This document shows, piece by piece, positions 1-64,000 of a DNA stretch of 64,000 nucleotides. A program made the translations under genes and the position numbers. This DNA is from Psammoneis japonica (lineage: Eukaryota): positions 124,001 to 188,000 of the forward strand of contig QPGO01000088.1 in assembly GCA_008632985.1 (NCBI GenBank), given 5' to 3'. The notes under the pieces were generated by a model. That model ran no database searches. It worked only from the letters and a program-made list of their open reading frames with translations, and was not told where the DNA came from. Numbering within the stretch: the stretch's first letter is position 1; each line of letters begins with the position of its first letter.

Positions 1-530
1 AAAGAGTGAGCCTTGGGGTTGCAGCCGCATCTCCAAGCTCAAAAGCAAAAGATGTCCCTGTTTTTGAGTTGAAAGTGCACAAAAATGGATGCCCATCTCA
101 TGGGACACAAAGTGAGCAAGAAGCTTGCCAGATGATGACAAGCACACTGTGCATCATCAAGGAGGAGTCATTGAGAAGGAGTGAGAAGCACTGAAAAGCC
201 CTGCCTGGCTCCCCATGATGGGGCGGGCAACTTGCCACCTCACACCCATCTGAGCAGCGAGCAGAAGTTGTTGTGGGCAAGATGACACTTCTTGTTGTCA
301 GCTCCAATGTGCAATCTCTTTGCCAAATGCTGAGAACAACAACACATGCTGCCTTAAAGTGCTTGGGTTTAAGAAGAGAAAGAAGACACACAGCTCAGAA
401 AATGTCATGAAGCATCTCTTCAATGCCAGCTGTAAAAAGAAAATGTGTTGTTGCTTCTTCTCATGACTTCACAAAGAAGGGAGCTGTGTTTCATTTGAAG
501 TGGCACCAATGCAGGTGGATCCTTGTGTTA
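1..530. mobile_element. Edge of a decayed repeat (TpA- and CpG-depleted DNA)
   Basis: Almost no TA and few CG dinucleotides, TG/CA-rich; same composition as the identifiable transposons. No family motif recognised. Confidence 0.4.
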
Positions 531-738
531 CAAAATTGACCATTGACAGCAATGTTGACAATCTGACATTTGGTGTTCTGCATTGGACCAAATGGCACAG
601 ACAGCATGGGTGACTAAAACGACAGAAGAAGCCATGATGCAATATGAAGTTGTTGTAGCAAAGCCAACACCACTACAGTAGCTAGAGAGGAGGGTGCAGG
701 GTAAAGTGTTATTTGCATGTACCAAAATAAAGGATAGT

Positions 739-2175
739 TTAATCAGCATTAGGATAGTTGTTGTATAGCACCGTGGAGGCGCTAATCAAACCACACAGGC
801 AGTGGAAGCCTTCATGCATCTTTTTGCCCCGGTACTTTTTATGCAAGTCGATCCCGGTGTTGTTGCTGAAGACAAGCACGTCACAGCAGCTCTGAAACAA
901 AGAGATGACAAAAATGAGAGGGCCAACCATTCCCGCATAAGCCGCTGAAAGAGTGACATACACTAAGCGACGTACCTTCAAAACAGCCAAGAAAAGCACA
1001 AACTGTTTTTCTCCAACCTTCTTTACCTTATGACGACATTTTTCAAGGTAATCCTCTCCGGACTCTTCTGAAGCCACTCGAGCCAACTCTTCGTGAGCCG
1101 ACTTCACCTCGTTTCGTCGATAATTCCAGTACGTTTTTGCGTTGACAACGAGTCCAGAGAGGGCGCCCAAGAAGTAACTTCTAAAGGCCAAGACCACCGC
1201 TTTGCTTTGGATGCGTTTACGTCGAGACAACCTATCAGACTCTACCAAAGAATAGTCATCTAGAAACCCCGTGGATGCAAGAAACGACACGTTGTCACCA
1301 GCCCAAAACCCCAAGAGCCCAAGGAGTTTGAGGGACATTCCGATAAGTTTCCAAGCTGGAGCGTTATCGGGTTGTGATGAAGGCGCAAGCGAAGAAAGCC
1401 GAGAAATCATGGGACGATACACCCGAGACCCAAAGCTAGAGAGCGAACGGTAGAGGACACTTCTCGAGCGAGGCTCTGGGATAGTCGATGGACCCCATCC
1501 AATGTTGGACGAGGCTTTTCGTGGTAGGTGAGGTCGCCTCGGTGCCTCGTTTTCGGAAGCAGCATCACCATGCTTCAGAGCGAGGCGAAGATGCCATAAC
1601 ACAACACTGACAAGACCCATCTGTCGAAGCTTCTCCAATTCCGTAAAACTGCGACCGAGACGGAAAGCTTTACGGCTCCTGGCTACTTGCGTGTACAAAT
1701 CTTTAAATCGTTGCGCTTGGCCGGCAGTTAGTTGACTTCTGCTCAACCACCACGCCAAAAAACGAGCTGCGTACTGGACAACCTTTGTGATCTTGTCTCT
1801 TCCATCCAGTGTCAGTGACAGTGCTACCCAGGAATTCATTGCCAGTGGCGTAGCCTTGCGTTCAAGCCCATGCGACAAGGAGACAACAGGTAACGGCGAT
1901 CGGGGCAGATGATTGGAGTTGGAGTGCTCGGCATTTTCGACTGGCTCTCTGAAACTCACGGACTTTGAAATCCCAGGCTTCTTTGAAGATTGCTCAGCAG
2001 CGGCTTCATTTACTGGAACATTTTTGCTTCCGTCCTTCGCATTCTCGTCAGAAATCGGGACTTGTTCCCGAGTGTCGCTATCGTTGTTGTTTTTCGCGCC
2101 GTTCGCATTGATCGTGCTGGCGATACTCTCATCGCGGTTCATGTGCTCGTTGGATGACAAGTTTGGCGGAGACAT
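739..2175 (-). CDS. PEX11: Peroxisomal biogenesis factor 11 family protein; exons 2175-976 and 891-739
   Basis: Motifs LDGRDKITKVVQYAARFLAW, RSRKAFRLGR and C-terminal CGLISAS. An 84-nt in-frame GT..AG intron (975-892; AAG|gtacgt ... tttcag|AGC) explains the VRRLVYV...ISLFQ stretch. Confidence 0.85.
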   Translation of the reverse strand: MSPPNLSSNEHMNRDESIASTINANGAKNNNDSDTREQVPISDENAKDGSKNVPVNEAAAEQSSKKPGISKSVSFREPVENAEHSNSNHLPRSPLPVVSLSHGLERKATPLAMNSWVALSLTLDGRDKITKVVQYAARFLAWWLSRSQLTAGQAQRFKDLYTQVARSRKAFRLGRSFTELEKLRQMGLVSVVLWHLRLALKHGDAASENEAPRRPHLPRKASSNIGWGPSTIPEPRSRSVLYRSLSSFGSRVYRPMISRLSSLAPSSQPDNAPAWKLIGMSLKLLGLLGFWAGDNVSFLASTGFLDDYSLVESDRLSRRKRIQSKAVVLAFRSYFLGALSGLVVNAKTYWNYRRNEVKSAHEELARVASEESGEDYLEKCRHKVKKVGEKQFVLFLAVLKVRRLVYVTLSAAYAGMVGPLIFVISLFQSCCDVLVFSNNTGIDLHKKYRGKKMHEGFHCLCGLISASTVLYNNYPNAD

Positions 2176-2399
2176 AATCTTACCGGTTTGAATACTCTCG
2201 TCGTAAGAAGTCGTTGACGAGCTTTGAAGTCTTCTTCGGGTGCTCCGCTATCGTCGTTTTACCGTGGGATGCAGCGCTGACACCAGGCTTGACGCGCCTC
2301 ATTGCAGTTCGTGATTGGCGTCAGTGACGAGCAGGTTTGCGGGCGGGTCGGAGGGAATTTTCGCGCTTTTCCTAGCTAGCAGTCACGAGTCTTTTTCAG

Positions 2400-2787
2400 T
2401 CACGCATCAGGCAGGCTTCTTCATCGAACGATTCCGTGTCAATCAACCCACCCGTTTGCTCCCTTTCTCTCCATCGCGGCCACACCATCGCTGTCTGCAA
2501 TTGCACTGGTTACATGCCACCTGTGTGACTCTGCTGGATTGAAAGCCAGCAGTGCTTCCTCAACCCAGTCTCTGATCTCTCGAACCCACCAGCTCTCTTT
2601 GCTGGTTGCTTGTTGCTTCTTTGAGCTGCAGATGACTTTTCTCTTGACGATCCTGCCAACTTTTTTCGTGAAATCCCACCAATTTTTTTCTCAATGATCC
2701 TGCTGATGATGATTCTGATGATTCTTTTTACACCTCTTCTCCTTTGGTCTGCCGCACTGCCGATCCCTTTTCCAGCTGCCACGAGCG
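2400..2787. mobile_element. Left part of an older decayed element into which the Copia inserted
   Basis: TpA-depleted like 9904-10870; the two flanks join across the ATCAT duplication. Confidence 0.4.
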
Positions 2788-2792
2788 ATCAT

Positions 2793-3068
2793 TGACAGGA
2801 TTTGAACAGGATTCAGGTGCGCGCGAAATGTCGCGCGCTGTTTAGTTTGCCGCGCACAGTTTTGTGTGCTTCAGTTCCACGTGTTCGCGCACGATGTAGT
2901 TTGCTTTCGAGCCACAAGGCTCACAAGAACAATGACGGCAGCCCGATTGCACCGACTCACACGTCCTTCGGCTCCTGCAACGGTCTCTGAGCGGAGACTC
3001 ATCTGCTGTTTAGACAGCAGCAAGGAGTCATTGTTTGAATTCTTGCCATTTGCCTTCAATTTCTGTCA
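2793..3068 (+). repeat. 5' LTR
   Basis: Aligns without gaps to 9623-9898; 21 differences by eye, all transitions. Confidence 0.96.
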
Positions 3069-4005
3069 GATTGACAGTCTTGCTCATTGTCAACCCATTG
3101 AGCAACCGCCATCATCGTCGTTGATTTGCCGACGACGCCATCTCAATTCTGCGTGGACCTCCGCACATGTTCTACGTACATCGGCAAGTCTGCGTGCATT
3201 CAATGCCAGGCACTGGCAGGAATTTAACGTCACCGTCAAGTCTCCTTGCCGCTGGATGTCTGGATTGATTGTGCCACCTTTGATCGCTGAAGACATGCAT
3301 CAACGGTCACATCCAAGTCTGTCCTTGATCCTCATCCCTTGATGCACCCATTCATCGGTTAACGGTCAAGAACCCCACACACTCAAGGATCTTCATCGCT
3401 GAAGACACACATGTGTGCATGTCTTCACGGCCAAGAACTTGCACCCACTCTTCGGATTGCGGTTTTGCCACCACTCTACAAGCACACCGAGTCCATTGTG
3501 CCTGATCCACCCCGGACTGCTGGTGCTCTGCAGTTCTGCTGGGTCCACGAGGATGACTGTGAGAGCAAGCAGCCGTGGTTGCAGCCTGCGTTGGGGCGAG
3601 GGTGTTTTCCCGCGTTTGTTCGTTCGTCCACAGTGCCTGACGCCTGCGTCAACTGGCCAGCCTGATCGGGAAATCCAACCGACATAAAATGAGAACGGTT
3701 CGGGGGTCTTGTCCACCTCTGGTCAGCTTGCCTGCAGGGGTTTACAACCCGCCACTCCGCTCGCAAGCAACCCAAAGCGACACTGGCTGCAGGTTCCGAC
3801 GTGCCAGCACAACTCTACGGACCGGACAGGAAGTTTAGCACTTGACAACGAACGGGATGACAAAGCCCGGCGACTTCTGATTTTTAAGACAGTTCAAGAT
3901 TTCAAGTCAAGTCTGCCTCAAGTCAAGTCCATTCTCACCCAAGTTTCGAGTCTACCTTCGCTTCCCCAACCAGAATTGATTGTCCTGACACCACTTTTGT
4001 CCACC

Positions 4006-7000
4006 ATGGTTCTCACTCGTCAGCAACAAACCGATGGTTTCGAGCACGTCATTGGAACCGTGCTTGCCCAAGGTGCTGGGAGCCCTCTTCGTTTGGCTTT
4101 GACCCAAGACGGCACGGACTCGCATCAAGAACTGTTCACGTTCACACCGTCCCAAATCGACTCGCTTGAGTGCGACAACGGCACCAATGTGATCCCTTTG
4201 CCCCGCGGTTATAAGAACATGTCAGCAGCTCTAATTAGTCTGTACATTGTCAAAGCACATGAAGGTCTTGACGTTGCCAATGACTCCTCGTTGTTCACGC
4301 ATGACGAGTTCCTTGCCTGCTGCCTCAGCCCCGACTGCATGTCTTCTGTGTCCGTCAGCAGCTCACCCCTCGCACCTCCGCATGTCACCAACCCGACCAA
4401 GGCACGCGACCCGGTGCGAGACTTCAAGCGAGGCATCAAGCATGACCCCACCGCTTTCACGGCTCTCAAATCTGACAAGCAGTGGCACACTTGGCACACC
4501 TCACTTGTGGCACAAGCCCGTGCCCAAGACGTCGAGTGCACTCTAGACTCGTCGTACAAACCAACCAGCCCCGAAGACAAACTGCTCTTTGCTGAACAGC
4601 AAAAGCACATGTTTGCCGTCTTCGAATGCATTCTTCTCACCAACAAGGGCAAGGCTCTCATTCGCGAAAATGTGGGGTCTTCTGATGCCCAGACCGTCTG
4701 CCGCGCCTTGTCTGAGCATGCGCTCGCCTCCACCCGCGCATCTGTCGAGTCCTCCACCTTGCTCATGTGCCTTGCCACCGCACGTCTTGGTGATGGTGCT
4801 TGGAAAGGTCCGACCCACGGGTTCATCCTTCATTGGCAAGATCAGTTGCGCAAGTGCGAGGCACTCATCCCGGCCAGTGACCACTTCTCTGAAGGACAGA
4901 AGCGCGTCATGCTCGAGAATGCCGCACACCCTGTCGAGGAACTCCGTGCTGTCAAGAACCAAGCTGATCAGCATCGTACGCAGAGTGGCAAGAGCCTCAC
5001 ATGTGATCAACACTGTGGCTTGCTCCTCTCCGCGGCGGCTCAATGCAACAGTGCGTTTCAACCCAAGACGACACCTCGAGCTCCCCGACGTGCCACACAC
5101 GCACACGACGTCCACTCCGAGGAACCATCCGACGATGTGTTCTGCGACATTGACAGTGACATTGACGTCCTTCAGGCCAATGCTGCCTGCACCCGTGGTC
5201 CCAGCCTCACCGGTGACCAATGGAAACGTCTCCCTCCCGACCACCAACGGATTTGGGATTCATTGCCCCATTCCTCCAAGGCGATCATCCTTGAGCATTC
5301 TCGTCTGCCTCCCCGCAACCCGCGAGCCAGCAACTGCCATGAGTCCATTACGGCCAACCTTCACGACCAACGCCTTGGGAGTGACGGTGATGTCAACTTG
5401 TCCAACACGACTCCTGCTGACTCTGGTGACCCCGCTCCAAATGTGGGTGCCACTTCGGACAATCCCATCCTGGCGCACCTCACCAAGCGCAAGCCACTGC
5501 CACCCGGTGATCTGCAACGTCTGTTGTCTCCTAACCAAGCCCCCAACGCTAGTCAACCGGGGCCATCCGCCGCTCCCTCCACTCTGCCAGCTCCTGCCGA
5601 TGACATGGAACTTGGCGGCCGCACTCACCGCCACGTCAACAACCACAATGTCATTCACTCTGCCTCTGCTCATCGCTCCACACACACTGGTGCTCTAGTC
5701 GATCGTGGGGCCAACGGCGGCATTGCTGGTGATGACATTCGCGTCATTGCACGCACCTCTTGCCAAGTCGACGTTCAGGGCATTGACGACCATCAATTGG
5801 TGGACATCCCCATTGTCACCGCTGGTGCCGTCATTGAGACCCAGCGTGGTCCCGTCATCGCCATCCTCCATCAGTGCGCATGCACGGGCAAGGGCAAGAC
5901 CATTCATTCCTGCGGCCAGCTCGAATGGCACAAACAGGATGTCAACGATTGCTCTGTCAAGGTGCCCAACGGCTTGCAATGCATTGCCACTCCTGATGGC
6001 TGTGTCATCCCCATTGACATCAAGGGCGGCCTGCCTTGTGTTGCCATGCGACCTTGCACTGACGCCGAATGGGACACCCTGCCCCATGTCATCCTCACCG
6101 GTGATGACACGTGGGATCCTTCCGTCCTCGATCACTCTGTCACTGATGACGACCAGTGGCACGACGCGATCTCTGACCTGCAGGACGATCCCACTGCCAA
6201 CCTGTTTGACGAGTGCGGCAACTGCCGTCATCGTGTCGTTGTCAACGAGACCATCATGTCCGCTTCCTTGTCTGCCGATCACGCGTCCGCCCTTGATGAT
6301 CATCTCATTCCGAACGACGACGTGTTCTACGAGTGTCATCTACACGCGATTGACCCCAAGGATGATGACGTTCTGCCCCCGGAGCACACTGTGCAGCCCA
6401 AGGACCCCCCCTTCGAGTCTCTTCGGCCCCACTTTGGCTTCCCACCTGCCGATGCGGTCCGTCGTACTTTTGACTGCACCACGCAGCACGTCCGCGTGCC
6501 CGCCGGTGCACACCTTGGGAAGGCCTGCAAATCACCCAACCCCACCCTCAATGTGCACCGCCGCAACGAGCCCATCGCCACTGACACCGTTTGTGCCAAC
6601 ACCCCGGCCGTCGACTCTGGTTGCACCAGCACCCAACTGTTTGTTGGCGCTGAGTCTACCGTCACTGACGTCTGCGGCACCAAGACGGACAAGGAGTTTG
6701 TCAACACACTCGAGGATCAGATCCGTGAGCGTGGTGCCCCATCCAAACTCATTGGCAACCGTGCTCAAGTTGAGATCAGCAACAAGGTGCTCGGGATTCT
6801 ACGAGCCCTCTTCATCTCCAGCTGGCAAAGTGAGCCTCACCAGCAACACCAAAACTTTGCCGAGCATCGACACCAGACCGTGAAGCGCATGGCGAACACT
6901 GTCATGGATCGTTTCGGTTCGCCTTCCCACACATGGCTGCTGGCGCTCATGTGCGTGTGCTTCACACTCAACCACACAGCGTCCCCACGTCTCCACTGGC

Positions 7001-9609
7001 GCACACCCCTCGAGACTCTCACTGGCTCCACCCCGGACATCAGCCCATTGCTTCGCTTTCACTGGTGGGAACCCGTGCACTTCCACCTCGATGACTCCGA
7101 TTGGCCGCCCAAATCCTGTGAGTTGCGTGGACGCTTTGTTGGCATTGCTGAGCACGTCGGCCACCAGATGACCTTCAAGATTCTCTCTGACGAGACTCAG
7201 AAGATCCTCTTCCGGTCCAATGTATGATCCGCTGCCACCGATCCTGCCGTTCGAAACCTGCGTCTTGATCCTCCTGATGGGGAGCCACCTGAACCCATCA
7301 TCAAATCCCGCCATGATGACAACCCCGTCGATTCTCCTGATGGGGAGATCAGGACACCCAAGATGCCAGTTTTTGATCCGCAAGACATCATCGGACGCAC
7401 CTTCCTCATGCAGCCACAAGAGGACGGACAACGCCACAGAGCTCGCATCGTCAAGGCCGTCGAAGACCACGAATGGAAAGTGAGTGGCAATCCCGAGCTC
7501 ACTAAGTTCGTCTGCTCTGTCAACAACGACGAACATGAGGAAGTCCTTGCCTGCAACGACATCATGAATCACATTGAGCAAGAAGACGAAGACACTGCTG
7601 TTTGGAAATTTCGACGCATCGTGTCACACGAAGGACCTCTGAAACCTCATGACCCAACCTGGAAAGGCTCAAGCTACAACATCATGCTTGAATGGGAAAG
7701 TGGGGAGATCACGTCCGAGCCTCTTGCCATCATCGCCAAGGACGACCCCGTCACCTGCGCCATCTGTGCACGAGAGAACGGACTTCTCGACACTGATGGC
7801 TGGAAGCGGTTCGTCACCATTGCGAGGCGCCAGAAGAAGCTGTTTCGCATGGCCAACCAAGCCAAGCTTCGCTCCTTCCGCACTGCACCTCGCTACAAGC
7901 ACGGATGCGAAGTTCCCCGGAACTACAAACACGCCATGTCACCAGACGAACGCAACGGCAACCGCAAATGGGGAGACGCAGCTAATCTTGAGATGGACCA
8001 ACTCGGGGAATGCGAAGTCTTCCATGACTGCAGGCCCTTCGAGTCTTCCACTCCTCCTGCGGGACACAAGAAGATCCGAGTGCACCCAGTGCACGACGTG
8101 AAACACGACGGTCGCCACAAGGCACGACTCACAGCCGATGGGCACCTCACGGACGTACCCATCGACAGTGTCCACTCCGGAGCAGTCTCCCTCCGTGGCC
8201 TTCGGCTGATGATTTTCCTGGCCGAACTCAACGAGTTGGAGACATGGGCCGCCGACATTGGCAATGCCTGCCTTGAAGCCACCACCAAGGAGAAGCTCTA
8301 CATTGCAGCCGGACCCGAATTTGGCAAACTCGAAGGACACATCCTTGTCATCCACAAGGCCCTGCATGGACTGCGCAGCTCCGGTCTCCGCTGGCACGAG
8401 CGCTTCGCTGACTGCCTGCGAGCTGAAGGCTTCTTCCCCTGCCGCGCCGAACCCGACATTTGGATGCGCAGGAACGGCGACCACTGTGAATGCATTGCCG
8501 TTTATGTGGATGACCTCGCCATTGCTGTGAAGGACCCTCAATCTTTCGTCAACACTCTCACGGAAAAGTGCAAGTTCAAGCTCAAGGGTGCGGGACCCAT
8601 TGAGTTCCATCTGGGTTGCGACTTTTCCCGGGATCCCGACGGCACCTTGTGCCTGTCTCCGCGCAAGTGCATCGAGCGCATGGTCGACAGCTGCACCCAA
8701 CTGTTTGGGGAGAAACCTGCCACCAACGCCCTGTCACCTCTGGAGAAGGGTGACCACCCTGAACTGGACACTTCCGAACTGCTGGAGCCCAATGGCATTC
8801 ACAAGTTCCAGTCTCTTGTTGGTTCACTCCAATGGGCAGTGTCCCTTGGTTGAATTGACGTTGCAACGGCCGTCATGTCACTCTCTAGCTTCCGAGCTGC
8901 GCCCCGTCAAGGCCAGTTGGATCATGCCAAACGCGTCTGTGGGTGCCTCTCCAAGATGCGACACGGCGCTCTCCGCATTCGCACAGAAGAGCCCGACCAC
9001 TCGGATCTCCCTGCTCCAGCCTGTGAATGGATGCATTCCATGTGCGGCGAAGCAGAAGAGATGATCCCGAAGGACGCTCCACCGCCCCTTGGCAAGTTCG
9101 TCACTGCCACCCACTGCGTCGATGCAAACTTGCACCATTGCATGCTCACCGGACGCTCTGTCATGGGAATGCTCCACTTCCTCAACAAATTCCCGGCTGA
9201 TTGGTTCTCTAAGAAGCAAGCCACCGTGGAGACTGTGACCTGCGGGTCTGAATTTGTTGCCGCAAGGACTTGTGTTGAGCAGATTGTCGACCTGCGCATC
9301 ACCCTGCACTGCCTTGGCGTCCCGATCTGCAATGTCAGTTGCATGTTCGGTGACAACAAGTTGGTTGTAGACAGTGCCACCATCCCGCACTCCAAGTCAC
9401 ACAAGCGACACACCGCACTGTCGTTCCACCGTGTGCGTGAGGCAATTGCCTCTGGTCACCTTGAGTTCCACTTCATCGAAGGCTCCCGCAACCCTGCTGA
9501 CATTCTCAGCAAGCATTGGGGTTGCTCCCAAATCTGGGACCTTCTCCGCCCCCTCATGTTCTGGAACTTCATTCCATCTGAAGTAGAATCTGTTTCTGTG
9601 ACTCCTCAA
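4006..9609 (+). pseudogene. Copia gag-pol polyprotein, one frame broken by two TGA stops (7225-7227, 8851-8853)
   Basis: ORFs 3709, 7363 and 8875 share a frame. Protease LVDRGANGG; integrase region WQSEPHQQHQNFAE; RT DVKHDGRHKARL, DIGNA, YVDDL; RNase H DANL, GSEFVAAR, GDN, NPADILSKHW. Both stops fit CGA>TGA. The end is placed at a presumed erased TAA (now CAA, 9607-9609). Confidence 0.92.
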
Positions 9610-9622
9610 GCAAACTGGGGAG

Positions 9623-9898
9623 TGACAGGATTTGAACAGGATTCAGGTGCGCGCGAAATGCCGCGCGCTGTTTAGTTCACCGCGCACAGTTTTGTGTGCT
9701 TTAGTTCCGTGCGTTCGCGCGCGATGTGGTTTGCTTTCGAGCCACAAGGCTCACAAGAATGACAACAGCAGCCCGATTGCACCGACTTGCACGTCCTTCG
9801 GCTCCTGCAACAGTCTCTGAGCGGAGACTCATCTGCTGTCCAGACAGCAGCAAGGAGTTGTTGTTTGAATTCTTGCCATTTGCCTTCAATTTCTGTCA
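9623..9898 (+). repeat. 3' LTR
   Basis: Copy of 2793-3068, preceded by the PPT and followed by TSD ATCAT. Confidence 0.96.
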
Positions 9899-9903
9899 AT
9901 CAT

Positions 9904-10750
9904 CCGCCGCCGGTCGCCTCCCCCAGCTTCTTCTCTGCCACCCTCATGACCTCCTGCCACCTTCTCTCTGCAGCACACCTCTCTTGTTGCTGCGGTGCAT
10001 TCCTGCATCTCACCCTCAACTCTGCTCAGACCTGGTGTCCTCAAGACTCGCCACCTTTCATGTTCTGTGACATGGACTTGCTTCTTGTTGCGAGACCACA
10101 CTTGGCTGGCATCAAACTGGGTGCCCTTCTCCGATTGCCACCCACCTGGGCCTTCTTCCTGCTTCTCACCATTTTCCTCCATTTGTGATCCTTCTGCTGC
10201 CACCCCATTTTGCTCAGTTTTTTTGTCCTTTGGCCCCTCCCTGCTCTCTCCCCAAGTTCTCATCCTTTTCCTGCCCTCCCCGGGTCCACTGCTTCCTCCA
10301 CAAGAAGATTGGCACCACTTCCAACCAGCCCTCATTTCCCTTCTTGGCACTTAAAAACACTGTGGATCTCCAAGTTTGCACGCCATCCCCAGCTCTTGCC
10401 CTTTTCCTTTGCACATGCCTCCGTGCCTGTGAATCCAATGGCGAGCCTCCCCTCCCTTTTGTCTTTCAAGTTCTCATGCACCTGCCTTCTTCTCTCCTTT
10501 GACAAAACTTTCTCCACGCACATTGACAACTGCCTTGAGAACTCTTTTGTCACCCCTGACATTGCTGCAGTTGACCCACCCTTTCCTGGCACTCTCTCCC
10601 ACATGATTCCACCGCCTTCTCTTTCTGTTCCACCTGCTGACTCCCCTTCCATTTTGGCAGCCACTTCGATGCACGTTTCTGCTGCCCCTCATGTCCTCCC
10701 TCACTCTTGTCATCAGGCTCTTGATGTTTTCACTTGGTTTAAAAGCCCTC

Positions 10751-10788
<38 letters not shown>

Positions 10789-10870
10789 GGCCCTGCATGA
10801 TGCTTTGCACGTCCCTTCTGCTCTTCCGCTGCCACAGCTGCTTTTCCGTGCCTCCTTCTGCTGTTCCATT
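9904..10870. mobile_element. Right part of the older decayed element
   Basis: Pyrimidine-rich, nearly TA-free and CG-poor. Family not recognised. Confidence 0.4.
10751..10788. repeat. (GA)n microsatellite
   Basis: Read directly, with one interruption. Confidence 0.95.
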
Positions 10871-11410
10871 CTGTTCTCAATGGGCTCTTTAACCCTGTGC
10901 TTGGTCTAAACTCTCTGCTCCCGGTACGAGAGGGCCTTTCTCTAGTGGAGGTGCCAAAGTGGCCTGACCTCAGCTTTCTTACATGATGCCGCATGCGACT
11001 GTGGACTACCAACTGCCGGCCTCTCTAGAGGAGCAGTGTCACACCAATCGATGCAATTGCTATTGTGGCTGTATGAATATGAAGTGACAGCGGCGAAGCG
11101 ACTAAATCGGCGATCCATACCGCTAGAGTAAGCAGGGCCTATGAACGCCCACAATCTCCACAATGAACATGCTTGCAGGAAGTTATAAACTTTTTCTTAT
11201 TTTTCAAATAGCCGATGATGAAGGAACCGTTAGTTCCAGTGTGCAAAATTTTGTGCATGTACAAACACCACAAAACAAAACGATCTAGCCGGCCCCAAAT
11301 ATCTTTCTGCGAAAAAATACGTTTCCACACCGTAAATTAAACGTTCGGTGCGTCAACTTGTGGCCAACAATAGTTGGCTTTTCATAAAACTGTACAACTT
11401 TTAACAACCC

Positions 11411-12703
11411 CTACAAGCGTCCTGTCAACACTTGCCCGTTCACCAAGCACTGACCGCTAACCTGTGAAGCCTGCACATTCCCACCAGAGTGGTGGCGTTG
11501 ATGATACCCAGGAGCGGGAACCATTGAGACATCCATGCTACTGGGATTGTGCTGATAATGGACCATTCCGCCGTGAACAGGGTATGCAATGTTATCAACA
11601 ACCACGTACTGCTCAGTGGTCGGCATTCCAGGTGTTGAGTTTGCCACGACCGGAGGACTAACGCCCACGGGAATAATGGCAGGAGCACTGTTCACGGAAT
11701 AAGTAGTAGAGCACGACTGTTGACTTCCAGGGGTCGCTCCAGCCGATACCAGAGATCCGGCAATCCCTTTCGAGGCAACTGGCATTGAATGGTGTCTCTG
11801 CAACACATGAGACAAGTCCCCCACTATTCCCGAATCAGAGCCAAGCGGAAATACTGGTTTGCTTTGCTGCTCACCGGTAACTACCTGAAGAGGAGGAGCG
11901 CAAGGGTGCGCCGTCGGGGATGGAGTTATTTGAGCATGGTTGTTTGATGCACCTATCGATTGATGACCGTAATCCGCGTGGTGCATTGTTTGTGCCTGAC
12001 AATCAGCAGTAACGATGACATTTCCAGCCAGAGTCGGAGCAATCTGTGAAGATACCGTCGCCGAATGTGTCATCGTCTGGGGCTGTTGAACGTCGTGTAT
12101 ATTGACACCCGTACTTGGAGAATGAGACTGCAGCTCTGCTCGGTACTTTTGGAATAGCTCCGGAGTGACATGGAGACTAAAGTTAATCCGGAATAGGAAA
12201 TCGACTTCAAGACCGTTCATCTCTGAAACGAGGACTCCGCCCACCTTGGCATAGTAAGCATTGTTGTAGTAAGCATCGTCAAAGAACTTCGCCGCTAGGA
12301 GGATAGCGGTGATGACAACGCGGTGGACGTTCAACTCCGTAAGAAGAAAATTATTGCGCTGGATCAACCGATCGATGTAAATAAGCGCGAGGATAAAACA
12401 TTCGTTGGAACACGAAGCATATTTATGAATTCTGAATCGTTGTGATGTCATCCGAGTCGAAAGAAGCGGGGTGAGAACAAAAGCTAGGAGGAATTGCAAT
12501 GCAGTCGTTCTTCACTGACTGACTAACCTTTCCAAGTATTGATGGACACCAATTCCAGGTGCTTTCAGAGCATGAAATTTGGTGATTTGACCTGGATCGG
12601 CACGAGCAAGTGAAGCATTGGCCCCCACGAGCCGTTCGAGTACCGCCGCAAGGACACCAACAAGCGCCATTCCCTCGGCTGCTTGTTCTGGTGTCGTATC
12701 CAT
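11411..12703 (-). CDS. P/U-type (PHO80-like) cyclin; exons 12703-12528 and 12431-11411
   Basis: [39 protein letters not shown] and [32 protein letters not shown]. 96-nt intron 12527-12432 (AG|gttagt ... ttcag|A). Low-complexity C-tail. Start codon less certain. Confidence 0.88.
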
Positions 12704-14395
12704 TGTTGCGTTGTTATTCCAACCACAAACAAACAAAAATTAAATCAAGATTCAATGCTGCAAACAGCCTCTAACAAGGAGGCACGCTTATTGGCGATTC
12801 ATCTTGCGTGTATTCCCTTCCCAATGTATTCTATTATCTATGATGAAAATCTCTCGTGTATCGGTATCGTGTTGCCGTCGTCAAGCAGTCACGGCCTTTT
12901 CGCCCAAGTGTCAAAAGCCTCCGATACAAAGAGGGGTCGTTTCTTCTGCAAGAGAAAGCGATAACAAACACAAAAAATTAGTATCAAACCTGAAAACGTA
13001 AACACTGGAGATGATGACATAGCACATCGCACAAAACCAATAGCAGCGCACGGAATCTTATCCTCCACCTCCAAAATTACGTCAGCTTGGTTATCAGATT
13101 CCTTTGATATTCAATTTGCAGTAGTATTCCACGTGGAAAGGGAATCTCAAAAAAGGATCCCACGGAATCTGGTGCCTCAACCTGAGGTCGAGAATGCGCC
13201 ATCGCGCGTTCTCAGTCGTCGGAGGGGAAAGCAAGGAACGGTAGGCACCTTCCCGACCAAACAACATGAGGTATGTCGCTCCAATGCTGTCGCCAATTTT
13301 TGACTCAGAGCGTTTATTCAATGCAATTGTCGAGGATGAAAAACGGGGGTCGACTTACCGGTATAGTGGAAAGCTTTGATGGAAAGAGATTAGGTCAGGC
13401 GTTTTGCAAAAATGTTGTGGTCGTGAAGACTTTCTGACGACAATTTCTGGTGCATGTCGAATTCTGGCGCGTACGGTGAGACTGGTACAAATTCTACGAA
13501 AGAAGCATGTTATCTGGATATACAGCTTCATAAGATTGCATTTGTAGGCTCTAGAATATTAGCTTTTATCGTTATGTCCAGCTCTGAAGGCATGGTATCA
13601 ACGTAAGTGATCATGACGTAAATAGTGTGACGTTAGAGTCAGTCCGCCAGCCCCACTTTGTGTGGTGAGCCTTGTGTGAGAATTTGCGACTGAAAATTCT
13701 GACAGCTCAACATAAAATTACCTTCAGACATGAGGTTAATTCATATCTGTGGTTAGGATTAGTCCTTCGAGTCAACTCTCTGCTTCACTTTCCCGCCGGA
13801 ACGAGGATCACCTCTCTAGTAGCTAGAGTACTAGAGAGTAGCACCTCTAGGGCTACACCGTACCTACTCGAGTAAGGGGCTTACTCTAGAGAGTCCTACT
13901 TGTACAGCAACACTCTCAGAGCCTCTATTGTAGAGGGTAGAGTCACCCTAAACAGAGACCTATCTAGCTTTAGAGGTTAGCTCTAGTAGAGGAGTCTATC
14001 AGATGCGAACCCTTTCTACTAGCTACCAGGTACTGTATGTATTCTAAGCTTTCGGAAATTCTTGGTGCGACATGCGATACCCAGTGAAGGAGTAAGTCGT
14101 TCTCTAAGTGTCCTACTTTACGTCGGCATAGAGCAATAAAGATTAAAGAAGTACTAGGTGTACCTTCAGCTAGCTACGTTAGTTCTCGAACGGTCAGCCA
14201 CCTAATCTATGTGCAAGCAGCTCGCAAAGTCTTGCACTGAACGAAGCCACCATTGCATCCGTAAAACATAGAGTAAACGCCTCATCTCAATAACACTTGT
14301 GATTAAGAAAGGACAGAGTGACAGAATGACAGAATGACAGACATTTGCGGACGGTAGTTGTCTCTCGAAAGAAGCTGTCGGAATCTGCAGATCAG

Positions 14396-15941
14396 TCATG
14401 CTATTGCTCCTACATGCGTCAGCAAAGGACCAAGCTTTCCCTGTTGGTACATGGATACAGTCTCGTCACCACCTCCGATGCTCTTTCCACCAACAAAGAC
14501 ATTTGGCACTGTCCTCCTCCCTGTAAGTGCCTTTAGGCTGTCTTGTATTGCTGCCATTTTGTTGCCCATGTGGGACAAGTTTATGACGTGCGGTTTCGCA
14601 CCTTCCAAGTTCAGTGCCTCTAGCGCTTTCCGGCAGTAGGGACAAGATTGTTTGGAAAAGACAACCAAGGGGTACTTTTTCACTACCCTTCTAAGGCAAT
14701 CCATTGCAGACATGTCGCACTCTTCAGGGTTTCGCGGTTGTAGGCTACTATCTCTCCGAGCTGCAGATTGAGAAAGTGGGACAGACATCCGTACTGCTTG
14801 TCGCTTCAATCCATGTTGTTGTCTCAGCCAACGTTCCGCATCAATCGCTGCTTCTGCTCCTTCTGCTGATGCTGTGATTGCTTGTCGATACAAACTTTCG
14901 CTAACTTCCCCCGCGGCGAAGACACCAGGAACGGACGTTTCCCTCTTGCTCTTCAAACAATCATTCCGTTGTCGTCGAGGTCAACCGTTCCTTTGATCCA
15001 GTCCGTGTTTGGTTCAGCCCCAATCATGACAAAAGCACCATCGCACAGAACTTCTACGGCTGTGGCTTTATCACCACTACTACCATTTCGCTCGAGTAGG
15101 CGCCGTGAAACTCACCACTACTCGACACACTCCATTCGGACACCACGAACGGGGTTTTGATTTCGATATTATGTGTCTGTTTCATCACTTCCAAGGCACG
15201 CTTGTCTGATGCTCTAAATTCGTCTCGGCGATGAATCAAAATAACCTTTTTGGCGTGTCGTGCCAAGAGAATGGCGCCATCCACGGCAGCGTCGCCCCCA
15301 CCTACTACCAAGACTGTCTTGTCCGTGTACATGCTACCGTCACAAATTGCGCAATTATGCAGCGATTTTCCCCACATTTGTTTCTCTCCGGGCAGGCCTA
15401 AATGTCTTGGCGTGGCACCTGTTGCAACAATGACAGACCATGCTCGAAAGGGCTCGTTCATCTGTTGCGATTCCAACACAAACTGCTGCTCTTCTTTGGA
15501 ACGACTCAACTTGGAAACAAGCAAGCCCGCTGGAGCAAAGGTCGCACCCAAGGCAGTGGCCTGTTCTCGTGTTTGTGAAAGCCAGTTTGGTCCAGAACCG
15601 CCATACGACGGAAAATTCTCTAGCAAAGGCGTATCCGAAAGTAAGCCAGATTCACTCCCAAGCACCAGCACAGAAAGTCCCGCACGGGACGCAAAAATAG
15701 CAGCCGTGAGGCCCGCTGGCCCACAACCCAATACAGCAACGTCGTATACATTGTCAAGAGGTTGTCTCAAGGCAACGGCTCGTCTTGCAACTGGGGCAAC
15801 ATCTGGTTGTGTGGGGCGTACTACCATGTGTACAAATAGCCCAAAAATCGTCAATGCAAAGACCTTACAACTATTTCCCAGTAAGGACCGCTTCCTCGAC
15901 TTTGTTTTGTAATGAAGCGGGAGGCTTTTTCTTCCATTCAT
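14396..15941 (-). CDS. Low-MW (TrxB/NTR-type) thioredoxin reductase fused to a C-terminal CPYC glutaredoxin, with N-terminal hydrophobic segment; two apparent 1-nt frameshifts
   Basis: [38 protein letters not shown]; hidden middle frame [17 protein letters not shown]; then [19 protein letters not shown]; Grx [24 protein letters not shown]. Frame slips near 15099 and 14956. Confidence 0.85.
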
Positions 15942-16420
15942 ATCTTGGCTTTGTGGAGGACAAGGTGATGAAGCAAAAGTCTTGCTGCTACGGGACCGCA
16001 GCATTGTTGTCTCTCACTTCTCCCTTCTGTTTTGTCACTTCTTGTCGCAGATTGATTTCTTCTGCGAAAACTAACGAGGCAACCAAACACACACCCGAGA
16101 CACTGACAATAAGACAACCCATGCTCAGCTCGTTCCTCCGCGCTGGCTGCTGGCTGACGCACGCACCGTGTGAAATCATGGCCGTGCTTTTCTTTTTCTT
16201 CTCTCTTGGATGTGTTGGATGTTGTGATGTGATGGATGAGACTCGTCGACGAGAATAGGTTTGACGGATCTGTTGATGCGACAGTGGTGAACACTCATCA
16301 AATTCTCTACACTTGCATAGCCCATCGTTTCGATCAGTTTTCAAGGCTCAAGACCGTAGTGAAAAAGAACCTACGGATTTATAATTTTCGCAAGTCGTTT
16401 TCGTGGTGCGCAAGATCAGA

Positions 16421-18662
16421 ATGAAGCTGGGAGGCGCGCTTGGCATGTCCTTCGTTGCGGTTTTGTCGACGTCGGCGGTTCGATATGCCACGTCTTTTGT
16501 ACCCACGGCTCTAAAGTCGTCCAAGAGGGTGCTATCATCTAGTAACTTTGCTAGTGTCAGTAGACAGACTCGTTTCCTGGCTTCTGTTGCCGCTCAAGTT
16601 GAAACGAAAACGGAAGAACCAACGGAGCTTCCGACCAATGAGAATGATATGGAGCTGCTCAAAATTCGTCACTCCTCGGCTCACGTCATGGCCATGGCGG
16701 TACAACAGGCCTTTCCTGAGGCTCAAGTCACAATTGGTCCCTGGATTGACAACGGTTTCTACTACGATTTTTACTTTCCAGAAACAACCGACCCAGAAAC
16801 TGGTGAAACCATTCCGTCTCGTAAATTGACCGATCAGGATCTGAAAAAGGTAAAAAAGGCAATGGACAAGATCATTGGAAAGAACTATCCCATTACGAGA
16901 GAAGAAGTGACAAGGGAAGAAGCAAAACGTCGCATTGAGGAGATCGCCGAACCTTTCAAGCTTGAAATTTTGGATAGCATTAAGACGGAACCCATCACCA
17001 TTTACAAAATTGGGGAAGAATGGTGGGACTTGTGCGCTGGTCCTCATGTGGAGAGTACAGGCAAGCTACCGAGAAAAGCAATTGCACTGCAGACAGTAGC
17101 TGGTGCGTACTGGCGAGGTGACGAGAATCGCGAGATGCTTCAGCGCATCTATGCGACCGCATGGAAGAACCCACCTCAGTTGAAGCAATACAAGAAGATG
17201 GTGGAAGAAGCCAAGAAGCGTGATCATCGCATGCTGGGGAAGAAGCTTGACTTGTTTTCGATTCAGGTAAGTTGTTGTCTTGGAGCTTGGATGAGTTCTT
17301 TTTTTGTCGGTCCACATCCATGAGAGACTGAATGGTATTCTGACTGTCCCATGTCGCGCTAACCTTTTAGGAGGACGCGGGAGGTGGACTTGTTTTTTGG
17401 CATCCGAAGGGTTCAGCTATCCGTACAAAGATTGAAGACTTTTGGAAGAAGGAGCATCAAGATAATGGATACGATGTTGTGTACACCCCGCATATTGCAA
17501 ATCTGAATCTCTGGAAAACGTCGGGGCACTTTGACTTTTACCAAGAAGGAATGTTTGACCAAATGTCGATTGAAGACGAGGATTATCAAATCAAACCTAT
17601 GAACTGTCCCTTCCACTGTCTAATGTACAAGGACGAGCTTAGATCCTATCGAGATCTCCCCTTTCGATGGGCGGAACTAGGAACAGTCTACCGGTATGTT
17701 CAATTCTCGTATTGTGCTTTCGTGTCTAACGTTCTGCTTCTCTGATCTTACCACGTACCTCTCAAACTCTGACTGTTTTGTATGCAAGATACGAGAGGTC
17801 GGGTACCTTGCATGGACTGATGCGCGTCCGTGGTTTTACACAAGACGATGCGCACATCTTTTGTCTGCCAGAGCAGCTACAAGACGAGATTGTTAAAGTT
17901 CTAGACTTGACCGAGACGATTCTTTCTCGCTTTGGTTTTGACAAGTATGACATTATGCTTTCCACGCGACCAGACAAGTCGGTTGGGTCTGATCAAATAT
18001 GGGACGATGCAACTGCGGCACTTGAGGGAGCTCTCGAAGCCAAAGGCTGGGAGTATGGTATCGATGAAGGAGGCGGGGCGTTTTACGGCCCAAAGATTGA
18101 CTTGAAGATCCGAGATGCGATCGGGCGCACTTGGCAGTGTTCTACTGTTCAATGTGATTTCAATCTGCCTGATCGATTCGGTCTCGAGTATGTAAGCGCC
18201 GAAGGAACGAAGGAACAACCAATCATGGTCCACCGCGCCATCTTTGGTTCCATCGAGAGGTTCTTTGGAATCCTTGTAGAGAATTGCGCTGGAGACTTCC
18301 CACTCTGGTTGGCGCCTACTCAATTGAAGCTTCTTCCCGTAACAGATGCTGTGAATGACTACTGTGCCAAAGTAGCGAAGAAAGCGTCGCGGCTTGGACT
18401 TCGAGTCGAAGTCGATCGCGGAAACGAGCGACTTGGTAAACAAATTCGTAATGCAGAACAGCAACGCATTCCCATCATGGCTGTCGTAGGTATGAAAGAA
18501 ATGGAGTCCGGTAAGCTCGCGGTTCGTAGCCGTAAAGAAGGCGACCTTGGTTTGTTCAGCGTAAATGATCTTCTCGACGAACTTTGCCGATGCTCTGAAG
18601 AAGCAGAAGAGATGGTCCTTGTTGGAGAAGTAGAGGAAAAAGAGGTGGCAGCATCCGATTAA
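16421..18662 (+). CDS. thrS: Threonyl-tRNA synthetase, organellar (probably plastid-targeted); exons 16421-17266, 17371-17693, 17789-18662
   Basis: [76 protein letters not shown]. Two GT-AG introns restore the frame. Signal-like N-terminus ending ATS-FVP resembles the diatom ASAFAP motif. Confidence 0.95.
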
Positions 18663-18818
18663 CTTCACAGGTAGACCTAGAACTCCGTGCCGTTGCATAC
18701 CCGTGAGTACCTTTGGTAATGGCTTAATAAAAAGAATAGGTAGGTCAGGTATATAGATTTGACATCCTGTAGAGTGAAGAGTCAAGCATTCTTATTTTAA
18801 AATTGAAATATAGTCAAT

Positions 18819-19466
18819 TTAACTTGCAGTCTGCTTCTTTGCCTGTGTTCCCTCCCGGAATCCATTCTTGAACCGACGACTCATGGTCTTCATGTAACGC
18901 ATACGTCCAGTTCCAGTAGTGCGACGGCCCTTCGCCTTTGCTCCCCAATTGTAAGAACGCATTTTCTTGGCAGGGTATCCGCAGGAGGCACAGGTGCTCT
19001 TTTGGATGTGGTATGAAATCTTACCACATCGGCGGCATGCCGTGTGAGACTTGTTATGCCTTTTTCCGAATGAGGTTGTTCCTTTCGTCTGTAACAAGAA
19101 AAGATAGAGAAAAATGTGTATGTTAGCGAATTTCATCGTAGACAAATTGATGTTGCACAACGAGTGCTAACAATATTGCCGACCAAAGAAAAGCCATTGA
19201 ATACGATACGTAGCATCTTCGGCGACACAACATCGTTTTCGCGCCACCTTCAAATCTCAAAGAATTGCCAATAGGTTCTGGGTTGAAGCTATCGCCCACA
19301 GCAACAACGCGATCGGTACAGCGGCGGAGTAACGCATTCATTCGGCATAAACAATGGCTGTCCCAGTTTCTCAACCACACTGTACAGCATCAATCAAACC
19401 CCTCCTTGTTGCGGCACAAACACCAACGCTGCCGTTCATTCGAAAACGCAACGGAAAACGCACCAT
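18819..19466 (-). CDS. RPL37: 60S ribosomal protein L37 (eL37); exon 1 = ATG (19466-19464), exon 2 = 19088-18819
   Basis: [40 protein letters not shown]; acceptor ttgttacag. The donor ATG|gtgcgt is inferred. Confidence 0.92.
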
Positions 19467-20151
19467 CTTGACTCGACTTCTTGTCTGTGTTGCCTGCGGC
19501 TCTCGACACAGTGCCCCAGCTGCTGTGGATCGTACGTGTTGATCTACCAGGAATTACATACGATAAACGTAGTACTGAAGCATCGTAGAAATTCAAGTAA
19601 GCGGTATGAGGTTCATCAAGCGACGGACGGACGGATGGCCTTAGATTTTGAACTCTCTACTTCTACTTAGTAGCTCTACCGGTACTCTAAGTAGAGAGTT
19701 AGTAGAGAGTAGCTAGCTAGCTGTAGTAGAGTGGTATGTAAATTGGGGCGGGGATGGCTGGACGGACCCAAAGTGCATCCAAAGGGCTAGGGCGGGGCTA
19801 CGGTAACCCTCCAAGCCCTAGGATTTTAGTCTAGGCCTACAGTGCTATTCTAGGGACTAGTCATTGCAACAATGACAAGCCTTGCTCCATATTTTTAAGT
19901 AGTTTCTTCCATGCTTCGCAACTCGAAGTGTGGCACTTCAAATTCCAAGAGTATAGAATGAAATGGAGCATCCAAGGCTGGCCGCACGGTGTGCCTTGCT
20001 AAAAGCCTCGTATTCTTTCGGACACAGCATCTACCCACTTATACATCGAAAGTACCATATTGCTTAAGATGAGAGATGACCGAACCAGAATCTAGAGTGT
20101 CTGAAAAGACTACTTAGCAATCAGAACGACATTCCTACATGATTGTAAAGG

Positions 20152-22098
20152 TCATGACATTGCGGCGTTTACTATTAGTGGCTTGGAGAATTCCCACGGA
20201 CAAGGCTGCTTGCGTTGGATGAGATCTTCTTTCGGTAGTTTTTGGCCTAGATGTCTCATTCCCGACAAACTAATTCCCTGCAACAATTCTAGTGTCTGCA
20301 TTTCTCCCAACCTCACATGTGTCGTTGTCCAATTGCGGCTTTGAAAGGCTTCGCGAGTCAAGGTCGCAGCCAGTTTGGCTTCGTCAACAACAGTAGATTT
20401 AAACCTGCCCAGAGCGACCCCCGATAGTCGCGCCAAGCATTCCAGTGCACGAAACTCAAGGGCGTCACTTTGACGACCAACAAAAAAGGAATCAACTGTA
20501 TGGTTTTCTAATGTTTCTTCCAGCACAGTCTTGGCATTGCCGTCAAAATCGTCTTTTCTCAGCACCATGAGGCGACAGGTGGAAATCAATCTGCTCGCGT
20601 CGAACCTGAGGTTTCTGTGATCAAACTTGGGAATATTGAATGTAATGGGTGCGTTGGAAGACGTTGGTGGGTCTATTTGTGAATCCCGAGGTGGCATGAC
20701 GAAAATCCACCGATCCGACAAGTTGGAAATGTGTAGCAGCACCTGAAACTTAAGTCGCTTCAACTCGAACGCATCTGAATGAAGCTGTTCTTGTATACAT
20801 TCGGCATGCCCATCATCAAACTGCAGATATCGAACAAGCATCTCTTTTTCACGACGACCGATTGCTTGTGATGCTCTGTCATTGACACGGAGTGGCATGT
20901 ATGAGAACTGATTCTTCATTCCCACATCCAGAAGCCTGTGAAGCACCGCAATGCTAGCCTGTGTGTGGCCACTTCCGTCTCCGTTGACAAAACCAAACTT
21001 GGCAAACAGATGCGAGTCTGTATACTTGCCGTAGCTGTCAATTATTTCGTGTCCAGGCGCAATCCCCTGTGTCGATGCGTAAATGACAAAGGCTCGCTTT
21101 TCGGGTTTGTATCGCCATTCCACGTTTGGCTTTGCATGATGATTGTACATGTCAAGGATAGGAACCATGGCACGACAACCACGTGACAAGTCGACACCGT
21201 ATGTTTCATTTACGAATTTTAATTCGTCTTCTATCGTTGCAAACTCGTTTTCCCAGAGACCCTCTTCTGGCCCGGGTGGTCCCGGACCAAAGCTCCGACT
21301 CATGACGTTGATTCTCATTCTCGTGTATTCCTCAAGACTCACATCACGGAGAAAGACAGCAGATACGGATGCAAAAGCCTTGTACTCTGACACAAGCATG
21401 TCACGATGAGCCTTGGCGACCAGGAAAGAAGAGGAATGCGCTCCCAGTGCTTGGCTAAGTTCTTGCTCCGTCCATGCCATTGGATGAAACAAAGCCAATT
21501 CTTGATATGACGGTAAAGTGTTATAGTAGGCAACCAACGGATCTTCCTCGACACCAATGTGCTTATCGTTATGATGTCGACTCTTTTTAGCTATCGTGTC
21601 TTTCCGAACAAGGTATGCAGCAAGGTGAGCACCGCTGTCGAGTGGATTACCCGTTGCTCCATGTCGTGCCGTTGACAAGTCGTCCTTGACAAAAGAATCC
21701 CGCAACGCATCTAGATCCCAAATTTGCAAGTGTCGTGGGACAACCAGAATCACTTGTTTTGGAGCAATGTAACGTTTCGTCTTTTGCGTTCTGCGCACTG
21801 GTACCAATGCCTCATGGCAATAGCCGCCGTTTGGGTCGTTGCATACAAAGGACGCCATGAAGGATCGGAGTGTTTCCTCAACCAACTCATCATTCTGCGG
21901 GCTATTCCACAACATTCCCACCACAAGAGCAACAACTGCTACTCCAACGATATTCGAATAGGCCCGGACTCCACGTCTCTGCTTTTGTGAACACCTTTGT
22001 ATTCTCGTTTTCCAATCTCCATCTTCTTTGTACTTGTTCAACGCCTTGTTCTCGGGTGCAGAAACCTTTTGAAGACTTTTGTCACGATTTCGACCCAT
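20152..22098 (-). CDS. SET-domain lysine methyltransferase (Rubisco LSMT/SETD3-like) with N-terminal transmembrane segment
   Basis: 648-aa ORF; VMSRSF, MVPILDMYNHH, EIIDSYG..HLFAKFGF; hydrophobic IVGVAVVALVVGMLW. Confidence 0.82.
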   Translation of the reverse strand: MGRNRDKSLQKVSAPENKALNKYKEDGDWKTRIQRCSQKQRRGVRAYSNIVGVAVVALVVGMLWNSPQNDELVEETLRSFMASFVCNDPNGGYCHEALVPVRRTQKTKRYIAPKQVILVVPRHLQIWDLDALRDSFVKDDLSTARHGATGNPLDSGAHLAAYLVRKDTIAKKSRHHNDKHIGVEEDPLVAYYNTLPSYQELALFHPMAWTEQELSQALGAHSSSFLVAKAHRDMLVSEYKAFASVSAVFLRDVSLEEYTRMRINVMSRSFGPGPPGPEEGLWENEFATIEDELKFVNETYGVDLSRGCRAMVPILDMYNHHAKPNVEWRYKPEKRAFVIYASTQGIAPGHEIIDSYGKYTDSHLFAKFGFVNGDGSGHTQASIAVLHRLLDVGMKNQFSYMPLRVNDRASQAIGRREKEMLVRYLQFDDGHAECIQEQLHSDAFELKRLKFQVLLHISNLSDRWIFVMPPRDSQIDPPTSSNAPITFNIPKFDHRNLRFDASRLISTCRLMVLRKDDFDGNAKTVLEETLENHTVDSFFVGRQSDALEFRALECLARLSGVALGRFKSTVVDEAKLAATLTREAFQSRNWTTTHVRLGEMQTLELLQGISLSGMRHLGQKLPKEDLIQRKQPCPWEFSKPLIVNAAMS

Positions 22099-23671
22099 TA
22101 CAGACGCGTTTCCTTCTTCAAACTACACAGTTCACTTCCTTCACACCCACGCATCGAGCATTCGATCATCAACACGATGATCGATGATCCATCTCTACCT
22201 TCGAATCTCAAGTCACAAGGAAGCTACCTCTACTCTCTACCGGTAGCTAGAGAGAGGTCAGAAGTAGCTAGCTAACTCTAGTAGTAGAGAGTAGATAGCT
22301 CAGGCGATGTTAGAAGCGCTTGCTTGGCATGGGCAGCCAGCAGTCGGCAAGGGCTGTGTGCCAACTGGTGCGCACATCGGTCAAAGGACAGACGATGCTA
22401 GCCTGTGCTTCATTCAGCAAGAAATAGACGCGACGACGACCGACGCACATAGTTTCCCTCTAACCAAATGCATCGATAGATGGCAACATGCGTGCTAGAG
22501 GCCCTGTTACCGGTGCGATCCATTATCTCATGGTAACGCCCATCATCTATTTCTGGCAACAAAATGGCTGTAAACTGCAATCTAAACTGCAGGCTTGAAC
22601 ACAAAATTGCACTGAAATCCCCAAGCAATCCACATGTCCGAGTTAACAAATCGTGACTGTCAGAGGTTGATTGGCCGTTCCATCTGCCAAACACATTGAA
22701 CACAACACTTTCTGCCTTCCAGCATGCATGTACAAAATGTGCAAAATGCCACCATTGGCCCGGACCTCAGCTGGAAGACACGCCACAGCTTCAACAAATG
22801 CAGCGACAGCTTCAGCGGGGTCGACTCGAATGTCATGTCAATGGGTCTCCGAGCTCATGTTGCCCCATTCTCCAACAAGGACTTCTTTTCTTGCACAACA
22901 GCTGAGGCATCTTGAAGGGTTGCATGTGACATGCATGTAAAAGCAGCGGTCTTCTTCTTCATGTTTCGGACGTGTTCCAGTCCCAGGTGACGCACAAAAC
23001 GACAATCGGATTTTGAATGTAATTTGTGTGTCTTCAAGTGCATGCAGCATTTCAATGTGAAACACTTAGATGGATTGACTTTTGTGGGCTTCTAGAGCAT
23101 GGACATTTAAATGGTTTTTTGTGGGGCATTCAAATCCTCATGGGACATGCATCACAAACTTCCTCAGCAGACTCAGTGCTGATTGTGCGTCAGTGGATTC
23201 ATGCAAAGATTTTTTTGCAGGCAGAAAACCCACCAAGCAGCATCCTAGAATGATGCATTTGGGTGACATCCAAACAACGGCAATGTTTTCGCCGAAAATC
23301 ATCCGTTGTGTTGCGAATCTTTTAACGCAATGAAAAACACAGATGTCACAATGACGACGACATTGCAACACTCACACGAGTCTTGTCAGTGTTGCAAAAC
23401 ATTCACATTTGCACAAATCTACACTTTTGGTGGTGAAAGTTCGATCGTGAGTTGGGGACCGCGCAAAAATCGCGCAAATGTCGTTTTTGTGCACGATTTG
23501 GTTCACGTGCGGCTGGAACACGTCTTCGGGGGAAAGTGTCGCTGCCAAGAAAACAACGCCAAGCAAACACCGAGTGTGAATGTGTCAGAAATGCCTTCCA
23601 ACAAGGGACACTGTGTTGGGGTTCTCCAGTGTGCCAAACACCTTTGGCGCTGACAAGACTCCATTTCGTCT

Positions 23672-23733
23672 TGCCCAACCTGCAAAGCTTGATGATGCAA
23701 GCTTTCGCTTTTGCTTCATCAGCGCGGTTGGCA
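23672..23733 (-). ncRNA. Hammerhead ribozyme-like motif (type I), copy 1
   Basis: Minus strand CCAACCGCG-CUGAUGA-A-GC-AAAA-GC-GAAA-GCUUG-caucau-CAAGC-UU-UGCAGGUUGG. Confidence 0.65.
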
Positions 23734-24029
23734 TTTTTCTCGTGAGCCAAAAAAGTCGAGATCCGCATTTTCAATGGCTGAGGTTGCAGCTGACCTCACT
23801 TGCCGTTAAAAAACAACGGGCCACCAGGAACGTGCCAATGCATGCTGTGCATGCAGTCTTTGCCCAAAACTTCGTTGTGGAGAAAAAAGTGGGCATCGTC
23901 TTCTCAGTTGATGGTCTGAGCCTGCGAGGCAAAGACTGGATGGCATGGACTGGCCTGCTGTCATTTGGTGATTGGGGTTTTGTGTGACCCTAAATTCAAA
24001 AAAACTCAAATGGGCGTAAAAAGGTCGTC

Positions 24030-24872
24030 ATGACCAGTGACATCATGCAATTTGATGACACCTTCTGGCTGCAGACAACCGGAACGGCTGTGGGTACAAG
24101 CACCGCTTGCATGTGCGCCACACTGTACAAAGCGCTGCATGAATGGCAAGCAACAATGAAAAACTTCACCCCGAACCTCCTGTGCCATGGACGGTTCATT
24201 GATGACATGCTTGGAGCATGGACTGGAAACAGCGGAGACACCTGGGAAGCTTTCAAAAATGAGCTCAACAACTCAGGCCCCCTTCAATGGGTCACCTCCC
24301 CACTTTCCACCTCTGCAATCTTCCTGGACCTGGAAATGAAGATTGGAGAAGATGGATGCATTGTCACAAAAACGCGCCAAAAACCAATGAATCTTTTTTT
24401 GTGCACACCTTCCAGCTCCGCCCACCCACAAGGAGTCCTGAAGAGCATCATGCATGGAAACTTGCGATGGCTCTGGATGCAAAATTCTGACGCACGCGAT
24501 CACACCAACGCCGCAGAAAACTTTGCGAAGAGACTCGTCGCAAGAGGTCACAACCGAAACACCATCTGTCACCTCTTTGTGGAAGCTGCAGAGTGGACAG
24601 ATCAATGCCCTCAGCAACCAGACACCACGCCCACCGACAATTCGAGCTCAGCCCTGTTCTTCCACAGGGAATGCCACCCAAGAGGCACACCGCGAGCATC
24701 GATCCGACGCGCGTGCAATGATGCGCCAGCTCGGCACTCTGGCTTTGACAGATTCATGACAGCACACTCGCGACCACGAAATTTGAGAGATGCCTCAATG
24801 AAAACACGTCTCGATGAACCAGAAGGACACCAGGTCTCACAACACATTGAGCTGCTGTCGCCGGAGCTCTGA
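24030..24872 (+). pseudogene. Penelope-like reverse transcriptase, C-terminal half
   Basis: QTTGTAVGT, GRFIDD, FLDL, QKPMNLFL..SSAHP. Ends PEL* with no GIY-YIG domain. Confidence 0.85.
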
Positions 24873-25244
24873 GCCAACAACTTGCCAATTGTGGCAATGA
24901 CTCAACTCCGGCAAAAAACTCAAATGGGCTGCCTGCCGCGCCTGCAGCACTGCGGCTTGCGCCCACTTGAGTTTTTTTGAATTTAGGGTCACACAAAACC
25001 CCAATCACCAAACAACAGCAGGCTGGTCCATGCCATGCAGTCTTTGCCTCGCAGGCTCAGACCATCAACTGAGAAGACGACGCCCACTTTTTTCTCCACA
25101 ATGGAGTTTTGGGCAAAGACTGCGCGCGCACAGCGCGCATCGGCACGTTCCCAATGGCCCGTCATTTTTTAATGGCAAGTGAGGTCAGCTGCAACCTCAG
25201 CCGTTGAAAGCGCCGATCTCGACTTTTTCAGCTCACGAGAAAAA

Positions 25245-25306
25245 TGCCAACCGCGCTGATGAAGCGAAAGCGAAAGCTTGCATCGTCGAGCTTTGCAGGT
25301 TGGGCA
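25245..25306 (+). ncRNA. Hammerhead ribozyme-like motif (type I), copy 2
   Basis: CCAACCGCG-CUGAUGA-A-GC-GAAA-GC-GAAA-GCUUG-caucgu-CGAGC-UU-UGCAGGUUGG. Confidence 0.68.
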
Positions 25307-25365
25307 AGATGAAGTGGAGCCTTGTCAGTGCTGAAGGTGGTGTTCAGCACATTGGAGAACCCCAA

Positions 25366-25370
<5 letters not shown>

Positions 25371-25442
<72 letters not shown>

Positions 25443-25444
25443 NN
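25371..25444. repeat. (TG)36 microsatellite ending at an assembly gap (NN at 25443-25444)
   Basis: Read directly. Contiguity across the gap is not guaranteed. Confidence 0.95.
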
Positions 25445-26039
25445 TGGGGGACAGCACGGCGCTGTGTGAAAAATCAAAAGAAGACACAAAACATCAGCAG
25501 AAGATCCAACATCAAGAGGTTTTGAGAAAGGAAGTTGAAAAGGTTGTAAGAGACAACAAGACAGCGTGAGACAACTCCTTCATTGTCAGCACAAAGAAGC
25601 AGTTGTTGACATTGCATGTTTGCGCTGAAGGACTGTGCACAAAATTGGCCTGGAGAACCCACCAAAGGCAAGCCATGTGTCATGTGCTTGTTCACGTCAG
25701 CGTGCTCAAGTTGACCTTGATGCCAGCTTGCACTTGCTCAATGGCGCGCAGGTTCCTGGACAACAAGAACTTGGGCAGATCTGGCACAAATGATTTTCAG
25801 ATGGAAGCAGTTGACACCAGAGTGCAAACGAAACTTGCCAGACTTTTTACATTGGTGGTGCAGTGTGCTGTGCATTCAACAGCGCAGTTTCAACTCAATC
25901 ATCTGTCAAGCAACCACATTTGACAAGGCGCTTCTGTCCGCTGCCATTCCACATTGTCTTTGGAAATTCTTTTGCCGCTTTGAAATTGACTGCTTCCAGG
26001 TGTCTGTTGCACTCCAGTGCTTCTGACAATGTGTCTTTG

Positions 26040-26820
26040 TGATTGCATTAAAAAAGGATTCAACTGCCTTGATGGCCAGCAGCGCACAGGCTCCAACCGC
26101 CACCAGCATGCTGGCTCCCACTGCTGCCAGTGCTGCAGCAATGGTGCACAGGCACCTGCCACCACCAGTGTTGGCAGGAAGCACAAGGCTCCCGCCACCT
26201 CCAGTGCCTGTGCAGGCATCCCATCGCCACACCAGCACCACCTGCAGTTGCAACCAGGCTCCCACTGTCGCCAGTGCCAGCAAAAAAAGCCCCAACCATG
26301 CTTCAACCACCGCTGGTGCCAGCAGTGGACAAAAACAAAAAGGCTCCAATCACCTTGATTGCTGGCAGCAGCCCACACATTCTCCAACCAACTCAACCAG
26401 CGCTGGCAGCCATGCAGGTTCCCACTGTCACCAGTGCTGGCAGCCAGCAAAAAAGCCCCAACCACCACCAGTGCCAGCAGCACACAGAGGTGCCCACTGC
26501 CGCCAGACAAAAAGGCTCCAACTGCCTCGATTGTTGCTGGCAGTGGCCTGCACATGCTTCAACCACCTCGACCAGTGCCGCTGGCCATGCAGGTTCCCAC
26601 TGCCATGCAAGTGGTGCCACCAGTGCTGGTGGCAGAAACGCTTCAACCACCGCTGGTGCCAGCAGCAGACAAAGACAAAAAGGCTCCAACTGCCTTGATT
26701 GCTGGCAGCAGCCTGCACATGCTCCAACCAACTTGACCAGTGCCAGCAGCCACACAGGCCAAAAAGAATGCAAAACCACCTTGATTGATGGCAGCACACA
26801 GGCTCCAACCGCTGCCAGTG
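26040..26820. repeat. Degenerate tandem repeat region
   Basis: Recurring CCACCGCCAGTGC-like units; ~26300-26400 is repeated at ~26640-26740. Confidence 0.75.
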
Positions 26821-29793
26821 CATTTGGCTGGATCAACAACACAACTTTGACGTGGCACAGTTTCAAGTCAACAAGCCACTTTTTGTCCTTGTTCTCCATG
26901 CCGGCATGGGCAGAGGCACCACAATGTCAACAAAAGATTTTCACAATTCTTCATGTGTGCACTTGTGCCATTTTGATTGATGGCAAGCACAACTCACACG
27001 AAACGTCATGGGAGCTTTGTCACACTGACCACACCATCACCATTGTGCATGCCTGCAGAGTCATGCCATGTGCTGCACTGTCCACAAATCCATCAGCCGC
27101 ACCAACTGCACACCATCTCCCAATGGCATGGGTCAACTGATGAGATTGCAACATTTCCGAGACAAGCCAATTGGTGCCAACATGCAAAAGCTGCATCTCT
27201 CCATCATGCACCGTCGCTCTGTGTTGCAAAACGGCACACAAGTCATCAAACGATGTTCCGTCCTTCTTGAGAAGGTGATGCACCAGTGGTCAGCAGCCTT
27301 TTGTGCTCACAGCAGATGAAATGGGGCTCTGATGTGTTGTGCAGAAACAACGTCAACACAAACCACCGGGATGAGATGGACGCAACAAACTGATGATCAT
27401 GGCGATGGCCAGTCATTTTTAATCAGAATTTTGTGATTTCTGTGTGCATCCATGCTGCCCCCCATTTTCAAATGTCCAGGTCTCCATTGAGTTGTTGTCA
27501 TGTGTTCATTCCAACATCTGGGTCACTTTGGTGTTGCTGTTGACTCTTGCTGTGCTCGAGTCAAGTCAATCAAAATGCTCTGCCCACACCAGGTGGAAAA
27601 TTGCCCTCTGTGGTGGAGCAGAGTGGCAACCTTGGCATCACAGCTGCCAGCTGGTAGAGAGTGAGCACGCACACGTGCAACATCACCTGCCAGCAGTGGC
27701 AGGGGGGGGACAGATGCGGAGCAGGGGTGGAACTGAGTCATGTGGGCAGGGCAAGGGATGCATGGGAGTGCGGCTGGGGTTGGCAAGCTGGGGCTGTGAG
27801 AAGCAGGTGAGTTGGTCAGCAAGCTGCTGAAATGCAAAATTTGTGAGTCACAAATCAGTTTGCAAAGACAAACAGCAGCTCATTTTTTTTCACAATGAAA
27901 GCACCTGCAAGGTCTTGGAGCACTTCATTTTTCACTTCAAATGAGCAAGTGCTGCTGTTTTGACAATGGAAGGTCTGCAAGCAATGCAAAACAACAAACC
28001 AATCACATTGTTGTCATTGTGAAGAGCTGTGTGATGTTTTGTTTGTGAGGAATGGCAGTGTGATTGTCCAAAAAGGTCATTTTTGTTGAAATCTTTCAAT
28101 GCATTGGCAGGAGTTGCTGTCAAGAGATGGCAATTTTCTTTGAAAACAAGGACTTGAAGTGGAAAGACTGCCTGCACCTTCAACTGCACTGGAGGATGTT
28201 GCCTGCATGGCAAAGATGACTTTGGAGGGTGACAAGGGTCATTTCTCAACTCACTGTGCAGCGATTGTGCAGGGACTCAAATTTGTTGCAAATTTTGTGA
28301 TGTTGCAAATCTTTTGATTGGCAGCAAGTGTGTTGCATTGAGAAAAAACAGGCCTGCTGGGAGCGTTGACCACTTGTCTTTCTTTGTGGGAGCGCGCCAT
28401 TGTTGCTGCATTGCCTGCACATGTGCAGGGCCCTGCCACCGGGGCTGGCATTGTGGCAGCAGGGTGGCAGGGCCACCACACCGGCGACACAGATGACCAT
28501 CACATTTGATGGCTCACACCATTTTTGGGGCTGTGACAAGGTGTGGACACTCTTTTTCTTAATTTGCTGCCAAATCAGCACATCTCACAAACCACTGTGA
28601 CTCATTTTTCAACATGTTTTTTCCAGTGTGACTGTTTCACGCACAATTCACGACAAATTCTCTTTGTCCAAAGCTCAGTGCATTTTTTAACCCTTCAACC
28701 ACCAAGGAGTAAATCTCCATGGGTGGAGATTTGCTCTGCTTGTGGATTTGTGACGTGTCGTGCACTTTTGCAACAACACAATGTGCGTGGCATAAAAATG
28801 TCACACAGCGTAGAATCTGCGCGAAGTGTGCCACGTGCATTTGCTTGTTGGGAGCAAATCTCCACCGGCGGAGATTTGCTCCAAGGGTGTGGCATTGTCG
28901 CTCTGTTTGTGACAGCAATTCATGACAACCTGCATTGTCACAGGTTGAGATTTGGTTCCTCTCCATTCACAGATGAAGCTTGTAAAAAACCCGGTGTTAA
29001 AAGTTGACATTGAAATTTCTAAATTGCAAAAAGGGTTCCCCCAGATTGTTGGTGAATGCGTGTTCCAAAACAAAATCGCGAGAATGAAACATCACTCATG
29101 TCTGAAATTGCTCATTTTGCTGTGTTTGTGATGTGAGGGAGCAAGCTCAAGTCCGGTGGTTGAAGGGTTAACATGCCATGCCAGAAATCTCAGTTTTGCA
29201 GCATTTTCAAGCTTTTCTGAAAAACAGTTCCATGCACCTGTTGCAGGGAATTTGTTGATTTTTTGGGGAAGTCCCCAAGACCTCTGAAAGTCCTCAATGA
29301 TCATTCTCTGAATCTGAGTGATTCATTTGCACTGAACAGCACATGCTGTTCCAAAATCTGAGGGGCACACTTCCAAATGGCAATGGACCAACACCCCAAC
29401 CAACCAACTGCCCAGCTGCTTGATGAATGTGAAAAAGTCTGCAATCACCAACCACTGAGTGGTCAATGAAAACCAGTTCACAGTTCAGGCATCCACATTG
29501 GTCACAAGTTCCAGCCCCAAGTGCAAACATCATCATGGCACCTGCTGGAGTTTTTTTAGAGTTGTGCCAAACCCCAACCCTGTTTTTTACACGTGGTTGG
29601 TCTTTTTGGTCTTCAGCAGGCATTCACAACACGCCATTGAAAATGCCAATGCCCGCTTTTTCTCCACTGGAGTTTTGGGCTGAAGACATGAGCGCTTCAC
29701 GTGCATCGGCACTTTCAATGGTCACAGCCAAGCTGCAACAGCAATGACCATTAAAAGTGGCCGATCTTTGTCTTTCCAGCTCACAAGAAAACA

Positions 29794-29855
29794 TGCCAAC
29801 CACACTGATGAAGCAAAAGCTAAAGCTCACATTGTCAAGCTTTGCAGGTTTGGCA
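29794..29855 (+). ncRNA. Hammerhead-like motif, copy 3 (core damaged)
   Basis: CUGAUGA-A-GC-AAAA-GC-UAAA; homologous to copies 1 and 2. Confidence 0.45.
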
Positions 29856-29932
29856 AGACTGATCTGAATTCTTGTCAGCGCCAAAGGCACTCTGTGCATT
29901 TGAGAACCCCAATGGCAGTGTACAACCAAACA

Positions 29933-31026
29933 ATGATGACAAATGCCAGTGCTTCCAATCAAATCATGCCAATGAGGAACAACAAAAATGCAGCATCACA
30001 AACTGTGACTTTCGCTGAGCCCAACTCAACTGCAAATGCAGCTGAGAGGCACCCACCAAAGGCACCCAAGCAATGCAAAATTGATGAACTCGAACCATGA
30101 CGGAACCTGATTGAGAAACAGCCAACAGGACTTGGGGATGCCTTCAAGTCCTCAGTGACTTGAATGATTGTGCAATCGACCCAGGCACAACTGAGGGAGA
30201 AAAGCGCACAAGCCTTCACCGGCAATCATGTGATCCTCCTTTTGTCCCCCGCAGCTTGAGACTCAATGTTGAACTTAAGCACAGCAACAAGCTTAAAGAC
30301 AGTGCAGAAGCAGCCAAGCTTGCAAGCGATTTCAAAGAGATGGCATCCGATTTCCAAGAAAAAGGCACCAAACTCATGCACAAGATGGCTGAACGAGAGC
30401 TCGAGTGTGTGAAAGCCAAAAGAGTTGCTGCATTTGTCAACGCGTGTGTCAACCTCTTTGAATGTCATGTGTTCCATTGCATCACACATGGAAAAGGAGA
30501 GACCAAGCATTCATGCAGGCACCTGGGAGTGCTCTGCCTGTTGAAACATGCCAAGAAACACATTGCTGCTACGTTCTGTGCGACACACCTGCAAGTCAAG
30601 CAGGACGTCATCATTGCCAAGATCATCGCGCAAATGAACTTGGTGTTGGAAGACAACCCTGCCAACACCCAAGATGACACAACAGAAAATCAACATCGCC
30701 TCACGGACAGCAAAACCAAGATCTACAATCATGCAGTCATGCGGCTTCAATGCAAAAATGCCTTTGAGGAAGCCACAATGATGTCACAAAACAAAATTAA
30801 CTGCAACAATGAACTTTCCCAAGCGAGCACCCAAGTTGCAGCCAGATGGAATGCTTGGAACAAAAAAGCCGCAGCAGAAGCACCATCAACTGCACTGGAA
30901 GATGAGCCAGCAGTGAGCCCAGCTGTTCTTAAACAGCTTGTGGCCAAACAAATTGAGCTCAAAGTGCCTGGCATGGCCAAACAAGCAGCAAAAATGCTTG
31001 AACAGCAACAATCTCAAAAGAAATGA
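29933..31026 (+). pseudogene. ORF1 remnant of the Penelope-like element
   Basis: Long helical-looking reading frame between the 5' repeat and the RT; interrupted near its start. Function not recognised. Confidence 0.5.
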
Positions 31027-31299
31027 AAAAACTGCATGGGCAACCGGAAAGCCCCACCGGCAAAAAAATGTGCCACAACAAAGGCAAGAAAAGGGCCGCC
31101 ACAGAAAAAACAGGAAACAAGCCCCAACCCAAAGCCATCCAGAACCAAGGAAAAGGAAAAGGCAATCGCAGCGCACAGTGCAAAGGTGGGCAAAAAGGCT
31201 CCAAAAACAAGATGAGGTGCAGGCAGCAAAACTGGCATGCCTCACCACCAAGGAGCCCGTCAAAACCGCAAACCGTCAAGCCAACAATTTTTGCCAAAG

Positions 31300-34200
31300 G
31301 ATCGGTGGGTTCATGCCAAACCCAAACAAAACCCCATGGCAGAATGCAGTCACTGTCCTTGGCAACACCCCCGCAGTGCAACACTTCAGTCGGCCAAACA
31401 ACCTCACCTTCCACAACCTGTGCACTGCTCTTGAGCCACCTCCTGGACTTGTCACATTGCTTGGACTCAGCCACAAGTTCTGCACCCAACAACCAAAGCC
31501 TCTGCCCCACAACAGGCCTGGAATTGAGCGACTCTGTTGCTCAACCCATCTCTGTCATTTCACAAACAACATGAGCAACCTCCTTGAAACTGACTGCATC
31601 CCCGGCTTGCACGTGCAATTGGAATGGGACCCACCAAAAATTAAGGACAGAGACCTGGAATTGTGGATGATGGACTTTGCAAACTGCGCCAACAAACTCT
31701 GCCAGCAAGCAGCAGTGAAACGCCCAAGGTGCAATCTGTCACCTCACCAATGCCAACTTCTCCGCCACCTGAAAGAGGACAACTGGTTTGTTGTTTGCAT
31801 GAGTGACAAAAACCTGGGGCCAGCAATTGTCGAATGCAAAACCTGCATGAAACAAGCCCTCCAAGACCACTTGCTCAACCAACACAGCTGCCAATGGCTG
31901 TCAATGCAGGAGAAAAAGGAACTCCCACAAGACACCAAACAACAGCTCATGGATGCATGTGATGAAGTCAAGCTGATGTCAAGCTCTGCCAAGCAAACAC
32001 ATTTCAAACTTGTTTCAAATGCAGCTTCAATCTGCCGCACCGCACCCTGCAATTCTGTGTCACAATCAAGGTCCAAAAATCCCCATGGAAAACAAGACCA
32101 ATGGCAAGTTGCATCGGAAGCTTTAACAAGATTTTCTCAAATTGGTTGGACAAAAAAATGAAAGTGCTCCTTGCTCTTTCCCACTCCTGCATCTGCGATT
32201 CTTGTCAAGTGCTCAAGGATCTACGAGCATTGGAAAACTTGGTTTGGTTTTGCCGTGTTTTTGAACAGAACCCCCCGGGATCACCACCTTTCACCCTGTT
32301 TTTTTACGGAAAGGGTGTTTTCCCGGGGAATTGCCACGAATTACCCTTCGTTGTACAAATGCTTGATGCACGAATAAAAAATTATCCATCGGCAATTCCC
32401 CGTGCTTCCCCGTCGCCCGCAGATGTTGCACTTGCAGCACTCGACAGCTCGGAGCACCGTTCACTCAACACAATGACAGCTGCTGCAGCTTCTCTGCAGC
32501 TGCAGCACCTTCTTTTGTTGCCGCACCACGTTGATGCAGCATCTGTTTGCTGTCACGTTGATGGCACATCTTTCTTTTTGATGCCACGCATCCGGTGTGT
32601 TGTTTCATTGAGATGTGCGTCTGACGTCTTTTTGCTCACACTTCGTGTGCTCACCCGTGTCTTTTCACTCAGTTTCGCACACCATCATCTTTGTCACTCA
32701 CATTGCATGGGTTCACTTCCTCTCAAAAAATGCATGTTGGCACATGAGTGACGAAGAGCAGGAGGATGATGCTTGCATGAGTGTCGACAGTGATGTCACT
32801 GCTGTCGCTGAGGAAGAGGAGCTCTCAGAAATCACGAGCATCTGGGACGATGAGTTTGCATCCAAGGATGCAGGCAGCTGGACATGTGGTGTGTCCTTGG
32901 AATGCCTCCAGATTATGATGGCGTTGATGATGCAGCGTTGGAGCCATGGATGATCAATGGATGCTTGGCTGAGATGACCCAACAAACCAAGCAGCCAGCC
33001 TTTGTCAATGTGGAGCTTTTGGAGATGGAGAACAGCAGTGGAATCAACAGCAGTGGCAGCAGCGAAGTAGATTGATTTAAAGTGCAATTGCAACAGTCTA
33101 GAGTGCCGTGTGAATGACATTTTCTGCTCCACTCTGCTGGAGCTGCTGCCAGCCAGCTGGCAGTGTGCAAGTTCTGTCTGTCTGCCGCACAAGATAAAAA
33201 AGCACATGAGCCTAAGCCAAATCAATCCAGAATTGCCGCTTTCCACTCGTTTTTTGTTCCCCTCCCCTGACCTCTTTCAGACGTTCCTTCCCGCAAAATT
33301 ACCCTCATTTCCCGGGATTGCCCCGAAAGAGAAAGGCAACACCCCATTGCCCTGGCCATTTTGGGGAATCCCCAAACGGGTGAAACCAAACTGGGTTGGA
33401 AAACCCACCCAAGGATGCAAAGCTGCCTCTTTGCTGTTGATGCTGTCAGCATGCACTCACACATTGACACAAACCATGCACTGGAAGTCTTCAAGAACTG
33501 GTTCACTGACTGTTCTGATGAAACACCAGCAGACTTCCCTGTGCAGCTCTTTCTTTCAGCCCTCTCAATCATTGTGACATGGAACACTCTCCAGTTTGAT
33601 GGCACATTTTGGCTGCAAACCCGCAGAACTGCTGTGGGCACTGGCACATCATGCATGCACGCAATGCTGCACAAGGCCTTTCACAAATGCCAAGTGCTGA
33701 AAACCTGCTTTGCCACAAACTCACAGTGCTGTGGCCCATTCATTGACGACATCTTGGGGATGTGGGCCGGAAATCCCGACTCAACATGGACAGAATTTAA
33801 AACAGAAATGAACAACTCTGCCCACCTTGAATGGGAAACTTCGCCACTGTCCAATGCAGCCACATTCCTGGATTTGGAAATCCAAATTGGAGCTGATGGT
33901 GGGATCATCACTCGCACGTGTCAAAAACCCATGAATCTCTTCCTGTGCATGCCACCAACATCTGCTCACACACCCGGAGTGCCAAAGAGCATTGTGTGTG
34001 GAAACTTGCAATGGTTCTGGCTGCAGAATTCAAATGCACATGACTTCATAAAAGTCACCAAAAACTTTGCAGACTGTCTTGCTGACCAAAGACATGATCG
34101 GGGCATGCTTTGCAAGCTGTTTGTGGAAGCCGCTCGCCATCTCAACAGCCCCTGCCAGCACCCCAGCTCCAACAATGCCGCAAACTCAAGCACTGCCCTG

Positions 34201-34416
34201 TTCTTCCATGGCAAATTCCACCCCCGTGGGGCACCCCGCGCCTCTGTTTGACGGACCTGTGAAGACACATTGGATGGGCACACTGGTTTCAACCATCTTG
34301 CACTCACTTGCTCGCAACCTCAAAACTTGAGAGACGCTTTGGTGTAAACTCAAATGCAAGAGCCAGAGGACAAGTGTACATCCAACTGCATTGAGCAACT
34401 GGAGCCGGAGCTCTGA
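31300..34416 (+). pseudogene. Penelope-like reverse transcriptase, interrupted by the insertion at 32238-33395
   Basis: LLGLSHKFC, SDKNLGPAIV, KxQKSPWKTRP, LFAVDAVSMH, TAVGT, FIDD, FLDL, QKPMNL. Ends PEL* like the copy at 24872. Confidence 0.85.
32238..33395. mobile_element. Non-autonomous TIR DNA transposon (possibly hAT-like), 1158 bp
   Basis: 8-bp TSD TTGGAAAA at 32230-32237 and 33396-33403; TIRs CTTGGTTTGGTTTTGCC and reverse complement CCCAGTTTGGTTTCACC; it splits the RT. Confidence 0.8.
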
Positions 34417-34662
34417 GTTGGCAACTCCATCGTGACGACACCCTGACCCCACTTTTTACACGTGGTTGGTCTTTTTAGTCTTCAGCAGGCATTCACAATG
34501 CACCATTGAAAATGCCAATGCCCGCTTTTTCTCCACTGGAGTTTTGGGCTGAAGACATGTGTGCTTCGCACACATTGGCACTTTCAATGGTCACAGCCAA
34601 GCTGCAATGGCAACAACCATTAAAAACGGCCGATCTCAATCTTTTCAGCTCATGAGAAAACA

Positions 34663-34724
34663 TGCCAACCAAACTGATGAAGCAAAAGCAAAAGCTTGCA
34701 TCACAAAGCTTTGTGGGTTTGGCA
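34663..34724 (+). ncRNA. Hammerhead-like motif, copy 4 (core damaged)
   Basis: CUGAUGA-A-GC-AAAA-GC-AAAA-GCUUG...AAGC-UU; the conserved G was lost, consistent with CpG>CpA. Confidence 0.45.
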
Positions 34725-35525
34725 AGACTGTTCCAAAGTCTTGCCAGTGCCTCAGGCACTCTGCACATTCAAGAACCCCAACAGCAGAAAGTGCACAATG
34801 TCAGAGAGACAGGCTCCATGAGGGTTGTGCATTAATCTGCAGGGTTTCCATTCCTCAAATGAGGGGCAACCCTCATCAAATGTGACGAACTTGCATGATT
34901 CTCACACCACCCCTCATGACTCCAGTGGCACTTGCATGACTCCTGCAATCAGGTCCAACTTAATTGATGCTCTCTGGTTTTAATTTGTCTTTTTCCACAT
35001 GCAACAGACATGCTCACCCAATGTTTCTCAGTGGTCTTCCCTTCCATGTGTTCTCTGCATGGACTCCCCACACCAATTCACCTGCTCTGTTTGTGTGATG
35101 CTCTTTTTTTGGCCATTTGCCACCTCTTTTTTCTCCACATTGAAGCCAATTTCCAACTGCAAAAATTTCAACCTGCACCTTTTAACCATGTCAACATGCC
35201 ATTCAACACACCATTCTGTTTTTTTCCGAAATTTTTGTTTGTTCAGTTGGATCATCGCAACAAAATTTTGTTCACAATTTTTTGCTTTTTGCACTGTCTG
35301 GCTTCATTTTGCAATGCAAACAACACATCTTCACTGCCCCCATGGGTTGCCGTTCCTCCCACCTTCAAAGGCAAGGCGGGGTTTCCACCACTCTTGTCCA
35401 TCAAGGAAGCAGCTTCAGCATGCAGCCAAGGATGGGAAGGGAGAAAGCCAGCTCAAGAACCATCCCTGTCTGCTCTCTTTTGTGCAATGCTGCCTCATGT
35501 GGATGACACCAGAGATGACCAACAT

Positions 35526-35818
35526 GCTGCCAGGGTTCATCCCATGGCACCTGTTCCTGCAAGGGGTGCAGCCAGTTGTCCTGTGTTGTTTGATGGCTTT
35601 TTCAACGTTGCTGCCAGGGTTCATCCCATGGCCCCCATTTTGGGGGGGTGCAGCAATGTCAGTGGATGCTCCCTGCAATGATTTTGTCAGTGTGCACCCC
35701 CAGCTCCCTTCTCATTTTGGAGGCACAGCTGTCAGATCCTGCTTTTTGGGCTTGCAAGCCAGAGAGCATGCTGCCAGGGTTCATCCCATGACCCCCCACC
35801 TTTGGCAGGGGTGCAGCT
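35526..35818. repeat. Three copies of TGCTGCCAGGGTTCATCCCATG...GGGGTGCAGC
   Basis: Copies start near 35526, 35609 and 35769. Confidence 0.85.
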
Positions 35819-36869
35819 TTTGAAGGACACCCCATTCTTGGCATGGACAATGACAGTTTTGATGTCAGTGGCATTTTTCTTGCACATCAATTTTCAGGCT
35901 CTGCCATGGCTCATTCCACTTCCCCCATCCTTGTTGGAGCTGGCTCCAACTCATTCTCCTTGGGTTCCTCCTCTGATGTTGCAGCATCTTTGCCTCTGGC
36001 TGCTTCAGCACCTGAAGCCTTGTTGTCCCCCCAGACCCCTTGCAATCCCCTGCAAGCATCAACAAAGTGCCAGGACATTGTTGGCATGAGTGGGTGCACA
36101 GCATCCTTCTCAACAAGGAAGAGACGAGGCAAGCAAGGAAACATTTTGAGCATTGAAAGACACAAGACATGTCAGAAGTGGATTCAGTGATCAAAGCAGA
36201 GGTCAAAGAGGATTGAAAATGAGGTGGCATTGTGTGATGGCTTTTTTGTTGTGCAAAAGTGTTGCAAACACGGTGCATGCTTTTTGGTGGGGACCAGCGC
36301 AAAGACTTCACAGTGAGGGGGGGGGACAGTGATTCTGGCACATCAGCGTGCAAAATGCGTGCATCACATCATGCAATCCTGTGAACCTGCAAAATTTTTA
36401 GATGACTTTGACCAACAGGAAAACATGCCAGAACTTTTGACAGAGGGTTTGGATGCAGGAATGTGTGGGAACACGTGCATGTGTGTGGGCAGGTGCATCA
36501 GCACACCATTGTCAAGCCTGGCAATGGATGATTTGCAGTGCAACTGGCAAAGAATGTCACTTTCTTACAAAAGAGTCAAAATGAACACTCCGCCATGCCC
36601 AGCCTGACAGATGGGAATGGACCATGCCAAAACCCACAGCAGCAACATGAGACAAGAGACAAATGAGCAAGACAAGAGGTGATTGAAAAAGACTCGCCAA
36701 AGTTGTGGCTTGTTGTTGTGGGCACGGGGGCAAGAGGCGTTGGCTCCAACACAGAACCATGTGCTGGTGACAACTGTGATGCAACATGGAGGTGGATTGG
36801 TTGCAACAGGTGGAACTCTTGCCATGTTGAGCACAGAAGATGAGACAATGAGTGAAAAAAAAAGAACAA

Positions 36870-37772
36870 GAACGCCTTGTTCAGACAGTGCAAGTTTCTG
36901 AATGAAAAGGCCATCAACAACAGCGATGGCAAGGTTGCAAAGATTGTGCTGTCTGAAATCAATGTGCTCCAAGAAAAGAGAGCAAGATTTTGGGAAATGC
37001 CAAAGGACAAGGAAAGAAGGCAGACAACAAGAAAGAGGAACAATGCAAGCAAGGAACTCAAGAAAGAATTCTTCTGCAATGCTGCATCAAAACAGAGTGT
37101 GTGCAATGCAGGGCAATGGAAGACAGCTCACGCACATTGCTTTGTGTTTCACAAGTGAGCAGGATGCATGGATCACAAGAAGAGGAACACAAAGCAGATG
37201 AAAATGCCAACATGCTGTCTCTGAACAAGATGCCAGAGGGAAGAGATGGCATGAAAGCCCACAGTTGTTTCACCCCACACTTCCTGCCAACCGTGGTGGG
37301 AAAGACTGTGTGGAAGCATCGGCTCAAATCAAGACATTGCTTGAACAAGTTGGAACAGGCAAGCAACAAGGCATTTGGCCTGCTGGTTTTGAAGAACAAT
37401 TGGAGCAAGTGGGCGCACATGCATGGCAAAAAAAAGGAGGAGTTGAAGGAGGCAAAGAAGGAGGGGCTCATTCCAGAAGCAAAGCACAGCAAAGGGGGGG
37501 AGGGCAATCAAGCAAAATGGAATCAAGGTTGGAGCAAGGTGGGATTGAAAAGGTGCAAAGAGTCAGGCAAAGCAATTCAAGAGCAGAAATTGAGCAAGGA
37601 TGCAAATGAGTGCAGCGAAGTTTGGTTGAGGGAGTTCTGGGAATGCATGGATGGGTCGGAAGAGACCCAAGACAACAATGGCAATCAGTTGCAATCAGAA
37701 GACAATGAAGAGCAGGACATCAAAAACTTGGATTTGTGGCTCCCGGAGGTGCCACAACAGGCAGCTGTTTAA
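36870..37772 (+). pseudogene. Decayed transposon-associated ORF (paralogue at ~55.7-56.7 kb)
   Basis: Motif series FLPTVVG..W, AFGLLVLKNNW..W, GWS..G..R and an acidic tail; a similar series occurs at 56 kb. Confidence 0.45.
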
Positions 37773-40700
37773 AAATTGACATTTGGCAAAAATTCAGCAA
37801 AATGAAAGCTGATGGAATCAACAGACAGGGCAAATTAAAAAGGACAAGAATGAAACAGGGTGGGTGGCTGGTTGGATTTTGCAAAATCACCTGATTCTGG
37901 CAAATTAAGAGGGCGGTCCAGAGATCGCCTGGTGCACTTTTTATGCAGAAACTACACGAGAGCCAAGCACGCACATTCCCACATGGACGCAGTGCAAAAA
38001 CACCAAGCGGCACTCCATCACGACTCCTCGCGACACCCCACCTGATGAGAATCCATCAAAATGGCGTCGTGCACATCTTTCTGCAGCTCCTCTTTCACTT
38101 GCCCGATTTCTCCAAAAGGGCCAGGGAAAAGCTCATGCATTTCTGTTGTGATGGAACAATGTAAATGCAAGTTGTTTTTTCATTCCAAAATCTCAGAATG
38201 CAGCGCAACATGTTGTCAAGGCGAGCTTGCACGTTGGCGGTGACAACTCCAGTGAATGTTCACTCCACAAAAACAACAGCGACATGATGCCCCAGAAAAA
38301 TGAGCTCTGCACTCTAACGGCAAGTTATTTGGCTAATTTTTCTTTAGGGCTTGCACTCTTGTGCTGTTTTTGGAGACTTGGCACTGTGCATGATTTGCCC
38401 CGACTTTCACCTCCACAAATGTGTTGCACAGACTTAGCAAATGAGGCAAACAAGTCACATGTTTCTATGTCACAAACTGCCTTGTAGCTGTGAGACTCAA
38501 CGCAAACCATCACAATTGCCATGGTGCGTTTCTCTGTTGAACAAAACTCCGCATCACCTTTTGGATGCACGTCAAATGCTCGGCCAAATTGCTCTGCGAC
38601 AAATTGGAGCTGCCAAGAGCTTGAACATCTTCAGACACCACAGACCCAAGCTTCCACATTTGTTGTGAAGCCATCCGGATGCTGTGTCTGTGACTTGGAC
38701 TTGTCATCAGACTGCCGTGGCCGTTGCAAGGTAGAAGTGACACTCAAAGGAAGCATTTCTCTCTCAGGGATGGCTCATGGCAAGGGAGACCCCACAGAAC
38801 AAAACAACAATGAGGAAAGACAACATGTGTGTAAGTTGAAAGAATGTGAACGTATGAGCACTCAACGAAATGCACAGAATGAATGGTGATGCATGAGCTG
38901 CGTTTTGATGCAACAAAATCGGCGGTGTCAACACCAATCTTCAGTTCAAAATTTCACCATCAGCTGCCCATGTGAACCTGTGCACTCTCAAGCTTGTCAC
39001 ATGCCTCATGCTGTGACGTGTGATGTTCCGTTGAGAGTACACTACAAAGTACCTCAGAAACAGCCGCATTTTTGAAATCGGCAAAACGCCATTGTCCGTG
39101 TTATTTTGCGTGTTGTTTTGCGTCGCGAGCCAGAAAACACTCCCAAAAACTGTTCTACAGGGCGAAATGCACTGAATCTACACAGATTTGGGTTGCACCA
39201 GGCCACGTAGAAAATGAACGGGCCGAGAACTGTGGTGCGCCCTCTTAAGAATCCCAACATCCGGGTCACTTTGGGTGGGTTAGACAGCTGCCAGTGCCTC
39301 CTGGTTGCTTGAGGTTCACACATCATCACCCTGTGTTTCATGCACAAAGCCACACATTGTCATGGCACATGATGTGGCTTTTTGAAGTTGCGTCCCATGC
39401 AATGCTCAGAACAAACAAAAACAACACATCTCCCACCATGGGACTTGATCATTTGCAGCTTGGTGGCTGCAATGTTGATCAAGATGAGAGAGTGCAGTCA
39501 CACCACCACAAAACAGTGCTCTTTTTGATGGCTGTGCTGAATTTCTTGGCACCATTGACTGACATGCCATGTTTGGACATGCCAACAAGCAGCGTGTTTG
39601 CCAACTTCTGTGAGGTGCAATTGTTGGCATCCAAGGAATGCACACATGTGAATGGCGTCATTTTTGTTTCTGCAAGTTTCCCATGACAGATGCATTGACA
39701 ACACACCATGATGCATGACATGGAAAAGGAACAATGGAAGAATGTCTTTTTTCCCAAAGAGAGAAGAAGAGCCAATTTGTGCAAAAAGCACAGTTGTTGG
39801 ATGCTGCAAACAATTGTTGGCACCAGCGACTCTCCCATTTGGGTCTTGGCAATTGTCTCTTCTTGTTTGGAATTTGGAACATTTTTTGCTTCCTCATCAA
39901 AGCAACAAGTGCAGTCACAACACCTTGCCTTTTTCACCCCATGGTGTCAATGCAGCTTGGCTGCATGCATGATGCAGCATGTGGTGCATTTTGTCATGGG
40001 ACAGTGTGTGAAACCCAACAGTGCAATGGGTGGGACCTCCAAACCGCTGGCAATTGGATCTGCAATCAGCTTGTTGAGCTTGTTCCGAATCCATGGTCAA
40101 ACAGGTTGGAGGGGGTGTCCTTCCTTGTGTCTGCACATCATGTGCAACGGAAGCTGATTTTGCTGCCAGCAAACACTCCAGCTGGCCACCCAACATGGAT
40201 GCAGTGAGGGAGAGCACATGAGAAATGCAAGAGCATCAGAGTTGTTTGAGCGGTGGGACTGACATTGCAAATGAGGTGCCCGAATTGTCAACAAGCACAT
40301 GGGTGTTGCTCCACCCCATTGAATGTGGCAGGACCTCAAATGCAATGAGCCCAAAACCCACATTCAAAATGAAAGACAGACCCAAATTGTTCAATTGCCC
40401 CCCAGGTGAGTTGTCACCCCTCTGATGCATTGATGCTGCACCAGTCTCTGTTGATGTGAGTGGCACTTTTGCTGCACTCAAAATTGATGGCTGCAGCTCA
40501 TTGTGAAAATTTGCCATCCATTTTGTTGAAACCAGAAATGTCACATCTGTGATGGTTTGTTGCTGACTGCTTGCTGGGTGTTGTGATGCTCATGAACACC
40601 ACAAAACAAGGGGTGGCATTGCAAGATTTCATCTTGCAAACACAGTGCATGTGGTTGTCAGACTGTGTGTGCAGGCCTGTGTGTGAGTGTGTGAGGTGAA

Positions 40701-43700
40701 AGTGGAACATGCGCAGAGTTGCCTCACTGCCGGCACTGAGTGAGTTGACAGGCAATGGATTTTTGCCGGGCCCCAATCTGCCGCACGGACTCCACAAGGA
40801 AGACAAATTTGTGTTCAATTGCAAGGCTTTTGCACAACATAAAAAAATTCTCATGCTTTTTGTGCATGGATGCAGCCACTCAAAAATTTAACAGAACATC
40901 CCAAAAGAGCTTTGGAGCCTGAATAAAAATTCCCATTTAATGGGAACAAGGTCATTGCAAAGTGCTTCTCAAAATGTCTCCAGTGAAACATGTGCTGTCA
41001 CCAAAACAGAGGCCTGTTGGCAAAACAGAACCCTGTCCTTTGTGTGCAATGACAGCGCACAATGACACACAACAACACCATGGCAAGCATTTCCAGATGA
41101 GATCAAAGTGATTCAACAATGTTCATGTGCTTCATTCTTGGGTCAAGTTGGGGCTTTCCTTGCTGCTTGTTGTCATGTCATTTTACATCATTTTCACCCA
41201 TGCCCATGTTTTTTGCTTTGAAGTGAGGCCTCGTGGTCTTGCACACATCATCTCATGTGCCGCCAGCTGCACCAACAGCTTTTCCTGCAACAGGGTGTGG
41301 TCAGTTGCATTGTCAGACCAAACCCAAATGTGCATGACCAACTGGCCCCACCCCGGCCAGCTCATGCTCAAATCTTTGGCACACAGGACAAACACATGGA
41401 ATTCTGCAGGACAATTTTAGCCACTGGCCAAATTTGTTTGGGATGTCCCCATGCCTGTTGGACTGCACTGTGGAATGTGCAGCAGTTTCCCCTCCTTTTT
41501 CATTGGCGTGCATGTTCAAAGTCACGCAAAAAATCTCATCAGATTCCAGTTTTTGAAGCTGCCACTGCAAACAATGGTTGCAACATGTGCTGCAAGCAAC
41601 ACACACATGTGCACAAGCAAATGTGGACAAAACATGGACATTTTCTGAGAAAAGGCACACAGGCTGTGCAACTGCAGTGCAATGGAAGGTGTGTTTGAAG
41701 CTTGTTCCCAAACGGTGTTTGCACTTGCAACATGGCAACCACAATGAGACAACAAATGACATCTCCTCTTGTTCTGTTGTGACACTCAACAAGCATTCTT
41801 GCCTGCTGAATCTGACAGCAACTTGCAAGTCCTCTCTGAGCTTTCACACACACACCTTCATGCTTGCATCTGAACTTTGCTGCATCAGGTGCCACAAACC
41901 TGAGTGACACAACAAGCAAATTGGTTGGAGAAACATGGGCACTTTGTGAGAAAAGAGTGTGGGTCATGAGATTGCAGTGCAGCACAGCTCTGCACAAGAC
42001 AAAAGTGTTGCTCTTGAAACACACTCACAGACAGCTGCACAGCAGAAATGGTTTTTGAAGTGCATCTTGAGCAGCACCCATGTGAAACACAGAAACCAAA
42101 ACAAGACAAAATGTTTCTTGTTTTGGGCTGCCATGGCACCCAGCAAGCAACTGTTGAGAAACCTCAAAGACAGCTCTCATGTTGCCTTGTCAGTGCTCTT
42201 CAAATGAGAAAGGTCCTGCTGGCAAAATGAGTCAAACTTTGCACCACAATCTTGACCACAACAAAATGTGAGTGTGTCTGGTTGCACACAAATCTGAGAT
42301 GTGCACTGGCATGACAAAATTTCTTTCATTGTGACCAGCCAGTTTTGTCTTACATTGTCAATTGCTTGATGCAAGCCCAGCATGCCGGTGCAAAGACAAG
42401 CAATCCTGCACATTAAATCATGGCACAATGATGAATGTTGACTCACAAGTTGACTTGTCCAACACAATCTTGTTGCCTGCCACATGTTGCTGCCATCATG
42501 TTGCTTGCGCCAAGCATCTCCATCTCACTCCATTTGCAACATGAAGAATGGTGCATTTCTTTGCTGTGACAAATGACCGTCCAGTGTGTGGCAAACATTT
42601 TCTTCTAACTGGTCTTCAACATCACCCCAGAACTCATTTTCCCTGCAAACTCTCCTTTTCTCACAGCATTTGTGCTGTTTCAGGCAACAAATTGAAGGAC
42701 AATCATTGCAAACATCTGCAAACAGGAGAATCCAAAGAACTGGGTGATGCCACTCCCTCTTCTGCCTTTTCCCCTCCCCCCATTGAATTTGTTGCAATGG
42801 GGTTTCACTTCAACACCGGGTCCACTCTGCAAGTTCACGCACAACTCAATCCCTGGGCACTGAGATCAAATGGTGCAGTCACCCCAGCATGAGAGCCACA
42901 ATCTTCTCACAACACTGCCATCATGCCAGCCACCAATGATGTTTCAGAGTGCCGATGCCCTGACAAAAAAGGGTTTGGCTCTGATTCATTTGATGGTGCT
43001 GCATCTCCTTTTGTCAACAAGGGTGCCACCACTGTTGTCAAATCAGGTTCTTTTGCTGCACTGGATCAAGTTGTGCACCTTTCCGCTGACAAGGATCTTG
43101 TTGCTCCCAAAGCACACAACAGCAAAACCATCTTCATGGCTGGCATGTTGAGTCTGTGTTGCTCCAAGGGTGTCCCAACTGCCGGGTAAAAACCAATTGT
43201 GTGTTTCATGTGACATTTTTGTCTGAACTGCTGCCTGCCTGCCACAAATTTTGACCATGCACAGAATTGGCACTGGGTTCTGCATGACAAACTTTAGCCA
43301 CATGCGCAGTGCCTGGCACTGAAAAAAGGCCACATGTGCTCTCTAATGGGACACAGCATGCAGGTGCAACATCAGAGGCCCGTTTCCATGAATTGTCTTG
43401 TGGTCTGACCAATGGACATTGTTTGTGATGGCATTTGTGAGAGCCCACACATGCATTCATTTGTGATGAATCATGGTGATTTAACACAAATCATGACCAT
43501 TCACCACAAACAGTCGTGATTGAAAACAAACAAATGTCCACACCAACCAACAAATGTCCGCGGACTTTCCAAAACAGCCACCAATCCTAACAAATTGGGT
43601 GCAACCCAGTCAGTTGATGACTCTGAACTGGTTGCTTCATGGGATTTTACTTTTCTCATTGCTGCTGACTGGGTGATGACTGAGTGCAGTGTTTTGATTT

Positions 43701-46700
43701 GTTTTCAATTTTTTGCGGTTGAAGTCGCTCAACAGGAAGCCTCCTCCAAGGAAGAAAATGGAAAAACCACTTCCACCCACCGCTTTTCCTCACAGGAAGG
43801 ACACGTTTTTTGCCACGGACCATGGCAAAAATGATGCTTTCGATCACCAACCGGAAATGATTCAGCATGTTGTCAAGCACCCAAAGCTGCGCGGATTTGC
43901 TTTTTTGCTGGAGGATGACTTTGACAAGTTGCAGCTGGATCAGTTGTTTGTCGAATCTTGGAAGATTTTGAAAACCATCAAAACCAAGGGGGAGGAAAAT
44001 TCTTGCCCTCCACATCATGTGCTGGACTCTGTTGCATGTCCCATTGTCCTGGAACACACCGATGGTCTTTCACAAGGAAATCATGGAATGTGCTCAAACG
44101 TCAAGAGATGCATTGACAACAGGTTGTGCAAAACTGTCTCAAAGAAAATGGTGGATGTGTCAGCCTCACAGGAATCATGTGATGGGGAGAACATGGCAGT
44201 TCAAAATCTGCACCAGTTCTCTTGCCCTGTGCAGAATTGTGTTGTGAAGCACCGTCAGAAGAAACCAACAATCAAGGGAAATGGATGCACCAGTGGACAT
44301 TGTCTGACATGAGACATGCTCTTCTTTCTTGGAGCACATTCTCTGCTGCCATGCATTTTGTCATCATTCGCACAGACACCTGGCAGTCATGCAGAAGGAC
44401 CATGCTGTGATTTGCTTTGGGACACAGCGAGTGGTTGGATGCATGGACACCATCCTGTGCCACGGCAACAACTCTGCTGACTTTGACTTGGGAAAGGTTG
44501 AAGCTCAGAACCACAAGGACTTTCATCATTTGAATGAAGATGATGTCACAGATCATCAAGCAAGCAACAGTCCACAGGAGAATGATGCAGGTTCAACTCA
44601 CAATTGGCAGATTGCTCATTGTCATCACAATTGTCATCCAGATCATAAAAAACACAAACGCGAGGAGTGCATCTTGAGACATCAGCGGGGGACTCAAAGC
44701 GGCAAGAATGACCACAGGGAAACCGATTGTCAATTGACGAGGGAGTTGTGGTGCTTGCCAATGAGCTTGGCTTCAATGGAGATGCTGCAGAAGCAACTCC
44801 TCCCAAGGATGGACCAACAGCACTGGTGTCAGGAACATTCTGGATGGGGTCATCATCAGTCGATGATGCACCCGCCAACAATGATTCTCTGTCCAACAAC
44901 ACCTCGACTTTGTCATTGACTGAAGGTTGCAACTTGAAGGCAAGGGCACTGATGGAGTGATTGGCAGACTGTGGGGCATTGGCCATGGTGCCAGTTGACT
45001 GAGCAACAGGATTCTGGTTGTTGTCTTTCTTGGATGAAGTGAGCAGAGGTGCCAGAGAACCAGGAGACACACTGGAGGACTCCTTGCTCTTCTTCCTCCT
45101 CTTGGTGGAAGAGACAAATTGTGCCTTGGCCTCATGGGAAAGGCATGGACACATGAGATTGCAGACACATGATTGCACAATTGCAAGGTTGTGGAACTTG
45201 ACATGATTTGTGTCCTTGCAGGAATGCTTGAAGGTGGAACAGAGCTCACGTTCAACCAACTCTTGGTGTTGTTGTGCCATGCCTTTTGCCAAGGCACAAG
45301 TGTTGATGCAAGCCTTGGCACATTCCAGATGATTGGTGAGGATCTTCTTGGCAACCTTCTGCCCATCCTTCAACTTCTGAGCTGTGTTCATCAGGGTCAA
45401 AACATCATTGCAAAACAGCACGACCTGTTTCCTCTTTTCGCAGCCGGAAAAAATGATGGTCAACCAGTGTCGAAAATTGCCAAACTCTTTGTTGACGTGA
45501 GGCAGAAAGCAACAGTCCATTGTGGCAGCAGCAATGCTCAGGCATTGTGCAAAAAAATCCAATTTGGATCTGAAGCCAGTGAGCCAAAGGAAGCAAGGGT
45601 CATTGCCAATTCGTTTGCTCACTGTCATCTCACATAAATTGTCAATGATTGCATGGAAATGTTTGCTGAATTTCGGAAAGATTGGACAAGGTTTCGGCCA
45701 GGTTGCAGTGCTCCAGAACACACCTCCCATCTTGGCAACAAAAACACATCCAGCCACAACTTTTTGCACATGAAAACCATCTTTACAGCCAAGAGAATGG
45801 GCAACTGTGTGTCGTTGACCATCAACATTTCCATGAAGAAATGGGAGGCTCGATTCTGGTGGTTATGACAAATGAAGGGCAGGGCAATGAGATCAGCGGA
45901 GGGAGTCCATTTGTGAGTCATAATGAACTGCTGAAGGCTGTGCTGCACATTGATGATTTTTTAAAATTGAGACTTTGTCATGTGGGCACCGTCAACACCA
46001 TTTGTGTGCACTTTGGCATGGTTGTCAGGAACAGAACCATTGCTTCCATCTAAAGAATTGTCACCCACATCGTCTTTGTCAGAAAAAAAAGATCACTGGC
46101 ACAACCGCGAAGGTCTCTGGATGCAGACGGCATCCTGGTGTGATCATTGCCTGGAGCAGATGAGTTGTTGCCATCAGAGTCATTGTCAGAGCTAAGATTG
46201 ACATCATCAGAGAGGCTTGCCACCATGTTGGAGGGCAAAAAAATGTCATCAAGCACCCCGTCGTGGTCAGGAGACGTGACAAAGCGGTGAGATGGTCGAG
46301 TTTTGCATTCGGCTGTTATCCCCGAATGACTCAGAGCAAGAAAAGTGTCGCGGCTTTTGCTTGGGTGTGACTTTGAGCAGGGGCATGATCGCAAAGGTGG
46401 GAGAGGCAAACTGCCATTGGCAATCGTGGCATGAACAGAGGAAGTGGAAACCCATGGACTTCTTGTTGTGCCACTTTCGCGGTTCTGCACTGACTCACCA
46501 AAAACACAGGGGACTGGATCCGTGGATCACAAGTGGAAGGGACAAATGCCCCAAACACAATCACTCAGGTGGGTGGCACATGTGAAAGATTGTGGCTCGC
46601 TGGTGGGAAGGGGGTTCAGGAGGGAAAGCAGAAAAGGGTGGAAATTTTTGCGGAATGATCAACATCCATCATGAGGACGGAAATGCAGAACTTTTGGCAA

Positions 46701-47675
46701 AAATGCCACATCCAACATGAAAATGAATGTTCTTCAGTTGGCACGAAATGCAACCATCCTTGGTTGAGGGAATGATGCAGCCATGTGACTTGGCATGTTG
46801 GCATTCAAGTCAACAAATGCAAATTAAATAAAATGGGTTCTGGGGCAACAGGTGCAAGATGTGCTTGTCTCCGAATTCAAAATGAATGAAAATGTGGCCT
46901 TTCTAACAAGTGAATGTTGATTTTAATCTGCAGGGGGGTCTGCCAATGTGGGCACACATGCACATGCCATGAGATGGTGGGGTTTGATGACCTGTGACTA
47001 AAGGCCTTTTCCACAGGTCTCTGATGAACAGCAAGACAGTGGCCCCTCATCTTTGCCACTCCATTGGCACCTTCTCAATGCAGCTTGACCACAGGCATTG
47101 AATTCTGTTGTTGGTGCTTTGACAGCAATGCTGCAAGTGCTCTGGCAGTGCTGCCATTGGGGCACACTTGGGGAGAGCATCTTGATGAGGCATGACTGGT
47201 CTTTTCTGTGCTTGACCCAAATCTGGAGGATGCATTTGTGCAACATTTGTTGCCAGCTTTGCTGTTGCGCAGCCAACTTTTTAACTCACAACAGTTGGTT
47301 TTCAATGTGGTTGCTGCAATCACAGGTGTTTGCAGCACCTTTTGGGATCTCCCTCAATTCCACCAATTGCTGATGCACACACGGAGCACATTGTAACCCC
47401 ACGCATTTGTTCCCTGTTTTTGCCCATGTCTGTGCATCCGGCACATCATGTGTGGCATTTGAAAAAAAGAGAAAAAATGTCAAAGGCATCACACTTTTCC
47501 ATCAGACATTGATGCATGTGGGATTCAGCACACATTCTGTGTGTGGTTCCTTTGTTGTCTTTGTGTGTGTTTGCTTGTGTGTGCAGAAACCAGCACACTT
47601 CCTGTGTGTGCCTTTTTTGTGACAGCTGTCCAAACCCTGCCAGACTGACACACAAACCACACAATTAATTTTTAC

Positions 47676-50600
47676 ATGGCCAGCACAACCAACAAAATTC
47701 TTGGAACTTTGCAAGAGGAATTCTTGAGTGGCAGGTTGTTCACCAACAAACAAATCCCCTCTTCTCAAACTTTCATCTCAAAGCTCAAGTCAACGTTGCC
47801 CAGCATTGTTGCTCTGGTGCCAAAGCAAGTTCTCCTTGAGTCTGTGTCCATTGTCAACCAATTCAAAAACAACAAACTGCAAGAGCTGTCTCCCGAAATC
47901 CCTGTGTGCAACTTTTCTCTTCAGCTGCAGGACTTGATTGACAATCCTCTTTTTGCAGACCTTTCCAATCTTGACATTTCTCCTGAGTTACACTGGTCTC
48001 AGGTCCACTCCAGTGAACCCATGCTGGACAAGAACAGAGACTGGCAACTGCTTTGTGATGATGCAGAAATGAAGGATGGAGAAACTCACAGCAACTGTTT
48101 GCACAGATTCTGTGGTCCTGCTCTCTCTGGATCCTTTCCTGTGTTTGTTGTGTGCTGCACCAACAAAACCAGGAAAGGACAGGTTGTGCCCCATTCAATG
48201 GAGCCATTTGTTTTCTCTGCAACTCTCATCAAGGCAGGTGCCCATGGGCATTTTGAAGCATGGCACCCTCCAGGCTTTGTCCTGAAATTCACTGGCTGCA
48301 AAACCAAGAACACTGTTTTTGGCATGAATGTCAGAAATTGCTGTCACCACACTGCATCTGCTTTTCTCACATCCACAATTGAAGTGCAAGAATCACTGCA
48401 CAATTGCTCATGGCATCATTTCAATGGGCAATGCCGTCAATGCAGCACAAGTCACTGGCCGTGTTTTGGGACGTGAAAACACCTGTTGCATTGGTCATGC
48501 TTGTCACACATCCTGGACGTGCAGCAACCAACAGCCACATTGATGCAAGCATTTTTCTTGGGAAGTGATGGAGTCTCATGGTTGCTGCCCTTGGACCACC
48601 ACCTGGTGACACCAACAGCCCATGGCATTTGTGCATTGAGTCAACAATTCAGCCACACTGCAACGTCAAAGTCAAAAGCCAAATTTGTTTGATGTCACAC
48701 TCAGTGCTGTTGTTCAGCACATGAACATTTGTGCCACCATGCTGCATGAGGTGTTTGGTGAACACACGGCTGACAATGCATTGTTTCCTCTGCAGAGATG
48801 GGAGACAACCATCAGGGGGTGTTTGTTTTTGCCTCCCCAGACCCGACTCACATTTTTCAAGGTGGCACAGTCCCTCAAATGCTTTCCATGATTGTTGGTG
48901 ATCTGCCTGACCCTGCCAAAGGCCAACCAAATGATTTGGCCAACCGCACATTCAGATTTCAGTGGTGCAGGCCTGGGCAGAGATCAAACTTTCCACCGGT
49001 TGTCCTGCATGATGGTTTTTGCACCTTGTCCAGTTTGACCTGTGACCAAAAGATGGGCAAGCTTTTTGTGCTTGCACTGATGGGTCAGACCAAGGAGGGA
49101 CACAGGACACTTCTCCATCTTCAATGTCATTCTGATTTTGACAAGACAAAGAAAAAGCCAGCCTCCCAGTTCAACAAAGGTCCTCCTGATGACAACTGCA
49201 ATTACAAAGACAAAGACAATGACAGTTGTGCATGCAAAGAAAGGGAACAAGAAGCCAACAATCCTGACCAGGCCATGCTGGACAATGATGAGTCTGCCTG
49301 TGAATCCAACAAACACCAACAAACTCCTCAGGAGGACAACAAAGAGCATGACACAGATGATGAAGAATCTCCCTTGGCTGCCTCCATGGATGGATCTGCT
49401 TCCCCCATGAACAAGCCCCACGCCAATGAAGAATGTGATCCTGCTGACCCCCTTCACAACAATTTCCTGGAGAGTCAATGTCATCATCACGGCCTGTTGC
49501 ACATGCATCCTCACATTTTGCAGATGACTGTGCCACTCAAGCCCACTTGTGCCATGACATTGTGTGGATGCAAACAAGAAATGTCAACCTTGACCAACAA
49601 CTCTGCACTCCCAATGAAAACAATTCTTCCATCAATGAAAGTGCAGGACATTGTGCAGACTGACATCCAAAAACCTTCACACACAGGTGACCAATCATGA
49701 CCAATGTTTTCTTTGCTCCGGTGTTGAAAAAGACTTGCCTCTTACACTCACTTAGAACCAAAACTGTGCACCAATTTTGCTGCACACATCTCTCAGCTCC
49801 TGCAATGGTCTCTGCACAGGGCCTCATCTGCCACTTGGACAGGCAGTGAGGAGCATCATTTTTTCACCACAAAGAAGAGAATTTCCTTCATTTTGTGCTT
49901 TTGTGTTGGGAGGCTGCAATTTGACAAACCTGCCTCTCAGGTTGATTTTTGCAAAACAGCTTGTGCACAGGCTTCCAAGGTCAAACATTTCAAAAAATTC
50001 CACCCAGATCTGGAGCACATCCTGTTTGCACCAAATGACATGCAATTTTGACAGCCCACTCAAGGGTGCATTTGACAGCACCAGAAGGTTGAAGAGCTGT
50101 TCAGAAAGTGCAACGTCCAACAATGGCAGTGACAATCATCTTTTTGGCAAGCACTTTGGTGCTTTGGGTCCCTGAGCTGCCACTGACAGCTCTGGGAAAA
50201 TGCCTTTTGGATTGATTTTATGAGCGACACATTGCATTCTTTGTTCAACGTCAGAATGTTCTTGTGCAAGCAATGGATCTTTGACATGATGCAACACAAG
50301 CAACACAGCAATGGACAGAACATCCAGGTGATGATGGACAACTGCCTGCCACCAATCAATCAAAAACTGCAAGCCCACCTGCCATGTGCACACCACACAA
50401 AACCAACAGCCACCAACAATCTGCATTGTGCACCATCAGAGGCCACAATGCAGCAATTTTTGCTGTCATTGGTCTCTCTTGTCACATTGAACTGTGTTTT
50501 TTCTAATCTTTTAAATTCAACCATTGCATTTGAAAGTTGTTTTGACAATGAGACTGACCCGCGCATTTCATGAGAAGTTCCGTTGCCTGTTTGCATTGAG

Positions 50601-50850
50601 ATCTTTTTACAAAGCAATTTAAATTTTGGTTTTTGTTTTGCATTTGATCCTTTGGTCTGTGATGACCAAACCTCTTTTCCATTTGTGCTTTGTGTTTGAA
50701 CATGGTTTTTACTTTCTCCACCCTGTTTGTGCATCACTGCATTTGCTGGCATCTTGCCTGTGCCCAAGTCATGTCCATGTGTGTGCTTCCCTCATTGTGC
50801 CCAACTTTGTCCAGAATTTCAGTGCATGTTTCTCTGCTGCATTGTCAGCT
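47676..50850 (+). pseudogene. Decayed transposase, tentatively Plavaka-like
   Basis: QLQDLIDNPLF, V(C)(C)TNKT, EPFVFS..AW.P.GF, NVRN(C), FP...GF..L..LT..QKMGKLFVL resemble that family from memory. Multiple frameshifts; needs an HMM check. Confidence 0.5.
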
Positions 50851-53800
50851 CTTTTTCTGCATGCACAAGATTCTGTGCATTTCACAACAGTGCACCCTTT
50901 CCCCAAAATCCATTTGACCAGTGTGTGCACTGTTGTGATTCATGCAGTTTCTGCGTGAATTGTCAAGAACTGACTGCCGGCCATGGTGATCAATGACTTC
51001 ACCCCACCCAAGACAAGGTCAACCTCAAGGTCAACCTCAATCCCTCATTCATCTTTCCTGATGATGTCAATTTTGACAACACAGAATGTTTGCCAATGGT
51101 TTTGGAATGGAGCTGTTTGGACCCAAGCTCAAAAGCACAGCTGCAACACGTGCCTCCAAAAAGCAGTTTGTGGAGAGAACAAATTGTTTGCCCTCTCCAG
51201 AATTCCTTGCACTTCCCTTCCTTTGCCACAAGTGAAAGCTTTGTTGCATTCCCTGCATCACCAAAGTCATCTGCACCAACAACATTGTCAGGAAAACTCT
51301 TGGACATCCCAACATTTGGTCCTGCATCATGACTCGTGGTTGGTCGACACAGAAATCCTGCCAGAACAAAGGCAAGAAGTGCACTCTTTGGCATCAAATT
51401 TTGGAGGATGCTCTTTTTTTCCTGCACAACATCAGGAGAGACAGAAAGAGAAGAGGAGCATTGTCACGACCTTCACCACAATGCAAAGGGGATGGTCAAG
51501 TTTGTGCACCAGATCATTGCCAGCAAGGACCTCAATGACCCTGTCACAGGCAAGCATTGTTTCTATTTTTTGCTGTGCAAAAGTCTCCAAGAACTGATTG
51601 ACAACCAAGTGCATGACTTTCACGGTGCACACTTTGTCATCAAAATGGTCATGCATCATGTCCTGCACAGAGCCAAGGACATGAGCTGTTGGTTCATGCA
51701 GATCTTTCACAATGTCACCACCCAAAAGGAGTGGCACATTTTTGTCAACAGCTTTCTTGTCACCAGGCCACATGTGAGTCAAATTGAGTGGGTTCCAAGG
51801 AGGATGAAGTCAAGGGGTTTCTCAGAGACAAACTTTGCGACAGGACTTGGTGACAATGGAAGGTGATGCCCTGACCCGTTGGGAGGCATGCAAAGCAAAA
51901 ATCAATGCCATGTCACAGCATGAGTTTGGGGAGCATTGTCCAAAGGAGAGCAACCCAGCACACACCAGGTGCACCAAGCAGCTCACATTGCTTCATTGCA
52001 GAGTGCATGAGCAGAGGGCCAACTGCTTGGATGACAATGACAAACAAGAGCACAAATCGAAAACCAAAAGTAAAATTAGAAGGATTTGCAAAGATGGCAC
52101 TTGCTTGTGTGATGCCAGTGAATGCGCCGCACCTGAACTGCTGTTGTGCACTTGTTTTCTCATGGATCCTTTTCCTCCTTGATTTCTTGTTCTCCACAAG
52201 AGCCTTCTTTGTTTGTCCCTTGCAAGAAGGCCAAGACTGTTTCTGGTGCAAACCTGGCTCCTCCTTTGGCACCCAGCAATGTGTCATTGTCCAGGGAGGC
52301 ACACTGCAACCTTGCTGCTGACATTCCCACCTTGTTGGAAATCATGGATCTGACCAAACCTTCTTCCCCCTCCAAAGGTTCACTCTTGAAAGAAGGGTGC
52401 ATGTCCTGCATGGGTGTTGCTGTGAATGGCCTGGTTCTTGCCTCTCTCCATCAGACCCCAATGACATGTTGTGGCTGGACAAGTCCATGATCTGTCAATG
52501 CTTTGACCCATCTGAGTGTCAAGCTGTCACCCCAGATTAAGTTGTTGTTGCCCACATCTCATGCCTGCACATCATTGATGAGGCCACTGACATTGAGCAT
52601 GTGCTTCACCACTCTGCTGCCAACTTTTATCTTGCAGATAACTTGCGGCAAAACTGGCACAAGTTTTCCAACAAAACTGCCTTGGGTGACCCCAAGACAG
52701 GCTCCCAGGTCCGTGTTGATTGCCCTCCTTGCCTGGATCACTGCTTGGGGGGACTGTCTGTCATCAGACAAGCAGGTGCATTGTGCAAAGCTCACTTTGG
52801 CGGTCTTTGCATCTGTGTTCCAACCCTCCTGCTTTTCATTTTGTTGAAGGGCAAGTCCAATCTCAAGCCCAACAGATCGGTGGCTGTTGAGTCTGAAGAC
52901 AGAAGAACAATCAAGTTTGATTGCACTGGACAGAAGGATCATCCAAAGGAGCCTGGCTTTGCCAAGTCCACTGAACCCATGGCCACATGCAGTCTAGAAG
53001 CATTTGAGTCCAACAAAAACTTTGATGAACATGAGTCAGCCAAAATCAAGTCTGTGGTCGTCATGGATGTGCTTGACTTGATTGGCCATGCAAAAATGAG
53101 GTCAAGCTCAGGAAACTGAGCAACCTGCTGCCCTTCAACTGGTCATTGTGGTGCAAAGAGCATTCAAAAGTTTTGGGTGATAAATTGGGTTGTCTCCACT
53201 TCTAATGCTGGGACTGCACAATGCAGGGATTGTGCAGCTTTTGTGTTTGATTCTGTGAGGGACACCATGACAGCAACAACTGCACCTGGCATTGATGCAG
53301 GAAAGTGTCTGCCGGTTGTTTCTTTGTCATGGATGCATTTGGTGAGATTTGGTCCTTCAAGGCAGTTTGCAACAGCAGGAATGCCATTGGTCAGGCAATG
53401 CTGCAACAATGGGTGCAAAATGAAGCCAATGCTGGCTTGGATGCACTCCAATCAAGCTCAGCTGGACTTCCAACTTCAAGACTTTGACCTGCACCACAAT
53501 GGTCATTCCCATCCTGAGGTTGCTCTGTCTGCCAATGCATTCAAGCATCTCTTGCTGGATGACCAAAGGCTGTGGAAAAATGTTGCAACAGGCAGTGGCA
53601 GCAGCACTGGACTCCTCAAATTGCACATGGAACATTTGAAGATCCCGTCATTCCCCATGAGAGACTTTCATTTGTCTTTGGCACAGAACCCCCCCCCCCT
53701 CCTGCATGAGTGGGGGGTTCTTGTTTTTGTGATCTGCTTCAATGATGCTGTTTTGCATTGCAGAAGCAGTGTGCATGTCTGTGAGCACCGTGCAAGCCAC

Positions 53801-55699
53801 AGCAAGCCCACTCTTTTTCTTCATCAACCTTGCACTGCACATTGATGAGATGAGAGAGCAAATGGGAGCTCTGGCTTGAGGTCTGATGCTTGTGGCCTGT
53901 GGCACAACCAACCAGAGTGCTCGACTGAGAGGGCATCAGACACAAGAGGAAGCAGAGTTGGCAAGCTATAGAGGGCAGTTGATGCATCAATTGAGCTCCA
54001 GCCACAGTTCTTTGCCAATTCAAGAACATCGTGCACAGATCTGGGCCAGATCCAAAATGGGTGATGTGACTTGCAATCCTGGCCAGCTGTCCTGGTGGGT
54101 GCTGTCATTTCTGCTGCATCAGGGACAAACATTTGCTCAACCTCTGTTGTGAAGGCACAGACCCACTCATGCTCTTCCATCAATTGATGATGAATGAGTT
54201 TGGCACGCTGTTTGGTGACCCACAGGTTGGGCAGATTGGCCCCACCAGCCTGATGCATGCACCAGAAATTTTCCAAGGCATTTTTGGACCCCAGCTGCAT
54301 TGCCAAGGCCAATCCCATGGCAGATGCGGTCATTGACAAAATCTGTGTGACCCCACTTTGGATGAACAACCATGTCAACAAAGATGAGTTCTTTGCAAAT
54401 CTAATGGAACAATGGGGTGCAAGGCTGCCTGTGGTGTTTGGGCACAATGGGGTGCAGATTTCAGCAAAATTTGTCTCATGTCAGTCCTGCAATGTCTGGT
54501 GCTTGCCGGTGCAGTCTTGAAGAACCATCCTTGTCTGAACAACATGGTGCGTCCCATTTTCAATTCTGGTGTGACCGGACAAAGGAAGCACATCATGCCA
54601 GAAGAATGGAGGCCTCTCATGTGCAAACGCATGACACATCAGAGACCAGGACAGAACATCTCAGGTGGAATGGAATGGAGCACCAGCTTTGTGAGGGCAC
54701 CAACAATTGTTGCACTGGCACATTTGATTGTGTTTTCTGTGGCCCCTTTTCAGGTCAAGACCTTTTTACTTTCTCTTTGTCTGGTCAGCAGCTTTGCAAG
54801 GTGCATGGTTTCAAACAGCATCAAACAGTGGAGTGTGTTGATGCTGATCCAAACATGTGCTAAGATGCCAACACTGCTGGACTGGCAGCTGACAACAAAT
54901 TGAAACAGATGATGAGCACTGGCTTGATGGCCCAGGCAAGGACTGCAAGAGTGAATGGGAAGACAAGAAGGAGAGATGCTGTTGCGGACATGAGCACAAA
55001 CAGAAGAAAGAGAAACTCTGTCACAAAGTCACATGGAGCATTTTGTGAGTTGTGTTTTTGATGTGACAAACACATTTGATTGCATGACTGATTGTTCTTA
55101 CAATGGTTGGGAGGCACAGCAATTTGGAGGAGGATTCCATGGAAGAATTGGATTGGGGCTGAAGCATGGCACCAAATTGAGATGGATGAAGGTGTGGAAC
55201 TTTCACAGGTGTGAATGTTTGTGTGTGCATTTGGGGTGGTTTTAAATGTGTGCATTGACAACAGACTCACACACTGCATTCACAAAATCACATCTGAATG
55301 AATGGTTTGAAATGAACATTTGATTGGCAAACCAGCATCAAACAAAATAAATGGCAGGACATGATGAAATGGCGGGAAATGACTGCAATCCCAATTTTGG
55401 TCATTTGCACATGTTGTGGCTGTCAAAAATTAAAAAGCATGGCAAGAGTGTCCCATGTTTGGCATTGAAAGGGCGGCTTGAATTTTTTGCAATGGCAGTC
55501 ATCCTCATCAGGACCTGATGCATGACGTGGCTGCAAACAAACACAAATCAACAACAGACAACAACAGGCAAAGACAATGGGGGAGGAAGAAGAAAAGGAA
55601 AGAGAGGGACACAGTTGAAGACACATGACCCAACACCCCAGGTTGGCAGCGGCGTTGTTGCATGTGAGAGCTGCTGGAAATTGTCAATCTCTGAGGAGA

Positions 55700-56760
55700 G
55701 AGGCAGAAGAGGTGGCATGGAAAGAGCTGTTCCCAAGATCAAAATTCCTTGTCAAGGCAGACATGGCAAGTGGTGGTGGCAAGGTGTCATGGCTGATGCA
55801 GAAAAACACAGCCAGTGGCAGGTTCAGCAAGCAACACTGGGCAGGATTGTGGAAAAACTGGGCAAAAAAGAGCATCCTCAATGCAATCAATGCAAAAAGG
55901 AACACTGTCACACAGACAACAATGAAGAATGCAACGAGTGGCAAGTGCTGCAAGGTGCATTGGAGAGAGGGTGTTGAGTGTGGTGCCACTGACAAGATGT
56001 GCATTTGCTGCAGTTGTGATGACAGAAGAACAGGCCAAGCAATTCCACGGGAAAAAGAAAGCTGCAAAGAGAGCAAAAACCAAAAGGAAGAGCAAGAGGG
56101 CACCAACCAGTGGGCATTGAAGAACCATTCCTGCTGACTTGGGAGAATGAGACAGTGGACACCATTGTGCATGAAAAGCAGACCAACAAGGATGCACATG
56201 CATGGTTTTACAACAATGTTCTAAAATTGACAAAGAACACTGCGGTGTGGAAAAAGATGGTGGAGTCTGGAAACACCAAGGCTGCAGAGCCAACTGCAGC
56301 AAGCACAACAAGGCTCTGAGGCTGTTGATGTTGGAAAACTGCAGGAAGATTTGGAAGCACAAGGCCATTGAAGAAAAACTCATTCAAGAGGGAAACAACA
56401 AAGGGAACAAAGAGGAGAAGGAAACCAAACCAGTGCCCTTGTGCACAGGCAGACCCATTGTGACAGCATGACTCTTGGAAGGATGAAGGAATGCAGCAAT
56501 TCAATGCCCTGCTTGTGGAGGTGAAGGACAGAGCAAGTGAGCCAGGTGTGCAGCTCAATGCATGGTGCAGCAATGGCAAGAAGAGGGAGAGCAATGAAAA
56601 AGGCAAAAAGGCAAGAACCACTAAAAAACCAGAAGAGATGGAGGTGAGAACACAAGCAACAATGGAGCTCTCTGATGACAGCCAGAGGATGATGAGGAAG
56701 AGGAAATGGAAAAACATTGCAACAATGAGGACAAGGAAGAGAGTGATGGAGATGATGATG
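55700..56760 (+). pseudogene. Decayed transposon-associated ORF, paralogue of 36870-37772
   Basis: WFYNNVL..VWK, LLMLENC..W, SWKDEGMQQFNAL and an acidic tail. Confidence 0.45.
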
Positions 56761-58321
56761 ATGACAAACTCCAATCTGGGCCACCCATTGCAAATGAAGA
56801 ACAGGCAGCAGCATGGCAGCAAATTGGAGTTCATTGACAGGCTGTGTCAAATGGCACAAGCTGTGATTTAGTGTTCATTGGAAAATGCAGCACACAAAGC
56901 ATTGCACAGTTCACATTAAACTTGAGGGTCACCAGATGCAGTGGTGAACAAAAGAGCTGTTGATTGTCAGCTTCTGTGGGGAACAAGGGCAGGCACTCTG
57001 ACAGGAGAACTGGGTGGCTTTTTGACAGTGAATGATGATCTCTTCCCAGCACAGGTCAGGGCTCCACAGCAATTAGATGTCATCTTTCACAGGTGACTTG
57101 TTGTTGCCAGGCATGCAACTGGTGAGGTTTGAAAGTGCAAAAATGTCATCTAAAAAAGCAACAAAAATCACCATGGGAAAGGAGATGTCAACCACTGTGA
57201 TGCACACCCTGATGGCCTCTGTCAATCAACCACATCAAGAAGAGCCAAGAATCAAGAGCAGCAGCAGCAGCAGCAGCAGCAGGAGGAGCAGCAAAGCACA
57301 GTGTGTCTTTGAGATGTGGCTCACATCTTACAATGGTCTGAGTTTTTGCTGCACCTGAAGAAACCAAGTCATCCACTGAGAGCAGCTTCAGGATGAAAAA
57401 TTTGGCTGTCAGTGTGTGGATTGCAGGGGGGCTGTTGCCAGCAGTGTGGCTGCCTTCACTGTCCTTGGTGCTGGCATTGTGAGCACCTTGAGATTCTTGC
57501 AAAGACAACTGCACTTGTTTGCTCTGACAAGGAGGCATTTCACAGATCATGCACACACAAACAACACAGAGGAGATCCTCTCAAGTTGCAGCATTTGTCC
57601 AGAGCTCTGACAAACAGACAGAAAAGCTTGTGGTGCCTCAACTGAGGAAACAGCAGTTTTGCTCACATCTTGAGGCTGGTGGACAAAAAGCAGAGTTGAA
57701 AACCACAGTCCTGCAATGCCTTGTTCATTCTTTCTCAAGAGCTTGCTCATGATGAAATGTTTCAGAAACGTGGTCATGCTGACAACACACACAAATTTGT
57801 GTGGATGACGCCCATTGCTTGGCCATCAACTGGATCATGAAAACAAAAAATCAAAAATTGAAAAGATCTGTTTTAGAAAAAATGGCGGCAACCACCATGC
57901 AGTCATGGTGCACTCATCGATGATGTCTGACAAGATTTTGAACTTGCAAATCTGACACCCAAGAAGAAAATCAACTTGGTTTGGCTTCAACACACACCCA
58001 GCTTGTTGTTGACTCAGATCTGTGTGGGGCTGTTTTGAGATTGGCAGTCACACCCACCAACAGATGGCAGCTTGTGAGTCTTCATGGCGATGCCTTGGAG
58101 CTTGTCATTGACAATGAGATTCTTGACTTGCAGACCAGCAAATTGGCGACCCTTGTGCAGGAGGCATTGTTGACAGCTCTGCATGCAACTTCAGGAACTC
58201 ATCACATTGTCAGTGGCTTGCCAGCAAACTCAATGCATTTGCAAGCTTGAAAGGTGCTGTCATTGACAGTGGGGCAACTGACACTTGTCTGAGAGCAGCC
58301 CAGCTTTAAGAAAGCTTGGAA

Positions 58322-58765
58322 GCAGGTCACTTGCATTGAGTGCAACAAGAGGCATGCATGGCAGCACATGTTTGACAAGCTCCTCATGCTGCCTTGAATT
58401 TTTGTTTTGGCAAGCAGAGAGTTCCCAGCCAGGGGGGGGATCAAGAACAGCGCAAGCAAAAGACTGCCCTTTGCTGCATTGTTCCCAGAGTGGTTCATGG
58501 AAGGAGTGCCGCTGAATGAAATGGGCAAGGTTCAAGCAGGTCAGTGGCATTGAGTGCTGCAAGAGGCACACATGGCAGCACATGTTTGACAAGCTCCTCA
58601 TGCTGCCTTGAACTTTGTTTTGGCAAGCAGAGGCTTCCTGGCCAGGAGGGGGGGGGGGGGGGGCTGCTCACCATGAAATCAAGAACAGTGCAAGCAAAGG
58701 ACTGCCCTTTGCATTGCTCCCAGAGTGGCACATGGAAGGAGTGCCACTGCATGAAACAGGCAAGG
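58322..58765. repeat. Tandem duplication of ~215 bp
   Basis: GCAGGTCA...CATGGCAGCACATGTTTGACAAGCTCCTCATGCTGCCTTGAA...GGCAAGG at ~58322 and ~58537. Confidence 0.85.
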
Positions 58766-59870
58766 TCAAACCCTGGTGCAGTGCCAAGGAATTGACAAAT
58801 CAAGCTTGCATTCTAGCCCAAAGTGGGGCTTCATGTGACATGAGCGCCAGCAGAGTTCTGTGTGTGAGCTCTGCAGCTTGCATGTCTGGTCATTCAGCAT
58901 TTTTTGTCTTTGACCTTGAACAACATGACCAAGCTTGCGGTGCAATTGTGCATGGTGCAAAAGACCACCAAAGTCACACAGAAATGTGCACACACAACAT
59001 GTCATGAAAACAAGAAAACATCAATGTCACAGTCCAGCAGCACGAGGCCCCAGGCAGCTGGAGAGGCAGAGCACACGGGCGCACTGCAGTTGTTGGGACC
59101 AATGGCATGACAAAGAAAGATGCTTGCTTTGATGTTGAGGACAAATGAGCGAGGATCACAGTGACAGTCTGTGGAAACTTGGCAACCAGCAGTTCCCAAC
59201 AATTTCTCAAGCACTGAATGTTGGAAAGAGGAAAAACTGGGTGTGTGCAACACATTTGGGAGCCCAGCACCCCCAGCGTCTCTCAGAGCTTTCTGCATTC
59301 TCTTGCTCTCTGCACCCAAATTGGGGGATGGAGACATGTTTGATTGAAGAGCAATGATGAAAAAGTGCCAAGCTGGGCTGACAGAGGCAACTTGTTCCCT
59401 CTGTGGCTGCTTCGTGGCTTCATTCTTGCCTCTCAACACCTTGCCCCAAGAAAGAGAGTGTTGATGATGTGCACTGACGACAGTTGACCATGCTGTTCAG
59501 CATGGAGAGAACCTTGGCATCCAAGAAGCAGAAAGTGACTGCGTGCAATGAACGTGCCGTCATCGCACTGGCCGGCATGGCACTTGACACTCGGTGAGTC
59601 CCGAGGGTTTTAACACAAGGTGGCTGAGAGCGATTCCTGCACAATTTTCATGCTCATCTGCTGCTTTCTTCAAGGCATCATACAAAGACTCACACATGCT
59701 GTTGCTCGTGGGCTGCAGACCTGCCGCACCGCCCGCAGCATCATGCGACAAGTGGACTGAGTGGAGCAAAGATTTTCAGGGGCGATCATTTTGTGTCAAC
59801 GTGTCCTGCATCACAAAGAAAGAGACATCGAAGTGTCTCAAGCACATGCGGGGGAAGAAGGTTTGGGAGC

Positions 59871-59994
59871 TCAAACTGCATCTCACACCTTCGTGTCCGA
59901 AGATGTCATCAGATTTCCTCTAAATCACAAAGTGGAAGGCGTCAGATTTTAAATTGTGACATCTTGGGACACGAGGGTGTGAGATGCAGTTTGA
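59871..59994. repeat. 38-bp inverted repeat with 48-nt spacer
   Basis: 59871-59908 vs 59957-59994, two mismatches. Confidence 0.9.
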
Positions 59995-61451
59995 CTGTCG
60001 CAATTGATGTCCAGAGCACAGCAGCTCTCGAAGATCTTTCCATGCATTCATGGTTCATTGGTCTCACTGGTGCCGGCAGCAAAGAGATGTCATGGTCATT
60101 CAGCTCCTCGAAGTCATGCATCGTGTCGAGTCCCCGGGAAAATCTTTTCAAAGAATTTCTGCGGGATTGGAAATTTCGCCGCTGGTTTTTGGGGGACGTC
60201 TTTGGAAGTGAGACTGTCGAAGAAAGTCACGTAGAATTTGTGCTAAAACAGTCTGTCAATCAGTGCGATTGGGCATTTGGGACCTCTGGACAGATCCCAC
60301 GTGTTTTCTTGCGCGCACAAAATGCACTGGGAAAACCCCCAAACGCACTGGCGATCAGACCGCCTTCGACGATCTCACTTCCAAAGACGCCCCCCATTTA
60401 TACCTTAACGGGGACCCCCCGTAAGTCTGTACGACCATCCGATTGAGCATTTTTTGCGAGTTGAACGCAACTCTTCTCGTGTTGTCACCGCGATAATCTT
60501 CCTTTGAAGTCTGTTGCATACCAACCTTGTTGTAGCTGTCCTGCTGGCGATCCTTTTCGATAAATCGTTTATTCTACTCCTGTTGCTGAGGTTCGGTCAA
60601 AACGATCGCCAGCAGAAAGTGTATTCTGACAATAATAATTGTGTTTCTGAATGTGTCGACGTTGCCAAGCAGCGATGCTCCAAACGCCTCCAAGCCCACC
60701 CAAATGGAAGGAAAAGCCGACGGAAAGAAGCATGCAATCCCGTTACATGACGTATGGTGCTAGTATGAAAGAAAACCAGGGTTTAAGTACCAGGAGTAAG
60801 TCGCAAAATATAAATGTTCTTTGTCGTGTCGCATCAACGTCTCGTATCTTACAAACGTTTGTTTGCTCGTTACAACTGCCCTGCTGTCAATACTTTCCTA
60901 TAAATCGTTTGTTCTGATCCCATTGGTGAGGTTTGATCGAAAGGATCAACAGCAGAAGGTTTTTTTAATGACAATGTTATTTTGTTCTTGAATGGCGCCG
61001 TTACCGCGCAGCGACACTACAGCAAACGCCTCTAATCCCACCCAAATGGAAGAAAAAGCCAACGAAAAGAAGCAGAGAAAGAAGTGTGAGCGGGAGATAT
61101 TGAATGTAAGGGAGCCGTTACGGCTTTGCTGTTGCCAAATGGTTGGGCGATATTTCATAGAATCTTGACAAGCTCATTCAAGGGTTTTGTTGGAACACAA
61201 CAGGTTTCTTAGCTTTATTGACTTCGGCGACAACGCCGCATTCATTGTGAGTTATGATTTAAAAAGAGGGGCTACGATTCATAAAGGGGCTTTTCTTAAG
61301 TAGTCCTAGGGCCTAACGTAACGAGATTTAGCTTCTATAATATTTACATTCATAGCACTTATGCCAGTTGCCATTGTTTGTACACCTGATAGGAAATGGG
61401 TAAGAACTGGGTGCTCGCCTGAGAGTGTCTTGGGTGATCAAGTCCGTGCAC

Positions 61452-61696
61452 TGACAGGAGAGAGTAAGCTAGAGCCTAATCTAGAAACAGCACCTTGCGA
61501 CAATGCTTTGTCTAGAAGTTGTGAGAGATTCTGAGCTAGTCTCAGAATCGACATGGCTGTCAGAACGGATAGATTCCGACAGGTTGTTGAAACACTCCGA
61601 AAGATCAGTGAATTTCAGTCACAAACCCGACTGAACACATGTACTATCTTCGAACATGAGGTTCCAATGTAAAAGGGTCATGTGGGATCCCTGTCA
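61452..61696 (-). repeat. Putative 3' LTR (245 bp)
   Basis: Starts TGACAG right after the PPT and ends CTGTCA. The partner LTR is outside the window. Confidence 0.7.
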
Positions 61697-61769
61697 CCCC
61701 CCTTGAACCGAATGAGGGAAGATGAGAAGGGGCTCATGACAGCATGTGTGCAGGTAGGCGCCATAGGAC

Positions 61770-64000
61770 ACGGTCGACCATGACCCAAATTTTGTCTGCA
61801 CATTGAGTTTTGGTGAGGCAGTCCGCTAATTGACTTTCCGCGGGAACCCAAACAAGTAAGTGATGACCGAGTCGCTGCCCTTCGCGGACATGTTGGAAGC
61901 GTCTTGTTGGTCGTTTTGGGCCATTTGGACTGCGGCTTGGTTGTCCAACATGAGGATTGTGGGAGCAGTGGACAGTCGCTGGGAGTCAATGGAGCAGTGG
62001 CGAGTGCCAAGGAAGGTGAAGTCGCAGGCCAACATGCGCAGGTGAGCGACAGCCACAGCGCCAGTGCAGGCTCCCATCCACTCGGATTCGGCAGTGGACA
62101 TTGCAACAGGGGTTGGGACAGTGGAATTGGCTTCCACCATTGCCCCATTGAAGTAGACCATAAATCCAACGGTTGACTTGGCGGTGTCCGGACAATCCTG
62201 CCAGCTGGCATCGGTGAAGACCACAAATTCAGAATGACTGATGTTGTGAGCTTCGCAAATCGCGTGAACAGGGCTCGCGGTGGGATCAGAATGAAATTTG
62301 ATGGCGAGGTCTTGATGTTTGCGGAGATGGCCAAAAAGGTGGACGAGAGCATCAAAATCCTTCATGCCAGGGTTGGTGCAAGCCTTTGCAAGTTTGCAGG
62401 TGATCCAGAGAATGTCAGCGCGAGTGTTGCAGGTGAGACAAAGGATGGAGCAGACAGCGGATCGAAAATGGAGACCAGGACACTTGTTCGCGATTTGCTT
62501 GGATTCGGCGGTGTCCTTGGGTTGATTCGCTTTGGAGCACACACAATCAACGGGGGCTGGGGCATCCTGAAAGCTGGGGCTGCCCCAAGGCGAGGTGGGA
62601 GTGAGGAACCGCTTGAGGAGATTGCGCACATGTCGATGTTGGTCGAGAGAGAAGGAGCCGTCGGAATGTCGGTGAATGTGCATCTGCAAGAACCAGGTGA
62701 CGTCACCGTTGAATGTGACATTGCACCTGGATCGTGTGAGATTCTCAAAGTCCTTTTCGACTCTATCGTGAGACCCAAAGTAGATGATGTCATCCGTGTA
62801 GAAAATGAGCTTGAGATGTGAGCCGTCGGGGAAGTGCTTGGCAAAGAAGGTGGGATCTGCCTTGGAATTGGTGCATCCTTGGGCAAGTGAAAATTCGGAG
62901 AGCTCGGTTGACCACCAAAGACCGCTGCGGATGGTCCCGCACATGCCTTTCTTGAGACGGAGGGGTGCACCAAAACATTCAGCAAATTCAGGAAAATGTT
63001 GCTTCAGAATCGGGTCGAATCGAACAAACAGGCGGCCGCGAGCGGGGGCTTGAAGGCAAGCACCGACGAAATCACCATTCTTGACGTGTCGTTTGGCCTT
63101 TGCTGCAAAAGCTGGGAAGAGCTTGATGGCACGAGAGGATGCGTTTGGTGACCAATTGTCGTCATCGGCTGATTTGCGTTGCATGTCGCCGCGCGCACAG
63201 TGTCGAGCCTTGAGTTTCTCCAGAGAGCCGTCGGATTTCTCCTTGGCACGTAGAGCAAGTGTGGTGCCGATGATCTCATCGTCTGGACGGGGACATTCAT
63301 GAAGAGCAAAAGCTTCATTGTCCACGATGAGGTTCTTGAGCTCAGATCGGACGGCACGAAGCCAGGCATCGCGAATCGCAGGAGGTTGTCTGAGGATGGC
63401 TCGAAAAGAGCGGGGAACGGGTGAGCAGTCATCAATGGGAATTGAAGAGGTGGCCTGGACGGCTTCCAAGGCCTGTTGTAAAGGATCCGGGCATTTGTGC
63501 CAATTGCAGTCAGGCCAAGGAGATTCAACGGAGGCGCTGTGCGCAGATTCCATGGCGAGCGAGTCGTCGAAGAGAGTTTGTTCGAGGAGATCGACTGGGG
63601 GAGTGGAGGAGGTCATGGCGTAGAGTTGCTCCTCGTCCGCAAAGCGCACGGAAGTGCGGAGGCCAGCGTTGGTGCGAGTGGATCGTCTGAGACCGGTTGT
63701 AGCGGGTGCAGGGGATGGTGGCGCTGAATCGGATTCATCGGATTCCGGAGGCGCGTCGGTGAGAGTGGAGGAACAAGGGGGTGAGTCAACATCAAGGAAA
63801 TCTTGAACAGTGCCCGCATGTTCATCCACCGGATTCTCGTTGTATGTCTTGAGGCTGGAGGCGTCGTTGGAGATGTTCCGGATCGGGAGTGCGCCAGAGA
63901 AGGGGACGTGGTCGTGCACGAGTGATGATTCGAAAAGTTCGTCGAAGACAGCGTCGTGCGCTACAATCAGATTCTTGGCACCGATGCCCTCAGGAACATG
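61770..64000 (-). pseudogene. Copia pol (RT-RNase H)
   Basis: LKARHCARGD, DFVGA(C)LQA, LKKGM(C)G, YTDD, TRADI, FTDASW, AMSTAESE. After a frameshift near 61910 it continues RRFQHVREG..QLADCLTK. Confidence 0.9.

Follow-up and report, generated by a model that had tools for sequence, protein, structure and literature searches.

Divergence of the two LTRs of a Ty1/copia-type element in a diatom points to loss of TpA steps in chromosomal DNA

Structure of the element

The 64-kb stretch of DNA analyzed here (the window) contains a Ty1/copia-type LTR retrotransposon of 7,106 bp at 2793-9898. It is bounded by direct LTRs of 276 bp with the termini TG..CA, which repeat search and MAFFT recover as one direct repeat pair (2793-3068 and 9623-9898; 276 nt, 92% identical, ungapped), and self-BLAST revealed no third copy of the LTR elsewhere in the window. 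The pentamer ATCAT on both sides, together with the TG..CA LTRs, indicates a single insertion. The following features were assigned:

2788..2792, + strand: target-site duplication ATCAT, left copy; the same five bases directly flank both LTRs
2793..3068, + strand: 5′ LTR, 276 bp, termini TG..CA (repeat search, MAFFT, tabulated alignment)
3709..7227, + strand: open frame of 1,172 codons without a Pfam match, collinear with the polyprotein of the relative L003
7363..8853, + strand: reverse transcriptase frame (Pfam RVT_2), its conserved tyrosines mostly cysteine or histidine
8875..9675, + strand: C-terminal pol frame, aligning with the region downstream of the reverse transcriptase in relatives
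9608..9622, + strand: putative polypurine tract, purine-rich and ending in GGGGAG just before the 3′ LTR (alignment flank)
9623..9898, + strand: 3′ LTR, 276 bp (repeat search, MAFFT, tabulated alignment)
9899..9903, + strand: target-site duplication ATCAT, right copy; same five bases as the left flank

The host of the element is a diatom. The match to RVT_2, the copia-type reverse transcriptase (RT), has an E-value of 1.5e-23 (score 84 bits, cut-off 31.6), and the C-terminal pol frame carries cysteine or histidine at 8 of 9 conserved tyrosines. The 1,172-codon frame is collinear with the presumed gag-to-integrase, N-terminal part of L003 over about 1,100 residues (47% identity). L003, a relative of the element without TA-loss mutations and with an intact polyprotein, serves as reference and control. 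No rve match for an integrase was obtained in the upstream frame (3709..7227) even at E 5, nor in L003, and the 12 long frames between 24 and 60 kb of the window matched no Pfam families. The family of the element is very abundant, with 13,972 contig pieces of run X1 at a likeness of at least 80%; runs X1-X4 are one sample, which is possibly also the source of the assembly.

Differences between the two LTRs

The LTRs differ at 21 sites, comprising 21 transitions, no transversions and no indels. Among these are five reciprocal doublets, at which one LTR has TG where the other has CA, and three sites at which only one LTR keeps TA; the re-tabulated alignment reproduced all positions given in the initial annotation. 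In coordinates of the 5′ LTR, the differences are:

2848..2849: reciprocal doublet, TG in the 5′ LTR and CA in the 3′ LTR (9678-79); probable ancestral TA, context T_C
2930..2934: a pair of reciprocal doublets spaced by 3 bp, 2930-31 CA/TG and 2933-34 TG/CA; probable ancestral TA, context A_A
2958..2959: reciprocal doublet CA/TG (3′ LTR 9788-89; LTR alignment)
3029..3030: reciprocal doublet CA/TG (3′ LTR 9859-60; LTR alignment)
2872..2873: CA in the 5′ LTR, TA kept in the 3′ LTR (9702-03; LTR alignment)
2897..2898: the 5′ LTR retains TA, the 3′ LTR has TG (9727-28; LTR alignment)
3010..3012: TTA in the 5′ LTR, CCA in the 3′ LTR (9840-42), i.e., one TpA change and a neighbouring T to C change
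2879..2891: four single CpG losses at 2879, 2880, 2882 and 2891, in a CGCGCG run
2937..2982: two more single CpG losses in the 3′ LTR (2937/9767 and 2982/9812)

The doublets at 2930-31 and 2933-34 show opposite outcomes side by side inside each LTR. When 21 transitions were placed at random on the 5′ LTR, at least five reciprocal TG/CA doublets arose in none of 100,000 placements (maximum 4), and at least seven adjacent pairs in 29 of 100,000. Sorted by step class, one TA is shared by both LTRs, three steps are TA against TG or CA and five are TG against CA, while 17 CG steps are shared and six are CG against TG or CA. The TA at 2897-98 is also present in one other family copy, located at the loose end of an X3 contig.

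About 13 of the 21 changes are assigned to TpA becoming TpG or CpA; six are due to ordinary CpG decay and two belong to neither class. The third unit of a 14-mer rebuilt as ancestral sequence proved wrong, as it needs T where C stands in both LTRs (2936); a single CG to CA change in the 3′ LTR explains this site more simply. If the doublets are read as TA, the outcomes are 2 TG and 4 CA in the 5′ LTR and 4 TG and 3 CA in the 3′ LTR, so that both strands were affected, and the hits since insertion amount to roughly 1.7 per TA step, 0.16 per CpG and 0.005 per ordinary site, the last figure coming from 2 background events only. The divergence of one insertion's LTRs at TpA points, indirectly, to a de novo origin in chromosomal DNA. 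The claims that the mutations followed insertion, arose independently in each LTR and hit both strands were thereby upheld, the first by the ATCAT duplication on both flanks of a single insertion.

The K2P distance between the LTRs is 0.083 for all sites and 0.0099 with the hot sites removed, which is an 8.3-fold reduction. Naive LTR dating of the element is inflated about 8-fold, as the initial annotation had anticipated. The zero transversions, from which it took the element to be young and hard hit, are weak evidence by themselves, because the LTR pair of the unaffected L003 is nearly transition-only as well (19 transitions, 1 transversion).

Composition, coding changes and ancestry of the doublets

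The dinucleotide rho values of the element are 0.14 for TA, 1.54 for TG, 1.39 for CA and 0.85 for CG. For TA, values of 0.63-0.69 were found in the genes at 12-20 kb of the window, mostly 0.6-0.9 in 50 metagenome relatives, and 0.03-0.10 in old repeats of the window, where TG/CA reach 1.5-2.0. The TA depletion in the affected DNA is 5- to 30-fold. The same signature of TA loss is found in an inverted-repeat pair (23608-24019 vs 24957-25373), in tandem repeats and in the flanks of the element:

2378..2792: left flank, 2 TA in 415 bp; beyond it to the left, TA density returns to normal
9899..10880: right flank, 2 TA in about 980 bp, CpG-poor too (rho 0.24-0.36)

The TA-poor right flank may be older affected sequence or an old repeat, or it may reflect spill-over.

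In the pol region, RT/RNase H columns were scored in which tyrosine occurs in 60% or more of 120 homologues. The 29 tyrosine columns are occupied in the element by Tyr 5, Cys 16, His 5, Trp 1 and Phe 2, and 31 arginine columns by Arg 29 (CGN-coded in 27 cases) and His 2. Because it misaligned with the RT homologues, the upstream frame of 1,172 residues was left out of this alignment in favour of a pairwise comparison with L003. Across 1,749 aligned residues of the element and L003, tyrosine is replaced by cysteine or histidine 47 times, and the reverse occurs 0 times. The changes in pol and at the three single LTR differences that involve TA are A:T to G:C at TpA, whereas the polarity of the doublets has to be deduced.

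The closest relatives of the element are metagenome copies with 57-71% identity. In these relatives, which served as a control of the method, the signature also occurs: 3 of the 50 uncultured metagenome copies are low in TA (L036, L034, L018), and all three show replacement of tyrosine by cysteine or histidine. CpG-poor relatives (L032, L046-48) have lost arginine and kept tyrosine. Most of the remaining relatives keep most of both residues, and L027, L033 and L013 lose some arginine.

Family states were taken from 40 listed places among 570 variable ones, and none of the 40 lies at a doublet. At 20 of these 40 places TG or CA in the window stands against TA in the family (fractions 0.14-0.74), and at 9 the family has CG (fractions 0.88-1.0). 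At 9710, a CpG of the 3′ LTR, 99% of family depth has C. At 9780 both LTRs have CA and 63% of family depth has TA, making this site a candidate for a hidden double hit on the same strand. Within the window, a Y/R-degenerate motif of 32 nt from the LTR that covers two of the doublets matches only the two LTRs, and it had 0 matches in metagenome, genome and viral contig collections.

The ancestral state of the doublets was inferred from four mutually independent, indirect lines (class counts, pol rates, TA density of relatives and tetranucleotide context), using models with equal rates assumed among sites of one class, and TA is favoured over CG on these statistical grounds. By class counts, the log-likelihood is -9.07 with all doublets from TA and -14.18 with all from CG (167:1), and a mixture estimate for the LTR pair (N_TA 12.9, p_TA 0.81, N_CG 23.6, p_CG 0.15) makes 94% of the doublets TA-derived. 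The element's pol is an independent source of rates, with 22 of 27 conserved tyrosines but only 2 of 29 Arg-CGN codons lost; applying these coding rates gives odds of 20-79 to 1 for TA at each doublet. Read as TA, the doublets lie in ATAA, TTAC and TTAT, contexts nearly erased in the element (rho 0.08-0.13), and the TAs surviving in the LTRs are TTAG or GTAG (rho 0.33 and 0.15). A homogeneous TA model slightly under-predicts the doublets (a fit on the classes without and with single hits gives P(≥5) = 0.006) and needs heterogeneity among sites, of which tetranucleotide context is a plausible source.

It would be quite unlikely, by comparison, that all five doublets and the six CG singles are methyl-CpG deamination, with the TA poverty of the LTRs older than the insertion. 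A TG/CA doublet is formally equally parsimonious from CG and from TA, and CpG decay does operate in the LTRs, as the six singles and the family C at 9710 attest. The older four-copy repeats of the window (23.6, 25.3, 29.8 and 34.7 kb) show both CG- and TA-derived patterns on alignment, the CG-derived doublets appearing as CA/CG/TG/TG and CA/CG/CG/TG, and hence one of the five LTR doublets could be CG-derived (expected number 0.06-0.27). For the whole set, however, the 17 unchanged and 6 once-hit CpGs predict 0.26 doublets (P(≥5) 9e-6), and the likelihood stands at 1:167 against the TA reading. An all-CG reading puts CpG loss at 16/56 in the LTRs against 2/29 in Arg-CGN codons (Fisher p 0.025) and TA loss at 3/8 against 22/27 in pol (p 0.027); the TA reading is compatible with both pol rates (p 0.47 and 0.49). 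Two doublets would moreover have been ACGA, the least depleted CG context of the element (rho 1.43), and the LTR would have held only about 4 ancestral TA, against the roughly 11 predicted by the relatives' TA density. A similar doublet pattern could arise if CpGs differed strongly in rate. Methyl-CpG decay as sole cause also leaves out the three LTR differences that involve TA, besides its conflict with rates and likelihood.

Repeat-induced point mutation (RIP), known from Neurospora and other ascomycetes, changes C:G to T:A at CpA, generating TA as well as stop codons. A RIP-like change of CA/TG to TA could be held responsible for the three differences of TA against TG or CA, with TA as the derived state. 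The direction of one two-copy difference is unreadable from the LTR pair alone, and RIP yields transitions only (PMC2621366). This explanation is nevertheless the least credible of all and is refuted by the direction in pol, with 47 changes from tyrosine against 0 to it; TA is lost, not gained, in the element (rho 0.14) and the old repeats (0.03-0.10, TG/CA 1.5-2.0), the raised TpA expected from C:G to T:A change at CpA is absent from the element, and TG/CA doublets cannot be derived from a single ancestor by RIP. The LTR differences might instead stem from assembly mixing or recombination among copies, for which a family of 13,972 contig pieces offers ample material. We consider this very improbable, since unique flank anchors each 276-bp LTR, the 5-bp duplication is shared (a chance match of about 1 in 1,024) and mixing would not yield transitions alone. 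In reverse transcription, one template gives both LTRs of a new copy, so that edits made before integration are shared and invisible. Editing of RNA by an ADAR-like enzyme, or of single-stranded cDNA, is for this reason just as improbable; within each LTR the two strands took about equal numbers of hits, and the signature extends to the inverted-repeat pair, the tandem repeats and the flanks. In its favour, the preference of ADAR-type enzymes for a 5′ U agrees with TpA (Mettrop et al. 2026, bioRxiv 10.64898/2026.01.13.699255).

Proposed process and comparison with known systems

The explanation we prefer, with a probability of roughly 0.85, is that a copia element inserted once and was hit in the chromosome by a process that changes TpA to TpG or CpA in transposon and repeat DNA and spares neighbouring genes. 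It brings together the observed single insertion, the restriction to transitions, the doublets, the loss of TA with gain of TG and CA, the replacement of tyrosine by cysteine or histidine with Arg-CGN kept, and the spared genes. After insertion into the diatom chromosome, the copy would have undergone A:T to G:C changes at the A of TpA on either strand, erasing, independently in each LTR copy, about 80% of the ancestral TA steps, whose number is estimated at 13. Hits in both LTRs on opposite strands would give a TG/CA doublet (5 sites), a hit in one LTR would leave TA against TG or CA (3 sites), and hits in both on the same strand would leave nothing visible (about 4-5 expected). CpG decay to TpG or CpA, roughly ten-fold slower, would account for the 6 single differences, and ordinary background for at most 2. 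As to chemistry, a first guess by analogy with Bigelowiella natans is adenine deamination in DNA by a targeted deaminase, and a second is a modified thymine mispairing with G. The process may serve as a defence or be a by-product of chromatin state.

An LTR pair serves as a built-in before-and-after experiment, and this one shows TA erasure at work on DNA already in the chromosome and not on RNA or cDNA. For diatom genomics this means that ages read from LTR divergence come out about 8-fold too high for elements of this kind. With TAA and TAG gone, a dead element retains long open frames, which gene-finding programs may annotate as genes, and annotated 'proteins' poor in tyrosine and rich in cysteine and histidine may be mutated transposons. 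We see an even chance that diatoms have a transposon-directed DNA editing that converts A:T to G:C (e.g., by adenine deamination) specifically at TpA of repeat DNA in the chromosome, a mirror image of RIP, shared or convergent with Bigelowiella and possibly SAR-wide.

With its RVT_2 reverse transcriptase, short TG..CA LTRs, 5-bp duplication and diatom host, the element resembles diatom Ty1/copia retrotransposons, presumably those of the CoDi type. Like RIP, the process is restricted to transitions, acts on chromosomal repeat and transposon DNA, abolishes coding capacity and inflates divergence ages; in the opposite manner to RIP, it destroys TA, so that TAA and TAG stops vanish and long open frames persist. 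With the methyl-CpG decay of silenced transposons it has in common that TG/CA arises from a palindromic dinucleotide whichever strand is hit, and such decay is the second, slower component here; it leaves the TA loss, the change of tyrosine to cysteine or histidine and the excess of doublets over singles unaccounted for.

Full-text literature searches for the process in diatoms or retrotransposons returned no description and yielded only papers on fungal RIP, together with the preprint on B. natans; the signature, published so far for one alga in one preprint, is extended here to diatoms and retrotransposons. According to that preprint, TpA changes de novo to TpG or CpA in viral DNA integrated in mutation-accumulation lines of B. 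natans; the targets are integrated NCLDV and virophage DNA, an ADAT2/3-like deaminase is proposed, and the process is restricted to foreign DNA, where its rate exceeds that of the remaining genome by orders of magnitude (Mettrop et al. 2026). As in B. natans, the changes are nearly only A to G and T to C, only at TpA, and give TpG or CpA, with a lasting TpA depletion and a gain of CpA and TpG, which there also affects RT- and DDE-domain coding sequences (same preprint). The composition of the B. natans type is present in the element (TA 0.14, TG 1.54, CA 1.39, against TA 0.63-0.69 in genes). Unlike B. natans, a chlorarachniophyte, the host is a diatom from a different supergroup branch, and the targets are an LTR retrotransposon and repeat blocks. 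The timing is deduced here from the LTR pair, whereas in B. natans it was observed in the mutation-accumulation lines, and the depletion is much deeper, with a rho of 0.03-0.14 against the 0.45 given for the B. natans viral region in the preprint (bioRxiv 10.64898/2026.01.13.699255).

Structure of the element and its surroundings

The element at 2793-9898 is one insertion of a Ty1/copia-type LTR retrotransposon. Its LTRs (2793-3068 and 9623-9898; 276 nt, 92% identity) were the sole direct repeat pair found by a repeat search within the first 14 kb of the window. They align without gaps, both start with TG and end with CA, and both are bordered by the five bases ATCAT. A purine run with GGGGAG at its end lies directly before the 3′ LTR. 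No Pfam integrase was found in the element or in L003, a related metagenomic copia locus without TA loss, which served as the intact reference, and the gene order is therefore putative.

Features of the element and two neighbouring genes
739-2247, minus strand: PEX11 gene
3709-7227: long frame, collinear with the upstream part of the L003 polyprotein (47% identity across about 1,100 residues)
7363-8853: long frame, copia-type reverse transcriptase (Pfam RVT_2, E 1.5e-23)
8875-9675: long frame, the third between the LTRs
11411-12511, minus strand: cyclin gene

Further ordinary neighbour genes are those for a glutaredoxin-thioredoxin reductase, a SET protein and a threonyl-tRNA synthetase. The synthetase fragment shares 79-84% identity with proteins of numerous diatoms, among them Attheya, Nitzschia, Seminavis, Skeletonema, Chaetoceros and Thalassiosira, which identifies the host as a diatom. 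A second, distinct copia-type reverse transcriptase frame (61826-64000, minus strand; RVT_2, E 5.6e-15) is cut by the window end and lies in a less affected region (TA ratio 0.36 at 60-64 kb).

Differences between the LTRs and their timing

The LTRs differ by 21 transitions and no indels. Among the differences are five reciprocal doublets with TG in one LTR and CA in the other (2848-49, 2930-31, 2933-34, 2958-59 and 3029-30), and three sites keep TA in one LTR alone (2872-73, 2897-98 and 3011-12). The initial annotation had given the same counts and exactly these positions; its rebuilt ancestral 14-mer fails in the third unit, where both LTRs have C at 2936 and the simple reading is CG to CA in the 3′ LTR. 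When 21 transitions were placed at random in 100,000 trials, five reciprocal doublets never occurred (maximum 4), and seven adjacent pairs were obtained in 29 trials.

Pyrimidine-purine steps of the LTR pair, by class and count
TA in both LTRs: 1
TA versus TG or CA: 3
TG versus CA: 5
CG in both LTRs: 17
CG versus TG or CA: 6

About 13 of the 21 differences are TpA events, at 8 sites, six are CpG decay (2879, 2880, 2882, 2891, 2937 and 2982), and two outside these classes (2831 and 3010, both T/C, with 3010 adjoining a TA) are neither. The outcomes are balanced between the strands in each LTR (two TG and four CA in the 5′ LTR, four TG and three CA in the 3′ LTR), and opposite outcomes occur at adjacent sites only 3 bp apart. 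This pattern suggests separate hits rather than a single strand-wise pass, which bears out the claim of independent mutation on both strands.

Both LTRs of a new retroelement copy stem from one template, so that edits of the RNA or cDNA would be common to both. The LTRs of this insertion differ, and other repeats of the window carry doublets too (8 in an inverted pair, 14 in a 348-bp pair and 6 in a tandem pair), so the proposed mutation after insertion, in chromosomal DNA, holds. The Kimura distance of the LTR pair is 0.083 over its full length and drops to 0.0099 when the inferred TA and CG sites are excluded, and any LTR age would thus be inflated 8.3-fold. The hazard comes to about 1.66 for each TA step and 0.16 for each CpG, against 0.005 for each ordinary site, a value based on two events. 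The expected overestimation of the age therefore stands, but the lack of transversions is not the telling sign it was taken for: the LTR pair of the unaffected L003 (1-537 and 7493-8029) has 19 transitions, one transversion and no reciprocal doublets. This group thus shows a strong transition bias even without TA loss, and the telling feature is the doublets.

Loss of TA and ancestry of the doublets

Dinucleotide ratios
Element: TA 0.14, CG 0.85, TG 1.54, CA 1.39
Genes at 12-20 kb: TA 0.63-0.69
Block at 24-60 kb: TA 0.03-0.10, CG 0.11-0.44, TG up to 2.0, CA up to 2.0

In 50 related copia loci from metagenomes the TA ratio is mostly 0.6-0.9, so that about four fifths of the relatives' TA is gone from the element. 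At 29 tyrosine columns of the RT/RNase H (Tyr in at least 60% of 120 homologues, with the upstream-frame row left out of the alignment) it has Tyr at 5, Cys at 16, His at 5, Trp at 1 and Phe at 2, and at 31 arginine columns it has Arg at 29 (27 as CGN codons) and His at 2. Over 1,749 residues aligned with L003, Tyr changed to Cys or His 47 times and the reverse occurred 0 times; the Tyr content of pol is 0.5% in the element and 3.8% in L003. The dominant change is therefore TA to TG or CA, with CpG decay being minor, and as so many conserved tyrosines are lost, most of it must be later than the last transposition. The Tyr losses against L003 (frames in 3709-9675) led to Cys 32 times and to His 15 times, so that on the sense strand A to G outnumbers T to C about two to one; a strand effect or a 3′-neighbour effect of TAC codons may account for this excess.

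The Tyr/Arg test tells TA loss from CpG decay in the relatives as well. Three of the 50 loci (L036, L034 and L018) combine TA ratios of 0.13-0.31 with changes of Tyr to Cys or His, indicating that the process extends beyond this organism. In the CpG-poor loci L032 and L046-L048, Arg is replaced by Cys, His, Gln, Trp or stop and Tyr is kept, which is pure CpG decay, and most other relatives retain most Tyr and most Arg.

A TG/CA doublet can also derive from CG, but four indirect lines (class counts, coding rates, TA number and context) favour TA as the source of the doublets. In the class model with a per-copy loss p, the means are N(1-p)^2 for no loss, 2Np(1-p) for single and Np^2/2 for reciprocal loss; the ancestry models take rates as equal within a class. 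From 17 intact CpGs and 6 singles, 0.26 CG doublets are predicted, with a probability of 9e-6 for at least five. Joint likelihoods favour TA over CG as the origin of all five doublets by 167:1, and a free mixture assigns 94% of the doublets to TA (N_TA 12.9, p_TA 0.81, N_CG 23.6, p_CG 0.15). Loss in the coding region amounts to 22/27 for Tyr and 2/29 for Arg-CGN codons. The TA reading of the LTRs (13/18 TA, 6/46 CG) agrees with these rates (Fisher p 0.49 and 0.47), whereas an all-CG reading (3/8 TA, 16/56 CG) clashes with them (Fisher p 0.027 and 0.025), and the coding rates give odds of 20-79 to 1 in favour of TA per doublet.

From the composition of the LTR, 15.9 TA would be expected at rho 1, and thus about 11 at the TA density of the relatives; about 13 ancestral TA follow from the TA reading and about 4 from the CG reading. 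If derived from TA, the five doublets occupy two ATAA, two TTAC and one TTAT, contexts nearly lost from the element (rho 0.08-0.13), and the surviving TA of the LTRs stand in TTAG or GTAG (0.33 and 0.15). If derived from CG, two of them would stand in ACGA, which is the best-kept CpG context of the element (1.43). A homogeneous TA model predicts somewhat too few doublets relative to the singles, a shortfall that the context effect can explain. Older repeats in the window contain CG-derived doublets, so that one of the five could be of this origin (expected number 0.06-0.27). Throughout the element 46 TA survive, two after A and three before T, with ATA and TAT almost gone; in the old block at 40001-56000, the surviving TA are mainly in TTAA, TTAC, CTAA and ATAA.

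Family copies, other affected regions and known precedent

Other copies of the family were sampled by 13,972 contig pieces of sequencing run X1, matched at at least 80% likeness. Among the 40 listed of 570 variable places, none of which falls on one of the five doublets, the window copy has TG or CA where other copies have TA at 20 (depth fractions 0.14-0.74) and where the family has CG at 9 (0.88-1.0). TA-derived sites are thus polymorphic across copies, and CpG sites are almost fixed as CG. The remaining listed places comprise one coupled place (3469/3470), two with CG in the window copy and CA in the family, six transitions outside such steps and two transversions. All 20 listed family-TA places have a pyrimidine 3′ of TA, and 19 lie within 3128-3538.

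At 9710 the family state is C (99%), so the difference there is CpG to TpG in the 3′ LTR. Position 9780, with CA in both LTRs and TA in 63% of the family depth, is a candidate for a hidden double hit, in which the same strand was struck in both LTRs. Loose ends of single contigs weakly point to CG at site 2891 and to TA at site 2898, and a degenerate LTR motif had zero matches in three sequence collections. At 3142, 3213, 3382, 9000 and 9796, in non-TpA contexts (CAT-T in four of five), the window copy has C and nearly all other family copies T. These sites either mark a subfamily or represent a secondary target context; the C at 9796 is common to both LTRs, so at least that change is older than the insertion.

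The TA-poor zone extends past the element by about 415 bp on the left (2378-2792) and about 980 bp on the right (9899-10880), with two TA in each flank. Each flank is rich in C+T, and the right flank is poor in CpG as well. They represent either spill-over of the process or older affected sequence that received the element; the right flank may simply be older repeat DNA. A 36-kb block (24001-60000) is poor in TA and CG and rich in TG/CA, and no Pfam family was recognised in its 12 long frames. Several repeat pairs within the block differ mostly by transitions, with 6-14 reciprocal doublets each. The inverted pair 23608-24019/24957-25373 (about 415 bp, 89% identity) differs by 39 transitions and two transversions and includes 8 reciprocal doublets; segments related to it are found at 29.7 and 34.6 kb, and a two-base N gap (25443-25444) is close beside it. 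Window positions 1-500 (TA 0.09, CpG 0.11) form the edge of another affected block.

The interpretation of the initial annotation was right in substance and its observation real: the LTR pair is a clean natural experiment for post-insertion TpA to TpG/CpA mutation of a diatom retrotransposon, together with slower CpG decay. Apart from one preprint on Bigelowiella natans, full-text literature searches returned only papers on fungal RIP and none on diatoms or LTR elements; in the accessible text of a diatom methyltransferase paper, RIP is mentioned solely as a fungal process (PMC9998398). According to the preprint, the mutation rate of two integrated viral regions of B. natans under mutation accumulation is about 1,000 times that of the remaining genome, and the changes are nearly only A to G or T to C and all at TpA (bioRxiv 10.64898/2026.01.13.699255). 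It also describes sequence poor in TpA and rich in CpA+TpG at other places of that genome, with an enrichment of reverse-transcriptase and DDE domains, and an ADAT2-like DNA adenine deaminase was proposed by its authors (bioRxiv 10.64898/2026.01.13.699255). The element is thus a new instance of a process described once so far, in an unrelated alga. Unlike in B. natans, where mutation-accumulation lines were available, the post-insertion change is read here from an LTR pair, with the polarity of the doublets being inferred.

Follow-up and report, generated by a model that had tools for sequence, protein, structure and literature searches.

The locus analysed here raises the question of how a retrotransposon can keep a nearly intact reading frame while encoding almost no tyrosine. 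The window, a stretch of 64,000 nucleotides from the diatom Psammoneis japonica, contains a young Copia-type retrotransposon (Table 1) with the features of Ty1/copia elements: long terminal repeats (LTRs) that end in TG...CA, a 5-bp target duplication and an RVT_2-type reverse transcriptase. The reverse-transcriptase (RT) ORF matches PF07727 with an E value of 1.8e-23 (83.8 bits, cut-off 31.6) and has about 1900 homologues, with a top identity of 64%. The first ORF lies in a frame that runs uninterrupted between stops at 3688-7224; Pfam searches of 4003-7224 recovered no gag or integrase domain, even with the E limit relaxed to 5, and a DDE-like stretch, and with it the integrase assignment, was recognised by eye only. 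The element's frame has 2 stops in about 1990 codons, of which the TGA at 8851-8853 falls on a conserved-Arg column (X in the query) and is likely a CpG change, CGA>TGA. Nearly every TA step in this element and in most of the surrounding repeat DNA has become TG or CA after insertion. We consider it probable that a host process mutates TpA to TpG/CpA in integrated transposon DNA of P. japonica and spares neighbouring genes; its specificity, direction, post-integration timing, domain restriction and recurrence in several families are all observed here.

Table 1. Features of the window, with positions counted from its first nucleotide
Feature	Coordinates	Strand	Basis or remarks
Relic poor in TA and CpG, left end of window	1..600		Binned dinucleotide counts
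Target-site duplication ATCAT, left copy	2788..2792		Direct reading
5' LTR, 276 nt, ends TGACAG...CTGTCA	2793..3068	+	Gap-free alignment to 9623-9898, 21 mismatches
First ORF, presumed gag-protease-integrase	4006..7224	+	First Met 4006; 4 Tyr, 35 Cys, 60 His
In-frame TGA between first ORF and RT ORF	7225..7227	+	
Reverse-transcriptase ORF (RVT_2), 541 aa, 5 Tyr	7228..8850	+	Pfam PF07727
In-frame TGA	8851..8853	+	Homologue consensus is Arg (SLGRFDI)
RNase H ORF, 273 aa, no Tyr	8854..9675	+	Aligns to C-terminal part of homologues
3' LTR, 276 nt	9623..9898	+	LTR alignment
Target-site duplication ATCAT, right copy	9899..9903		Directly after 3' LTR; direct reading
Older relic, TA- and CpG-poor, the element's insertion target	9899..10880		Left half about 2380-2792
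Host genes, internal control: cyclin, thioredoxin-reductase/glutaredoxin, threonyl-tRNA synthetase, SET-domain protein	10890..22650		
Degraded-repeat island, about 37 kb	23100..60400		Dinucleotide profile
Second, unrelated Copia-type element, leaves window	61829..64000	-	RVT_2, E 5.6e-15

The interval 4006-9609 contains 30 TA dinucleotides where 257 are expected, and 200 mononucleotide shuffles of it gave a mean of 258 and a minimum of 232. Observed/expected (O/E) ratios are 0.12 for TpA, 0.84 for CpG, 1.06 for AA, 1.61 for TG and 1.35 for CA, which bears out an earlier reading made from the sequence alone (the sequence-only reading) that had described TpA>TpG/CpA hypermutation with plentiful CpG and intact A-runs. 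The combined excess of TG and CA is 314 against a combined TA and CG deficit of 297, and both strands are affected about equally overall (excess of 173 TG and 141 CA). TAA and TAG together occur at 4 per kb, compared with 21 per kb in genes. GC content is 57% in the element and 46-47% in unmutated relatives of another family; TA loss accounts for only ~4 points of this gap.

In the encoded proteins, tyrosine occurs 4 times in 1074 aa read from 4003, 5 times in the 541 aa of the RT and nowhere in the RNase H ORF, and this recount agrees with the figures first given for the three frames. RT and RNase H were compared with 53 homologues at columns conserved in at least 60%: the element keeps 5 of 28 conserved Tyr columns, with C at 16, H at 4, W at 1 and F at 2, and retains 430 of 488 conserved non-Tyr columns. 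For RT alone, at columns at least 70% conserved, 4 of 17 Tyr columns are kept (C 8, H 3, W 1, F 1), and every non-Tyr residue type is retained at 75-100% of conserved columns. Mutation reaches even Tyr columns that at least 90% of homologues share. Translation confirmed the motifs GNACLEA, KALHGL, SVHSG, HCECIAVYVDD, PRKCIE, RVCGCL, THCVDANLHH, TCGSEF and KHWGC, for which a 55-sequence consensus has the Tyr-bearing counterparts NAYLEA, KALYGL, SVYSG, YEYIAVYVDD, KYIE, GYL, HYVDANL, TYGSEF and HWxY. The proposal that Copia motifs here carry Cys or His for Tyr stands at most sites and falls at SCMFGDN, where the consensus has no majority residue. Among single-base changes inferred relative to conserved homologue residues, all 8 T>C changes have an A on their 3' side and 19 of the 26 A>G changes have a T on their 5' side, as predicted for a TpA-specific loss from TA to TG/CA; 7 inferred A>G changes lack a preceding T and 27 differences are ambiguous, both of which speak against this explanation.

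The LTR pair provides the timing. ATCAT flanks both sides, so the element is a single insertion, and its LTRs were identical at the start because they were copied from one template. The 21 positions at which they now differ comprise five TG|CA doublets, three TA|TG-or-CA sites, six CpG-type differences and two other transitions, with no transversions; one TA and 17 CG are common to both. A TG|CA doublet taken alone as proof of an ancestral TA was dropped because CpG yields the same doublet, and a quantitative double-hit argument was used instead. From the CpG counts, ~0.26 discordant CpG double hits are expected and the probability of at least five is 8e-6, which identifies the doublets as former TA sites. 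A fitted model in which each LTR began with ~14 TA sites and lost 82% of them matches the observed 1/3/5 counts. The LTRs of this one insertion differ mainly at TA-derived sites: the TA changes were made on DNA after integration, in line with the DNA-level process proposed in the sequence-only reading. Read as an internal clock, the LTR pair indicates that TpA was lost roughly ten times faster than CpG and at a rate about two orders of magnitude above other substitutions. CpG-type C>T/G>A decay is a second process alongside, visible at the six LTR sites, in the two in-frame TGA stops of the element and in the CpG O/E of the island (0.06-0.47).

Binned TpA and CpG ratios, a check suggested at the outset, place low TpA in transposon and relic domains and ordinary TpA in host genes, and the boundaries of TA-poor domains lie within about 100-300 nt of gene blocks. 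The gene stretch at 11400-22200 has 464 TA where 742 are expected. Within the window, the claimed restriction holds in the sense of confinement to transposon and relic domains: TpA O/E is 0.12 in the element, 0.07 in the island and 0.63 in the spared genes. In 300-nt bins, the older relic has 0-1 TA (12-17 expected) and 4-8 CpG (16-21 expected). Across the island, O/E is 0.02-0.14 for TpA and 1.4-2.3 for TG and CA; positions 24000-60000 hold 159 TA against 2441 expected and 532 CG against 2057, and an excess of 3597 TG+CA stands against a deficit of 3807 TA+CG. Pfam searches of 77 island ORFs of at least 130 aa (23406-60443) gave no match at E<=0.001, tblastn of 13 Copia proteins against the island found nothing, and for an RT-like ORF at 33271-34248 neither a homologue among longer proteins nor a Pfam match at E<=5 turned up. 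The second Copia element has a TpA O/E of 0.11 and a CpG O/E of 0.94. Relative to 10 homologues, only one of its 14 conserved Tyr columns still reads Tyr (the others read C at 6, H at 3, F at 3 and W at 1), with T>C before A in 6 of 8 and A>G after T in 10 of 14 inferred changes.

Other copies carry the same signature. Contigs from read run X1 (one sample from one study, possibly the sample used for the assembly, with its platform not on record) show no differences from the unique flank 1-2820 and 402 variable places over the element, 361 of which are transitions; contigs from runs X1-X4 show the same transition variation there. Among the 40 of 426 variants inspected in X1 are CA/TG doublets and sites at which other copies have kept TA. 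Summed contig depth of 60,000-140,000 over the element, compared with about 55 on its flanks, indicates an abundant family. Eight relatives from a metagenome scan, including L001 (TpA O/E 0.57), served as an unmutated control. The 36 Tyr of L001 appear in its relative, the protein P0083, as H at 15, C at 11 and Y at 7 positions; the predicted change is found at 39 of 99 TA-bearing codons, whereas 97 of the 720 remaining codons show a change of any kind. The element has more Tyr>Cys than Tyr>His changes (16 vs 4, p 0.012), a bias absent from P0083. Seven of the best 150 cluster representatives have <2% Tyr, with Cys/His patterns unlike those of the window at the same columns. In all, the signature is present in eight proteins of other public records, with differing patterns. 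Different copies show different Cys/His choices at the same column.

The process that turns TpA into TpG or CpA amounts to A>G on one or the other strand, acts after integration and independently on each copy, and removes Tyr codons by converting TAY to TGY or CAY. No stop codon can arise from this change, so the frames of mutated elements stay open over long stretches, and an open frame is no proof of function. Our leading guess, and the candidate chemistry of first choice, is that an enzyme, perhaps directed to silenced chromatin, deaminates adenine at TpA in DNA to hypoxanthine. The data suggest a neighbour preference, with TAT lost first and TTAA surviving longest.

The sequence-only reading knew of no description of such a process, and on this point it has been overtaken. 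TpA-directed hypermutation has so far one prior report, a 2026 preprint on viral inserts of a chlorarachniophyte, and the process here is of the same recently described kind. That preprint describes how, in Bigelowiella natans, the integrated DNA of NCLDV and virophages acquires TpA>TpG/CpA hypermutations de novo (Mettrop et al., bioRxiv 10.64898/2026.01.13.699255). In mutation-accumulation lines, 230 of 231 hypermutations were A>G or T>C transitions, and all fell on TpA; the rate of de novo events was about 1e-7 to 1e-6 for each site and generation; a single-copy viral insert was targeted; TpA-poor coding sequences were enriched for reverse-transcriptase and DDE domains; and the authors favour adenine deamination, naming an ADAT2-like candidate (Mettrop et al.). 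Both systems combine clustered TpA depletion with CpA/TpG gain, mutate foreign or mobile DNA and spare host genes, by A>G/T>C at TpA; the absence of LTR transversions and the added CpG-type C>T/G>A component are features of the present case. The hosts differ (a rhizarian chlorarachniophyte and a diatom), as do the targets (integrated viruses and LTR retrotransposons), the evidence (de novo events in mutation-accumulation lines and a comparison timed by LTR divergence) and the depletion, which is moderate in B. natans (Rho 0.45 in the NCLDV region) and near saturation here.

Other explanations of the TpA loss have to be weighed against these data. Error-prone patch repair of the Pol-eta type at WA was among the mechanisms originally suggested, and Pol eta does favour A>G at WA, with TA as the hottest site; GC-biased gene conversion among repeats is a related alternative, and repeats do recombine. 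Pol eta is a poor fit to a spectrum in which AA is undepleted (O/E 1.06-1.07, with AT at 0.94-0.98, by dinucleotide counts), the LTR differences include no transversion and T>C at TpA was inferred in 8 of 8 cases, and conversion would affect every context, so we hold repair or conversion to be very unlikely. A change of the other base is harder to dismiss: T at TpA could be oxidised or modified in silenced DNA (e.g., to 5-hydroxymethyluracil by TET/JBP-type chemistry), mispair with G and become C, and since the TpA step is palindromic, no count made here can distinguish T>C from A>G. Dinoflagellate 5-hydroxymethyluracil is said to favour TpA and TpC, a preference that speaks for the idea at TpA, but the accompanying TpC loss is not seen (TC O/E 1.13-1.14). 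The B. natans authors prefer adenine deamination (Mettrop et al.), and we regard thymine chemistry as unlikely.

Hyper-editing of transposon RNA from A to I before reverse transcription, by an ADAR- or ADAT-like enzyme with a 5' U preference, would deliver copies that arrive mutated. The 5' T of the A>G spectrum resembles the ADAR neighbour preference and the identified targets in the window are all retroelements, but initially identical LTRs that differ at eight TA-derived sites beside an intact target-site duplication, a fitted model that requires about 14 TA at insertion, near-equal mutation of both strands and the DNA-virus targets in B. natans (Mettrop et al.) render this route highly improbable. 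A technical artefact of assembly, base calling or polishing, in which a modified base is miscalled to TG or CA according to the strand, might be entertained where a palindromic modified site could in principle yield either miscall and the platforms of the assembly and X1 are not on record. We give it hardly any credence: 56% of 828 31-letter words sampled from 2500-10500 are present exactly in X1 despite a former TA site about every 24 bases of the element, the X1-X4 contigs share the transition variation, other public records carry the signature in eight proteins, and the process is visible in Illumina mutation-accumulation data of B. natans (Mettrop et al.). It is just as hard to believe that Copia lineages evolved TA avoidance, with Cys and His as functional lineage traits. 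The abundance of the family and its almost intact frame would suit such selection, but an open frame is uninformative at so low a density of TAA and TAG; moreover, divergence of the LTR pair at TA sites postdates insertion, the Tyr columns affected include some that at least 90% of homologues share, the Cys/His choice at a given column varies between copies, and TA persists at some sites in other copies among the variants inspected.

A host process acting on integrated DNA can be compared with better-known systems. Like repeat-induced point mutation (RIP) of Ascomycota, it is a transition hypermutation that works on DNA in a specific sequence context, disabling mobile elements and sparing genes. 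RIP converts CpA to TpA, which raises TpA and creates stop codons, whereas here TpA is destroyed, GC rises and stops are impossible; with TpA depleted and TG (1.6) and CA (1.35) in excess, the direction is opposite to fungal RIP, as had been claimed. Decay of methylated CpG by deamination has the same end products, TpG/CpA, but cannot make Cys or His from Tyr codons, and CpG O/E in the young element is 0.84 against 0.12 for TpA. ADAR and APOBEC editing in animals likewise directs deamination against mobile elements, and ADAR prefers a 5' U. The substrates of these enzymes are RNA or single-stranded replication intermediates, attacked before integration or while it is under way, whereas the changes here came after integration by the LTR test. 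In its LTR structure, RVT_2 reverse transcriptase and marine-metagenome homologues, the element resembles the CoDi-type Ty1/copia of diatoms, and the paper by Maumus et al. 2009 (PMC2806351) makes no mention of hypermutation, TpA, RIP or dinucleotides. A search of the literature outside subscription journals found no report of TpA hypermutation in diatoms.

With these findings, the process reaches beyond chlorarachniophytes and viral inserts into another major lineage and another class of mobile DNA. A practical warning follows for annotation: because the mutation cannot create stops, dead elements retain long ORFs in all six frames and get annotated as proteins. The suggested extended sequence preference could be used as a fingerprint of the enzyme, and because some diatoms are genetically transformable, the hunt for the enzyme could become practical in this group. 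It is plausible, although we lean slightly against it, that diatoms possess a dedicated DNA editor, shared with the chlorarachniophyte system, that attacks the TpA of new retrotransposons faster than 5-methylcytosine decays and with a TAT-first preference. If so, protein databases would also be filled with Tyr-free, stop-free pseudo-ORFs, and TpA editing would represent an old genome-defence pathway of SAR lineages.

The stretch flagged by the sequence-only reading is the interior of a Copia-type LTR retrotransposon (see table), whose matching target-site duplication argues for a single insertion. The first Met of the element's reading frame is at 4006, and the middle ORF is a Copia-type RVT_2 reverse transcriptase (Pfam, E 1.8e-23) with about 1900 homologues, mainly from metagenomes, at identities of up to 64%. 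The TGA at 8851 probably arose from CGA by mutation of a CpG, because the homologue consensus has Arg at that place. The element lies within an older relic. Among the host genes, language-model comparison places a SET-domain protein (score 0.98) and a cyclin (0.94 and 0.93) nearest to clusters from Bacillariophyta, and long ORFs without interruption occur in host genes too; the host is thus probably a diatom, which these matches suggest but do not prove.

Coordinates of features in and around the TA-poor domains
Feature	Position	Strand	Remarks
LTR retrotransposon	2793-9898	+	flagged stretch (4006-9609) is its interior
LTR pair	2793-3068 and 9623-9898	+	276 nt each; ends TGACAG...CTGTCA
Target-site duplication (5 bp)	flanking the element on both sides		ATCAT, read from the sequence
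Single reading frame	3688-9675	+	interrupted by only two TGA codons, 7225 and 8851
Older relic around the element	~2380-2792 and 9899-10880		low in TA and CpG alike
Gene blocks	615-2377 and 10890-22650		edges of TA-poor domains ~100-300 nt away
Island of degraded repeats	23100-60400		
RT-like ORF copies	23994-24869 and 33271-34248		FIDD motif in the first
Inverted repeat	23608-24019 and 24957-25373		~415 nt, 89% identity; flanks the first RT-like ORF
Short tandem repeat	25370-25442		6-nt register; abuts the window's only N positions (25443-25444)
Direct repeat	60536-60732 and 60876-61074		77% identity; in a short TA-normal spacer between island and second Copia element
Second Copia element, unrelated family	61829-64000	-	TpA O/E 0.11, CpG O/E 0.94

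The depletion of TpA and Tyr claimed for this stretch is confirmed. It contains 30 TA dinucleotides against 257 expected (observed/expected ratio, O/E, 0.12), and the minimum among 200 shuffles was 232. CpG and AA are near normal (O/E 0.84 and 1.06), TG and CA are in excess (1.61 and 1.35), and across the element the TG+CA surplus of 314 approximates the TA+CG shortfall of 297. Element GC content is 57%, for which TA loss accounts for only about 4 points. Host genes are spared, with 464 TA against 742 expected in 11400-22200 (ratio 0.63). The element's three ORFs hold 4, 5, and 0 Tyr residues. In an alignment of reverse transcriptase and RNase H with 53 homologues, the element retains Tyr in 5 of the 28 Tyr columns with a conservation of 60% or more (Cys replaces it in 16, His in 4, Phe in 2, and Trp in 1), compared with 430 of 488 conserved non-Tyr columns; its Tyr content is 0.9% versus a homologue mean of 4.3%.

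Base changes were inferred only from single unambiguous differences between the element and a conserved homologue residue; a further 27 differences were ambiguous. All 8 inferred T>C changes lie directly 5' of A, and 19 of 26 A>G changes lie directly 3' of T (7 fall outside TpA), while all 3 C>T changes are 5' of G and 5 of 6 G>A changes are 3' of C; 11 transversions were counted against conserved residues. Two context-bound processes are therefore visible: a dominant TpA>TpG/CpA change and a weaker CpG>TpG/CpA change. A>G or T>C change at TpA is unable to make a stop codon, since TAA can become only TGA or CAA. TAA and TAG, counted on both strands, occur at 4 per kb in the element versus 21 per kb in genes, and each of the element's six frames holds long ORFs. 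A near-intact frame is therefore uninformative about element activity. In the TA-poor domains (element and island), TAA and TAG are nearly absent and stop-free stretches of 130-440 aa run in all six frames; Tyr-free “hypothetical proteins” of this type occur in public protein sets (P0083, P0157, P0192, and P0276).

Surviving TA sites in the old domains suggest a target preference of TAT > TAC/TAG > TAA. The target A is followed by A in 55% of cases (21% in genes) and by T in 8% (22% in genes), ATAT is absent compared with 28 occurrences in genes, and TTAA makes up 50 of 176 surviving sites versus 27 of 656 in genes, although this TTAA surplus may have been re-created by other mutations rather than have survived. 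The same trend appears in P0083, a public homologue in which 0 of 10 ATAN Tyr codons survive relative to L001, its unmutated metagenome relative.

A new insertion starts out with two identical LTRs, whose later divergence dates the changes. The pair differs at 21 positions, with no gaps or transversions: 5 TG|CA doublets, 3 sites with TA versus TG/CA, 6 with CG versus TG/CA, and 2 other transitions; 1 TA and 17 CG are common to both. Ancestral CG was considered as a source of the doublets and ruled out: CpG loss is about 0.15 per site per LTR, for which only about 0.26 discordant double hits are predicted (P(>=5) = 8e-6), so the doublets derive from ancestral TA. A model in which each LTR began with about 14 TA and lost 82% of them fits the counts of shared (1), single (3), and doublet (5) sites. 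Rough estimates from these small counts are 1.7 events per TA, 0.16 per CG, and about 0.005 per other base since insertion, which places TpA loss at roughly ten times the CpG rate and about two orders of magnitude above other bases. TpA change thus took place on DNA after integration, separately in each LTR. RNA editing before reverse transcription, which would also yield A>G changes, is ruled out as their main source because the LTRs of one insertion diverge at ancestral TA sites. It is hard to reconcile with public run X1 that the assembled TG/CA states are wrong and that reads carry TA instead: 56% of sampled 31-letter words from 2500-10500 have exact matches in X1, despite affected sites lying about 24 bases apart.

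X1 represents one sample, possibly the one that was assembled, and contigs of X1 show 0 differences from the unique flank 1-2820. Summed X1 contig depth is 60,000-140,000 on the element and about 55-65 on the flanks, so the family is very abundant, and this depth suggests a copy number on the order of 1000. Of the 402 places that vary between copies with at least 90% identity, 361 are transitions. Of 426 variant rows, 40 were covered individually, 39 of them in the element; in the majority of these 39 the window has TG/CA where other copies have CG, which reads as CpG decay private to the window copy. Those listed also include 4 CA versus TG doublets, and TA is retained in a large share of other copies at 3128, 3192, 5113, and 9780. 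Copies, like the LTRs, changed independently of one another. At 13964-17624, within the host-gene block, X1 contigs carry small indels (+TAGG, -8, +A, +AAG, +GTA) relative to the window at full contig depth, which represent variation between alleles or strains outside coding sequence. A thioredoxin-reductase-like flavoprotein ORF and an adjacent glutaredoxin-like CPYC-domain ORF, identified by eye at 14396-16013 (-), are possibly a fused or two-exon gene.

TpA depletion is not confined to one family. The second Copia element retains 1 of 14 conserved Tyr (others Cys 6, His 3, Phe 3, and Trp 1). The island, counted over 24000-60000, has 159 TA against 2441 expected and 532 CG against 2057 expected; its eight repeat pairs contain 38 TG|CA doublets and 40 CpG-type differences, and the two RT-like ORF copies have Cys versus His at one shared place (by eye). 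Young elements are depleted of TA only, whereas old relics are depleted of CpG as well, which is consistent with the LTR clock. The island's inverted repeat, together with the RT-like ORF that it encloses, may be what is left of a retroelement that had inverted terminal repeats; it could be assigned to no family. The two N are probably an assembly gap within a microsatellite. In the spacer direct repeat, differences are to a large extent transversions (18 of 40), unlike in TA-poor repeats.

One refuting condition set by the sequence-only reading, that all relatives have Cys or His at the affected sites to begin with, does not hold. Among the best 120 homologues, one, P0083, has 0.85% Tyr; TpA is ordinary (O/E 0.44-0.64) in its relatives L001-L008, which are 76-82% identical to it in amino-acid sequence. 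The 36 Tyr of L001 correspond in P0083 to His (15), Cys (11), Tyr (7), Phe (2), and Ser (1), and no Tyr of P0083 faces a non-Tyr residue. The predicted change is found in 39 of 99 TA-bearing codons, and any change in 97 of 720 others. An exhaustive search found <2% Tyr with raised Cys and His in 7 of the best 150 cluster representatives. Across the 28 conserved Tyr columns, Cys/His patterns of low-Tyr homologues are unlike those in the window; these are independent events rather than an inherited trait. Two intermediate homologues, P0051 (2.3% Tyr) and P0110 (2.75%), with His raised to about 5%, may be partly mutated copies.

The substance of the original interpretation, a “reverse-RIP” process, holds, while its supposed lack of precedent does not: the idea is already in print for a chlorarachniophyte. 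A bioRxiv preprint dated 2026-04-14 (10.64898/2026.01.13.699255) reports Bigelowiella natans mutation-accumulation lines in which the mutation rate of two integrated viral regions is ~6e-7 per site per generation, with A>G or T>C in 230 of 231 changes, all at TpA; reverse-transcriptase and DDE domains are enriched in TpA-poor coding sequences, and its authors suggest that an adenine deaminase resembling ADAT2 works on DNA. The word “diatom” is absent from the main text of the preprint, and full-text literature searches and term look-ups in diatom papers found no report of TpA hypermutation in diatoms. A targeted enzymatic step at TpA is inferred, and our first choice is deamination of adenine to hypoxanthine, read as G, for which silencing marks or small RNA could act as the guide. 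The main alternative is a thymine modification mispairing with G, which is indistinguishable here from adenine deamination because TpA is palindromic. Pol-eta-type repair, a mechanism suggested earlier, and biased gene conversion are both poor fits, given that neither AA nor AT is depleted and that the LTR pair shows no transversions. The window is a further case of recently described TpA hypermutation, which is worth pursuing in a tractable diatom.
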